Assembly: GCA_051530055.1 (NCBI GenBank)
Contig: CM121341.1
Span: 14,920,784-14,984,783, forward strand
Source: Neoechinorhynchus agilis
Taxonomy: Eukaryota > Animalia > Acanthocephala
DNA: 64,000 bases
Direction: 5' to 3'
The notes beneath the pieces are model-generated. The model worked only from the letters and a program-made list of their open reading frames with translations, did no database searches and was not told the origin of the DNA. How positions within the stretch are numbered: the first letter of the stretch is position 1; each line of letters begins with the position of its first letter. Position numbers and translations under genes: made by a program. Positions 1 through 64,000 of the stretch are shown here, piece after piece.

Positions 1-1503
1 ATGATATCTATCCCCGGGCTCTTTATAAGCGGTTTGCTTTAATGGCAAGCGTTCTTAAAAACAAAACGCGCTTTCATCACAGCGTCGTTTCAACGATTTA
101 AAAGAGTAAGTCATATTTTCGGACTGATAAGAAAAACGACTTTTGTCAAAACCTTACCAATTAATAAAAAAATGAAGTATAAAAGGAAATTCTGTACAAA
201 TGGGCAAAATTTATGTTTAACGCCGTAAGTAAAACCTTGAGTTTCGAATATTTTTACTGTTCTTCAAAAAAGAAAAAAATTCTGTACTAATTCGTAAAGG
301 CCGTAAACACAACGTTGATTTTCGAAAAAATACTGTCCTTCAAATAAATCAAAGATGTTTTAACTGACGGCCTCAGGAATAAGTATTGATAAAATAGAAA
401 TCCGAGTTAAAACGAGTAGAGATTGTGTATATTTTTTACTTTATATTCAATTATAGTTATACGAAAATGAAAAGATCTTATAAAGGATTAGTTAATCTCG
501 GAGCAGAAATCATTCACACCCCCGCTCTGGATCACTTATCTGATGTTATGGTGTAACGTTCGAAAGGACGGACTAAAAAAGACTTGGTTAATTTCCCTGT
601 TTTCTTGTTCATGCTTCATCTTTGTTTGTACGTAGACTCAAGGCCAAATTTGGTTCGTGTGATATCTCTCTGCGATTGTGTGTTTACATGAAAGAGAGAC
701 AAGATTGTTAGACGAATCATAAAGAGGGATTTTTTGTTTTGTTTCACTGAGTAGATTAACTGGACGACTATTTCGCAAACGGTTCCGTATGCCAAGTGTC
801 AGGCTGTCTTTTTTTCGTTTTGTAGAGTATGCGTGTGAATGAACTGCTCTGGGAGCAGCAAACGGCACCGAGAGCGAGGGAACCACATTTTCGAGATATG
901 AAAGCGCATATGCGGGGCGGCGTAACGAAATGTGGAGCGCTTGAGTTGACGCGCGTGCGTTTTCTAGTCACCGTGAGAACGGGATAAACGAGAAATTTCG
1001 TGCTCATTTATCATGCATCCCGTTCAGTATGATCGACAGGAATAATCTGGGTTTCCGAAAGGGTTTGTATGTGTGTGTGTGTGGCTGAACATACACGCAC
1101 CGAGGAGGATTCATGGATGACACACACACTCGTCTTGCATAGACTTTGAGGGAAAGGGAGATGATGAACACTCATCACACCCACTCATTCTCAACCCCGC
1201 ACACACACGAAGGGATGCAGAAAAACTTTTAGAAGAGAGTGGAAGTAAATTCTCTAAATTCACACAAGCATCCTTACAAAACAGCAAACCAGACTCCGTT
1301 CCTTCCGGCCGAGCTAATTTTACAAAGAAACGACAACAAGGTAATCGTTCATTAAAACCAAAGAACCCTTCACCGCCACACCCATCGTTAAACTTCCAAA
1401 AGGGAAAATTAGTTGCGTGCCATCGACTCTATAACATCCTCGCTTGTTTAGCAGATCAGCAAAAACATTGAACGAAACTCAGACTAAAAAAGGAATAAAT
1501 ATT

Positions 1504-4374
1504 ATGTGCGACTATTTGCTCCTAAAATTACTGGGAGACGAGTTTGCGGGTCGTTATGCACAACTTGAGGATTTACTCAGCCAAGAACCGAGCACTCACT
1601 GCAAGACGGCCGCAATTTACTTACTAATGCACCAAGCATTAGGCCGAATCGATCAAGCAGCCTTGTTAGCCTCCTGTATTGGACTCTTTCAGGATCAGCC
1701 AGAACAACCAAACAACAATAAACCTTCGTCACCCCCGGCATTTATTTTTTGTTTACCCGATCTACTGGTGGGTTTTTTTTTGCGGGTACTGTTAAATCGC
1801 TCGGGTCTACTATTTTACAGCCGAAGGGGGTGGCTCTCTATCGACTGGGACGACTAGTCTAACCACGTCTAACATTATCACCAAGGAATTGAACTTTCTG
1901 AAACAACAGGCAAATGATGCCGATTTCGTAAGAGAACGTCTTTGTGGAAATCCAATCACTTCAGATCCAACAAGCATCAATGAAATGAACCGTATTGCGT
2001 GCTGTCTTGAATGCTACTTACCACTGGCAGTCATAAATGGTCTCAGTCACACATCTAAACCGGATAACATTGTATGTGATGTCTATTTACCTGCTATTCG
2101 CCGGCTGGCACGAGCTTGTAAAGCATACCCAGCAATGACTGGCAAGTGTCAAAGTGTCCTTACCTACTTTATTATTAGCCTTTCCACCGCTGGAATGATA
2201 AGCCGGCGTGAACTTGAACAACTCGTGGACGATGTAGTCGGTGTTAGTACTGTCGATTCTCCTGCCACGTCACCTAAACCGCTATTGACTGCTCCGCCGA
2301 AACTTGTAGTTCCCAAAGCTAGTGCTAATCTTTTGCAACAAGTCACGAGCAATCTCATCAGACCCGTTAAGAGAGCAAGCTGGCCTACCATAGATCGATT
2401 CAGCGATATGATTAGACCGCAATTGCGGCCATCGAATGAGCAAATCACTCTTCAACACACAATAAGCAATCCAACGGGTGCTGATTCGGGTCGAATGCTA
2501 CCGAGGCGACCTTCTGAATCTGGGGGAAACGATTCGTTCTATCCATTCGGTGTACCAAAACCTCGCTATAATCAGGCGTACACTCAAATAGCCCCTGCAC
2601 AAGCACCGTCGTCTAATTGGCGACAACAACCTCGTCCATCTACTACTGTGAGCTTTCATTACAGAAATACAGGACAACCACGAGGATATTTCCCTTGGGG
2701 AAACGGTCCCAACACATTCACCGATATCAGCACTGGAATGAGAGATGTGCCTAAATGGTTAAAATTCCTAAGACTTCACAAGTATAACGCCCTATTTGCT
2801 TCAATGTCGTACGAGGAAATGCTCAATTTAGACGAATCTTATCTTGAACAAAGGGTAAAAGGATGTTGGCTATCGGCCTTTTAAAATGCGCCCTCTCCTT
2901 TAATTAGGGTGTCACAAAAGGAGCTAGAGATAAAATAATCCAGAACATCGAAAGGATAAAGCAAAGACCAAATCTTCTAAAAGCCATCATTCAGGTTAGC
3001 GTTTCAATGCTTTTTTATTGGTCTATCGCCACAATGAATAGGTGCTTGAGGTGGATGATTCTCAATGGTATGATGCGATCAATAATTTGTTCCTGATTAG
3101 TGTGACACCTATACCGTCTTATCTGAAAACGCAGGAGGATCAGCAGGTTCCCAATTTATTTGTGCGTGCTATTAGTGCCGGTAAGTATAGTCCATAAAAG
3201 GTTATAAAAATTATCGTATATTTTATTGTATAAAATTTACGCGACTTTAGTATCTTATTTGTCAACGTAAATTATGCGTGAATTCGATTTGTATTAAGCA
3301 TTAAAAATTGACTTCTTGAATTCTCATCTACTTTAAGCCAGGAGTTTTGAGTGAAAGTAAGAGTTTTTAAGTTCGATTTTTGGGTTTGAGCAACCCCTGC
3401 TTCAAATACTTTATTAAAATTCCCTCCTGTGTAGCCCTGGACGCTCTTCGTCGACACTCGACCAAATCGGACGCTAGTCTTGCCAATCTAAGTAGAGACA
3501 GGAGCCAAATGGTTAACGTGGTCGACCGGTTTCTCCGTCATGAGGTTTGTCGTCAATGTCTTTTCGTAAATTCAAGAGGATATCTAGGCGTTCTCAAATG
3601 AGAATAAGGAACTTCTTTGTAATATACGAAAAGAGTTATGCGCTCTTTCTTTTACTTATATTCCTCTAATGAACCTGACTCCTTCGGCTACTACCCAAAA
3701 CAGAATCAGAACGTTTTTGCGTGATGAGAATTCAGACTGGAACATATACAGCTCGTCTAATCTCGAAGGCAAACAACGAACTCTATCAGGGACGGCCAAT
3801 TCGTTTGGTAGACGTCCATTTGTTGTTCAGTATTACGACAATAACAGTCCACAGCGTTCGACGCATGCTCAAAACGCGTCAGGGGAATATTTCAACCCAC
3901 TAGGCCAAAGACATTCGATCGATGCTCCGACAGCTTCGAGTTCTAATGAAAATGGCCTTGAACCACTGGGATCCCATACGCTACTCCATCGATGCCGTAG
4001 TTATTATGGATATAACGATCGACCCACGTACCAGAAGCAATTCCATGCTGTGCAATCGCATGAATTGCACAATCGTCCAGCTTATGTGACCTTAACACTG
4101 CCTCAGTCGGTGATTGGTAAGTGAATTGATTTTTGTTCATTAGAATCATGGTTCCGTGAACTCAATAGACGAACAAAATAGGCTGGCGGCTCAACAAGTA
4201 TGCACTCAATCCGTGGAACAGGTTTCACTTCAACGGAACGCTTCAGTTTCATCACAAGGCGAACTACCGCCGATCGATGAAAACAATGCTCTACAATCTT
4301 CGAACACGTCCCCACTGTCAAATGAAAAAGACGGAGAGCAAGAGGTATCTGAAACGAGGTCCGGAACGGTTTAA
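1504..4374 (+). CDS. smg/SAMD4: Smaug/SAMD4 RNA-binding translational repressor (SSR1, SSR2, SAM, PHAT), spliced
   Basis: SAM domain [21 protein letters not shown]...[14 protein letters not shown]|[22 protein letters not shown]-like TPIPSY...FVRAIS and DRFLRHE|[10 protein letters not shown]. Inferred exons 1504-1767, 1886 (or 1821)-2854, 2908-2994, 3042-3180, 3435-3544, 3588-4116, 4169-4374, with GT-AG introns and consistent phases. A likely 5'UTR intron starts at 1341. Confidence 0.9.
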
Positions 4375-6621
4375 AAATCAGGGACACACATATATTGCAG
4401 TTGTTTGACAAATAGGCAACATTACTCGACTATAAAAGCGCTAACTTACTTATTTATGCATATATAATATGGTTTACTAAAATACAATGTTTAATCAACT
4501 TCACACGAAAGGATGATCGCCCATATGAGCACTATATACGCTAATCATGATTTAAAGGAGAAACCAAGTTCTCATTGGTCTCTTAGATATGCCATACGTA
4601 TGTATGCGTAATGTTCATCCTAATAAAAACTAAGAAGTTTGGCCATTACAGGCTTTGAGAATGTTTACTCCGGTAAAAGAACAACATAAATCATTACTGT
4701 CGTTGAAAGCAGTATTCCATCTTAAGCAAATATTTTAATCTTTGAAAAGTTCTACGCCTCTACTAATGCAAGAAAGCAAAACTACTTTATCTCTTTCAAC
4801 TTGTTGATTTAAGTTTTCCTCGATTCAGTAATTATTGCAATTTTCCGGAATGTGATTGGATAACTCAAATCTTTTTGATTTTGTGCTGTCTCATTCTATT
4901 TTGATGATGTCATCAATCATTTATCTGATAAAGATAATCAAACATCAACGCTTTAGATATCCTTCAAGAGTTTTTCTATTAATCGCTGAAAGCTACGTGC
5001 ATAATTATCGAGCTATTATACATTTTGTTTCGATATTGTCTTTCATTAGAAAAGGTTGTAAACTCATTTAAGGCTTAACCTAAACAGTTTTGTGATCCAT
5101 CGCATTTATTTTAATGGTACTAATGGTCTAGCTTTATATCTTTCCTAAACTCACAAGAAAATAATAGTGAATTTTTATTGGTCTTCACGGGTCGTTTCAA
5201 GCGATTTCATGGATTTTTTTCAGAACACACACAATGAACGTTTGTGGCACTGCTGAGGCCATCATCGAACATCATAACGCTCATAGGGTGCACTTAAATC
5301 TTAAAACTCGTAATATTTTTTAAGCAATGTTTTCCACGTGCAAGAAATGTTCAGAAGTGGGAATGCTAAAGATTGATTGTTTAAAGATGAAAATGATAAA
5401 AATTAAGTATTCTCCTGCACCTGATTAGATCGCTGGAGACTTTTATGTGGTGAAATGTGTATTTAGTTGATCATATGACCAAAGTAAGAAATCAAAAAAT
5501 TTCTTTTAAAATCCAAACACCTCGTGCTCGGTTTCGACAGTTAAAAATTAAATCGGTTCTATAATAATAAATTCAGGGTAACACGGTTGTAAAATTTATA
5601 TTGATTCATAGGTGTATTTTTATCTTTATTAAAACCAATATTGCTTCTGATTTCCTGGTGTAAATGAGTGCCTACTCAGTTGACAGTTTTTCTCGTCGTG
5701 CCTTGCTGACAAGGTCACAAAAAATGTGAAAGGCAGAAGTCAAAAGTATTTTTTGAAGTTTGGCCTTCCTTCGAACAGATTGAAGTCCTTATTCTCGACT
5801 ACGGACATGACAAAAGTCACCAGGAAGATTAATTGTTTCTATTGGCCAATATAAGGAATGCGAATAAGCATTAGGTAATCAGCAACATGAATGCATTCAC
5901 AGCAAGTACATATAGCAATAAGCCGATTGAAAATTTGTTAAAAGCGCAGTGGCGAATGTTGCCAATTAAATATAATTTATAGAGCGTGGATTCGAAATTG
6001 TTCCGTTCATACGGGCGGAGGCAGGTACGCATGCATGGTAAATTTGGCGGAGGGAAAGGAGTTTCGTGAGGCTGAGTGCACTTGAATACTTCATCAGGCA
6101 AGCACAAAGACTGAACTGTGGTACGAGGACGCAAACACCCACTGAAATTTTCATTTTTTAGGTGATAACGGATAATCTTTTTGTGTACTACATTTGGTTA
6201 AAGTAGTAACACGTAAAAAATTTATCTTCTTATACCAGTTAGATTTCAATATTTGGCTTTAAATCGTCGGATACTAAGAGTGTGGTTCGTTAACCGCCTG
6301 GCGGAATGTCATTTTCCTCTTAGTGCCAAAGAAATTGTCTGCGATGTCACGTTCGGAGTTGTGCTGGTCAACAGTCAGACGGAATTTTAGCTATTGATTT
6401 TACTTGATCGATTGAAAATCCAATAGCGGGAGTTATCTATGCCCTAATGCTAGTTGCAGCAAGCATTATATCATTTCATGAAAATTAAAATCATTATTTT
6501 TCATCATCGCTCGGTTTGTTTTATTATAGAAAAATCGCGGCGTTACTTTCCAACTAAAATTATCTTAATTTTTGCGTGCTGCTCAAATTGATGGTGTCCA
6601 AACTTGAATTCGAATTTGTGT

Positions 6622-6792
6622 TTTTCTTAATCCTGCACAAAAAGACTTTACATTCCCTAGAACACCACTTAGTCTAGAAAGTCTTGTGATTAGTACTAAA
6701 ATACTTCTAGCTAAAAGCGTGCGGTTTTTCCTTGATCCCGCACAAAAAGACAATTCCTAAGCACACCACTTAGTCGAGAAAGTCTTGTGATT
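6622..6792. repeat. Two tandem ~70-nt units (period ~104 nt), each an imperfect hairpin
   Basis: cacaaaaagac...caccacttagtc(t/g)agaaagtcttgtgat occurs at ~6635-6691 and ~6741-6791. The unit ends (cacaa..agac / gtcttgtg) are complementary. Confidence 0.8.
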
Positions 6793-7415
6793 TGTGCATA
6801 ACAATTGTCCAAGCGACTGAAAGATTACCTGTCGACAAGCGCATCCTTATATCAGTCGGCATCTTCTCGTGGCTTCCAAACTAAAGACTAATCAGAAATT
6901 GTATACACGTGTGTGGAGAAGGAAAGGACCCGATTTCTGCAACTTATTACACACGCGTGCGTTCGACACCTACTATCCAACTCGTCTCGCGCTCTAAAAT
7001 GTCCTATAGCTGCTGGTATGTGGCCACTGGCATGTCCGGCTTCTCATATTCCTCTATCCTCTTCATAAACGCATTTATAGAGAAGTCTACATGCAAATAC
7101 TTATTGTTCCAATTATATTCGCGTGGGTCACCAGGGACACGGTCTGGACGTTGCTGGGGGGAGGAGTTCACTAAGACTTGTCTGACTTTACCAAATAGCG
7201 CGGCACGCAGCAGCCGACCACTGCATTCCTAATATAGACGGATTCCACTTTTTCCAAAAAGTCTACATTCCGGGACTCATCTTTTGGCTGTGGTAATTGG
7301 TCTTCTGATAAGGAAAATCATCTTCCAGAGTCTTATGTCTTATCCGGGTTTAAAGTACGCAGGAACCAAGGAAATGCCAAATAAAGATATTCTGTGTGTT
7401 GTTTTTGTACATCAG

Positions 7416-10400
7416 CCGAATGGAACCATCTTTTTCTTGGCGTTCTGCTACGGCGAGGAGACAGAGCAGAACAATCCGCACTAAACAGAACGTGATCCTT
7501 AGCATTCTGTATTATACTGCCACAATAACTTCTTTAACACGTTCTCTTGTTCTCCTTTCGAAGATGAACCGATTAGCTTCTCCGATCTGCAAACTATTGA
7601 AAGATCCAAATAAACAGGTAATCTTAGCGGCTTTTAGACATCTTTGCAAATCGTTCGGTTAAACCAGGTCAGATATTACGCATTGTCGATTTTAATCGAA
7701 CTTTACAAGCAAGTAGGAGATCAACTTCGAGATGATCTTCTACAGGATGAAGATATTCCTATCGAGAGGTATGTTTTTTGAATTATGCCTTTTTATACAC
7801 GGCCCAATGCAGGTTACAAACTCTCTTTGAACGGTTTGATGAAGTCAAAAACTCTCAAACGTACAGACCACTCACAAGGCAACCAAGTCGTCTTAAATAC
7901 GGTCAGTTGTATGAACAATCCATATATTTTTTGCTGCCAGTGTTATTTCTTTGCTTCCAGCAAGAAAAATAATCTAAAGCCTCATACCTGATGTCAAGAT
8001 AACGATTCCCTTGGTAGAACTTTCAAGGCTGCTTTATGTTCCTAGGGTAAACTATTGAACTCTTCCATCTCTTATCATTCATCGAAGAAGATTTACCAAG
8101 CAAAAATTTGTATTTGAAACGGCGAATTATATTCCATTCTGATTAAGGCGCCCGAAGGTGACTTTCTCTGTGAAAAACTTCTTTGAAACAAATGTTAAAA
8201 AATCAAATTCCTCTGAGAATTTGAGTCAGTTGCGCCTTGAATCAACCTATCTTTTGATTTGATTGAAAAAATATCGTGTAAGCGGAATGATGACTGCACC
8301 CAACAGATTGACTCAGCCCGAAAACGGAACTCATAGAATTCTAACGTTTTCACGATTCAACGCCTAAAACGAATGCGTTTTCGAACGAATAGACGAAATG
8401 GTAAAACGTTTAGTTCTATTTCCCTAAAATCGATCGCATAAAGATCGCCAGTTTTTATGAAGCGAACCTAAGAAATTTACCTCGATCTTTACTTCAAACC
8501 ACAACTTTCCTTTATTCTTCCGCAGAACTAAGGCAGCCAATATCTGAAGGTTTTAAATTTAACAATATTTGTAACGCTCGAGTATTTAACAGCTTTTCAG
8601 TTTTTTGGGTTTGTTCGGTTCTAATTGTCCGATTTGCTTATCGGTGCCAATCTTAAATAATGGCGTTTGCTGAAATTTCTGTGGACAAAACGGAGTTTCT
8701 GGATTACTATGTTGAATAACTTTTTTTCTTGAAAATAAAAACTCAATGTTGGTAAATATCCAAGAATGATTGCGTTGTATGGATATTCTCACCATATATA
8801 GAATCTTGATGCTTTTATCTTCCCCATATTTTACAATTGAGGACGGCGAATAATTATGTACTAAATTAAAATTGCGAAATAGAGAAAAAATTCATCAAAA
8901 AATTAAAACTTCAATTCTTTGATTTGGAAAGCCAATTTTTGTTTTGGATAACAGTATATTGATCTCCTTAGATTTTTAGCTATTTTATATTTAAATTTTT
9001 GAGCGAGCATAAATTCGCACCATTTTGAGCGATCAAATAGTTCACGATTTGGCTTGCCTATTTTAACTTTGATTCATGCCACAAAACGATCAACTAATAC
9101 CTTTTTGTGAAGATTTTTTCCTTGCACTCTCGGATCTAAAGCAAACCGATCAATTTTTCCCTTTTCGATTTTCTCCCAGTCCTTTAAAAGTATACAAAAA
9201 GCTGTTGAACATATCCGCCGTATAAAAATTCTTAAAACCTTTTTCCAAGAGAGGACTTTTATTTTTAGACTGTTCAAATGACTCAAAAGGTGAACGTTTT
9301 GTGTGTGTCAAAACTTTTTATTAACATAGCCACACATTAACTTCGATGAACCCGTTTTTCCAATCGGTGTGAAATTGGCGTTACCCCGTAAATCCCCGTT
9401 CCGATTTAACCTTGCCGAAATTCCGTGAGCGTTCGCGGCAATTCACAATACTTCCACCGAATCTTCAACTCTCACATTCACGCGTACTAGCATTCTCAGT
9501 GCTTTACTCAAACACGAATTGACCCTCGAAGAAGTTGCACCTTTTCCGCACACTAAAAACTTTGTGCGCGACATCAGACTGTCTCAAGTACATGCCAGCC
9601 GTCATGGATCAGAAGTTGATTGAAATGTTCCTTGGTTGTCCCGTAACGAAAGGCTTCCAAATGAATTTTATCTTTAACGATACCGGGATTTGTGGTACGC
9701 CGCGAACGCAACGCCGATGCTCGGCTTCAGTTCCCAGTGCTCTTTCCTTCACTGGACAACTTGTGTCTTCACAGCAAACAGGTTGGTGTTCGGGTGGCGT
9801 CTGAAACCAAAGTGGATCATCGACTCCTTTACGTTCTCTTCAACATATTGACCCTTCTCTCTCTTTTAAGACAGAGAATACAAATGCACAAACACATTTG
9901 TCATTTTGGGAAACAAAAGATTCTAGTATCCGTATACTATTTTGAGGAACACGTATAAAATAATGGTCCGTACCAGATGGGCTATCACTTTACATAGTCA
10001 TCACTGCCCCTTTGTCTTCTTAAAGCCATTATAGCCAACAAACCAAACCTTTTGACCTCCGTTTTGGTTTCATCTTCTGAATTTTGCATCAATGAAGTGT
10101 GCTCCCAGGAGCTGACGACAATGGCGAGAAACCCCTCACTTATAATTTATGTTTAATGTGTGTGATGTTGTTTGAACGCCACCATTATTCGTCTTCTTGA
10201 AATCCCTTTCCACGCTGTCTCTCTCGATCCCAAAGCAGGCCACCGACCTCTTAGTCTCAGTATTTCCTACAATATGAGAAACTCGGCAGACTATGGCCAC
10301 AAGTTCTTTTGATGGCATCTTTTGGAGTGGAAACGAACGAATCGAATGCGTCTCAAGGGCGTAATAGGCCCGAATGCAAAACAACCCAGTCACAAAACAA

Positions 10401-13400
10401 CCGTAACCCAGAAACTCCTTACGCATTTTCATTCGTGGAGATGCCACATGGTGATTAATACTAAGCATTCCCTCACAATAATCCGCCAGTAGTGGCTAGC
10501 AATATCCCTTATGGGATAATAAATTATTAAATAGTTATTCTGGACCATTTCTCTCGTAAATCTGTGTGTTTTATCATCACTTAAACTTAAACGTACCGCA
10601 GTATTTTCGTTTTTGATACTTTTACTCCAATATCTCCTCTATTAGTTAACTTCCTTATTGTAGTGGGTAAAGAACCAAACGGCATACATCATCCTGATGA
10701 TCAAGCAATGGATACTGCTGACCATCCGCAAACACCGTCATCATCTCGGAAACCTGTCTGTGTGGAAGCAGACGCTTTCTGGGCCTCAATCGACACTGTC
10801 CGACCTACAGTTTTCGCGAGCAGCCGCGACCTTCGACTTCAGTTGGATAATATCAAGGAAGTTTTGTCAAACACCGATAATGATTGGGAGAAGCGAAGCG
10901 ATGCACTAAGACGACTCCGATCATGCATCACACCTTCTGCCATTCAATATTTCCATACCGATTTTCGATTGGCAAGTCAACTTCAGGTTCCACTTCAACG
11001 AACCCTAAGAGATCTTCGAAGTCAGATAATAAGGGAAGCGTGCATCACAGTCGCTTACATGAGCTATAAACTCGGTCAACAGCACTCATGCGGATTCGAT
11101 CTTCTTGCCGAGAACCTAATCAACCCCCTTCTCTCATTGATTCAGAATAGTGCTAAAATAATGGCAAATAGCTCCGTTTGCGCCATTTGCTTCATGATAG
11201 AGTATACCGAGTCAACGAGACTTATCAATCCTATACTTTGCGGTCTTTCATCAAAATCGAAAGATATTAGAAGGTAAGCTCAGGGGCAATTTTTGAATTT
11301 AAAATCATATCTTGTAGAAGGATATTTATGCCCCTCTAAAAGTTATTTCTATCTTTGCTAATCCATATTGACTCTTTAATCAACTGAATCTTGTATAACC
11401 AGTTCCTAGTATCTTTGTGACGAACAATAATAGTCCTTGATAGATGCGTCGTGACCTTCTGTCAAGGTTGCCCTGCTGCAAAGACTTTAATCTAACCATT
11501 AGCGAAGTTGAATTCATAGTTTAAGCGTCCTGAAATTTTTTTATTTCAGGCTGAAGGATTGTAGTAAGTCGCATACTCGTCTAAGAAGGAACCTAATTTA
11601 ACGGTATTGGCTCGAAGCAGTTTCCCTTGTAACAATGATACTTAAGTTAAAGATAAAATCCATGAGTATTTGGAAATGGGGAAAAATTGTGTATCGAAGA
11701 ATCACTTTAATTGAAATATTTCGTCCAATCACACTGGACTTCTTCGGTCAATTGTTGCTTGTAAGTTTTTAAATATTCGAGGTTCGTGTCCCTACCTCTA
11801 CATAGTGATACTTAAAACGCATGATCTTCTGATTAGTCGTTTGTCGCACCCATTATAAATACGGATAATGGAGAATATTTTCATTTCGATGCATTGCGCC
11901 AAATGTTATTTTAGGTCCTACAACAATGCGCCTAGAAAGAGTTTTTATATTTCTATGGAACACATAAGAAATTATGGAAAAGCTATTTTAAATAGCGTTT
12001 AAGTGGCTTTTAGCATAGAAACTTTACGGAAATTAAACCTTCTTTAATATTCCTGCTCAAGTTTTAGGACTAAGTGACATCACAAATAAAGCGTTCCATT
12101 TTGCTTATTAATGATCTTCATCATGACTTCTTGGTTTTGATGTACATTGATAATTACTTAACTTTAATCGAGCTTTAAAATCACCGAACTAATACGCTGT
12201 TTAGATATACATGTGAATTTATCTATAGAATACTTTCAACCTGGCAAGTCTCAACACTTTCGCGATATTCGAGTCAACTGCAGGAAGCAATAAAATCGGG
12301 AATCGAAGATGCGGACGTGGATGCAAGAATGCACAGTCGAAACTCATACGTGGTGTTCAAGCAATATTTCCCCGGTCTTGCTGATATGCTGCTCAATAGT
12401 CTTGACAGTGGAAAGAAGAAGATATTAAAAGACGGGTCCGAGGGGTGCAATACTCCAGCGACCGTACGAAGATGTACTACTCCTGGAGTCCAAAATTCAA
12501 GAATCAGGAGAGCGATAACTCCACGGCCACTTGGATCTTCATCGACAGTGCGATCGAAAACCCCCTGCGCCAATAGAAGTGTGACTAGTTCATCGTCTTT
12601 GAAACCGAACGGGATTTCAAGCATATCCCAACCTGCTAGTAGGGCTAATAGTCCTTTGCGAGTCGCGCGATGCAAAACACCAGCAACGTCGACAAACAAA
12701 TCAATTCCTGCTTATCCTTCAATAAGAAGTAGAGAAGTGAGTCCTTCGAGTAGAACTTCCACGCTCAAATACCGAACAAGAAAAATGAAGGAAGATAACG
12801 TAGCGGCGTCCGAGACATCCAGTGTATCCTCAGATCGACCCGTGAGCAGAAAAATCGGGACTTCTCAATATTCTATAGATGTGCGCCAAAATTCGAATGG
12901 AAGTGGAAAGCACAGTTGCGAGGTTGATCCTGCCCAAATGCTAGCTTTGATGGTAAGTACTGCATGGACGGACAAATACGAAGGCCTAATGATTCTTCAA
13001 AAATTTATTGATCTTTCTGGCAAACCACAGCAGCAGACATACACTGAAGCAAATAGCAAAGGATTTAGGTCTTTGAGCAAGTCTGAGATCCAACGAGCAT
13101 GCGACCAAATGGTAAAAATGTTCTCAGACGCCCATGGGAAGGTTTATAACCTTTTTCTGGACGTCATGTTTGATTTCATAGGAACTTTTTACAACCATTT
13201 GTCAGAATGGACGCTTCCTTTGCTTTCTGGACTGCTGACCAAAATCAGTACAGAATCAGCCGTTTCTACAGCAAGTCTTCAAAAAATTCAGTCTTGTGTT
13301 GATTTGATGAGAAAGCGGTTCCCATTGGATCGCCAATTTTGGGCTGCGATGCAAATCCTTTCGATTGATGATAATCCTTCGGTAAAGATGAAATTAGCCG

Positions 13401-15094
13401 TTCTACGATTTTTGGATAACTTGTTAGGCGATATGCAATCGGCTGATGTACCTCCAGCAACTGTTCCAGAAATGTTACTGGGTACAGCAGCTATCATACG
13501 TATGACGGGAGACAGGAAAAGTTCCGAACTCCGAAAACTTTCACAGCGGGTTTTATTCTCATTCGCTCAGATGAATAACGCAGAATTCATGACTATTTTG
13601 TCCAAACTTCCTCGTGAATTCAGATTGGCAGCTTCTTCGTACGTGATGGACTCTCGTACTCGACCGAATTGTATTAATTTTGATAAATCGCTCGATGACG
13701 CATTCAACCAATGCAATGCGACTTTAAGAAAATCAATAAAAAGGGCAACAACACCGATATACCCTAACGAAAACGGGAATCAAAGTGGAAGTCAACGTTT
13801 AAGACCAATCACACATCGATCACCAGTCTCGAATCTATACAAATGCGCTGCTGCATCAACTACGCTTCCTCGAAACACTCCATATGTGTCTTTAAGCAGA
13901 ATTCCGAAACGATCCAAGTCTCGTTGTGACTTCTCTCTGCCACCTCAATCATCAGCAGCATCCAGTAGCGCTGAATCAAGCGCTGGTGGAGGCGCTATCC
14001 ATTCTGCGATTGCATCCGGTACTTCAACGGTTGTCCTAGAATTGACCGGTAACGATAAAGTGAACGCTTTAGCACAGGAAATGGATTCAAAACTTTCACT
14101 CCGATCAGCTGGAACATCGAGCTCATCTTCAACTGGATTGAAATTAACGAATTGGACGAGTTCAACAAATCATCAAGCAAGTGGGCACACTAGTGCGTTC
14201 ACTACTTCTGTGGATGGACCTACGTCCAATGCAGTCGCAAACAAAAGATCAATCACGTCGGCGGACCACGTTGGTGTGATTGGCTCCGTGATTTATCAAA
14301 TATCAAGACAAGATAATCCAGTGGAATCGAGATACCATCATATGCAGTGTCTTCTATCAATGATATCAGCCGCAGATTCCGCTAATGCAGGATGGACTCA
14401 GCATTTCGACACCGTTCTGTTTCTAGTAATCAGGATTCTGTTTGAGCCTTACGTTCTCCTACAGACTATAGCTCTAAATATCCTGCAATGGATGTTGTGT
14501 AATCAGCCTGATCGGTTTGACAACTGTAATGAACTAACAGTCGTGCGGCTATTGGAATTCCAACGCGACCAACTTTCTGCTCAACCTTCATCTACAACAG
14601 CAGTCCAGTCGTCCAGTCTTCTGATCGGATCTATTCCTACACACGCCGACCTCATGCAAGCCCTTGACGATACCATTACAACTGCCGCAGTTCATTTGCC
14701 TCTTGGGGAATGTTTCCAAGTTCTTAGACCCATAATCGAAACCTCAGAGTCTACTTGCATGACGCTGTCCGCAATCCGGATGCTCGATACAATGATCACT
14801 AAACGTATGACCTCTACAGAAGCTATGTCACTCATTGATCCTCTCGTGTCTAGTCTACTCGTAGCATGGTCCAATGAACAGAGTTCAGTGAGGAAAGCAT
14901 CCGTCTTTTGCCTTGTATCGCTACACAAACTAGTCGGAAGGGATGCAATGAACCCTCATTTAGCCGATCTTCCACCCAGTAAACTTAAGCTACTCAATGT
15001 ATACATCGACAGGTCCACAACGAGTGGTTCAGTTCTTAATTCTGGTATGAACTCGAATGGTTCCATTAATGCCAACAAACTTGTTGCTAAGTAG
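7416..15094 (+). CDS. CLASP: CLASP/Orbit/MAST microtubule plus-end protein (TOG1 part, TOG2, TOG3, C-terminal CLIP-binding domain)
   Basis: PICKLLKDPNKQ|VRYYALSILIELYKQVG and R|LQTLFERFDEV match TOG1. DWEKRSDAL...DLRSQIIREACITVAYMS and SKSKDIRR|YTCEFIYRILSTW...DADVDARMHSR match TOG2. C-terminal NEQSSVRKASVFCLVSLH...LKLLNVYIDR. Exons 7416-7617, 7668-7768, 7813-7901, 10664-11273, 12205-15094 have matching phases. Further 5' exons (e.g. 7238-7354) are uncertain. Confidence 0.92.
11640..11735 (-). repeat. Short dispersed repeat, copy 1 of 3 (in CLASP intron)
   Basis: The reverse complement reads ttggacgaaatatttcaattaaagtgattcttcgatacacaatttttccccatttccaaatactcatggattttatctttaa, matching 25846-25910 and 59455-59545. 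Confidence 0.75.
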
Positions 15095-16555
15095 AACCCA
15101 AACGCGCACACCCATACACGGGTTCATCAACCGTGCGAAACGAACTTAAACCGGTCAATATACGCTATGCACCATGCGAAAACGAAACTCTCATATATAG
15201 TTGACAAATTATTCAATGTTCATCCACCACAACCACTAAGATCCCTTTGCATCCATGTTCAATAGATATGATTTTGTACGAATGGCTGATGGCAGATAGG
15301 CGTGCTTTTTCTCCAAAAAATATGGATTGATTAAAGCAAGCCAGATTTGATTATTTGGCTTAGATATCGTGTGTGTATGTGAACTTTTAGTGGGTTGCCG
15401 AACGGACAAAAACGATAAAAAGATTATTGTGTTTTTACCATGAATATCGAATTCATTTAGGGGTGTTATTTTCCCGGATTTTTAGCTGGAAAAACCCCTA
15501 CTGCAGACGTCTTGTTGGTTTAAAAAAACCTCTAGGTCCAAGAAGTTATATTTGCATCTTTACTACTCGGTTACGTGATGCTTGAGTGGTTTTTTAGACG
15601 CAAAAGTGCCTTAAAATGAATTATTGGGTTTCTTACATTGAACTAATTATAAGTCGGTGTTCGTTGACTGCTTGAGTACCAAAAGTCGCCAACGAATTCG
15701 GGTTTTTAAATAGATTTTTGATCAGTCTTTATTATTTTGTTTTTAGCTGTCAAAAGTGCTCAGAAACAACTAAGACTAAACTTTTGAACAATGTGTGCGT
15801 ATGCGTTTGGTTAGAAAACAAATGCCCCTATGATGAATTATAATAGCTAGATACATACGGCGAACCGTGGAATCTGATGAAGATTCGCATTAAAAAATCA
15901 TTGTGTTCGAATGTATTGTTACCATTCATGGCGCTCATAAATAAACAGAATATTTATATTACCTCGTTTTTCGACATCGTCCTATTCTCACAATCTCACT
16001 AGTCGAGTTTAGTACCGTGAAAGCTTTTTATTGTGATTATTTATAAACCTTTTGTATGTGATTTAACTATTTTGTGCACAATCTTGATCAATGTTGATTT
16101 ATTCGCTTATATATAATTCCACTTTGTCTCAAATTTATCATCTTAATTGTAGAATTAGTTAATATTCCGGTAATGAGCATCCTATTAGAAACGCGTATCT
16201 TCCCAAAAATGTAATTAGTCAAAAGGCGCCATCACCTTGAAATGGTAATTAGTGGAGAATAATTTTTGGTATATTGCACTTGTGGCTTACAATTTCTTTG
16301 GTTTTCGATATTATTATCTAACTTTTACTCCGATGCGTTAGAAAGATTTTGTATTTTTGGCTCTAAATTATTCTTAAATTAGTCCTAAAATATTGAGGAT
16401 TTACATAAATTGATGATGATATAGCCCAAAATCCATCAGTTCTCTGAAACCAACGAAGTTACAAACTCTTTCTTCAAAGCTAACAAAATGAAACAAAACA
16501 ATTAACGATAAGCGTGTGTGAGAGCAGAATAACCATTTAACCACTTGTTTTTTAG

Positions 16556-16592
16556 AACTGATGATGAGCCGGAGAGGTTCGAAACGCTTTAA
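16556..16592 (+). ncRNA. Minimal hammerhead-ribozyme-like motif, degenerate (possible Penelope-type remnant)
   Basis: CTGATGA-T-GAGCC-ggaga-GGTTC-GAAAC: both core boxes flank a 5-bp stem II. Stems I and III are poorly formed. Confidence 0.5.
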
Positions 16593-17321
16593 TTATTAGA
16601 CCTAAGCAATTAATCTAATCATGTTCCCAGGTACCTCGCATATCGACAATTCTTAAAGGTTTCTCATGAATATAAATAGAATAAATAATTCAGAGATGAA
16701 GTTTCGAGCACACTGACAGCTCGCATCGAGTCCTTTTTTTGCTGTGGCTATTTCGCCCATCGTATTTTCCGTTGTTTTTAAGGAGGCACGCACACGGGTG
16801 ACGGAATGAATGATGCCCATAAAAGTACATATCAACACACCTGCATCGCTGAAGGGAATCGGTTGTCGGATCCATGCGATGACCTAGGTTTTGTGAAATT
16901 TCGTTTACCTGTAAGTCAAGTGTTTGTCCAGGTGCTGGATAAAAGTGTTCAAATTTAAAACCATTCTGATTTATAAAGTTATCAGTTAAATATTTTTCAA
17001 ATTATCCTTCATAATCGTGGAGTTATTTAGACAAAGTGTTCACTCCGTTGTTTTTGAAATTGGAAATTCGCGCTTTAATTCAGAAAAGTTTCATTAAATT
17101 TCACAAGAGTTCAATCGATTAGGAATGTTGACCTCAATAAAATTCTTTATTGTGCAAATGGGCGTTGATTGCTTGATCTCTCGAGGATTAACATGGTCAA
17201 ATCTTCCCTATCTAAATCAATTGGGAAATCGATGATTATTCGTGAACCTCGATTAAGGTGGTCATTTTATGTCTGACGGGAATCATTCACTCCTAATATA
17301 CACCAAGGCCACATAGACAAA

Positions 17322-17998
17322 TTACAGCCGTGCTTTCGGTTTAAGTGAAAGACGGAATCGATAGTATCGTTGGTCCATGATGAAGATGATGACAATGTCA
17401 CTACAGTTGTCTAAAGAAAAGGATATATCTGCAAGCTGTCTCAGTTCACATCCATTCTTCACGAATTCCATGGGTCCATTAGTCATATTTAGAAGCCTTG
17501 AAGCTTAGCCAGTCCTATCGTGTGCACACCGAGGAATGTCTTTATGTTTTGAGAACTTCGAATGATTAGACAGTAAGCTATCTCTGATGTCCGGGACTCG
17601 AGATATTGTCCAGATTGTTCGCTCAGCCAATTTTGACCGACTATTTTCAGACTGAAACGATAGTGGTGAATTGGAACCTTATGATTTTGGTAACCACAGC
17701 CAGAAATCGTTCGTCGTCTACCTGTCCACAGACTGTGGGCGCCGTCTATTTTCTCATGTTTTGTTAATTCAAACGCCCACAATATTAACCATATCCAATT
17801 ACTTGTGTGTGCAGTTGAAGCTCGTTGTGTAGACAAGCACAAACGATCGCCACAGTGTCTCCTTTTCATCCTGTCTGCTTCATTTTCACTAGTTATTTTG
17901 AATGTGACAGCATCAGCAGGTAGGCGCCGAATAGTCCTACTTTTATCCCTCTCCTTTACTTGCGGTAGACCTCCCATACGTTTGACTCGAAGATACAT
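17322..17998 (-). CDS. Possible multi-exon orphan gene
   Basis: 169-aa open frame containing a plausible 57-nt gtaatt...aaatag intron, plus a second open frame (~60 aa, ...MTNGPMEFVKNGCELRQ...KARL*) ending near 17322. No recognisable domain. Confidence 0.25.
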
Positions 17999-20542
17999 TT
18001 AGTGGAAAGAAGAAACCTTTTATTCGCTATTAATTTGCACCTGTTCCTTCAGAAGATCTTGCTAAAACAACAACTTTATATCAAACGAAAGGCTATAAAA
18101 TCAGGTGAGTTGATAGAATGGACTGGTACTTAGAAAGGGTTTTGTGCCGAAAAGCGAAATATGTTGATTTACTTGTTAGTTTCAATAATTTTATAGTTGC
18201 TGTTACGGCCATCGATCTAATTTATCGATAAAAGTCGATTGTAGATGCGTATATATTGTGTCAGGTCAGAAACCGTATTGCGAAACAATGAATGAATTTG
18301 GTAGGTTCTTTAGAAATTATAGACTGCCTTTCTCTTGGAAGGTCTCAACGAGTGCGGGTAAAATCATTAATTACCCGGAAATCGTGGGCTTGTTTTTTAC
18401 ACAAAAAAGACTTAAGCGGCTATTCAACCGGACGTCGAATATTAATTCTGAAGAGCCGTTTTGTGGAACAATAGGCATTCTTCTTAGAAAATATAGGCTT
18501 CCATTTTTCAAAGAAACGAAGCTCAAGTGACTATTGAAGTCATTTTTCATTTTTTAAATTAAAAAGTCGTCTGTCGAAACGTTACTTTTGCTTAGAAAAG
18601 AGACTTTAGTGACTACCGAAGCGGGCATTGAATTTTAAATCCAATATACACCTCTCTTAAATTAAATGCGATTTGAGAGTTGTGGTAAATGTCGCCATAA
18701 GCTCCCCTTACCATCTATTTACTTAAAATTACTTTAAATAAACAGTAATTTTTAACCGGAATAATAATACATTTCTCGTTAAAATCACTTCTCAAAACGT
18801 TTAATTTAGAACTCCAAATTTTTCCTTCCTGATATCCTATACGGTGACTGGTTGGTTCAAGTCAGGTTGTTACGGGTAGGCACCAACTAAACAGAACTGA
18901 CAATAGACTTTTTAAGGATAGGAAACCAAGACATTCCTGTAGATGACATTGCATGCCCATAGGCGCCATCTTAATGGCAATCCTTCTTTACGTAAGAGTT
19001 CAAGATAAGCCACTTCGCTGTCTTCATTCCCTAGCGAACGGGAGCGTGATAAAAGCAATAAAATTTAAGGATTCAAAGACACAGAGACCAGCATTCATAC
19101 GACAAAAGCACTTTTCTCAAAACAAAGCAGTTAGGCCTCTCAATTGAGGGAAAATATGGATAATCGTCTAGTTCGCAAATATGCTACCAGATTTCCGCAC
19201 TCGATTCTCAATGCGTCTGTACTGATCAACAAACAGCGTCCGTCTTTTTGCTCCAGGTCCTCATATTATGTGTTCGTCCCTTATATATACAGTTTTTTCT
19301 ATAAGAATAACGAAGGAATTTATACGTAAATCCTGCCCAGCATATGTACTTATCACATAAATACACCAGACAGGACTAATGATAGGTTCTTTTTAATTTC
19401 CTCTCTTGAAGGGTCCCTATCGAACAGTTGGAAACTCTATTAGTCATTCTGAGTCAACCGTTTAGCATGGGTTTTGACATCAAAGTCTTTCAAAAATGAC
19501 CGAATCCGCAATATATGTGTTTAAAATGAAAATTTATTATTTTTTAAATTTTCTGAATGCTTAAGAAGCCTATAACTTCACTTTTTCTTTTTAAAACCTC
19601 TTCAGCGGACTCATTTTTGCAAACGCAAATGCGATAACAGAATTTACTGATAAGTTTCGATGGACTAGACTACGATACGGCAAGGAAAATCTTATCATTG
19701 TCCCATATGGTAGTCGGTGTTGCGACGTGATATATGCGGCGATCGAACATCAATAATTTGATATCATTTTTAGACTGTTAAGAAATATATATTGCTCCGA
19801 GGACTTAGTTGAGATACTGAGGATTTTTTAGATGTCCTAGGAAGATTTCAATTTCGCCTTTTTTAACCGATCTCGACTCCTGAGGAAATATGCAAATTAT
19901 GTTTTTATCAATTTGTTAAAAGGGCAAAGTAACCCGATGACAGAGTATACAAAGAGTGTCTATTTATGCCGAGCTGTTTAACTTTACTGCAGGGACTTTT
20001 TCAGTAGAATTAATCGCTCTGATATCGGCGGTAGTATGCGTGTTTTCGAAAGTACATGGGAGGGTCGTAAACCTGCTTATGGTTTAATGCGGAAATTTAA
20101 TTTATGGATATAAAACACGGACCCATTTCATCGAGGACTGGAACCTAGAAGTGTTAATTTAGATTAAATCTATTTGAGCCGATGCAACAGAACGCAACCA
20201 AGAAGTGTAGATTGTGCCAACATTCCTTTAACACTGCCTCTTTTGGGATTATCTCGATGAATCAATTGGAATTTGCCCCCCATGTGAAATTTTTTCATCA
20301 TAGTTGTGTTTTTGGCGCAAAGATTGGGAACTCGTGCACAAACCAAAAGATGTTTTTCGCTGATTTTTCAGATAATAAACAAGGAGGAGGAATGTTGTGA
20401 GCATCTTGGCTGAGATAAGACATTATTAGCACACGCCAGGTACACTTTGCACCTGTCAGATCTCGATTAACGACCTCCCTCCTACATATCCTTACCCTTT
20501 ATCTCACCAAAATCCCATTTAGACAAACTACTAAAGGTCACA

Positions 20543-22219
20543 ATGAGTACAAAACTCATCTTGTTACCGTTTCTAACTGTAAACTTCATCATCAACCCAG
20601 CTTTAATGTCGTCAACCAGTTCTTCAAATTGTAACATTTCTATCAGACGCCCAGCCTCAAACTGTAGTTTTAATCTTCGACAGTACGACATATTTGGCAT
20701 CGTTCAACGAAAATCGAGCAATCTAAAACGGCTCGGCATTTGGGCACGATATTCACCACAATCAAGAGACTCGTCTTCATCCGATATTGAGATATTCCAC
20801 CCAGGACGAGTTCAAGAACTTGATACAGCAATCACGAAGCTCCTAGTCCCCGTGCCTCTTCTACTTCAATGTGGAGGGCTGGACCAATCCGTACCAACGT
20901 TTGTAAGTTCATGTGAGTTTATCTTTGGACGACCAGCTACTACAAACTACGCAGTCACTTCGTCTATCCCAATCAAGAATTTTACAATACTCAATGAAGA
21001 AAGCTCTGCTTTATTCTTAGAAGAAGGTTCAACTACTTTAAAAAGATGTAAAATTACCACTTGTTCGACGGAGTATGAAATGACCGCAGGGAGTCATCTT
21101 TTGATTAACATAATGTTACCGAAACATATCGGAAGTGAGTGCGATAGCGTGGATGACTGCGGACCACCGGATTTGTATGAGTGTAAAAACCACATGTGTC
21201 AATGTGGACATAGTTCCGGAGTTACTTCATTCGTTGTCGACCATCATGGTCGAATTTGTGTATCCAATAACAGATCGGAAATTGAAGCGATACGGTGCCA
21301 TAATGATCCTGGGAAATGTAGAAATTGGTGCAATGGAACAGAACGTATCGATTGTGTTTGTCCATTTATTGGACATAAGGTCAGGCGATTGGATGGTAGA
21401 TTTATATGTGAACTAAATGAAGGATCGCCATGTGGCACACATAAAGCCCGTTTCTTAAATCGTATTCTACATTGCCCACCAAGCACAGAATGCATTCAGA
21501 ACGAATGCAAACGAAGTCTAAGCGGACGGTCTAACGAACGCATTTACGATAGTAATACCGGTTTTGTCGGATCATTTGGAGATCATATTATTCTCATAAA
21601 GACATTTATAGTTATATTATGTATTATTCTGGTTTTCGTGTTCATTGCACTTGTTTTGGCTATGTGTAAACTACGACGAAGAAAATCCGCGAGTCAAATG
21701 AGCCCGTTGTACCCTTCCATGGATCAAGACAGTGTACTTAGTAAGGGATTCAGCCCACTAGAAGAACGAATATCTACTAATAGTTCGAATACAGACTTTG
21801 GACATTTAGCAAACGTTCGGAACTTTACCTTCTCAACCGTCGACTCTAGGCTCAACCCACACGTTCAAAATCCAATGGGATGGCTCACTCCAAATCCAAT
21901 CGGTATTAATCTAGACAATCGTATAAATCAAAATGAAAGACGCCGAAGAAAAGGTAACAGTTGTACAAGAAGTTTTAAACATCAAAATCCATGTCCTCCA
22001 TGGTGCATGGCCAACGATGCCGTAATCGCTCAGCTCGAGAGAACATTTATTCACAATAGACGGAATGGTACTGCACGAAACAGTCCACATCGAAACTGCG
22101 ATGAAGGATACGTAACTGACGAAGTCCGACTGCATAACGAACAAAACTCCAAAGCAGATTCACCAAGTTGTCCTATTGTTAAAAGATTGAGCAATGGAGA
22201 TGTAACCATCTCCGCATGA
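20543..22219 (+). CDS. Intronless type I membrane protein with Cys-rich EB/EGF-like modules
   Basis: 558-aa ORF with a hydrophobic N-terminus (signal-like), a Cys-rich region (GSECDSVDDC...CKNHMCQC...CVCP...GSPC...CPPSTECIQNEC), one TM segment (IILIKTFIVILCIILVFVFIALVLAM) followed by KLRRRK, and a cytoplasmic tail. Confidence 0.8.
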   Translation: MSTKLILLPFLTVNFIINPALMSSTSSSNCNISIRRPASNCSFNLRQYDIFGIVQRKSSNLKRLGIWARYSPQSRDSSSSDIEIFHPGRVQELDTAITKLLVPVPLLLQCGGLDQSVPTFVSSCEFIFGRPATTNYAVTSSIPIKNFTILNEESSALFLEEGSTTLKRCKITTCSTEYEMTAGSHLLINIMLPKHIGSECDSVDDCGPPDLYECKNHMCQCGHSSGVTSFVVDHHGRICVSNNRSEIEAIRCHNDPGKCRNWCNGTERIDCVCPFIGHKVRRLDGRFICELNEGSPCGTHKARFLNRILHCPPSTECIQNECKRSLSGRSNERIYDSNTGFVGSFGDHIILIKTFIVILCIILVFVFIALVLAMCKLRRRKSASQMSPLYPSMDQDSVLSKGFSPLEERISTNSSNTDFGHLANVRNFTFSTVDSRLNPHVQNPMGWLTPNPIGINLDNRINQNERRRRKGNSCTRSFKHQNPCPPWCMANDAVIAQLERTFIHNRRNGTARNSPHRNCDEGYVTDEVRLHNEQNSKADSPSCPIVKRLSNGDVTISA

Positions 22220-23284
22220 AATTCGCTTAACTCATTTCTATAAATATGTGAATGTATTAAATTGGGATTTATTGCGTTGCGAATCAAATTTTTCGTTTTT
22301 TTATGAAATTATTGCTTAATCATAGAAGCCATGCATTTTATTGTCAGTGATATTTGTTTCGTAACGTAACAAAAAATTGAAAATTATAACGCTTAGGGTG
22401 CGCACTAACTTAAGAGGTTTAGAAAAACCTATCCATTAGCGATACCAGCAATATCGCTTTGTGGTTTTTAAATAATAAATAGCTCAACAGCAGAATTAGG
22501 CGCTTACTTCTAAGAATTGAACGTTACTTTTAAAAGGCATTAAAATCACAAATGCAACAAAAAGATATTCGTAATCAACTTTTACAATCACGGATTCTAG
22601 GATTAATACTCTCGGGAATCGACGGTCCCGCGCACCCGAGTCAAGGCTACCAACTTAGATACCCCCACCACATCTATTTTTAGATGCTTGAGAAGGAGGC
22701 TGAGGCCTTGAAAATTCGCAAGGTTGACTTCAATAAAACTCGAGTGTGTTACAATTCGCCATTGAGAATACACATCCACTCGAGGAACAAGTGATAAACC
22801 AATTGCATAATCTTTAAGCTAAATGTCTAAAGTACTTATTAAATATAATTCTTTTTGTGTTTGACAGCTGACACTGCCGTTTGCATAAAAACAATCAAAC
22901 TGTCAAATTAACCACAACGCAATGCAGAATGCCAAGGTCAGAATCTGATTACACATAATTTCTAAATTGTCTTATAAGGCATAAAGACGTTAACACAGCA
23001 TGACATTCGTCCAGAAATACATTAATATTGGTAATCGTTAAATTCGCGCGGAAATTTTAAGTTAAGCTTGAAAACGACAAACGTTATTACAATCGTGTTT
23101 CACAAATGCCTGCCAACAATTATCATTTAATTTTACATCTTAAACATTTATCATTACTTTATAAAAAACGATTAAATACTATAAGGTAACATAAGTAATG
23201 CATTGTTTATATCTATTAGCAGCAGATGATGATCGATTCTTTTAAAAATAGCATTCGATAATTCACGCAACGAATATATAGGTA

Positions 23285-24541
23285 GAGGGCGAAACGAGCG
23301 AGGGGGGATGAAAAAGGTTGGGGTTCCGGGTGTTTACTAGGGACGAGTATTTAGAGATGAGGGAAGAAAATTGTGGAGGGGGTTGAGGTGGGCGTCGAGG
23401 GGAGGGAGTGAAGTCCCGCATATTCTCGCTGCTCTCTTGTGGACGGTTTCGAGGGAATGGATAGCATTGGCGGAAAGGGCGAGGAAAGTGGGGTAGGCGT
23501 ATGTAAGGATAGGAAGGATGGTAGAAAGATAAAAGTGGGCAAGGTGTTCAGGGGATACGCCGTGACGCCGGAGGAGTTTGAGAAGGTAAAGACGAGGGTT
23601 TGCTTTAGAGAGGGTCAATGAAATGTGGGCATCCCATTTAAGGTTTTCTTGTAAAATCAGGCCCAGTATTCGGAGAGAAGAGGAGCGTTGGATGGGGAGA
23701 AGGGGAGGAGCGGGGATAAGATTGCGTTTGGAAATGTGGGGGACAAGCTCAAAAGATTTGGATAAATTTAGGGAGAGGTTTAGGGCGGAGAGCGAAGAAA
23801 TGAGATGGTTGAGCTCGTCCATGGTTGTGGTGCTGAACTGGAATCTAAGCTGCGCACAAGCGTATCGTAGATGCAGAGGAGGGCATCAGAACAGGAGTAA
23901 TTGGGGCGGAAAGCGAATTGGGAAGGGGAGATGTTTTTGAGGAAGAAGGGAAGTAGGCGGGTTTTAAAACATTTTTCTAAGATTTTAGAGAAAGGTGAGA
24001 GGATAGAGATGGGACGAAAGGATGTGGGGGAAATCGGTTTACACAGGCTTCCTTAAGACACGATTTGAAAGAGCCCAGGAGAAAGCTAAGGTTCGTCATG
24101 TGCGTTAGTGGATCGATAAGTTCCGGGATGATGAAACGAATGGCCCAAGTTGACATAGTCGAATTGGGGGAAGAATGGCTGGGGCATGTATGAATGGGCG
24201 GGTCAGAAAGTGAGAAGGGGGGTTGGGACAATGGAGGGGAAGTTTGGGGAGGGGAGAGATGCGAAAGGGGTGGATCTGCCAATACCAGTACATTTTTTAT
24301 TTCACGCCACCAGTTTCGATTGGGAACGGACGAGAGACGAGATGAGAGGAATACTTTGCGGGCTATACGGATGCGTTTGGTCAGTGTGGGGTGGAGGGAG
24401 GGGTAAGCGGGCTTGCCTGACCGGAAAGCTTTGGTGACCTGGATTTGAAGGGTTTTTAGAAAAGGCGAGAACCATGGAGGGTCGCGGTTCGAGATTCGTA
24501 TTATTTTGCGAAAAAAGGAGGCCTTCATCACAGATTAGATC
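23285..24541 (-). mobile_element. 5'-truncated, internally deleted CR1/L2-like LINE; same family as 51971-55500
   Basis: Near-identical in reverse complement to 53715-55440 (DPPWF, LRILGLILQENLKW, 3' end atactcgtccctagtaaacacccggaacc). Lacks the RT core equivalent to ~54530-54870. Confidence 0.9.
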
Positions 24542-24649
24542 AAAACTGTGATTTGACGGAACTTGCCCTTCGCTTTTTATTTCTCCGATTCTATCACTGA
24601 ATTTCTGTTCCAATGGCTCTCCTGTCGACCATATATTAATCAAGTTTGT

Positions 24650-25150
24650 CGTCCATGTCTTTGGATGTAATAAATTGCTTTGGAAAACGAACGAATCTAT
24701 TACTATTGGAATATGTCACGTTCACTACGCTACTTCCTTCTAACCGCGAATTTGTAAACCTGTTCGATAAAAGGATAACCATTTGCTCTTTAGTTTCTTA
24801 ACTCAACCTTCGGAGCTACTAAATGAGTCGCATCGCGACGAAAGCGTCTCCGATTGCGACGGATTTTTCGGTCAGTTCGTTCATTGAGACTCGGTTACGG
24901 TAAATGATCTCTACTGCGAGATGATGATCATGATATTCAACGCATTCGCCGAGGGCACGGTCTGCAAATTTTACGCGGAAATAAACTTCTATTACGTCCT
25001 GATAAACTTCGAAGCCGTCTAGATATTCGTTAATTCGGACGATCGGAATGAGACTTTTACAATTTGATTGCTCTTTCTTACTCCTGTGTAAATCATAAGC
25101 GTTTCTGCTGGTAGATATTTGAAAGTTCGTGAAACGCGCTTTTGGCTTCT
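24650..25150 (-). CDS. Possible unannotated exon(s), product unknown
   Basis: A >=90-codon stop-free frame lacking an early start codon (SKKEQSNCKSLIPIVRINEYLDGFEVYQDVIEVYFRVKF...), followed by a 50-nt gttgag...gaacag intron-like segment and a further open frame. Confidence 0.3.
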
Positions 25151-25400
25151 AAAAGCTTTTCGGTCGGATCAATGGTTGATAGAATGTTAAATAATTTATT
25201 GAGTGCGTAAACATCATTGTGCTGAAAGTTTATCAATTAGGCTACGTTATTTGCAACAAGAAATAACACAAGCTGCAAACATTTGTGAACTTAATATTAA
25301 CTGTGTTTAACGGTCGAACCGACGTTGTTCAAAAATGTTCTAGAATAACCGAGTGAATAGATAAAAGAAAGTATTGAAGCGACTTACACCAATCGGAAAA

Positions 25401-25751
25401 ATGAAAATCTTTCTCACTTTTGTTGCTCTTCTCTCCGTGGTTGCGGCCGTTCAGAAACGAGGGGCTTACGAGGCAGCTTCTCCCTCCGAACTCACAACGT
25501 TCGTCCGTGAGGTGGCGTGGGCAATGACCTCGAGAACTTGTGGAGTAGAGATCGCTAATCTTCCACCGACTCTTAAGAACGGACAGACTCTTGTTATTCA
25601 GTTCAAAGTTACCAGCCCAGTCATCGCAGACATGGTTTATGAAATGGAAGTCGACGTTGAACCAGCAAGATTTGTTCTCCTAAGTCTAACGTACGTTAAT
25701 CCACAGCTTTACAAAGTCGTCGATGCGTCTTGTCCTAAAGGATCGCAATGA
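25401..25751 (+). CDS. Small secreted orphan protein (116 aa)
   Basis: Signal peptide MKIFLTFVALLSVVAA, two Cys, intronless. Confidence 0.7.
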   Translation: MKIFLTFVALLSVVAAVQKRGAYEAASPSELTTFVREVAWAMTSRTCGVEIANLPPTLKNGQTLVIQFKVTSPVIADMVYEMEVDVEPARFVLLSLTYVNPQLYKVVDASCPKGSQ

Positions 25752-25845
25752 ATCCGAAGATGTAAAAGTGACTAGTTTGAATATGCCATAGATTAGTACT
25801 TATCGCTTAAACATAAATTTTATTCGTTACTTGGGAGCGGTGAAT

Positions 25846-25910
25846 TAAATTGATTCTTTGATATAAAATTTTTCCCAACTTCCACATACTCATGGATTTT
25901 ATCTTTAAGA
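25846..25910 (+). repeat. Short dispersed repeat, copy 2 of 3
   Basis: gaattaaattgattctttgatataaaatttttcccaacttccacatactcatggattttatctttaa. Confidence 0.7.
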
Positions 25911-26170
25911 TTATTTTTAACAATAAAGCTAAAATTATGTATTTCTCACCAAATTTTTGTTTTTTAAACCACTTCTCCGCATGTTAAGAACTGTGATATC
26001 TGTAGTATAGCTATAAAAAAATGGATAAATCATATTGGGTTTTCGGTTATCCGAAAAAATCTCGCGTCCGAATTGTGACTGTTCCTAATAAATTCCGATA
26101 AACGAAGTTCTACTGTGTTTTATAATTTGCTACGACCGTTTTTTTGCGGAAAATGCTCACTTTTACAAAA

Positions 26171-26476
26171 TTATTCAGTGAGTTCATAATGTCTTGAGAA
26201 CAAAAAGTTTCGCGTTAAAGCAGTGGTCGGTCCACATCCACAAGTGACTTTGTAAGACTGACAAGGCGAACAGACGGAGCATCTGAGAAATCGAATTTCT
26301 TTAAGAGTTCCGTTCTTCACTTCATCGAAAGCTGCAGCTTTCGGGTTTAACAAAAGGCATGGGCATCCAAGATCGATGAGCCCTTTTAGCTCCATTGTCG
26401 TGAGTGAAGTTTCCGAATCATCGTTAGCAACTGCAATGGAACGGATAAAAACGAGAATCGCGAAAAGAGCGAGCAT
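26171..26476 (-). CDS. Small secreted Cys-rich orphan protein
   Basis: Signal-like MLALFAILVFIRSIAVA, then CPC and CSVCSPC...CGC. Convergent with the gene at 25401. Confidence 0.6.
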   Translation of the reverse strand: MLALFAILVFIRSIAVANDDSETSLTTMELKGLIDLGCPCLLLNPKAAAFDEVKNGTLKEIRFLRCSVCSPCQSYKVTCGCGPTTALTRNFLFSRHYELTE

Positions 26477-27061
26477 TGTTGGCGGTTTGAATATGTACGG
26501 CGATAAGGATCTCATCTCGCCTATTACAAAACATGGATTTTTGATCGAAAAACTTATGAAGTATTTAAGACTTTACCAAAACGAGAAATTTAAAATCGTG
26601 CAACACAATTAAATCTACCATTTTCGCAAAATGATAGGCCAGGATTCAACAATTGAAGGTAGGATAGTCTTCCTATGATTCAGCGATAATTTTAATATTT
26701 ATTAAATATATTCTACAAACGTGAAAAATAAGTAGCGACTGTTGATAAAGCAGGCTATTTATTTGCCTTGACACTTAAATACATCTCGTAATTCTGCCCT
26801 TACATTACTCATTACTTTCACTCTCAATCGCTTTGATATTTTCATCGAATATTAATTGAACAATTTGCGACAAGAGTTTTGGCTAGTCGACAAGCTAGCT
26901 TTTTATTGGTGATCGATCCAAAGCTATGAAGAGCAGAAGCAATTAATCAATGTAGCTAACTAAATTTTAGTGCCGTGTTTCAAGGTTGCACATACGAGTT
27001 CCTCTGATTTTCAGCGCATATAAGAAGAAATTTATAAAAGTGATTTTTATTTCAGATATTG

Positions 27062-28030
27062 CCCATTTACTAACGTTTTCGAGAAGTCGCCAAAAGAAAG
27101 TTCGCTGGTTTTCGGTAGAATTTGGTTAAAATTTTGACCTCAAAATTATTTTAGAAAATCATCTAACGGTCGCTTAATGTTCGACTCCGCTTTTTAAGAA
27201 CATGTTGTCGTACGACTCGTCTGTAGCTCGTTTCCGAGTTTTCACTGTCATATTTTCTCCTTAGACCCTTAAGATTATTTTATACTGTCGTTACGCTGCG
27301 ATTGAAAAACTGGGAGAAATAATTTTCCTTCTGCTTATTGTTCGCTATTCAATCAATCATTTTTTTGAAATCTACGACTCGCAAATTTACTTTGTAGCCA
27401 GTGGTAGATTGTGCAACTCTCCGAAATTATCGTTTACTAAAGTCCAGTCAGACTTTCGCGCCAACACAGAGCATTGTTCTAAGCTCTACATACAGTTTCA
27501 TCCTAGTTTCTTAGTTTGAAAAGTCCATGAATGCTCCAGATACAGAGATGCCTTCCCATTTACTAACGTTATCGAGAAGTAGCCAAAAGAAAGTTCGCTG
27601 GTTTTCGGTAGAATTTGGCTAAATATTTGACCTCAAAATTATTTTAGAAAATCATCTAACGGTCGCCTAATGTTCGACCCGCTTTTTAAAAACATGTTGT
27701 CGCACGACTCATCTGTAGCTCGTTTCCGAGTTTTCACTGTCATATTTTCTGCTTAGACCCTTAAGATTATTTTATACTGTCGTTACGCTGCGATTGAGAA
27801 ACTGGGAGAAATAATTTTCCTTCTGCTTATTGTTCGCTATTCAATCAATCTTTTTTTTGAAATCTACGACTCGCAAATTTACTTTGTAGCTAGTGGTAGA
27901 TTGTGCAACTCTCCGAAATTATCGTTTACTAAAGTCCAATCAGACTTTTTCGCGCCAACATAAAGCATTGTTCTAAGCTCTACATACAGTTTCATCCTAG
28001 TTTCTAAGTTTGAAAAGTCCATGAATGCTC
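27062..28030. repeat. Head-to-tail tandem duplication, period 493 bp, few mismatches
   Basis: cccatttactaacgtt...gaaaagtccatgaatgctc occurs at 27062-27536 and 27555-28030. Confidence 0.95.
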
Positions 28031-28899
28031 CATATATTTCTAAAGGTACACAACTTTTGTTTTATATCGCAACGCATGTTTAAAAGAGCAGAACAACGAT
28101 AAATTTTTACATATATTTCGACGTTAATTAGTTAGTGAATGTGGCATTAAACATGAGCGGTATATTGAAGCCCAATTGAGCTTTACCCTAATTTGTAAAA
28201 TCTGAGAACAAATCTCATTAAATGCAGGTGCTATTGCCCCTCATTGACATTTTATGACTTTATGATATTGTTTTTATATCTGGTTAGAAGCTGATTTTCC
28301 TTTTAAAGGGCGTAAGTGGTCGAGCGGGTCCCAAAAATACAGTTATTTTTGATTAGTTACTTTAAGGTTTGAATAGGGCACTGTGATGCACTCGATGTAA
28401 TAATAAAGAAACGTAGCTGAAAAGATACCTTTCATGTCGTTTTCATATATCTTTTAACGTCTTTATTAATTTTTGTGCGTGTACCCTCGTATGTAACTCC
28501 CGGCAATCTGTTTTAGTATATGTGGGTCTGACATGGAGTTCTTCGTATGGGACCAATATTGAACTTCGAGTATATCGAGGGAATTTTCTCCATAAGAAGG
28601 AGCACTTGCATAATTCCCGTATTCTTTTTTATTACCTAGACACAAACGAGCACAATATATCTGCATTATCCAGGTTTCATACTCCATTCAGCTTCTCTTT
28701 GAACTGACAAGAATGGGAGCTTTAGAAGGTGGATACATCAACTTTAATCCCAAGGCAGTCTACCGGCAAACGTAGTTAAGATGTCCGCGCCTCGGAAATG
28801 AGGCATGAAGTCGGTGCCGCGCCTTTCATTCCCACCCAAGGAACAAATGAAAACTTGCGAATACTCATAATGTACAGATATTTAGTAAAACAAAAATTT

Positions 28900-30679
28900 T
28901 CAAACTCTACTGGTAGTTGTCAATTTACGCTTTTGTCCAGCCAACAATGATTGGTTGTATGTGGGATAGTACGTGAATTGGTCAACCATCTGACGGCCAA
29001 ATGAAACGTAATCGTGGTTTGATGCCGGGTAATTTTGTTGAATTGGATATTGTTCTTGGTTGTGACGCTGATATGATTGATTGGTGCGAATATTTTCATT
29101 TGGAGTTTCGTCGATCCTTAAATCTGACAAGTCTGATGAATTCGATCTAAACGAGCAAGAGGGAGAATTAAATCCCATCGGTGTTTTCAAATCAGTCAAC
29201 TGATTAATCGTAGATTGCTTGCTCAATTAACACCCCCGTGGCAAACTGCCGGTTTCTTTTGATTTGATTAAATCCAAGCGAATATGCCAATGTTGTTCTT
29301 TCAATAATGTATACACAATCAATTGAGATCAAAAGATTTTTAGCCGGGACCATGGAAACCGCCCTTAATTTAGAGATAAGTAAAAATTATTAGCTGAATG
29401 GCTTATTGAGATTATCGCTACCGATTAAAAAATTAATATTTTAAGCAAAAACTACGAATTAAAGCCTTCAGGATTTTAGCCAATCAAAATTTACGTGGCA
29501 CAGCAGACGATTTCGAGTGTGCGTATTGCGCTTTAAAATTTATTAAGTGAGTCAATAATACAAATTAGTCCCGAAACCGAAAAATTACAACGGCAATTGA
29601 TTGACAGCCTCTTGATTCAGCGAAAAATGATACATATTATGTGAAAATTGAGCATATTTGAGAGGTGGGCGGGTAATAAAAAATTGGACTAAGTAAATAA
29701 TTGCCTCTTGTGAGTGAGAGAATAAGGGACACATGTGTAATTGATTCCCGCCCCGCCAACTAATGGATTTCGCGACACCTGCCTTCTCCTATGCCACGAA
29801 ATAAACATCAATTAATTTCGCTGTAGGGCAAAAGAAATGAGGGAGTGTGTAATGGTTGTTCGGCCATTTATTCTTAAAATAAACTAACCTTCCGTGCTTT
29901 CGATTCGCTGCTCGGTCTCTTTGTCGCCTATTCTTAAACCAATTGGTAACTTGAGTCGTTGTCAAGTCGGTTGTTTGTGCCAAATCTTGTTTTTGCTGTT
30001 GAGTCGGGTATTTACAACTTCTATAAAACTCGCGTAAAATCGACCTGGATCGTTCTTTAAAGCAATAACTGGTTTCCTCGCCATCCCAGATTGTTCTTGG
30101 AAGTGGATATTTACGTCTTATTCGGTATTTTGTTACTGGATTGGCGTCTACCTTTTTTTCATTCATCCACTCAATGTAGTGGGCTTCCATCCACAATTCC
30201 TGAAGAATGCAATGATATTTTTGATCGAACTCATAGCTTTGCAGAAGTTGATACAAGCGTTGAAAATTACCCGTTCTGAACTGTGCGTGAGCTTTCGCAA
30301 CCAGAAATATTTCACATTGCCGCAAATGTTCTTCCATTTCAGATTTGAGGGATTCCACAAATTCAACAAGTCTCTTAATATCATCTACTTGTAATAAGAC
30401 CTCACAAATGCACACCACTTGTTCCGGTGTAAAATTTATTGAAGTCAGGGGTGGTGCGGGAATGGCCGTGTTGGATCCAATGTCATCATTGTAGTCTAAC
30501 ATTTCGCTGCACACAAAGGGAGGAGATATCTTTCCAGTGCACAGAGTAACTTTATCGCTCCTTCTCGTTTGGTGTCGGTAATTTAAGGACCCACCCGAGC
30601 TTACAGACATACGCATTTCCATAAGGAAGCGAATGCTGCAATCTGATTGGCTGCTAATATTTCTTTTTTGTTTACTCAA
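28900..30679 (-). CDS. Six1/2: SIX-class homeobox, Six1/2 (sine oculis) subfamily
   Basis: SIX domain [13 protein letters not shown]...[24 protein letters not shown]...[10 protein letters not shown], then [26 protein letters not shown] (ETSY marks Six1/2) and [10 protein letters not shown]. Exon 1 ends at 29889 (gttagt donor). Probable exon 2 is 29221-28900, and a short third exon to ~28744 is possible. Confidence 0.93.
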
Positions 30680-31369
30680 CGAAGAGTTGGGAGATCAGGG
30701 AGACGAAAGTAAAGTCTCTATGTTAATTAAAGTCGTAAGAACTTAGAAGTTAAGAATTTTCAAGGAAGCAATAAAGACTATAGGATAACTGAATATTTAG
30801 TGTATTAAATCATGCCAAGTATAATCAACTTTCGGCACGAAATCAAGAATTTGCCAGGAGTAATGATTTAGCAATGATAACAAATGAATTCGCCTTCTCA
30901 AAAAATTATGCTACTGAGTTAGCAGTATCATAAAGAAATCAGTTTTTTTATTGAATTGGAATACGCGATCGGTATCGCATTAGTATATGCTACTCACGCT
31001 AGAAAAATAAGGAAACACTTTTGAAATACAAAAATTGTTGCAAAAAATTATTGTATTTCCAAATTATTTTGTGTTGTGAGCCCGATTTTTATTCAATTAG
31101 CAAATTATAGTTTCATTTACTTTTTAGTTTACGATTATCACAAATGCTTATAACCCAAGAATTATAGAAATCCTCGAGGATGTTTACTAATTGCAAAGGC
31201 GTGGTGGCTTAAGGCCAAAACTCTGCAAAACTAAAAATTAGCATCTAAATAGACATAATATAAAACTAAGGTTTCTCATTACTGTTCTGTCTTGTCAAAA
31301 AATTGACATTGTAATTTAATACAACTAGGCCCATAGTGCCCACTGCAAACATTAAACAACTATGTAGAT

Positions 31370-33145
31370 TTAAACGAATTGTCTGACGCGGTTTCTCAGC
31401 ATATCCTTGAATGATCGATCATTATAAATCTTTTCAAAGAACTCGAACCTTTGCTCTAAATCGTCTCGCATTGTCATTGCCGCTTTATTGCGATCTTCTT
31501 CTGCACTTAAAGCCAAAGACGTTTCGATGCTGTTCAACATACAAGCAGCCATTAGACCAAAGACAAGTTCGTAAACGACATCGGCCGAAGCTTCGTCGAT
31601 TCGACCATATCCTTCAATTATATCGGCTATGACGTCTATCAGTGATTCGTTGGTCGTATGGAAACGGAGCGCACAAAGAAGAAGGTCGACTATCACACAA
31701 GTGTAACGGACATGCGCAAAGTGCCCAACACATAAATCATCCGCGGTTTGTGGGATCTTGTCTACTCGAAGGTGGACTGTATCGACACCAAACGCTAAAT
31801 GGCCTATGACTTTGTGGCAATAGGACAAATCAATCTTATCGAGAAGTTCAATGCTTGTCATGAGCATAGAACGACGATTGTCGTCTGAAATCGTAAACAA
31901 ACGATTGAGTAGCATTTCTTTGTCACGCTTCACGGATTTGTCTGTCATGTAATGAAGTTCGAGTTCATTTACGAAATCAGCTTTTATAGCAGACGATTTC
32001 GAGCAGGAATGTAAAAAATGCGAGAGGGATATAAATTGCGTTTATGAGTTTTATTACGATAAAAAATAGATTGCTTAAAAGGTCATGAGAGCAGAAATTA
32101 CCAATCGGATCTGTAGAAAACTCGAATAAAACAGAGGTCCTTTTTAATTTAAATCAACTAGAGAAATGTTGATGCGAACTTTGATGGACATTTTGGTCGC
32201 AATTTACAAAGCGCGAATAAAATTTCGAGCACGTTAAAATCATTCAAGAAATTGGTTGTTGACCACATAGAATGTTGGTTTACTTTTACGAAGTAACGAT
32301 TTTAAAATAAAAAGTGTTAAGTTAAGGATTTATAAATACTATTTTTGATACGCTTACAGCATTTACAAAAAAATCCTAAGGAATTATAGTGGGACAATAC
32401 GGCCAAGATTACTTAGAGTACAAGAATTGAAACCTTCTGCATTTAAAGGGCATCCATTAGCGCACATATGGAACCTTCTCAATAACTGGCCAATACAAAT
32501 TCTGAGTTTTCGATCGTTAGAAAGCGTCGGTCTCTCCGAGAGAGCGATATGTTGATTATGATACATTAGCCAAAGATAATGCTCTCGAGTTCTTTGGAAC
32601 TTTACAAATAAGTCACCGAACTTTGTCGGAATGATATCAGGTACCTGCAGACATTGAGCAGCAGATTGTTGAACATCCAGAAGTTTTTTAACAAGTGTCT
32701 CATTTACTAACGGAGATTGAACGGTCAGTTTAGCCCATAACTGTTTTCCGCCGACTTCGATGGTGAAATTCTTATCACACTGCCAACTCACGGATCTATG
32801 TTGCTCATAAAGTTCACATTTATCGATATCATGACCGTAGTTCAAAGATACCAAATGCTTTATATCATTAGGAGTGATATGATGATCGACTAATCGATTG
32901 AGAAAAGCAGGTTGTAAATTCTTATTAATTGTTCTGTCTAGTTGAGCAAATCTACTTATGCTAAGTCCTTTATATCCATTTTGGAAATATTGAATACGAT
33001 CGTGTGAAGAGAATTCCGGTCGCAGCTCGTTAAACACTAGCAAAAGACATCTAGTAAGATGCTCATCTGGACGTACAAGCATTCGTTTAAAGCTCAAATC
33101 ACCAGTTGCTACGAGACATGATCTTGCTGGAATATAGTATTCCAA
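31370..33145 (-). CDS. Hydroxylysine-kinase (HYKK/AGPHD1) / APH-fold protein with degenerate catalytic motifs
   Basis: N-lobe CDKNFTI..WAKLT..LQVPDIIPTKFGD..YLWLMY..IGQLLRRFH. A phase-1 intron 32412-31981 joins the 253-aa and 192-aa ORFs (CTL-T-DFVNE). The C-lobe aligns with HYKK, with HLAFGVDT at the HGDxxxxN position and HFAH at the DFGD position. Confidence 0.65.
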
Positions 33146-33284
33146 TTGAACTTCATTAGATACCTGGAATCGAACTGTTATATCACATTGTATGGCACCT
33201 CGCTTCGCTTCTTATAAAAAGTCCTAATTTCTACATTTGATTCTAGTTTAATAATAGCTTTAATGAAAAAATAACGTTGACTCA

Positions 33285-33791
33285 TTATTCCCAGGCAAGC
33301 GAAATGCGGTGCATTAGTGCAACGATAGCCATTCGATCAGTAAATAGAAACGAATGATCGTAGAACTCAGAATCAAGAGATTTCTCCCCAATCTTTTGGC
33401 AATATTCGAGTATTCTAAGGCGATTTGGAGCGAAGTCCGGGATCACGTCACTGATACGAGTTGAAATGGTGGTTGAGCTTGTTGGAAGACCGGTGAATTC
33501 GTCATATGAATCGACTTTTTTCGCCTTAAAGTCGATTTTTGGTCCATAATCTTGTAAACGAATATTTTGAGATGATGTCGTCCAGCTGGTAGATGCTAAA
33601 TCAATCTTTCGAATAATCTGCTCCTCTTTTGCTTCATTCACTAGGTTTTCAGTGATTTCGGCAAACCATGATTTACTGAAATCGTAAAGGCTACGTAAAG
33701 GTTTTCCTTGAGGACAAGAATGGTAACTTGTTATATGATAGTTTTTACATCGAGAGCAAAATTTCTGGATCGTAATCGCAGAAACGGACAT
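33285..33791 (-). CDS. Orphan ORF with CxxC-H-H-C cluster; separate gene or 5' part of the HYKK-like gene
   Basis: The ATG directly follows an acceptor (ttaccttgcag|atg). 168-aa open frame containing CSRCKNYHITSYHSC. It ends in TAA with no strong donor before it. Confidence 0.5.
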   Translation of the reverse strand: MSVSAITIQKFCSRCKNYHITSYHSCPQGKPLRSLYDFSKSWFAEITENLVNEAKEEQIIRKIDLASTSWTTSSQNIRLQDYGPKIDFKAKKVDSYDEFTGLPTSSTTISTRISDVIPDFAPNRLRILEYCQKIGEKSLDSEFYDHSFLFTDRMAIVALMHRISLAWE

Positions 33792-34824
33792 CTGCAAGGT
33801 AATATTATTAAACTTTAGGGTTCAATTATAACATCGAAATAAAAAACATCTATGAGTACCCGGCATTTTCTACGACACATCAGGGGGACTTGAGTAGTGG
33901 ACGGATAAGTGAAGAAGCTTCGAATTCACAGGTTAATAACTAGAAATAAGACTATTGAAATCTCTTTTGTATTATGGATCTTCGCAAATGTCTCTTTGTG
34001 GAGGTCAAAATTGAGTGGAGTGACAATAGCCATGGAAGTTTACGCCTCTAGAAATATACAATGGATAATATTCGTCAATTTGATTTTAATCGACGAATTC
34101 GAATACCTTAGGTCCGTAACGTCTTTGAGTGCACGCTGGTATTCTTTTTGAATTGCACTACAAAGGAGATCCCTGTTTGGCTAAACCGTCACATACACAA
34201 ATTTGTCAACATTAAGAAAAAATTGCATTAATAATTGTCTGGTATTTAATACTTTTTCGAGGAAAAATTTGATTTCAGTATATCTATATCACAAGAAGTG
34301 TTTTTATTGATGGCGAACTAAAAAGTGGAAATAGAAAAATAAGAAATCATATCTTATTTCGCTTCGCTTACATCGATAGGCGTCCTCTGATTTTTCATAA
34401 AGAATATTTAAAAAATAAAATTTATTTGGGATTAATTTTATGCTTTGAAATTAATCGCAGAGAACGCTCACAGGAGCATTTTGAATTTTCGATACGCCCA
34501 TTAGTATTTCTTATAGTTTATTCTTAGACTCATAACTCCCAAACAACTTTGAGAGCGAGCCATTTGGTTTATGCAATAAGACTCAAATAGGCGTCCTTTT
34601 TGTATTAGAGAGAGTCATTGACTCTATAGCGAGAGAAATATGAAACACTTGATACGTAGCTCGCAAACACTTAAGAACAATGAAAGTTTTTCAAACCCAG
34701 AATCATCACTTAAGGTGTAAGACCGTAGTCATGTTAGTACCTGGCAGGATTATGCCGGCTGAGACTTCGTGGATCCTTTATCGCTGCGGTCGCAGGGCAG
34801 GTCTGATAGGAGTAGAATTATTGA

Positions 34825-34968
34825 AATTTTTGTATTAAAGACGTTTTGCGAATCTCGTCGGGATCACCATCAGTTTGTTAGTTATTAAATGACACTCAGG
34901 ATCAAACTAACATAAACTTATGATGAACCAGACGAAGTTTGCAGAACGTCTTTAATTCAAAAAATATT
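34825..34968. repeat. Inverted pair of hammerhead-like motifs related to 16556
   Basis: The reverse complement of 34825-34883 (aactgatggtgatcccgacgagattcgcaaaacgtctttaat) matches 34905-34968 (aacttatgatgaaccagacgaagtttgcagaacgtctttaat). A downstream 16-mer caattaatctaatcat is shared with 16607-16622. Confidence 0.7.
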
Positions 34969-35189
34969 TACCAGGTGAAGATCTAAAACAATTAATCTAA
35001 TCATATACCCCGACCTTTCAGGGACCCTGAACATTAGAAGGCAATAGGGTTTTTTGTAAGTTCTCAACGGCGATCAAAAATCAGCGGAAGACACGCGGAG
35101 CTTACAAAACTACGGACCCTCTTGTGACCGCTGCAATCGTCAATTCTCATACCATCGTCTCAACTTCTAGTTTTGCCTTTGATCACATG

Positions 35190-35500
35190 AATTTCGGGCC
35201 AAACAACCGGATCTAAGATCCAAGTAACTTGTGCGTGGTCTCTGGGTAAACAACTCTTCTTCTCTGGTGGAAGGCACTCGGGTCGTTTGGTACCGCGGCG
35301 CAGGACCTGGTTAAGCAATTGTCTAAGAGATTGAGACGAATCACTGGCGATTAGAGGGCAGGAGCATTCCTTCTGCAAAACATAATTCTGGCTATGTAAC
35401 GAGAGAACGCTGCATCCGTCCTTTCGACCGTTACACCAGGACGGCAGCTGAGTGATCCAAAGCGGTGGTGTAAATGTTTGTAAATACAAGGCTGATTATT
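35190..35500 (+). mobile_element. CRE-like (RLE) non-LTR retrotransposon 3' fragment
   Basis: GSFGTAAQDLVKQLSKRLRRITGD*RAGAFLLQNI...NAASVLSTVTP, closely similar to 55735-56000 in the opposite orientation. Confidence 0.85.
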
Positions 35501-35803
35501 TTTCTTGGCAATAAATGATGTAACCTAAAAAATAGTTGGAGTGATTTCAAATTCAAGAACGCGAATCCGAGGTTACCAACGACGACTTTCAGTCATGTGG
35601 ATCGCCGAGGGAGTAAGCGACACACTTTTGTCCATTACGTTATGCACTTTTAAAAAATGGAATTTATTATTTATGAAAAAGTTTTAAATACCCTCGGAAA
35701 ATTCAAATTTGTTTAAGTTTACGCATTGAGTTTGTCTTTCCGATTTGTTGATACTATCAAATATTTAAACGATCTTGTATTAATTTATGGGAAATATTAC
35801 TTA

Positions 35804-36526
35804 GCTGCTACCTAAAGACATTGGACAAAACCGGTTGGAACATTTGAAAATCTATTTATCTTCCAAAGGTATATCATTGCTGTTTAGTATAAAAATGCAG
35901 TTATGTCTAGTAACTTTATATGAACTCAAAATACATTTGCTCGATTTTATGGAAAGTGCTCTAACATCAATCACAACATTGGGAGTCTTGGTACGTTAAA
36001 AATATTTAGAAAACTTTTACGCATTTAAAACCACTGTTTTCGCGCACAGCATCGATGTATTATTATTATTATTAAAACTCACGCCTCATACAAGCATCGA
36101 TGAGTGGCTATTTAGTGCAATTGTCAGAAACCTAAATAAAACTCGCATTTTTATCTTTTTAATACTTTTAAATGCCGTAGATGCAACCTCTGTTAATGTT
36201 TTATTGGATGTTCACTTCGTCAAAAGATTTTCGTCTAACGAACTAAAACGAGAGTTTTCTTTAATAATAATACGTCGATGCTGTGCGCGAAAACAGTGGT
36301 TTTAAATGCGTAAAAGTTTTCTAAATATTTTTAACGTACCAAGACTCCCAATGTTGTGATTGATGTTAGAGCACTTTCCATAAAATCGAGCAAATGTATT
36401 TTGAGTTCATTTAAAGTTACTAGACATAACTGCATTTTTATACTAAACAGCAATGATATACCTTTAAAAGATAAATAGATTTTCAAATGTTCCAACCGGT
36501 TTCGTCCAATGTCTTTAGGTAGCAGC
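35804..36526. mobile_element. Foldback/MITE with ~275-bp near-perfect terminal inverted repeats and TA flanks
   Basis: 35804-36080 is the reverse complement of ~36252-36526, around a ~170-nt spacer. TA lies at 35802-35803 and 36527-36528. Confidence 0.9.
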
Positions 36527-36529
36527 TAG

Positions 36530-36970
36530 AGGTCGAAGTTAAAACAGCACTTTCCAAGATGAAAAACGGAATAGCTACGGGCCCAAACGAAATACCCATA
36601 GAAGTCTGGAAAGTGCTTGAAGTTGATGCTTTTCCACTATTAAGAAATCTCTTCCAACGAATACTTACTACTGAAAAGATGCCAGACGAATGGGCAGAGC
36701 ACACTGTTACCGATATACAAACAGAGAGGAGATGTCAGAGTTTGTTCAAACTATCGAGGAATTAAATTGTTGAGCTACACGATGAAGCTATACGAAAGGA
36801 TAATTGATCATCGCCTGTGGACCGAAATGTCCATGTCAGAGGAGCAGAGAGGATTTATGCCCGACAGAAGTAGTACCGAAGCTGTATTTGCCCTACGCCA
36901 GTTATATGAGCAGTGTCATGAAAAACGAAGGGAAATACATGCGTGTTCATCGACCTCAAAAAAAATCTAT
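36530..36970 (+). mobile_element. RTE-clade LINE RT fragment
   Basis: MKNGIATGPNEIPIEVWK...ILTTEKMPDEW and LLSYTMKLYERIIDHRL...EQRGFMPDRSSTEAVFALRQLYE, with frameshifts. Confidence 0.85.
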
Positions 36971-37182
36971 GACACTCCCTAGAAAACTGGGTAAGAAAAT
37001 CCTTGAGATAAAATCCTTGTCGGGGTCTTGTCGCAAGCATGTCAACAGCGAAAATGCTAGAATTTGTTGTGCAGCATGTTAAGAGTATGAATATTATTAT
37101 CGAAGTGTATGGTAGCCAACGATCTTCATGGGAAAATTTATCCTGAATATATTTGAGTTGACGTACCTGTTTTCAACCAATT

Positions 37183-37511
37183 TTACTCTTCCATGGAGTA
37201 GCCGCTCGGTTCATCTGGTGGGCTATTGGAATTTTGCTTAATTTGCCTTACGATTTTATCCATATTGATCAGAGACACGCTTAAGAATATCAAAACGATT
37301 CCAATGTAGGATAAATAATGATCATGGAGACCGAAGAAGATGACCTGAAAAATAAACGAGAAAACGATTTCGACTCCTCTTAGCAAAGAAAAATATCCAG
37401 CGCTTATTCGTTTTAATGCGGTGTTCAGGAATATTTGTGCAAGAAAGGCCAGGCAACTCGCCAGAACTAGATATCCGCCATCCGATCCAGTTAAAATCGA
37501 CAAGTCTCCGT
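37183..37511 (-). CDS. Last exon of an EamA/DMT (SLC35G-like) transporter
   Basis: LASCLAFLAQIFLNTALKRISAGYFSLLRGVEIVFSFIFQVIFF matches the SLC35G C-terminal pattern. Acceptor ataag| at 37512; frame intact. Confidence 0.7.
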
Positions 37512-37564
37512 CTTATATCGAAAACCGAGTAAAAATTGAGACATGTCGATATTACAACGATATT

Positions 37565-37800
37565 TTCCTTGGAGCGCTTGGCAGCTCGGCATTCACTCTG
37601 CTCCAGGATCTCTCGAAGAAATTGAGGGAAACGACCGGCGACGCGAGGGCATGTGTATTCCTACGACAAAATTTCTCGCTCGCAGTACAACGAGGCAATG
37701 CTGCTAGCGTGATAGCGACAGCCGAGGAAGGAGAGAAGCTAAGATTTTGCGGACGGTGGTGATTGTACGTTTTATGCTTTATTATTTGTATAAAAAACTA
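37565..37800 (+). mobile_element. CRE-like 3' fragment, second subfamily
   Basis: LGALGSSAFTLLQDLSKKLRETTGDARACVFLRQNFSLAVQRGNAASVIAT. Confidence 0.85.
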
Positions 37801-38628
37801 ATAATAATTATGGACGAGTTGCAATATTCGGTTGAAAGTGATCATAAAATTGTAAGTGTTTCATGAAATTGTAAAATCTCATATTATTGCCAAGCGAATT
37901 TAAGAGTTATGTATTTTTTGCATTAGCTAATGTATTTGTCGTCTTCACAAATACAATTTGTTCTTCTTTTGAATGCGCAAATCTATCATTTCAGCACAGA
38001 ATGATTATGCATGCCGAATCGAATTGGTAAATGTGTTGCGGAATAAGAAAGATTTTTTCTATTGTGATTCTAAGATGTTTTGTTAAAAATATTATTGACC
38101 TTGAAATTCACAAACGAGTTGCGGCTTCTTACTTTAGCATAAATACGTTTATTATAAGTGCAATTCAAGATTTCCACAAAGATAGATATCACTTTAATCA
38201 ACATTAATGGAATTTAAATTCAAAAATAAAAAAGTCATCTTTGGTATACAAGGAGCGCGCATATTTTACTAACAATAAGAGTACTCAAATACCTAATCAA
38301 TTTATAGTTTCAACGATAGTTGTGCGTTAAAGACGTTAATTCTAGAGGTCAATCAATGGACGCTGATGAGCCTCAATATCAAGAAATGAATACCTTGAAT
38401 TGCCCTATATAAATTCTCAGTATTATTTTAACTATTGCAAACCGTCTGCTGAGGCAAACATTACGAGCAGTCTTGGCGAATAAACAATAAGGTTGAATCA
38501 CATTACGATGAGGTACAATATGTAATTAAGATATCCGGTTTTCGTTTGGTAGCTTCGCCACCCAGGATTTAAGTTTACTAATTTATTACCGATATTTCGC
38601 CGGATAATTCCGACATTATCACTGTTTG

Positions 38629-39700
38629 TCATTGCTTGTAAGTTTTCAAATCCGTAGATAATAATCCAAGACGAGATATTTGGCTTGATTTTATTCGATT
38701 ATTCATGATTACCATTATAAGTGCTTCATTCAGGCCAGACAGTAGCTTTTCGATGTTTTGGCGAAAACCTTCTAGATCTTTGGAACTAAAAGGAATTATG
38801 GAAGCGATGGGAAAACAATGAAATCACACTTTATCATGAAATATATTGAGTTCATCTTGTTCGGCAAAATGCATAATTTTACAAACTCAATTATATTCAA
38901 TTATTAAATTGATACGGATGTGCGTATTTAATAATTATATGTTAAAATAGCGCATCTTTAACAAGTATCCAGCAGACGATGAGTTTTTTCCTTTTGTATT
39001 AGATATATTTGCTATAAAGGCTTTGATTTAACACGACAACACTTCTAATTAAGTAATTCTATTTCCCGAAGACTATTCTTTTTAGGAATATTTTTATCTT
39101 CAATATCGAATATAGCTTTACAAGGTTTTAGTTGCATTCACATGCAAATTTTAATTATTAATATCATGTACTTGATTAATTGACAGTTTTGACGTTGTAT
39201 ATGATTCCGCAATGCTTAAGCACTGGTCATAGCAATCAACCTTATCAAAGAACTCATCATAGAGATTCCGATATCGATTTTCTAAATTTTCGATTACTGA
39301 TGTTAGATGTTGAATTTCCTCTTCCTGGTCCTTGATCAAAGTTTTCATGCTTTTAAACTTTTCCTTTAACGAATTATAAGCAGTAAAATCGCAACTCTCA
39401 GGACCCATTAAATCCAAAGCAGATTCCTCAATTAAATAAATTCCACTTTCCTTGCTGCCAGTCTCATTTTTTTCGGTGTCCCCTGACACAAGTTTCGGCA
39501 ACCGACTAAAAATTCTTCGCAGATTCATCAATACGAGCTTTGGGGCTTTCGAATGCTTTCTTTGACTTATACGACAATAGATGCTGCAATTTTGGATTCC
39601 ATGGAAACCAATTGTTGGTTAGTAATCTGTAACCACTTGCATTGTTTCCTTTGCATCTTGGCAGAACAAGGCTGCATGTTTGTCAGTTTGCTCATCCATG
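38629..39700 (-). CDS. Orphan coiled-coil protein, probably 3 exons
   Basis: 126-aa heptad-rich ORF (LKEKFKSMKTLIKDQEEEIQHLTSVIENLENRY), a downstream frame PKDLEGFRQNIEKLL...TYKQ* ending at 38629, and an upstream intron with a tactaac branch point. Confidence 0.45.
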
Positions 39701-39784
39701 AAAATTATCCTTTTACGGCTTTTAATGGAGCAGTGCTCTGAAAAACATTCAAGCGACAGTGGTTGTTAAATTTTGACCTTCAGA

Positions 39785-41870
39785 TCTTCTTCTTGCTCTT
39801 TAGCCTTTGTCCCGCACAATGGCGGGGTCGGCTCTTATCGATCTAGCCTTCCATTTCCTTCTGTCATGTGCCATATCCGGGTGCAGGCCTGCAGCCTTGA
39901 AGTTCTGGTGTAAGCCGCCTAGCCGTATTTTCCCTGGTCGTCCTTTAGGCGTCTTCCTCTGACTTGGATTTCAAGACTCAGGACATGTCCCTACCATCGT
40001 AGACGCGCTTCCTGCAGTTTGTTTTGTATCGGCGTTGCTCCATACTTCGTCTTCAAGCCTTGATTTCGGATATGATCACGCAGAGTAAGCCCACTTATCC
40101 ACTTCAGCATCCTCATCTCCATGACTGATAGGCGCTACTCTATAGCTTTGGCCATCGGTCAGCATTCAGCGCCATACATTGCTACAGGTCGGATAACAGT
40201 CCTGTAGATCTTCGACTTTAGGCTGTCTTTTATTCTGCAATCGCAAAGTATACTGGTTGTAGATCGCCATTTAGTCCTCCAGGCAGCGCTTATTCTTGAT
40301 GACACTTCGTATTGTAAATCGCCTTCAACTGCGATGAATGATCCGAAGTATTTGAACCTGTCGGTGCTCTTCGGTGCGGTGTTATCTACCTGGATGGACT
40401 GATTCTTATCAGACGCCATATATTCAGTTTTGTTCAGGTTTAATCGTAATCTGAAACTCGCAAGACGGTCACTCCATGCCTGCACTAAGACCCGCAGATC
40501 CGTCTGATTATCCGTCGCTAGGAGTACATCATCGGCGTAGAGGATCGTATATGGCATCGGTCGCTGAATGTCGCGAGATATTGTGTCCATTACCAAAATT
40601 AATAGCAGCGGTGATAGTGCGCTTCCTTGGTGGAAACCTACTGATATATCGAAAGGCGCTGAGATTCCTGCTGAACATCTAACACTGCTTCTTGGCTCAT
40701 ATTAGAAAAGTTTGACCCACTACACAAGTATTTCAGGTATCCAGTGTTGTCGCAGCGCGTAGTAGGTCTTTCTTTTTCTCGCGATACTTTTCGCTCGGGC
40801 ATCATGTATTGCGTATGTTGTTCCACATCCCCTGACGAATCCCCTTTGGTTGGTCGTTGTGCACTATTTCACGAATTCGCCGATCGACTATGTGTTCGAA
40901 TATCTTCATTGTATGCGATAATAGCCGCATTGGACGATAATTGCGGCATTCGGTTAGGCTGTTCTTGTTTTTGAAGATTGGTATGGTGGTACTCTGCCGC
41001 CAATCGGTGGCATTCTGTTTTCGTCGACGATATTATTAAATAGTGCCGCTAGCCATGACGTAGGGTTCCAGCATCTTGCCTTCCACATCTCAACCGGAAT
41101 ATCCTCTGGTTCTGCTGCTTTCCCGCATTTCGTCCCTTTGATTGCCTTTTGTACTTATCCATCGCGGGTATCGGGCCGTACGTCTTAGGGAAATCGGGGA
41201 TCGGTGGGTGAGGAAACTCTTCTGTCGACAACTGATGGAAATATTCATGCCGTCCTTTCAGTATTGTCGTACGTTCAGTAATCAGATTACCGTGTTGTTC
41301 GTTCATACGATATAACTCTTCAATGTCCACGGTCCGAACGTGGCGACATTTGACAAGCCTGTATAGTCTCGCTCCCCCTCTCGCGAATCCAATTTCCTAC
41401 TCACCATTTCATAATGTCTTGCACGAGCAATAGCTACAGTTTTCGTCGATTCCCGTTTGGCGGATCGATAGGCTTCCCAATTCACCTCCGTTTTGTTTTC
41501 AGGAACAAGTGATAAAGGCGCTTCTTTTCTCTGACCTTCTCTTTCACATCCTCTGTCCACAACCACACATCGCGCTTTATATATCGTTTTTCAAGTTTTG
41601 TAGTTCCCAGCTTTTTGATGACCGATTTGTGGAAAGAGTACTTGGCTTCGTTCCACGTTTGATCACTTGTAACACAGCAAGGCAATGTTATCTGGGAAGT
41701 GATTTTTTTAGATTTTTCGTGAAAGAGCAACCATTTTATGTGGGATGGACCTGTCCTTTTCTCGTGCATTCGCCTGAGCGATGCTGTGTTGCGATCGTTT
41801 CGTATGGGATTACTTTGGCGTCGCCCCAAATTTTGACTTTCAGTGTCCAAAACATAATTGAAATTTAGCC
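39785..41870 (-). mobile_element. 5'-truncated, degenerate RTE-clade LINE
   Basis: ILYADDVLL, YFGSFI, KSKIYRTVIRPVAMYGAEC. The 3' end reads gccgaccccgcc...gggacaaaggc followed by a (GAA)n tail at ~39785. Confidence 0.93.
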
Positions 41871-42572
41871 AGTCGACTTACTAAGAAAAAAATGTACACA
41901 AATTTATTTCATACCTCAAAGCACAATCTTATGTAAGAAATCGGTAAAAAGGAATAAATTAAATACACTAACGATCGTTCGGTGATTAATGTAAAAATGC
42001 CCTTACAGAACTTCATATCGATAAATGTCGTTAAATCATGTGGATAATTTAAATATTCGCACTTGTAGATATAAAATAGTAGAGATACTGCACATCTTCG
42101 AATTTAATTTCAGAACACAGACAAGAATTACAGGTGAATTTTGATTCTATCGTTCAGCATTGAGCATAAAATCGATTAAAACCAACAATCAGATACAAAG
42201 ACAAAGATTGCTGGTCAGTAAAATGGGTCAAGAGTATGTTTCAGAGTGTAATAAAATTCCAAAACGGTAGATTTCGAACGTTATCGACGGAAAGATTGCT
42301 GCCTTAACAAATCAACACTTACGATTGCGGAAACCGCTAAGTGAGATAATCACTCTTGTGAACCTTCGAACAACTCTGCTCAAGTTTGAACAGAAACCTC
42401 CTTGTTAACTGCTTACCTTACATAATGCGATTTTGTTTATATCAACAAACGTTCATTTCAAAGTCTCCAACATTGAGCAAAGATTATACTTGTTTGCTCT
42501 ACAGTAATTTCCGATGGTTTCGAGCTCAGTCGGAATGCAAATAGCGTAAAATTAGGGAGCGCACTCGTCTTT

Positions 42573-43599
42573 TTGTTATTGATGAACTTGACTGTTGATG
42601 AACCAGCACGACAATCTTCGATGCCTACATGGTATTCGCTTGTTCCTGTTATGCTAGCACTCAAGAACGTCATTGGGTTGATTTTCGTGCGATACACAAA
42701 ACTCAAGTGGACGCAGCTCTACTTTCTCAAAATGCCCGCAGTTATTTGTGCTTTGATTTTCGAGCTCATCTTATCAATTCCAATATGTACGATCGAATCA
42801 TGGCGTACTGGGATGTTTAAATGTTTACTAATTCGGTTTCTAAGAACGACGGTGGACGCTACAGTGGCCATTTTATACTTTTTTGCATTTTGCATTCATG
42901 GAAACAATCTTTTTGTACCAAATAGTAAAGAGGACGCAGCATCTTTCCTCTTAATCTGTCAAGTAAAATTTTTTGTGGTGGCCATAAGCATCCGATGCGT
43001 GTTTGATGCCCGCTTAAATGTTCATTATTGGTTTAAATCGAATGGGTTCTATTGTATAAGGAACTATCATATAGAACCTATCGAATATTCTTTTAAATGG
43101 ATTTACAGCAATCGCAACTTCTGAACTCTGCGCTCTAAAAAGGACCCAAGGTAATCCGATTATTGCACCGGGATTTACTCTAATATCGGTTATTTGTGAT
43201 TGTGTATTCGCTGAACTCCTTGAATTGTTCGTTGAGAAGTTTACGGCGAAATATATTGGAGTTGGATTTCTTTATCGATTGTTGAACGTATACGTGTATC
43301 TTTCAGTTTCATTGGGATTGAGAATTATCGTAAGCGACTTTGGTTTCGCACATGGATCCGGATTAAAGCGCTCATATGGGTACATAATGTTCGTCACAAC
43401 GATCGGCGCACCGATAGCTTCTTTGGCTTTGAAGTCGCATTCAAAGAAAATAGCGATACAGAAACTCCTAAATGCACTTTCAGTCGCTCTTACCGGACTG
43501 CTGGCATTTTCCTTATTGGAAATTCCGAGAGACGATTCAAGTTTGAGATTGATACACTTTATCCACTCAATTTCGGCCACGGTAGCTCGAAAGTTGTAA
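42573..43599 (+). CDS. Divergent SLC35A-like nucleotide-sugar transporter (one intron or frameshift near 43020-43074)
   Basis: YSLVPVMLALKNVIGLIFVRYT, SFLLICQVKFFVVAISIRCVFDARL, GFTLISVICDCVFAELLELFVEKF and VTTIGAPIASLALK...LLNALSVALTGLLAFSLL fall in the expected SLC35A order. Confidence 0.6.
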
Positions 43600-44449
43600 G
43601 GAGCTTTTAAATGAAAGGATAGATCGCTTTCTAATACAAGTCTAGTTTTTAGAATCTGAAATACAATTTCATTAATTTATGATTAAATGAAAAATGTTTC
43701 GATGCTTGTAGTGCGTTTTAATTGCATTCACATAAAATGCGTTTTATGAATTAGTGACTTCTTTGGTGATTGATGAGAAAAACTAGGCACAATACATTAA
43801 GCGCTTTACAGTTTTTTAGTTGTTCCTTTTATCTCATAATGCCGTAATCTCATTACAAAGATTTTATCGTTTCATAAGTCAATATCATCTTTTGCTTAAT
43901 TGTAGCAGACTTCTGATTTATCAAGAAAACGTCGCTTAAGTCCCTTGCCTACAACAAAAAAAGATTTTTGAAACTTTTGAAACAATTAAATGCGCAGATA
44001 TCTGTTGCGATAAAAAGATGACCGTCAAGAAATGAAACGCTTAGTTTATTTTAACCCTGAAATTAACAATTTTTAATCCGAACGATCTCGATACTTCACA
44101 GCGTAATTTTTCAATAATTGCTTGAAAAGGTGAATGAGGGCTATAACGGTTGGAAATGACCGTTTCGATTTAACTTCAGAACGCCAATACAATATCAACA
44201 AAAAGGATCATGATTGCAAGCTTTATTGCGAAGAATTTCAGCAAGTCTTCCCTTAAACTTTAATCAAAATTAGTTTGTTCAAACCATAAGAAAATTTAAA
44301 TAGCGCAAAGAAATTTATTATATAAGGTTCGAATGATGTTATTCTCCAGAATCGATAATCCTGGTTTCATTCCACTCTGAATTTCCCCACTCGGTCTATA
44401 TCAGACAGTTGTAGGCGCTGACGAATTTCCGCTACGCAGTATCTGAATC

Positions 44450-45540
44450 TTGAAACACGGAGTTTGCTGGCTCAATTTGGCACAGCGTTTTTTTAAATGA
44501 TGTTGCACTCGATTTCTGAAGAACTTGTGTACTCAATAATACATTCAATCGAGAAAGGCAACTGGGATACTTTTGATCACTCGTTTAAAGATATTATCGG
44601 CAATATACAGTCTATTTGGAAAAGCCCATTGAAGAAGTTAATCTTAGAACTGCTGGTCACAATGAGCTTCGATGAAAACCTAAGATCGCATTTATGGACC
44701 AATGAATTGCTTGAACATATCTTCGCACAGCACCACGTTGCTACCTATTCAATAATCTACAATTTGTCCTTGTGCTCAAACGCAGTTTATAATTCTACGT
44801 TCAATAGCTGCTTAATACGAGACGCGTTTGCAGATAATCGTTTGACGGCTTCGTTATTGAACGTAGTCATCAGGGAAAAAACTATGCGATCTGAACTGAG
44901 AAAAAATACTGAATTTGTAAATGGAGTGTTCAAATCGATCGGGAAAGGAAACGGAGTTTCGTGCCGATTACTGATTGAACTTACAAAGGAAAATCTTGAT
45001 GACATTGACTTATGTCCCTTGATCGAAATCATGCTATCGTCCAAAAAATATCGTTTTCAGATCAGTGAGACTGTCTGTTTAATTCTTGAACGTCCATCTG
45101 CTTCGCTGGCTCACACTCTGGTCTACAAAGTTAAAGATATAATATGTGAAGATTGTTTACTTCCTGACGACATTCTAATGTGTTTATATTCGATTTTATC
45201 AACTTTCACCAAAGATGAATCGATTCGATCACGGTTATGCGGCGATAATCGTCTAGTGAACGCTGTCTTTTATTCCCTTCTGGATTCCAAGAATAAACAA
45301 CTAGTGTGCCAATCGGTATTTCTTATTTATTCGCTCCAAGTCTATAAAATTAAACATAAGAGTATGTCGAGCTTTCTTATAAATGAAACACTAGAACCTG
45401 GTTTGACGGTTTCCGCTCAAGCGATAATTGAAGATATTGTTGATTATGTTGCAAGAGTTGACAGTGATTTTAAACAGCGGTTGATATTCCAGAAATTTAA
45501 GAAAAGCAATAGAGAATGGCTCAGCGTGATTGGTGAATAA
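44450..45540 (+). CDS. KIFAP3/KAP3: Divergent, N-terminally truncated kinesin-associated protein 3 (ARM repeats)
   Basis: LLVTMSFDENLR ~ LLNLSFDTGLR; PDDILMCLYSILSTFTKDES ~ [33 protein letters not shown] ~ EFVCQIIYVFYQM; C-terminal DIVDYVARVDSDFKQRLIFQKFKKSNREWLSVI ~ [33 protein letters not shown]. The main ORF is 44497-45540 and intronless. Confidence 0.7.
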
Positions 45541-46059
45541 CTTCAAAGATAAAAAAACCGTTTTAGTTGAATTGAGACCTTGAAATTGAATCTGCTTGTA
45601 ATATTATTTTTCCATATCCAGGTTGAATTTCGTAACGACCCAGAATAATGCAAGCTTTCTGTAGCTTTCGAAGGAAACATCATAAGACTGGTGTAACACA
45701 AATTCACGTATTCAAAATTTACAAGCAACCTTGATAAAGGCACAAGATTGGGCCGAAATATCGGATTTAAAATTAAATTATTTCTATTTATCCGCCAGAA
45801 AAAAACTAATATGAATAATTCAATCCCCAAACACTTAACAGCTTAGCAATATCGTGACATTCATATTCGAAAACTTAGTTTCACGCTGAGTTTTTGTGAT
45901 TCTCTGTTTAATTGTGCATCATTATTGTCGAATTATTATGATAGGTCATTAATACACCATTGAATTTTTGGATACGGGCTAGAAATGGTATATCGTTCAA
46001 ATTTGGTGCCAATCACAACTCCATGAATTTCTTCGTGCTCAACAAAATAAGTTTCCAAT

Positions 46060-48478
46060 TAAGCTCAGGGAGACCTGATGCCGGTCCAAAGCCTGAATAA
46101 ATGGGAAAGGTTGGCGACATGAAAGGCATCCGGCCGTAAAACTTGCTTCAAATTCAAAACCATCATACGTAGTACCAAATAAATAACAACAATTTGACTA
46201 GGGCGTCCCCTTCATGCGACGAGCAGAAGATCCACTCGGCATTTGTGAAAAAGTTAACAAATTAACGAAAAACTATGTGAGGACGATGACAGGCAAGTTA
46301 ATGGAAGTAGTGAGCATGATGAAAACAAGACGAACTGCAATTCTAAGCTTGCAGGAACTGCGATGGAGAGGATCGAAGGCTCGAAAATTAGGGGAATGTT
46401 TTAAATTATATTATAGTGGATCAGGCAATGGTAGAAACTAGGTGGGCATTGTATTAGATGAGAAATACAAAGATACAGTGTTGGAAATTAAGATTCACTG
46501 ATAGAATAATGCGATGAGAATGGATCTTGGTGATCAGGGCTTGAGGATTATTTCTTGCTACGCTCCGCAGGTTGGCCGTCCTCAACAAGAGAACGATGAA
46601 TTGTGGAATGGACTTGATGAAGCCATAAGAATTGTTAAGGACGATAGACTCATGGTTTGTGGCGACTTCAAGGGACCATATCGGGCAGAACAATCAAGCT
46701 TGCGAAGATGTCCACGGCGAAATGAGTACCGGGACACAAAATGACGAAGGTAAAAGAATTACCGGGTTCGCGTTTGCTAACAAACTAAGGATCGCGAACA
46801 CCTTTTTTGATAAGGAAGATCGACATCTTGCAACTTATACCTCCGGAGGAAGGCGTACACAGATTGACTTTATTCTTTACCTGTATGAGAAATGGAACGA
46901 AGTCCGAAACACAAAGATCGTATTAGGAGAATCATGTACCACCGACCATCAGCTTTTGTGCATCGATTTCCAGATGAAAGTCGTAAAAAAAGAAGATCAA
47001 AATATACAATGCCACGGATGTTGGGAACAGGTTTAAAAATGCTGTATCTCAAAATATGGTCCAAGTCATTGTGGACACAAATGATTAATAGCAAGAAACT
47101 GCGAACATCCTCCGCAAAGCTTAGGCGTAACCCCAGGTAAGATAAAACAACATGGAAAGGAAACATGGTGATGGTGGAATGAGGCAGTCCAGAAAGCGAT
47201 AGCTGTAAAAAAGGAAGCTAGAAGGCAGATGATATCGGATAATTGCGAGCAAACTAGGCAGAGGTACACATCAGCCAAAAAAGCCGTGTCTATCTCAAAA
47301 GGTGAAGCGGATTGGGTATGCTATTCTTAAATGCACAATAACAATGATTCGCCCTTTATGCTGAAGGTCGCAAAGATTAAGGATCGAAAATCCAAAGACA
47401 TCACGAAGGTACATCTGATAAAGAGCATGGAAGGGATTGTGCTGAACGAGGATGATGACATCAAAGTGCGTTGGAAAGAATATTTCAGTGAGCTTCATAA
47501 TACTGAGAATCGTAAGAAACCATCGAAAAAGGAAACTCCCAAAGAAGAATTGGTGATGGAAATCTCAGGTGAAGAAGTCAAGTTAGCGTTGGACCAGACA
47601 AGATTCCAGTGGAAGCTTGGAAAATGTTGGGCGATATGAATATCCAACTATTGAAAAAGCTCTTTAGACAAATTATGCGGACGGGACGAATACACCGGAC
47701 GAGCGGAGACAAAGTATGTACAGATAATCAGGGATATGTACGAAGGAAGCTAAACATACATCCGAACGCCTATTGACGACATCGATGCTTTCCTAGGTCA
47801 GCGCGTACCTGTTTGTACTTGTACTCGACGAGATAACCAGCAGCGTTAGCCAAGGGCCTCCTTGAAATATGATGTTCGCCAACGACATCGTTCTGTGTGG
47901 CTTTTCCTGTAAACAACTCAAGGAGGATCTCGAGAAATGGAAAGGGTCGCTCGAAGACAATGGCATGAGAATTTGAAGAGAAAAAGACAGTTTATGTGGG
48001 TTCAGATGCTGTCAATCCTTAGAGAGGAGCACCAAACCGTCAAGATCACTTTCGCTATTTGGGTTCCATAGTAAACCCCGCGAGCGATATGAGTGATGAG
48101 ATAACGGCTCGGATTCAAAGCGAGTGGTCGAAATGGAAGAGCCTAACTAGCGTAATTTGCGACAGTCGAGTCCCATTAGCGCTCAAGTGACATATTTGCA
48201 AAGTCGCGATAAATCCCGCTTCACTCTACGGAGCCTAAACTTCGAACGCGACGAACCTGCAGATCAAGCGTCTCGAAACGACGGAAATGCGTAAGGCGAC
48301 ATGGTTTGCGAACAGCATTCAAGATTAAATGAGCGATTAAAAGGACAAGACCCGAACGAACTAGAGCGAATAGTCTCAAGCATAGAGATAGCAGGAGTTC
48401 GAAGGCGAGAAAGGCGTTTGAAGGATTGGATGTGATGGTGACCTAGCGACTCCGAATGGGGACAGGCTTAAAGAAAGT
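46060..48478 (+). mobile_element. End-to-end but internally deleted, degenerate RTE-clade LINE
   Basis: 5'UTR ...ggcatccggccgtaaaac; APE endonuclease (ILSLQELRWRGSKARKLG, VCGDF, QIDFIL, TDHQLL); RT remnants (MFANDIVL); 3' gcgactccgaatggggacaggcttaaagaaag. Confidence 0.92.
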
Positions 48479-48589
48479 GTGCATGTCAGTTATATTTAAA
48501 GAATATTTCCAAACTGCATTTATGAACTGGCTATCTCAATAAACTAGCCCCCAAAGAGGAAACCAAGGTCATGAACCAAGTTTACTGTG

Positions 48590-50100
48590 TGAGGAGGGTC
48601 ACTAGGATATAAATGGTTGCCATGAAAATATACCACGGAGTAATGGAGGCTCAAGCTGCGTATTATTCCTTTGCGATTTGCTTAAGATAATAAAATGATA
48701 GTGGGTATAAATCGATTTCTAGCGCTATCAATGCAACAAAACAAGCTAAACTGTCGAAGATTGTAACCGTGCCGTCTTGCCACTACTTCTTAATATTTTC
48801 ATAAGCGAACTTAAGCCACTCTCGTCTCACTCTGCCGACGATCTCATCACTCAATCACCACCCCACCTCTCCCTCTCCTTAACATCTAACGAAATCAACC
48901 ACATCAAAGATTTCTGCACCAATCACAGTCTAGCTAAACTTCTCTAAATGCTTCGAAATGATTTTCTCAATCTCCCGCGACCCCATATACACATCCAGCG
49001 AGTCATCTCCCACTCAGAATTCTGGGTCTTTAATTTCATTCAAATCTGAAATGGGGCTCCTTTCCCTCAAACGTAATACTTTTAAAATTTACCTCCTCAA
49101 ACGCCTGCACAGCTTCATTTTACCCGCCAAATCACAATTCCGTCGCCTTGAGATAAAATTTGCATAGTTGATTTTCCCCCATCACCGAATGCCTTCCTCC
49201 TATATCTCGCACCTCCCTATATCTACGCTCCTTTTTCCATACTGTCCAATCTTTTTGGATATCATAACCTGAAATGAACCTGAGGAAAAACCAACCCATT
49301 AAGCTCTTCTGCAAACAATAACCACCAATCCCTACCAGAACAGACATAACAAGACCTGATATTCCCATCCGAACGGACTTCCCTTGACCTCACCAAATAC
49401 GTATTCCATAGTTTCACACAAATATTGGTTATCGCTCAAATAACGTATACCCCATCTTCATCAAAAACAGCGCCACAAAGAGCACCCAAAGGTACATAGG
49501 CCCAATTCTCGTTATCTAATAAAAAATGAACGTTTAATTATAATGCCATTATCCGGATAAAATCGACGTGAAATTTATGACGATTTCGGACTCGAATTTT
49601 CACCCATAAAAACCGCGAAACAATCTATACTCATTAAAATAATTATTACTATTTCAATGAATTTGAACTGCATGGCCATTGCAATTATCAGCACGCCGAA
49701 CAACCAAAGGGATTCCAAATCTTGGCTGTTCCATTCCATGCCGCTCTTCGTGAAGCTTGTGTTCACAAAATTCTATCATCAATCTCCAACTGGAAGTTGG
49801 AACAGTAATTGTCGCTACAGCAACGCAGGGCATGATTCCTTGTTCATTGTAGATCACAACTGCACTTGCAACGGCGATGGAAAATTGAAGAGCGAAAATT
49901 CCTATTATCTGGAATTTCTGGAACTTCCAATGTTTCACAAGAATACCTGTTTTTATGCTCGATAGAACTATAACAAGGATCATTGGGAGATGTAAAAACT
50001 TTAATATGTTTTTGTGAGCTGCCAATTGCTGATCGAGATGTGTCGATTGCCTGAATTCAGCTGAATCGTCGACGAATAGGAATGTGATCACTAACGAAAC
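48590..50100 (-). pseudogene. EamA/SLC35G-like pseudogene, 5' and middle parts, split by a CR1-like fragment
   Basis: 49600-50000 reads ILVKH..FQIIGIF..LQF..VVIYNEQGIMP, VATITV..LHEE, then after a frameshift WNSQD..LFGVLII. 48600-48790 reads SLACFVALIA..YLKQIAK / SLHYSVVYF with stops and frameshifts. Confidence 0.55.
48820..49400 (+). mobile_element. Degenerate CR1/L2-like 3' fragment
   Basis: C/T-rich. Remnants KCFEMIFS..., LRILGL..., KRNTFKIYLLKRL are collinear with the end of the 52-55 kb element. Confidence 0.7.
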
Positions 50101-50367
50101 AAGGATATGAATATGCATGATTGTCAATAAAGATGAACGAGCCGCTCGGATATAAGCTACCGGAATCGCCATTTTTATATACTTTTGCGCAACTTGAATT
50201 TGAAAGGTTCTTGGGGTATCACGAGGCGTCGAGGTTGCGACATCTCATATTTCTAATACGTTTCACTGAAAGGCGAGTACATTGTCTCTTTTTAAGCTTT
50301 TTGTACCCTCGTCTATTGAAATTCATCGTATAGAAAACACGCGCATCAGCGGTTTTCTTAAGTTCAT
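49496..50367. repeat. Segmental duplication, copy 1 (uninterrupted)
   Basis: Matches 55654-55728, 56919-57078 and 58630-58866. Segment 50013-50102 matches 57090-57151 in reverse complement. Confidence 0.92.
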
Positions 50368-50554
50368 GTCCAATGCTCGTGGAATGCAACGAAAAGTAGT
50401 GTTATCCTTAAACATAATAAGTAAAAAGTGGCGTTCTTTGCGATGATTTACATATTCTTGGTGTGATCCTAAGCATTCCAATTGAGAAATTAGCGTTCGC
50501 CTCGCATACTGAGTAAATTGTTCGAGTTCAAAAATTAGTTTACTTTGATTAATT

Positions 50555-51890
50555 AAATTGCCCTCCTGCCCTCGTCCTGAGTCCCCTTTACGTCAACTGA
50601 AGACAATGATGCAACTAACATTTCTTGACGTTAACCTCGACAAAATTTTCACCAACATCGACATCTTCTTATCCGCCTCTAAACTCCCTATTCCCGCGAA
50701 TTCTGAATATTCTTCTACCCTTATGACTCCCTCCACCCCACCCCAGCGTCAAAAATAACTTCGCTCACCGTCTTAGATAAATGGGATCATAACATCTACA
50801 TTTTTATAAAATTGTTCACTTTTATGATTCGCACCCTTTACTCGGACAACACAAATGACCCTTCCTTGGTCATGTCCTCAATAGCTTCAATCATAAAAAA
50901 TTCTGTAACTTCGACAGTACCGAAGAAATTCATTAGAATACCAAACTGTGACCCACCATGGATAACCCCTAATCTTGAAACTTCTTTATAAATCAAGAAC
51001 CCAAGGCCCATCGCAATAAATCTCCTTACTTTATCCGTTTACTAAAATCACTATCTCACAAAATACTTGTTGCCCGCAAAAACTTTCTTTCTTCCAAAAT
51101 TCGTTCAGGTGGCAATTCAACATGGTGGCGGACAGTAAAGGACTCTCTTGGTCTACGCCAACCTGGTCCTTTCCCTAACTTGACCTCCTATGAATTAAGA
51201 CAGTTTCTAGATTCCATTAATCAGAACCTCTGCAATGACTCAACTTACAATCACTACTCCACATCAGGCACCACACAATCTTTCACGCTCTCATCTGAAA
51301 CTTTTGTCAACTCGGCGAGCTCTCCTCGGTTTCGTCATATGAAGTACTACAGCGTCTCAAGAAATTACGTCGAAATTCGCCATCTCAATCCGAAATCCCC
51401 AACTGAACTCTTCGCTGCATCATCCCCGAACTTATCGACCTTCTTACCCACATTATAAACCACAGCTTTTATATGACGTCTACCCCTCATGCATAAAAAC
51501 TTCCAAAGTTATCATTCATCCAAAAAAGGACATTATATTCCTGCCGAATCATTTCGTCCAATATCCATTCTACTCGCTGTTTCAAAAATCATCGAAAAAT
51601 GATTTTAATCTCGCCTTCTTACACTTCTCAACAAATTATCGCCCCTACAACTCGGCTTCCGGTCCAAATTTTCTGCAACCGATGTTTAACTTTGCATTTA
51701 TGACATGCTCCCACGTAACCTCGACAATAATCCCTCGCACGCCACCCGTCTCATTCAACTCGAGTTATCGAAAACTTTCGACTCCGTGAACCATTCACTC
51801 CTTCTCTGGGCCTGTTCGGATTTCGGTTTCAACCTGTGGAAGATCCGCGGGCTCGAATCTCATCTTCACAATCGCAATCAGTACATTCAC
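50555..51890 (+). mobile_element. Degenerate CR1/L2-like LINE fragment (older subfamily)
   Basis: DPPWITP, FRPISIL, QLGFR and LIQLELSKTFDSVNHSLLL remnants with many stops. Confidence 0.8.
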
Positions 51891-51970
51891 TGAAGCGTCT
51901 AACTAGTAAGCTCGTCCCCTGTGACATCGACGATTTTCAGGTTAAAACCCAAATATTTGTATCAAGTACT

Positions 51971-54900
51971 TGGGCAGCAGGCAGGAATTTCATTTTTGGG
52001 CAGCAGGCAGGAATTTCATTTGCGGTTTCTGTACTGCCGCCTAGCTCAAACCGTGTTCTCCGCTTCCTCCCACCGTGTTCTCCGGTTTCTCCCTTCCCAA
52101 TACTAACCACTCCCAAACCCCTAATCCCCACCCCCTTCCACCTTCAGTTTCCCCACCCCAAATCTCCTCTTCTCCCTCGCTTCACTCTTTAAATACTGTC
52201 CACCCACCCTTAGCTGGCGGCGCCCTCCAAGACTCCTCTCCACACTCAAATTCGACTTCTCCTCAACAATCTTCTCCCTTCCTTAATTCCGTTCCTATCA
52301 TCCCGCTTACCCCTCTTCCCTCCTCCCTGCATTCTAAGTCTCACTCTGCTCCACCATTAAAACCGAACCCCCCTTCCTCCTCGGCCTCATCTAAATCCCC
52401 CACCTCCTCTCTAGCACCCCGTGCTGCTAAAAAAACCATAAACCCCTCCCATCCTTCTACGATTACGTTTCAACGTTAGCCCCATCAAAACCTACCACCT
52501 TCTCCCCTGTACATCGATTTTCTAGTAAAAAGCACACACCCCTACCATCCTTCAACGACTACGTTAAGCATCCCTCGCCTCGTAAATTAACTCCTCCTAA
52601 ACTCCTTTCATCCTGCCTAAAACCACTATTCCGCACCCTACCAAATCTGGGAATTTTCGCTTCGTCCCTCAGAAGCGAAAAATACCTTGGACGCTCACAC
52701 TACCTCGCCTCTTACCACCACCTCTTCAACTCCCAATATCCTCCTTACCCCCGAGTTCATCCCGCATACACAATTACCATCCCTATGGTCCCTACACTTA
52801 AATCACCCCTTACTAGTGTCCACCCACGAATCCATTACCCCCGAACTACCCCATCGGTCAACTCCCATCCCTTCTCTCTCTGCGCAGCTTCAACCCTCTC
52901 CGTCAGTGTCCACCCCTCATGTCCCTTCTAAACATCCCTTTCCAATAATCTTTTATTCTAACATCCGCAGCCCCCTCCCCAAACTGGATGAGCTCCATAT
53001 AGTGGCCTCTTCTTGTAACGCCGACATCCTTGTAATTACGGAAACATGGCTCTCACCCCATAGCAAATTATCTGCCTTCCTTCCAAAATTTCAAGCTTTT
53101 CACCTCACAAGGGACTTCCGAAACGGTGGAGGCATATCGATCTTCATCCGCGCCTCTGTTCCTTACCATTGCTCTTCACCCTACCTTTTCATCTCCGACG
53201 ATCTTGAATGGCTTTACATCCAACTTCATCTCCCCTCCGCAATGGCCAACGTGAGATCTCTATCGCTGGCCTTTATCGCCCTCCTTCCTCAAACATCCCA
53301 GACACACTTCAACAAATAGACCACCTATTTACTGACCTACTTTCCACTTCCTCAGCTAACTTCATCATATTGGGCGAGTTTAACAAACTGCCGTTCCCGC
53401 CCTCGCTCTCTCATCTTTCCCAACTCGTTACTTTCCCCACACGCTTCTCCTCCCGCCTTGATAAAATTTTCTCAAACATCAGGCAATACTCGTGCACTAC
53501 CAAACTCCCCCCCGATCGCCTCGTCTGACCATTGTTCCATCCTTCTCTCCCCCGCATCACCTCAAAAACGTACCTTTTCCGACCCCTACGTTGTCTGGGA
53601 TAATCGTGATCATCATACCCAATCCTTTGCTGCATGTGTCAATTCTCTTATCACGCAAAACCGCTCTACCATCTTTGGCTCTTACCCCTCGATTGCAATG
53701 GGCTCTTTGTTAAATCTAATAGAATCTGTGATGAAGGCCTCCTTTCCTCGCAAAAAAATACGAATCTCAAACCGGGACCCCCCATGATTCTCGCCTTTTC
53801 TAAAACCCTTCAAATACAGGTCACCAATGCTTTCCAGTCAGACAATCCCGCTTACCCCTCCCTCCACTCCACACTGACCAAACGCATCCGAATAGCCCGC
53901 AAAGTATTCCTCTCAACTCGTCTCTCGTCCGTTCCCAATCGAAACTGGTGGTGTAAAATAAAAAAAATGTCACTGGTCTTGGTAGATCCACCCCCTTCGC
54001 ATCTTTCCCCAAATCTGATCTCCTCTCAATCCTCAACACCATGGATAAAAACCTCTGTCCTCCCCAAACCTAGCATCCATTGTCCCAACCTCCCTTCTCA
54101 CTTTCTGACCCGCCCATTCATACATGCCCTTCCTTAGTTTCCCCTCTCGAAATCCTAGAGATCCTTAAACGCCTGCCCCGCCATTCTTCCCCCAATTCGA
54201 CTATCTCAAATTGGGCCATTCATTCCATCATCCCAGGACTTATCGATCTACTAACGCACATAACGAACCTTAGCTTTCTCCTGGGCTCTTTTAAATCGTG
54301 TCTTAAGGAAGCCTGTGTAAACCGATTTCCCCCACATCCTTTCGTCCCATCTTTATCCTCTCACCTTTCTCTAAAATCTTAGAAAAATGTTTTAAAACCC
54401 GCCTACTTCCCTTCTTCCTCAAAAAACATCTCCCCTTCTCAATTCGCTTTCCGTCCCAATTACTCTTGTTCTGATGCCCTCCTCTGCATCTACGATACGC
54501 TTGTGCGCAGCTTAGATTCCAGTCCAGCATCAACCATCCGTCTCGTGCAACTGAATATTTCCAGAGCGTTCGAGTCGGTAGATCACTTTCTTCTCCTCCA
54601 ATCATGTGCTCCCTTTGGCCTCCCAACCTGGCAACTCGCTTGGATTTCCTCTTTCCTTTCCAACCGCGAACAATATATCCAATGTGGAACTTCTTGTTCC
54701 TCTTCTCTGCCTATATTTAAAGGGGTCCCCCAAGGCGTCGTACTTTCCCCTCTCCTCTTTGGCATTTTTCTAAATGACCTCCACCCCTCGCTCCCTCTAC
54801 CAAATATTTTCTCTATGCAGATGACCTCACAGTCATTACCATCGCATCCCCCCTCTCAACCTCTCCACAAACATGGACGAGCTCAACCATCTCATTTCCT

Positions 54901-55500
54901 CGCTCTCCCCCTAAACCTCTCCCTAGATTTATCCAAATCTTTTTAGCATGTCCCCCATATTTCCAAACGCAATCTTATCCCCGCTCCTCTCCCTCTCCCC
55001 ATCCAACGCTCCTCTTCTCTCCGAATACTGGGCCTGATTTTACAAGAAAACCTTAAATGGAATGCCCACATTTCATTTACATTCTCTAAAACAAACCCTC
55101 GTCTTTACCTCCTCAAACTCCTCCGGCGTCTCGGCGTATCCCCTAAACACCTTGCCCACTTTTATCTCTCTGCTATCCTCCCTATCCTTACATACGCCTA
55201 CCCCACTTTCCTCGCCCTTTCCGCCAATGCTCTCCATTCCCTCGAAACCTTCCACAAGAGAGCAGCGAGAGTATACGGGACTTCACTCCCTCCCTTCGAC
55301 GCCCACCTCCACTCCATTTTCTCCAAAAACGCCCTCTTTCTTCTTCAACCCCCTCCACAATTTTCTTCCCTCATCTCTAAATACTCGTCCCTAGTAAACA
55401 CCCGGAACCCAAACCTTTTTCATCCCCCCCTCGCTCATTCCACCCTCTACCAAAAATCCTTCCTCCCCCAAGTCCAATCTTTCCTTAATAACCGGAGAAC
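51971..55500 (+). mobile_element. Near full-length CR1/L2-like LINE (Pro/Ser-rich 5' region, APE endonuclease, RT), frameshifted
   Basis: YSNIRS..KLDEL..DILVITETWL..GGGISIF (APE); LNISRAFESVDH, GVPQGVVLSPLLFGIFLND and a frameshifted YADD (RT). Confidence 0.93.
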
Positions 55501-55734
55501 AAGGAAAGACTCCCAATTGGTCATTCTCCTGCAAAACTCCAAAGACAAATCCCACCTCCCTGCCTCAACATCCGACATCCAGACAACTTCAGCAAAGATA
55601 GATACTGGCAAGTGTATGGATCGTTCTCCTTAATCAATAAAACGTGTTTATATATAGGCCCAATTTTTGTTATCTGATAAACAATATAAACGCTTAATTA
55701 TAATGCCATCATCTGGATAAAAACGACATATAAA

Positions 55735-56918
55735 AGTTTTTTTCAAAGATTAACATAACGCCAAAATAATTTACTTGATGGTAATTACAAACATTCACAC
55801 CACCGCTCTTATCACTCAGCTGCCGTCCTGGTGTAACGGTCGAAAGGACGGATGCAGCGTTCCCCCGTTGCACAGCCAGACTTATATTTTGTAGGAGGAA
55901 TGCTCCTGATCGCGGATCGTTAGTGACTCGTCTCAATCGCTTGGGAAATTGCTTGACCAGATCCTGCGCCGCGATATCAAACGACCCGAGTGTCTCTACG
56001 CCAAAGGTGACAAAATAGTGATTTCGACCTAGGTCCCGGTTTTTGTCTTTTTTGCGTTCCTCAGCGTAGGTTGCTGCTCCCCTGGTTTTACGGCGGCGAA
56101 TTTTATGTTGCTGGTTGCGAGGCTCGCTACGGGAATAATGTGACACCATCTGGTCTGCGGCCATCAAGTCGGCAAAGATTGCTTGGCTCTAGAAGGTTAG
56201 GCGCATTCACAGTATTCAGGGAACGACTAAGAATTGCGTTCACTTCGGCGAGTCGAGACCATGGCATCCCGACGGTTCCACGGTTGCTCCGCAACGGCAG
56301 CGATGGGATGTACACATCGGTACCCCAAGTCTCAGGGACACTGCAATCCTTACTGTCTCGTCGGAGATGGAGAGGGTGTTCTTGATCAGGAACAGAACAT
56401 CGTGTAAAGATAATTCATAAACTCATTCGCACAGCACCGAAAGTTACGATCGAAGATTGGCAATCTCTGCTTCAACATTAGAACCAAAAATACAGCTTCC
56501 TAAAAGACTCAACCGGTCTACAGAAATCAATTCTATCCTGGGGGAAAGGTTCCGAAAATCTTTCACGGTAGTTTGCCTAGTCGCCTCATCTGCGACGTTT
56601 ATCACTAAAATCTCGCCGTCTCCTTCACGAGTGTCTCACAATCGCGCAGTGCAACAGAGGAGTTACCTTCGAGCGTGGCATCATCAAAGTACCAGCCGTT
56701 AAAGCTGGACTGGAGAGTGCGTGACGGGATTGACTGTAAGTTAGAAGGCTATTGAGTCCAAAGGATCCCCTTGTTGAACTCCTCTTTCTGACCACAAAAA
56801 CGTGGTTATTGAACAACAAGGGAGTTGAAGTCCCATAAACATTAGGGAAGTAGCTAAATGTTTCTGGTGCATGATCTCTAACTACTTCGAGCAAATCTGC
56901 TCGGTGAACTGTGTGTTT
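55735..56918 (-). mobile_element. 5'-truncated CRE-like non-LTR retrotransposon (RT part + RLE endonuclease)
   Basis: HRADLLEVVRDHAP, frameshifted QQGDPLG, YFDDATL, LEPSNLCRLDGRRPDGVTLFP and FGVETLGS...QNISLAVQRGNAASVL. Absent from the paralogous site at ~49568. Confidence 0.9.
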
Positions 56919-57150
56919 TGAAATTTATGACGATTTCGGACTCGAATTTTCACCCATAAAAACTGCGAAACAATTTATACTTATTAAAATAATTATTTCT
57001 ATTTCAATGAATTTGAACTGCATGGTTATTGCAATTATCAGCACGCCGAACAACCAAAGGGATTCCAAATCTTGGCTGAGATGTAGTTGTTGTTTCGTTA
57101 ATGATCACTTTAGGCAAGCGGCACATCTCTATCAGCAATCGGCAGCTCAC

Positions 57151-58622
57151 ACTGTCCTCCCACCTCTTCTTGGGCATCCCTTTTCTCCTTTTCCCATCGA
57201 GCTTGATTCTCCATGCGCTCTTCACCCAGGCATCTTGATCTGCTTGTGTCACCTGCAGGTACCATCGCATCCGCCTCTTAGCGATTGCCTCCTTCATCGG
57301 CTCGATAACAAACAGTTTTCGCACCTCCTCATTGGGCACTTGATCCTTGCGTGTCAATTATGCGGACCATCTCAGCATCCGCATTTCGTTGACGTCTAAT
57401 CGTTGAGCGTCTTCCTTCTTCATAGCCCACGTCTCTGCTCTGTAGAACCATGGCGGGCTTGCTCTTCGAGCTTGTTCGGGAGATGCTTATCGCAAAGGAT
57501 GCCTGTTGTCTTCCTCCAGTTGTTCCACCCGCATTGATCTCTTTGTCCGATCTCTGGTGCGAGCTCACAATGCATGCTCAACAGGCTGCCCAAATATTTG
57601 AATGTGTTCATCTTTTCGATCTGAGTTCCTTGCATATCGAGGTAACCCGGCCCCATGCATTTCGTTTTGCACCTGCTCACTCAATCTGTTGCTCTCTAAT
57701 CGCTGTCGCCAACTCTCCAGCAAATTCCTGAGCGTGTCCACGTCCCTAGCTGTGAGCACCAACTTGTCCGCGAATAGTATCGTCCATGGTGCGTTTATTT
57801 CTCTTTCCGCATTTCCAAGGACGTCTATCACGATCGCAAACAAGAATGGGCTCAGGGCCGAACCCTGTTGCAGGCCCACGTAGACTCGAAAATAGTCGGT
57901 CGTTCAGCTGTGACATCGCACGCAGGTGTAGCATACTCGATGCATCGCATGGACCACGGCGACATAGTGTTCGGGGCAATTCCTTTTCCTGAGGCATGCC
58001 CACACCAGATCTCAAAGAACTGTGTAGTACGCTCCTTCCAAATCGACGAACACACTGTGCAACGGGCACTGCATCTCACTGAACCTCTCATACAGCTGCC
58101 TTAGCACGAATATTGCGTCAATTGTGCTTCTGCGCCGGGCATGAATCCTCGTTAGTCTTGGCTGATTTGGATCTCCTCTCTAATCCTGTGATCGATCATT
58201 CGTTCCCACAGTTTCATTGTGTGAGGCATGAGTTTGATGCTCCGGTAGCTCCTACACTGCAGAACATCTCCTTGGCTTTTGAAGATCGGTATCAATATGC
58301 TTCCCTGCCATTCCGACGGGATCTTTTCCTCCGAATCTATCTTCTGAAAGAGCCTCGCGAGCAACTTTATTCCGAAGACTCCAAGGGATTGCCACAGCTT
58401 GATCGGAATGTTATCTGGACCAACGCTCCTACCAGTCCTCATTTTCCTGAGCTGTGCAACCACCTCATCGAACGAGTACGGCCTCATCATATTGACATTC
58501 GGGTGTACGTCCTCTAGAGGCAGTCTGTCATGCTCAGTGTTAAGCAGAGTGCTAAAATATTCCTTCCACCTATCCAAAATATCCTTGCATTGGTCCAGCA
58601 TCTTTACGTGGCTATCGCTGAT
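57151..58622 (-). mobile_element. RTE-clade LINE fragment, truncated at both ends
   Basis: KMRTGRSVGPDNIP, YRSIKLMPHTMKLWER, GLQQGSALSPFLF, ILFADKLVL, FKYLGS, KKRWEDSV. No 3' tail. Confidence 0.93.
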
Positions 58623-59234
58623 CATTCTATCAATAAAGATGGACGAGCCGCTCGGATATAAGCTACCGGAGTCGCCATTTTTATATATTTTTGTGCAACC
58701 TGAATTTGAAGGGTTATTGGGGTATCAAGAGGCGTCGACGTTGCGACATCTCATATTTCTAATACGTTTCACTGAAAGGCGAGTACATTGTCTTTTGCTA
58801 AGCTAACTCGTCTATTGAAATTCCTCGTATAAAAAACACGTGCATCCGTGGTTTTCTTAAGTTCATACAAATCTAACAAACAAAACATAGAATTCAAGAG
58901 AAGTTCACCATAAGATTGCCACATTTTTGAACATCATGTTCTAACACTGACCTTATGATAGTAAATTGAAATCACTGCCACATTAAAACTTGAACTGAAT
59001 TTGCAAAAGCCATTAAGGCGAAGGAAGGCTAATAAAAATGGTAAGATGCCGAAAGCGTCCATGAATCCATTTGCTATTACCATTTGTCTAAAGATATTCG
59101 AGCATTTTAACCATTTCGATACACCGCTTGATAAATTTACTATATTCCAATTTAGATAAAAGTTAAAGATAGATCCAATCCGTTTCTTAAAATTACAAAT
59201 TGTAGCGTGTGGCCCAGCCGGTAGTCTTTTTATA

Positions 59235-59434
59235 GATATTTTTTCCATACATGGTCGAAAGCGCTGGTCTGCGCTCAATGCCCCAAGACCGTACGGTTAT
59301 AAGTTTGTACATCCCTCCGGATTCTCAGATACCTCTAACCGTGCGGTCTTGGGGCATTGAGCGCAGACCAACGCTTCCCAGACCAAAAATCGGGAGACTG
59401 ACTGTCCATTCGGCCGTGTATGGAAAAAAATATC
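59235..59434. mobile_element. 200-bp hairpin MITE with TA flanks
   Basis: Outer arms gatattttttccatacatggtcgaa / ttcggccgtgtatggaaaaaaatatc and inner ~40-bp arms (59259-59299 / 59336-59376). TA lies at 59233-59234 and 59435-59436. Confidence 0.85.
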
Positions 59435-59454
59435 TATTGTTGGTAGGTTTTATA

Positions 59455-59545
59455 CAAAGTGTTGGACTAAATATTTCAATTAAAGTCATTCTTTGACATA
59501 ATTTTTCCTCACCGCCACATACTCATGGATTTTATATTTAACAAT
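59455..59545 (+). repeat. Short dispersed repeat, copy 3 of 3
   Basis: gttggactaaatatttcaattaaagtcattctttgacataatttttcctcaccgccacatactcatggattttatatttaa. Confidence 0.75.
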
Positions 59546-60183
59546 GTCATAAGGTGTCCGTGTTTTATTGAATTATTAAAGCATGTTTTGAGACGATGGT
59601 GAATTACGATCTACCGATGCCTTCTACAGAATGACTTTGCGTTTTCTAAAGCTCAGCTGCTTTCTTTGAATGCTTTTGCCCATCTATGACCACTCAGATA
59701 GCGGATTTATTGTGGCCATTAAAAATATAAAACCTTGGATTATGTGAAATCTTATTCCTAACTGCTAGCATTTACCCTTTAAGAAATTAGATGGATGGGT
59801 AAAGTAAATCGACGACTTAACCTAAATAGTATGTGCAAATTAAAGATATGAAATACTTTAAAATGCGATATTCTTCGAAGAAAATGAGTGAGTGTTAATT
59901 AAACACCAATTACCGAATCCGATGGCAGTTTAAATCACAGAATATCTCCATAGATCTTCCCGGGTATTTAAACATTTTGGATTTTGTTATTGCGAAAAAA
60001 GAGATTCGTAATTTAACGAAATGTGGCGAATTTATCGTCTTCAATTACACATTACAGGCAAGATATTGTTCAGCATCTCTTCCATGTACTCTCATATGAA
60101 GGAAAATCTTTAGGAAGTGGGGTGACAACGTTTTGTGTATTTTCTCTCTCTGCTGGCAAAAAGAAGATGCACAACGAGGATTT

Positions 60184-60244
60184 CCTTATAAGGCAAATCC
60201 CCTTTTATCTTTCCCGGTTAATTATGCATCGAATGGGTATAAAA
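60184..60244 (+). promoter_or_regulatory. CArG (SRF) box and TATA box of the actin promoter
   Basis: CCTTATAAGG at 60184-60193 is a perfect CC(A/T)6GG. TATAAAA is at 60238-60244, 54 nt before the ATG. Confidence 0.7.
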
Positions 60245-60297
60245 GTGGTTGGTTTGCACAAGTTTGAACGCCAGCAAAATCCCACCAATCCCTCCCA

Positions 60298-61428
60298 ATG
60301 GCAGAAGAAGAAGTAGCAGCAGTTGTGATCGATAATGGATCGGGTATGTGCAAGGCCGGATTCGCCGGGGACGATGCTCCTCGTGTCGTGTTTCCGTCAA
60401 TCGTTGGACGGCCCAAATACCAGGCAGTGATGGTCGGAATGGGACAAAAGGACTCTTATGTTGGAGATGAAGCTCAGAGCAAGAGAGGAATATTGACTCT
60501 AAAGTATCCAGTTGAGCATGGCATCATTACAAACTGGGATGATATGGAGAAAGTATGGCATCATACGTTTTACAATGAACTCCGAGTTGCTCCAGAAGAG
60601 CATCCTACTCTTCAGACCGAGTCTCCGTTGAACCCAAAAGTGAACAGAGAAAAGATGACTCAAATCATGTTCGAAACTTTCAATTCACCGGCCATGTACG
60701 TCGCCATTCAGGCCGTCCTTTCTTTATACGCCTCAGGGCGAACAACCGGAGTTGTTCTGGACTCTGGGGACGGTGTAACTCATACAGTTCCTATCTACGA
60801 AGGATACGCCCTTCCCCATGCCATTCTCCGTCTGGACGTCGCTGGGCGGGAATTGACCGAGTACATGATGAAAATCATGATGGAACACGGTTATGCCTTT
60901 GTCTCATCGGCAGAACGGGAAATCGTGAGAGATATCAAGGAGAAACTGTGTTATGTGGCGCTGGACTTTGAACAAGAATTGGCTATTGCCGCAAGTTCAT
61001 CATCGATTGAAAAGAGTTACGAGCTTCCTGATGGTCAAGTGATCAGCATTGGAAACGAGAGATTCCGCTGCCCTGAAGCGTTGTTCCAACCCTCGTTTGT
61101 AGGAATGGAAATCCTTGGAGTTCATGAAACTACTTTTAACTCAATAATGCGCTGTGATATTGATATCCGCAAAGATCTTTATGCTAATACCGTCCTTTCG
61201 GGAGGCAGTAGCATGTACCCGGGTATTGCTGATCGAATGCAAAAGGAAATGACAGCCCTTGCACCAAGCACAATCAAGATTAAGATTATCGCCCCACCTG
61301 AACGTAAATACTCAGTATGGATTGGTGGATCTATTCTCGCTTCATTATCAACGTTCCAATCAATGTGGATTTCAAAGGAGGAATACGACGAAAGCGGACC
61401 TTCGATTGTCCACAGAAAGTGTTTCTAA
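60298..61428 (+). CDS. Act: Actin, intronless and divergent
   Basis: Complete 376-aa [20 protein letters not shown]...[10 protein letters not shown]. Confidence 0.99.
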
Positions 61429-62187
61429 ACATTCGTAGTCGCGTAGAGAGTTTAGCGTTCACGAGAATAAAGTTTTCTCTTAAGTCATCTGGCAAGCCGA
61501 TTATATTAATTAAGTGTTGGAACACCCCTATATCGGTTGGCTGTGCCTAAAAGGAAAAAGCTGAGTAAGAGATAAAGTTTGAATACTCTTTTTAAAATAG
61601 AAGATATGACTTGTTTTAGAGTTGTGGTGATTATAATATCGGCTAAAACATATTTAATTGAAATATTTCGCGAGCAACCGTCACCTTATCAGTCATCTCA
61701 AAAGGTCTTAATTGTTTTGTATTGTGCGGCTCGAATTTGCGGGATCGCCATTTCCGAGGTTCGGGAACGTATCCCCGCTCGTACTTTATGTGGTGTTCTT
61801 CATTGATTTTTAACACGTCGCTGTTTATCCGGGATTATGATTACCTTAACTCCAAGTCTATCATTCCAAAGGATCTTCTCTCGCTGATTTTTTTGCTCTT
61901 CTAGAGGCGGCCAACTTAGCATTTAAATTACGTGATGATAAGGATGTAAAATGCCAATTCACATATTATAACAAATTTTTTACTTTTGATACCATAAAGC
62001 AAATTAGTACAAACGATTATTTAAAACCTTTGATCAACATTGGAGTTACGAGAATTTGGGCGCTAGCAATAATCAGCGGAGAATACTAATCTTATAAAAT
62101 CTCATTTATTCGATTTTTTTGGCTTGCAGTTAATTAAAATTAATTCTAAAACTTTCGACGGCAATATCTCGCAAATGCAGAAAATAG

Positions 62188-62530
62188 ATTATTTTATCTT
62201 TTTTTAATTCTGGCTAGCCGGTTACATATATTCTGTGTTGAAGTGAGGCCTTTTCCACGACTGATGATTTTCCTTGGATATACAACCCACTGGTATGCTT
62301 CAAGGAAGCGCCCACTAGGCCATCTCGACACAACTACGGAATGTGAAAACTCTGCTAGTTTTTAGATTGGGCCAAGTATTGAATTATTTTATCTTTAAGT
62401 CTCTATAGCCGGTTACATTTATTCTCTAAGTGTTGTGAGCATCCCGAAAATTATCAGCCGTGTAATGGATGTTCACTTCAACACTTAGAAAAAATGTATC
62501 AGGCTAGTTATACATAAGATAAAAATAATT
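62188..62530. repeat. Three related ~60-nt units, two forming a hairpin (62383-62530)
   Basis: attattttatctt..tagccggttacat..gtgttg occurs at ~62188 and ~62383, with an inverted copy at ~62475-62530. gtgagcatcc pairs with ggatgttcac. Confidence 0.7.
62272..62329 (-). pseudogene. tRNA-Leu/Ser-like relic or SINE head
   Basis: The reverse complement gtcgagatggcctagtgg-gcgc...gtgggttgtatatcc resembles an A box (TGGCCNAGTGG) and a degenerate B box. No intact cloverleaf. Confidence 0.3.
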
Positions 62531-63177
62531 AGAAAAAATGTAACCAAAGGTCATACAAAAGTGTAAGGTATCGGCGGAGAATATGTTGAACAGCACTAAA
62601 GTGTTGCCATGTGATGAGATTACATGAGTTAATTTTTTCTTGGATAATCGACCAACTCAGATTCGAGTTTTTAAAATAGTCGCGACGGCAAAAAGAATTG
62701 CATTAAGTGCTGCAGTCGGTAAAGAATTAAGCCGATAACGGATCGATATATCGATAAAATACGAAAAAGTGAATTCCAAGGATACCGTTGATGGCAAATT
62801 GAATTATAAAATGCAAGTGTTTACTTCAGGATTGGAAATTCTTCGAAGAATGAATAGAAATACACAGTAGAAACGAAAAAACCCAACAACAAACTGACGT
62901 CACGGATCCACTTTACACTGGAGTTACACAAGTATTAGCAGCATGGCTGAAAATAGTCTTCGTAGTTACTTCATTAAATCTAACTTTTTGTTAATTTGAA
63001 ATAAGATTGTATTTATAGGAAGAATACATAATCACAACTAGCCAAATCAATCCATTGGCGAATTCCACTAATGACATTCAGTCACAAAATTTCGGCTAGG
63101 ACGTCATTGGTGATCTTCTTTCGTACTTCATCTCTAACATTGATTTTTCCATCTTTGGTGCACAGCGACGAAAGGAG

Positions 63178-63540
63178 ATGGATAGTGTGAAAGAGGAAAA
63201 TGATTTGTACTCTTTACTTGGAATCACTCGGTCCGCAACACTCAAGCAAATCCAAAATGCATTTCACAACGCCAGCCTCGAATTTCATCCCGATAGGGTC
63301 GAAACGGAGCTGCAAGCGGATGCTGCTAAGATGTTCGTTAGACTAAAGCGAGCCTATGACATTTTAAGTGATCCGGATAAACGAGCACTTTATGATGCAG
63401 TTGGTGAACGTGCCTTCCAAATGGGTGGTATGCAAATCGTGGCTGCGCGTTGCAAAACACCGGCAGAAATCCTTTCCGATTTCTACCAGGAGGAAGAACG
63501 AAGGCGAGAAGCCACGTTTCAGGCAGGAATTAACCAAAAG
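63178..63540 (+). CDS. DNAJC11: DNAJC11-like co-chaperone, first exon
   Basis: J domain with HPD, then AYDILSDPDKRALYD..G and KTPAEI...INQK|gtgagc, matching DNAJC11 RTPAEIREEF...TNPK. The gene continues beyond this exon. Confidence 0.85.
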
Positions 63541-64000
63541 GTGAGCTTATCTCACGGGAGACGAATTTCATTCTTATTCGAATCGAATTGTTCGTGAATC
63601 GATAACAGACCATCGGGCGAAATTCTTCACTAACAATTATGAGCGTGACACTAAAGACCTTTTAGGCTCTGGCTGTAAACCAATGGACCGATTACTTTTC
63701 CGTTGGATCATATTCTGGCTTGTGATTTCATAGTTTTCTCTATTGATCGTTAAAGGTCTTTCTGTGTGCATATTCAGAAATACGTTTTTGGGTGCATCGC
63801 CTCTCGGTTTCTTGGATTACTAATGACTTGAATACAGATTTAAAACTCAATTCTACTGCCAATATTATATTTATATGTGTTCTTTGGTGATTCTTAAAAT
63901 AGAGACTGTTTTATTGATCTCAATATTTCGTCCATTTCGTCGAACGTTTGTTTGTAAGTAACTGACAAGTACAAGCAACCTGAAGAAGACGGACGAAATA

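Follow-up and report, generated by a model that had tools for sequence, protein, structure and literature searches.

A probable ALKBH4–kinase-like fusion protein, degenerate in both domains, in the acanthocephalan Neoechinorhynchus agilis

Two kinds of described protein are among the closest to the gene analysed here. The first are the 2-oxoglutarate/Fe(II) (2OG/Fe(II)) dioxygenases ALKBH4 and C. elegans NMAD-1 (8hb2, 8hbb, 8haz). The second are small-molecule kinases of the APH fold, which in animals occur fused to an acyl-CoA dehydrogenase in ACAD10/ACAD11, where the kinase domain is N-terminal and reportedly active. Both halves of our protein would belong to these known superfamilies, and the fusion itself is undescribed. 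No ALKBH4-pseudokinase fusion turned up in the literature that could be searched, and in the public records that were reviewed, the proteins are named only “hypothetical” or “alkB-like” and no Pfam domain is recorded for any ALKBH4-fusion protein. Within the window studied, a stretch of 64,000 nucleotides from Neoechinorhynchus agilis, the gene ACOME3_003553 is probably the acanthocephalan orthologue of a Syndermata fusion between an ALKBH4/NMAD-1 domain and an APH-branch kinase-like domain, inactivated in both halves and serving as a non-catalytic binder or scaffold. The fusion is apparently restricted to rotifers and acanthocephalans.

Three spliced minus-strand exons (Table 1) give a translation that exactly matches the NCBI entry for ACOME3_003553 (hypothetical protein, 602 aa, P0001). 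At 36% GC, where about 7% stops per codon are expected, the chance that exons of 156, 243 and 203 codons remain open is 1e-5 to 2e-8 each. A preliminary description of the locus had joined two open reading frames, 32384..33145(-) and 31370..31948(-). Both are present, and the join from 32413 to 31980 is indeed open, for 453 codons. The gene extends further than that description had it, as another exon (exon 1) lies upstream and the spliced product is ACOME3_003553. The junction also differs, with the annotated donor of intron 2 at 32434 (AAG/GTTTCA).

Sequence comparison places orthologues in two further acanthocephalans: Pomphorhynchus laevis, where a single locus carries both domains (tblastn 6e-19 and 2.8e-11; 20–23% identity), and another species represented by the proteins P0002 and P0003. 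The acanthocephalan protein is conserved at 57% identity, most strongly in the putative former kinase cleft. The annotation of P. laevis divides the fusion gene in two. For intron 2, the donor at 32413 was dropped in favour of 32434 because the spacing from FH to S(V/I)K, which is 26 residues with the annotated donor and 32 with the other, is then closer to the 24 residues of P0002 and of P. laevis, whose gene is intron-less at this position. For intron 1, the in-frame ALMHRISLAWE at its start resembles the beta-strand ALQCDLTIRFQ of P0003 (alignment A10), and joining AWE to VSNEVQ gives a 17-residue spacing, as in P0003; a GT donor is absent there. These bases may represent the ancestral end of an exon, no longer spliced in. 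As annotated, the splice removes 11 codons of a core strand of the ALKBH4-like domain, and the model may skip part of an exon.

Table 1. Coordinates of ACOME3_003553 and its features in the window.
Feature	Position	Strand	Remarks
Whole coding region	31370..33791	-	exons 33791-33324, 33163-32434, 31980-31370
Exon 1, residues 1-156	33324..33791	-	N-terminal two thirds of ALKBH4-like domain
Degenerate HxD site F143-Y144-D145	codons 33365-33357	-	exon 1
First 39 bases of annotated intron 1	33285..33323	-	in-frame ALMHRISLAWE, then TAA
Exon 2, 5' part, residues 157-226	32954..33163	-	end of ALKBH4-like domain
L185 at distal-His position	33079-33077	-	alignment A5
RCLLLVFN in place of RxAxTxR	33052-33029	-	alignment A5
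Terminal KGLSIS motif	32971-32954	-	alignment A5
Exon 2, remainder, residues 227-400	32434..32953	-	putative N-lobe, kinase-like domain
Candidate beta3 lysine K301	32731-32729	-	exon 2
IGQLLRRFH helix	32494-32468	-	exon 2
Exon 3, residues 400-602	31373..31980	-	putative C-lobe, kinase-like domain
Catalytic-loop equivalent G459-V472	31804-31763	-	exon 3
DFG equivalent G485-H489	31726-31712	-	exon 3
D498-L-L (“DLA” helix)	31687-31679	-	exon 3
G523-Y524	31612-31607	-	exon 3
Stop codon	31372-31370	-	

The part that precedes the kinase-like domain had been taken for a novel extension of at least ~85 residues; it is about 226 residues long and is recognisable as an ALKBH4/NMAD-1-type 2OG/Fe(II) dioxygenase domain whose catalytic ligands, judged from the alignment, have been lost. 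A profile of the three acanthocephalan N-domains matches solved NMAD-1 (8hbb, 8hb2) at E = 2e-17 and ALKBH8 at 9e-5. An exhaustive HMMER search returned 21 matches at E <= 1e-3, and all of the non-acanthocephalan ones align to residues 4-231. Among the matches that were examined, several are named ALKBH4-type by their sources, three carry 2OG-FeII_Oxy_2 and P0011 matches NMAD-1. The family motifs QDYGPKxxFK, FTGLP, PxxLxxLEY and a C-terminal KGxSxG are all found in ACOME3_003553, the first two in exon 1 (as QDYGPKIDFK and FTGLP). The Fe(II) triad HxD...H is incomplete, with E142 or F143 at the first His, the Asp retained as D145 and a leucine (L185) at the distal His, which is also missing from P0003 and P. 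laevis. The 2-oxoglutarate-binding strand RxxxTxR is altered, from R(V/I)AITLRE to (R194)C-LLLVFNE, which puts V199 in place of T and N201 in place of R, and TRC(I/L)LLV(F/Y)N is common to all three acanthocephalans. All 24 other ALKBH4 rows in the alignment retain the HxD His, the distal His, the T and the R. The N-terminal CxCKGxRxCxxC motif is in neither the annotated 602-aa model nor P0003, which have only the second cluster, KFCSRC.

Direct searches with phmmer/hmmsearch gave no Pfam, NCBIfam or PDB sequence match at E <= 10 for the C-terminal domain of the window protein (about 376–380 residues), and the corresponding domains of P0002 and P. laevis had no Pfam or NCBIfam match at E <= 10 and none by PDB sequence. 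Its family assignment instead comes through the rotifers, in which sequence homology establishes the ALKBH4-kinase-like fusion: an intact ALKBH4 domain followed by 75–430 extra residues occurs in Brachionus plicatilis, B. calyciflorus, Adineta steineri and about 20 metagenome proteins, and C-lobe exons were recovered from contigs. In this sister lineage too, the kinase-like domain directly follows the KGxSxG end of ALKBH4. One rotifer domain, L006, matches the NCBIfam homoserine kinase NF003558 (E = 4.8e-7), PRK06148 (1.4e-3) and Pfam APH (PF01636, 1.2e-3), although all rotifer matches to APH families are below the curated cut-offs; its subthreshold PDB matches are nearly all protein kinases, aligned at HRDLKPEN/DFG. 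The consensus of 13 rotifer C-lobes reaches 9e-5 against NF003558. Weaker pointers are the PF01636 match of an open reading frame that follows P0011 and the name “RdoA” given to P0050 by JGI. Towards animal HYKK in particular, the one pointer is that some rotifer domains weakly match PRK06148/PRK06149, bacterial fusions with an HYKK-like part. The domain is best explained as a degenerate kinase-like one from the branch that includes APH, type II homoserine kinase and HYKK-like proteins, presumably of the kinase fold. Of the APH/HYKK-fold pseudokinase first proposed for this locus, the degenerate APH-branch domain is supported indirectly, by way of the rotifer orthologues; the window protein itself matches no kinase family, and both AlphaFold models were of low confidence (pLDDT 33 and 44). 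The idea of a stand-alone HYKK-type protein gives way to an acanthocephalan form of the fusion that rotifers share.

Two motif positions from the preliminary description, HLAFGVDT at H460 (codon 31801-31799) and HFAH at H486 (codon 31723-31721), were confirmed, and its register (H460..A462..T467, with H486-F487 as the DFG equivalent) was favoured once the P. laevis orthologue had been added, as P. laevis “GIIHTQFSADCL” lines up with “VIGHLAFGVDTV” of the window. In this preferred register, H460-L-A462-F-G-V-D466-T467 takes the place of HGDxxxxN, with the catalytic Asp and Asn missing, and the DFG Asp position (H486-F487) holds His in 3/3 acanthocephalans and G, A, Q or other residues in rotifers. 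In P. laevis, Q, C and H stand in for A462, T467 and H486. The Asp position varies among automated alignments (A462, T467 or H469), with the invariant D466 nearby. D466 as a retained catalytic Asp, the outcome of one L-INS-i alignment, was set aside as the preferred reading once the P. laevis sequence, through its conserved His and Phe, had anchored the register.

Homology to the rotifer domain could hold without a kinase fold, the acanthocephalan domain then being an eroded, mostly helical spacer or interaction surface. We think this unlikely. Several rotifer lineages have indeed lost most of the N-lobe (P0025, P0026, P0036 and P0039-41 have 75–115 residues between KGxSxG and the IG..W helix) and L007 has no catalytic-loop segment at all. 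AlphaFold2 likewise gives no confident fold, with pLDDT of 33.3 for the whole protein (two-row alignment) and 43.7 for residues 221-602 (ten-row alignment), and a Foldseek search of the PDB with the latter model returned noise (best E = 0.22). A comparison by hhalign with NPTII as a single-sequence APH representative says nothing either way, as the rotifer positive control went unmatched likewise. Set against an eroded remnant, the acanthocephalan N-lobe is full-length, and its predicted secondary structure, at low confidence, has strands (271-304) and then a helix (311-328), an order compatible with a kinase fold. The window protein (WAKL), P0002 and P. laevis (WSKL) all keep the candidate beta3 lysine K301, which was matched by eye to FILKV, FIVKI and YLIKL of rotifers. 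The spacing from F487 to D498 is 11 residues, equal to that in L006; in the Pfam APH consensus, the spacing from the DFG Phe to the DL helix is, we presume, also 11. Finally, conservation within the domain peaks in the putative active-site cleft (76% identity, vs 51–56% elsewhere) and is strongest over the catalytic-loop to DFG segment.

That same conservation would suit an atypical active enzyme, in which D466 or another residue would stand in for the canonical base and H486 would help to bind metal or substrate. Both residues are invariant in 3/3 acanthocephalans, K301 and the candidate alphaC acid D319 are retained, and some kinases long deemed inactive later proved to work with non-canonical residues. 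We nevertheless find activity improbable, given that in the preferred register the Asp, Asn and DFG-Asp positions are occupied by A462, T467 and H486, which are neither acidic nor amides, and given the substitutions of P. laevis. Moreover, every rotifer lineage examined has lost one or more catalytic residues of the kinase-like domain, and the lineages have lost different ones, so that catalysis was arguably abandoned before the split.

The degenerate kinase reading would run along a chain from the acanthocephalan profile to rotifer L006 and on to type II homoserine kinase. A three-sequence acanthocephalan HMM, window included, matches L006 with 13.1 bits (E about 2e-6, a score reached by 1/1000 shuffles) over HMM positions 134-326. 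For the other rotifer domains recognised, the score was reached by 4/1000 (P0042), 5/1000 (L004), 7/1000 (L007) and 14/1000 (L005) shuffles, the N-lobe of A. steineri P0042 giving E = 1.8e-4; 3/8 rotifer domains went unrecognised by this HMM. The reciprocal directions differ: the acanthocephalan profile finds rotifers, whereas rotifer profiles give a weak result on the window (p = 0.013-0.17 per lobe) and score within its shuffles on P. laevis. An hhalign comparison aligned 230 columns collinearly (P = 0.011, probability 3.9%). That the domain is unrelated to kinases, its likeness to rotifer and APH proteins being chance and composition, is the least probable explanation we considered, as the low hhalign probability, the missing direct family matches and the null result on P. 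laevis are outweighed by 5/8 rotifer domains that beat 986–999/1000 of their own composition-preserving shuffles, by a cross-lobe control with the rotifer profiles that was negative for the window (the P. laevis N-lobe being an exception that scored higher on the rotifer C-lobe than on the N-lobe model, p about 0.025), by the collinearity of the L006 alignment over 190 positions and by the shared location after KGxSxG in the sister lineage.

Because both domains of the window protein have apparently lost their catalytic residues, the role of the protein is probably binding rather than catalysis. Beyond the kinase fold of the window domain, we infer this non-catalytic role and the ligand as follows. 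In rotifers, the dioxygenase ligands are intact and the kinase-like domain would already have been catalytically eroded. In acanthocephalans, the iron and 2-oxoglutarate ligands of the dioxygenase have been lost as well, and the pseudokinase cleft, with the candidate K301 kept, would bind a nucleotide, small or peptide ligand. A more specific version, which we regard as doubtful, is that the pseudokinase, homoserine/hydroxylysine-kinase-like and fused to ALKBH4 in the Syndermata, reads a ligand (for instance a modified-lysine side chain or a nucleotide) and thereby guides the demethylase, and that the doubly dead acanthocephalan protein is a “reader only” that binds the former substrate with no turnover, as a sequestering or dominant-negative regulator of ALKBH4-type targets, for instance methylated actin or 6mA-DNA. 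Together the two groups would form a natural series, with an apparently active dioxygenase (by its kept ligands) beside a dead kinase-like domain in rotifers and with both dead and the protein kept in acanthocephalans, a setting in which to study the work of pseudoenzyme domains after catalysis is lost. It also bears on the purpose of a partner domain for ALKBH4, the substrates of which are under debate, and is consistent with stepwise reduction of genes and functions in the parasitic Syndermata.

Compared with ALKBH4/NMAD-1, residues roughly 45-226 of the window protein are homologous; the differences are the positions that have replaced the HxD His, the distal His and the T and R of RxxxTxR (E142/F143, L185, V199, N201), a model without CxCKGxRxCxxC, and about 376 residues after the domain. 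The rotifer fusions (B. plicatilis “alpha-ketoglutarate-dependent dioxygenase alkB-like protein” P0026, B. calyciflorus P0027 and A. steineri P0042) have the two-domain architecture in common with the window, as well as the motifs IGxxxxxW/F, (R/K)S, xF, S/T-x4-DL(A/L)xC, I(I/L)xGY and FExxY, and show HMM similarity to the acanthocephalans (E about 2e-6 to 4e-3). In contrast to the window, their dioxygenase retains all catalytic ligands (HxD...H, RxxxTxR), their kinase-like part is only 13–19% identical and their intron positions differ. For the kinase-like half, the families that the rotifer orthologues match best are NF003558, PRK06148/PRK06149 and PF01636, with collinear alignments over N-lobe (model 4-140) and C-lobe (164-301). 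Three features of the window protein agree with these APH families, namely the histidine of HGD, an aromatic residue behind the catalytic position, and 11 residues between the DFG phenylalanine and the DL(A/L) helix; it differs in falling below every threshold and in having no catalytic Asp, Asn or DFG-Asp. Finally, whereas ACAD10/ACAD11 carry their kinase domain N-terminally next to an acyl-CoA dehydrogenase, the kinase-like domain of the window is C-terminal, degenerate and joined to a dioxygenase.

The gene is real, annotated and longer than first read, as its three minus-strand exons (table below), when spliced, translate exactly to the 602-aa NCBI hypothetical protein ACOME3_003553 [Neoechinorhynchus agilis], which was also found by protein search. 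The preliminary description had joined two ORFs at 32413/31980 within 31370-33145. Both ORFs were found (32384..33145 and 31370..31948, minus strand) and that junction does keep a frame of 453 codons open; however, the annotated donor is 32434, and the gene extends beyond the proposed span, with a further minus-strand ORF (33285..33797) upstream. We preferred 32434 because it places FH and S(V/I)K 26 residues apart (32 with 32413), nearer to the 24 residues in the intron-less Pomphorhynchus laevis exon and in P0002, a 371-aa UniParc fragment from another acanthocephalan that was 54–57% identical to ACOME3_003553 in the same search. The N. agilis genome annotation was produced with BRAKER (PMC12690905).

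P. laevis contig WNNJ02002634.1 has an ALKBH4-like exon (10351-~11019) and, 4.8 kb further downstream, one ORF of 484 codons (15812-17266) that matches P0002 at E = 2e-13 and the C-terminal domain of the window protein at 2.8e-11. A single exon holds the kinase-like domain in this species, so N. agilis intron 2 has no counterpart there. In the P. laevis annotation the orthologue (10351-11070 and 15812-17266) appears as two genes: KAI0981783.1, whose 3' exon looks unrelated, and the gene after it, of at least 681 aa.

Two features of the N. agilis model concern its 5' part. Reading past the donor into annotated intron 1 (33285-33323, minus strand) gives ALMHRISLAWE and then TAA; this resembles the strand ALQCDLTIRFQ of P0003, a protein from the same species as P0002, and joining AWE to VSNEVQ of exon 2 gives 17 residues, identical in length to P0003. 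In P. laevis this region is a single unbroken exon. As a GT donor is absent at the end of AWE, N. agilis may have lost the original donor and now splice from a cryptic in-frame site 36 nt upstream, unless the gene model or assembly is wrong at 33285-33323. Directly before the start ATG (33791), a splice-acceptor-like ttgcag is present (33792-33800, minus strand), and a Q also precedes M in P0003 (TTQMSVV); the model may be without an upstream exon, perhaps one bearing the CxCKGxRxCxxC motif.

Exons, catalytic positions and neighbouring features of ACOME3_003553 (nucleotides numbered in the window, residues in the protein; kinase-like positions in the adopted register)
Feature	Position	Strand	L006 residue	Basis
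Exon 1	33791-33324	-		ACOME3_003553 translation
Exon 2	33163-32434	-		ACOME3_003553 translation
Exon 3	31980-31370	-		ACOME3_003553 translation
ALKBH4, His of HxD	E142 or F143			alignment with 24 ALKBH4 proteins
ALKBH4, Asp of HxD	D145			alignment with 24 ALKBH4 proteins
ALKBH4, distal His	L185			alignment with 24 ALKBH4 proteins
ALKBH4, T of RxxxTxR	V199			alignment with 24 ALKBH4 proteins
ALKBH4, R of RxxxTxR	N201			alignment with 24 ALKBH4 proteins
Kinase-like, offset 0, His of HGD	H460		H	
Kinase-like, offset +2, catalytic Asp	A462		N	
Kinase-like, offset +3, hydrophobic	F463		L	
Kinase-like, offset +6, acidic	D466		E	
Kinase-like, offset +7, Asn	T467		N	
CLASP-like gene	10663-15094	+		
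CLASP_N	10663-11277			
Serine-rich ORF of CLASP-like gene	12317-15094			
SIX-class homeobox gene	29789-30679	-		
Stretch of raised GC	50000-56000			
Exo_endo_phos ORF	52687-53319			
Actin gene	60298-61428	+		

An exhaustive HMMER search with a two-sequence profile against 1.84 billion representative proteins matched 21 proteins at E <= 1e-3, and the non-acanthocephalan ones all align to residues 4-231. Among the matches examined further, a Glandiceps protein, a Tetranychus protein and the fusion protein P0011 have ALKBH4-type source names, three carry Pfam 2OG-FeII_Oxy_2, and P0011 matches NMAD-1, a solved C. elegans ALKBH4-type dioxygenase, at E = 2.8e-52. With an N-domain profile from three acanthocephalans (the window protein, P0003 and KAI0981783.1), NMAD-1 structures were matched at E = 2e-17 and ALKBH8 at 9e-5, so the supposedly novel N-terminal extension is a known ALKBH4-type domain. 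Its catalytic positions, read from an alignment with 24 ALKBH4 proteins, predict that the window's copy is catalytically dead; equivalent ligand losses were seen in the other two acanthocephalans, and the ligand positions are retained by all rotifer and other animal sequences aligned.

At a cut-off of E <= 10, neither Pfam nor NCBIfam nor the PDB sequences contained a match to residues 227-602 or to the corresponding domains of P0002 and P. laevis. AlphaFold2 reached a mean pLDDT of 33.3 for the whole protein (two rows) and 43.7 for the domain (ten rows), and Foldseek with the predicted domain found nothing below E = 0.2 in PDB. The predicted element order (four strands at 271-304, a long helix at 311-328, more helices, coil at 458-489 and a helical C-terminal part) is, at low confidence, compatible with an APH-type kinase.

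Two ALKBH4 matches, P0011 and P0016, carry unexplained C-terminal tails, and the next called ORF on the P0011 contig has a weak PF01636 (APH) match. A query with the reconstructed P0016 gene (L001) found about 20 metagenome proteins together with proteins of Brachionus plicatilis, B. calyciflorus and Adineta steineri; all of them have an intact ALKBH4 followed by an extension. Downstream exons were recovered from six contigs, and every rotifer kinase-like domain recovered shows degeneration of at least one catalytic position, including loci L006 (IGFIHKNLNPENLF ... IIGFLRVNVSFYLYDLAIC), L004 (GFILSDFNLENIRL ... LLLTAFQNIKLSFFLNDLAIC) and L007, which is without the catalytic loop. The decay differs by lineage (L001, L003-L008; P0025, P0026, P0036, P0039-P0041): the L004 clade keeps Asp and Asn and has lost the DFG-Asp, L006 keeps only His and Asn, and in Brachionus-like copies most of the N-lobe is gone. 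Several metagenome contigs bearing rotifer fusion genes have a PP2C gene upstream.

L006, the best-preserved copy, matched NCBIfam NF003558 (homoserine kinase, type II; E = 4.8e-7), PRK06148 (presumably a bacterial fusion of an APH-like domain and an aminotransferase; 1.4e-3) and Pfam APH (1.2e-3; 19.1 bits vs a gathering score of 23.2), and had about 30 subthreshold PDB matches. Nearly all of these are protein kinases, aligned through their catalytic loop and DFG motif. The consensus sequence of 13 rotifer C-lobes matched NF003558 (9e-5, model positions 171-269) and PRK06148 (7.6e-3), the P0011 N-lobe matched PRK06149 (0.05), and one rotifer C-lobe ORF was named 'RdoA' by JGI. Based on these matches, we assigned the rotifer domain to the APH superfamily, nearest the homoserine-kinase-II / HYKK-like branch.

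Rotifer profiles gave weak signals against the acanthocephalan sequences. In hhalign, the acanthocephalan pair aligned collinearly with 8 rotifer domains over 230 columns (P = 0.011; the probability was 3.9%), and against shuffles the rotifer whole-domain HMM gave p = 0.026 for the window protein and 0.007 for P0002. Lobe by lobe, the corresponding values were 0.013 and 0.02 (C-lobes) and 0.17 and 0.014 (N-lobes), and cross-lobe controls for the window protein were not significant. Reciprocally, an HMM of the three acanthocephalan domains was run against rotifer domains and their shuffles: L006 scored 13.1 bits (E about 2e-6, HMM 134-326 vs residues 141-367), which 1/1000 shuffles reached, followed by the N-lobe of A. 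steineri P0042 (E = 1.8e-4, 4/1000), L004 (5/1000), L007 (7/1000) and L005 (14/1000); L001, P0027 and L003 scored no higher than their shuffles. In both groups the domain directly follows the KGxSxG end of ALKBH4, and this shared position and the sister-group relation of the taxa fit orthology. We regard homology of the two C-terminal domains as likely, and the window protein has probably kept a kinase-like fold.

As HFAHVRYTCVIVDL of the window protein aligns gap-free to GFLRVNVSFYLYDL of L006, H486 stands at the DFG Asp position, an assignment we regard as robust on this alignment and one that bears out the DFG loss first described; the residue is His in 3/3 acanthocephalans. F487 and D498 are 11 residues apart, as in L006, and by our count the DFG-Phe to Asp spacing of the Pfam APH consensus is also 11. 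The catalytic-loop register varies among automated alignments, with the Asp position at T467 in two multiple alignments (A8, A9) and a joint C-lobe alignment, at H469 in an HMM alignment and at D466 in one L-INS-i run. The P. laevis loop KMGIIHTQFSADCLV has a near-canonical 'giiHxxF' context, and BLAST pairs it with KVIGHLAFGVDTVHL (K, I, H, F, A/V and D match) in a register that also agrees with HKNLNPEN of L006. We therefore adopted, with moderate confidence, the HGDxxxxN register of the preliminary description, in which H460 would be the His of HGD and A462 would take the Asp position. Whichever register is used, the canonical kinase residues are absent. A candidate beta3 lysine, K301 (WAKL), and the acidic D319 in the next helix are conserved. 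Over residues 456-506 the window protein and P0002 are 76% identical, against 51–56% elsewhere, and every 20-residue stretch at or above 85% identity begins within 478-489; the former active-site cleft is thus the most constrained part, which suggests retained ligand binding.

The surrounding window is animal DNA (35–45% GC) with SIX homeobox, CLASP, actin and nucleotide-sugar transporter genes. The SIX-class gene (SIX1_SD, E = 1.7e-34, plus homeodomain) is the immediate downstream neighbour and apparently has one exon, and the CLASP-like gene includes a serine-rich 925-codon ORF without a Pfam match. One stretch has raised GC (0.47-0.49) and a GC skew that is very strongly negative, reaching -0.54; since it contains an ORF weakly matching Exo_endo_phos (LINE-type endonuclease), it probably represents the remnant of a retroelement. 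The actin gene, which has no introns (E = 6e-143 to Pfam Actin), lies about 27 kb from ACOME3_003553, probably by coincidence.

Overall, ACOME3_003553 is most likely a conserved, doubly inactivated fusion: the architecture occurs in three acanthocephalans and many rotifers, and the window protein combines lost dioxygenase ligands with absent kinase residues. It would act by binding rather than catalysis, with the pseudokinase cleft, the pocket of the dead dioxygenase or both as binding sites, and in rotifers the kinase-like domain could be a regulatory or substrate-reading module for an active ALKBH4. Homoserine kinases and hydroxylysine kinases have small amino acids with a hydroxyl group as ligands, and methyl-lysine of actin and 6mA are reported ALKBH4 substrates; a role as a modified-lysine reader is therefore an attractive but speculative idea. 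Our literature search found no link of ALKBH4 to an APH or kinase domain and no description of a HYKK-type pseudokinase, and database records of the ALKBH4-fusion proteins list no Pfam domain for any of them. Compared with known systems, the components are of known kinds and the system is not of a new kind; what is new is the fusion and its pseudoenzyme form.
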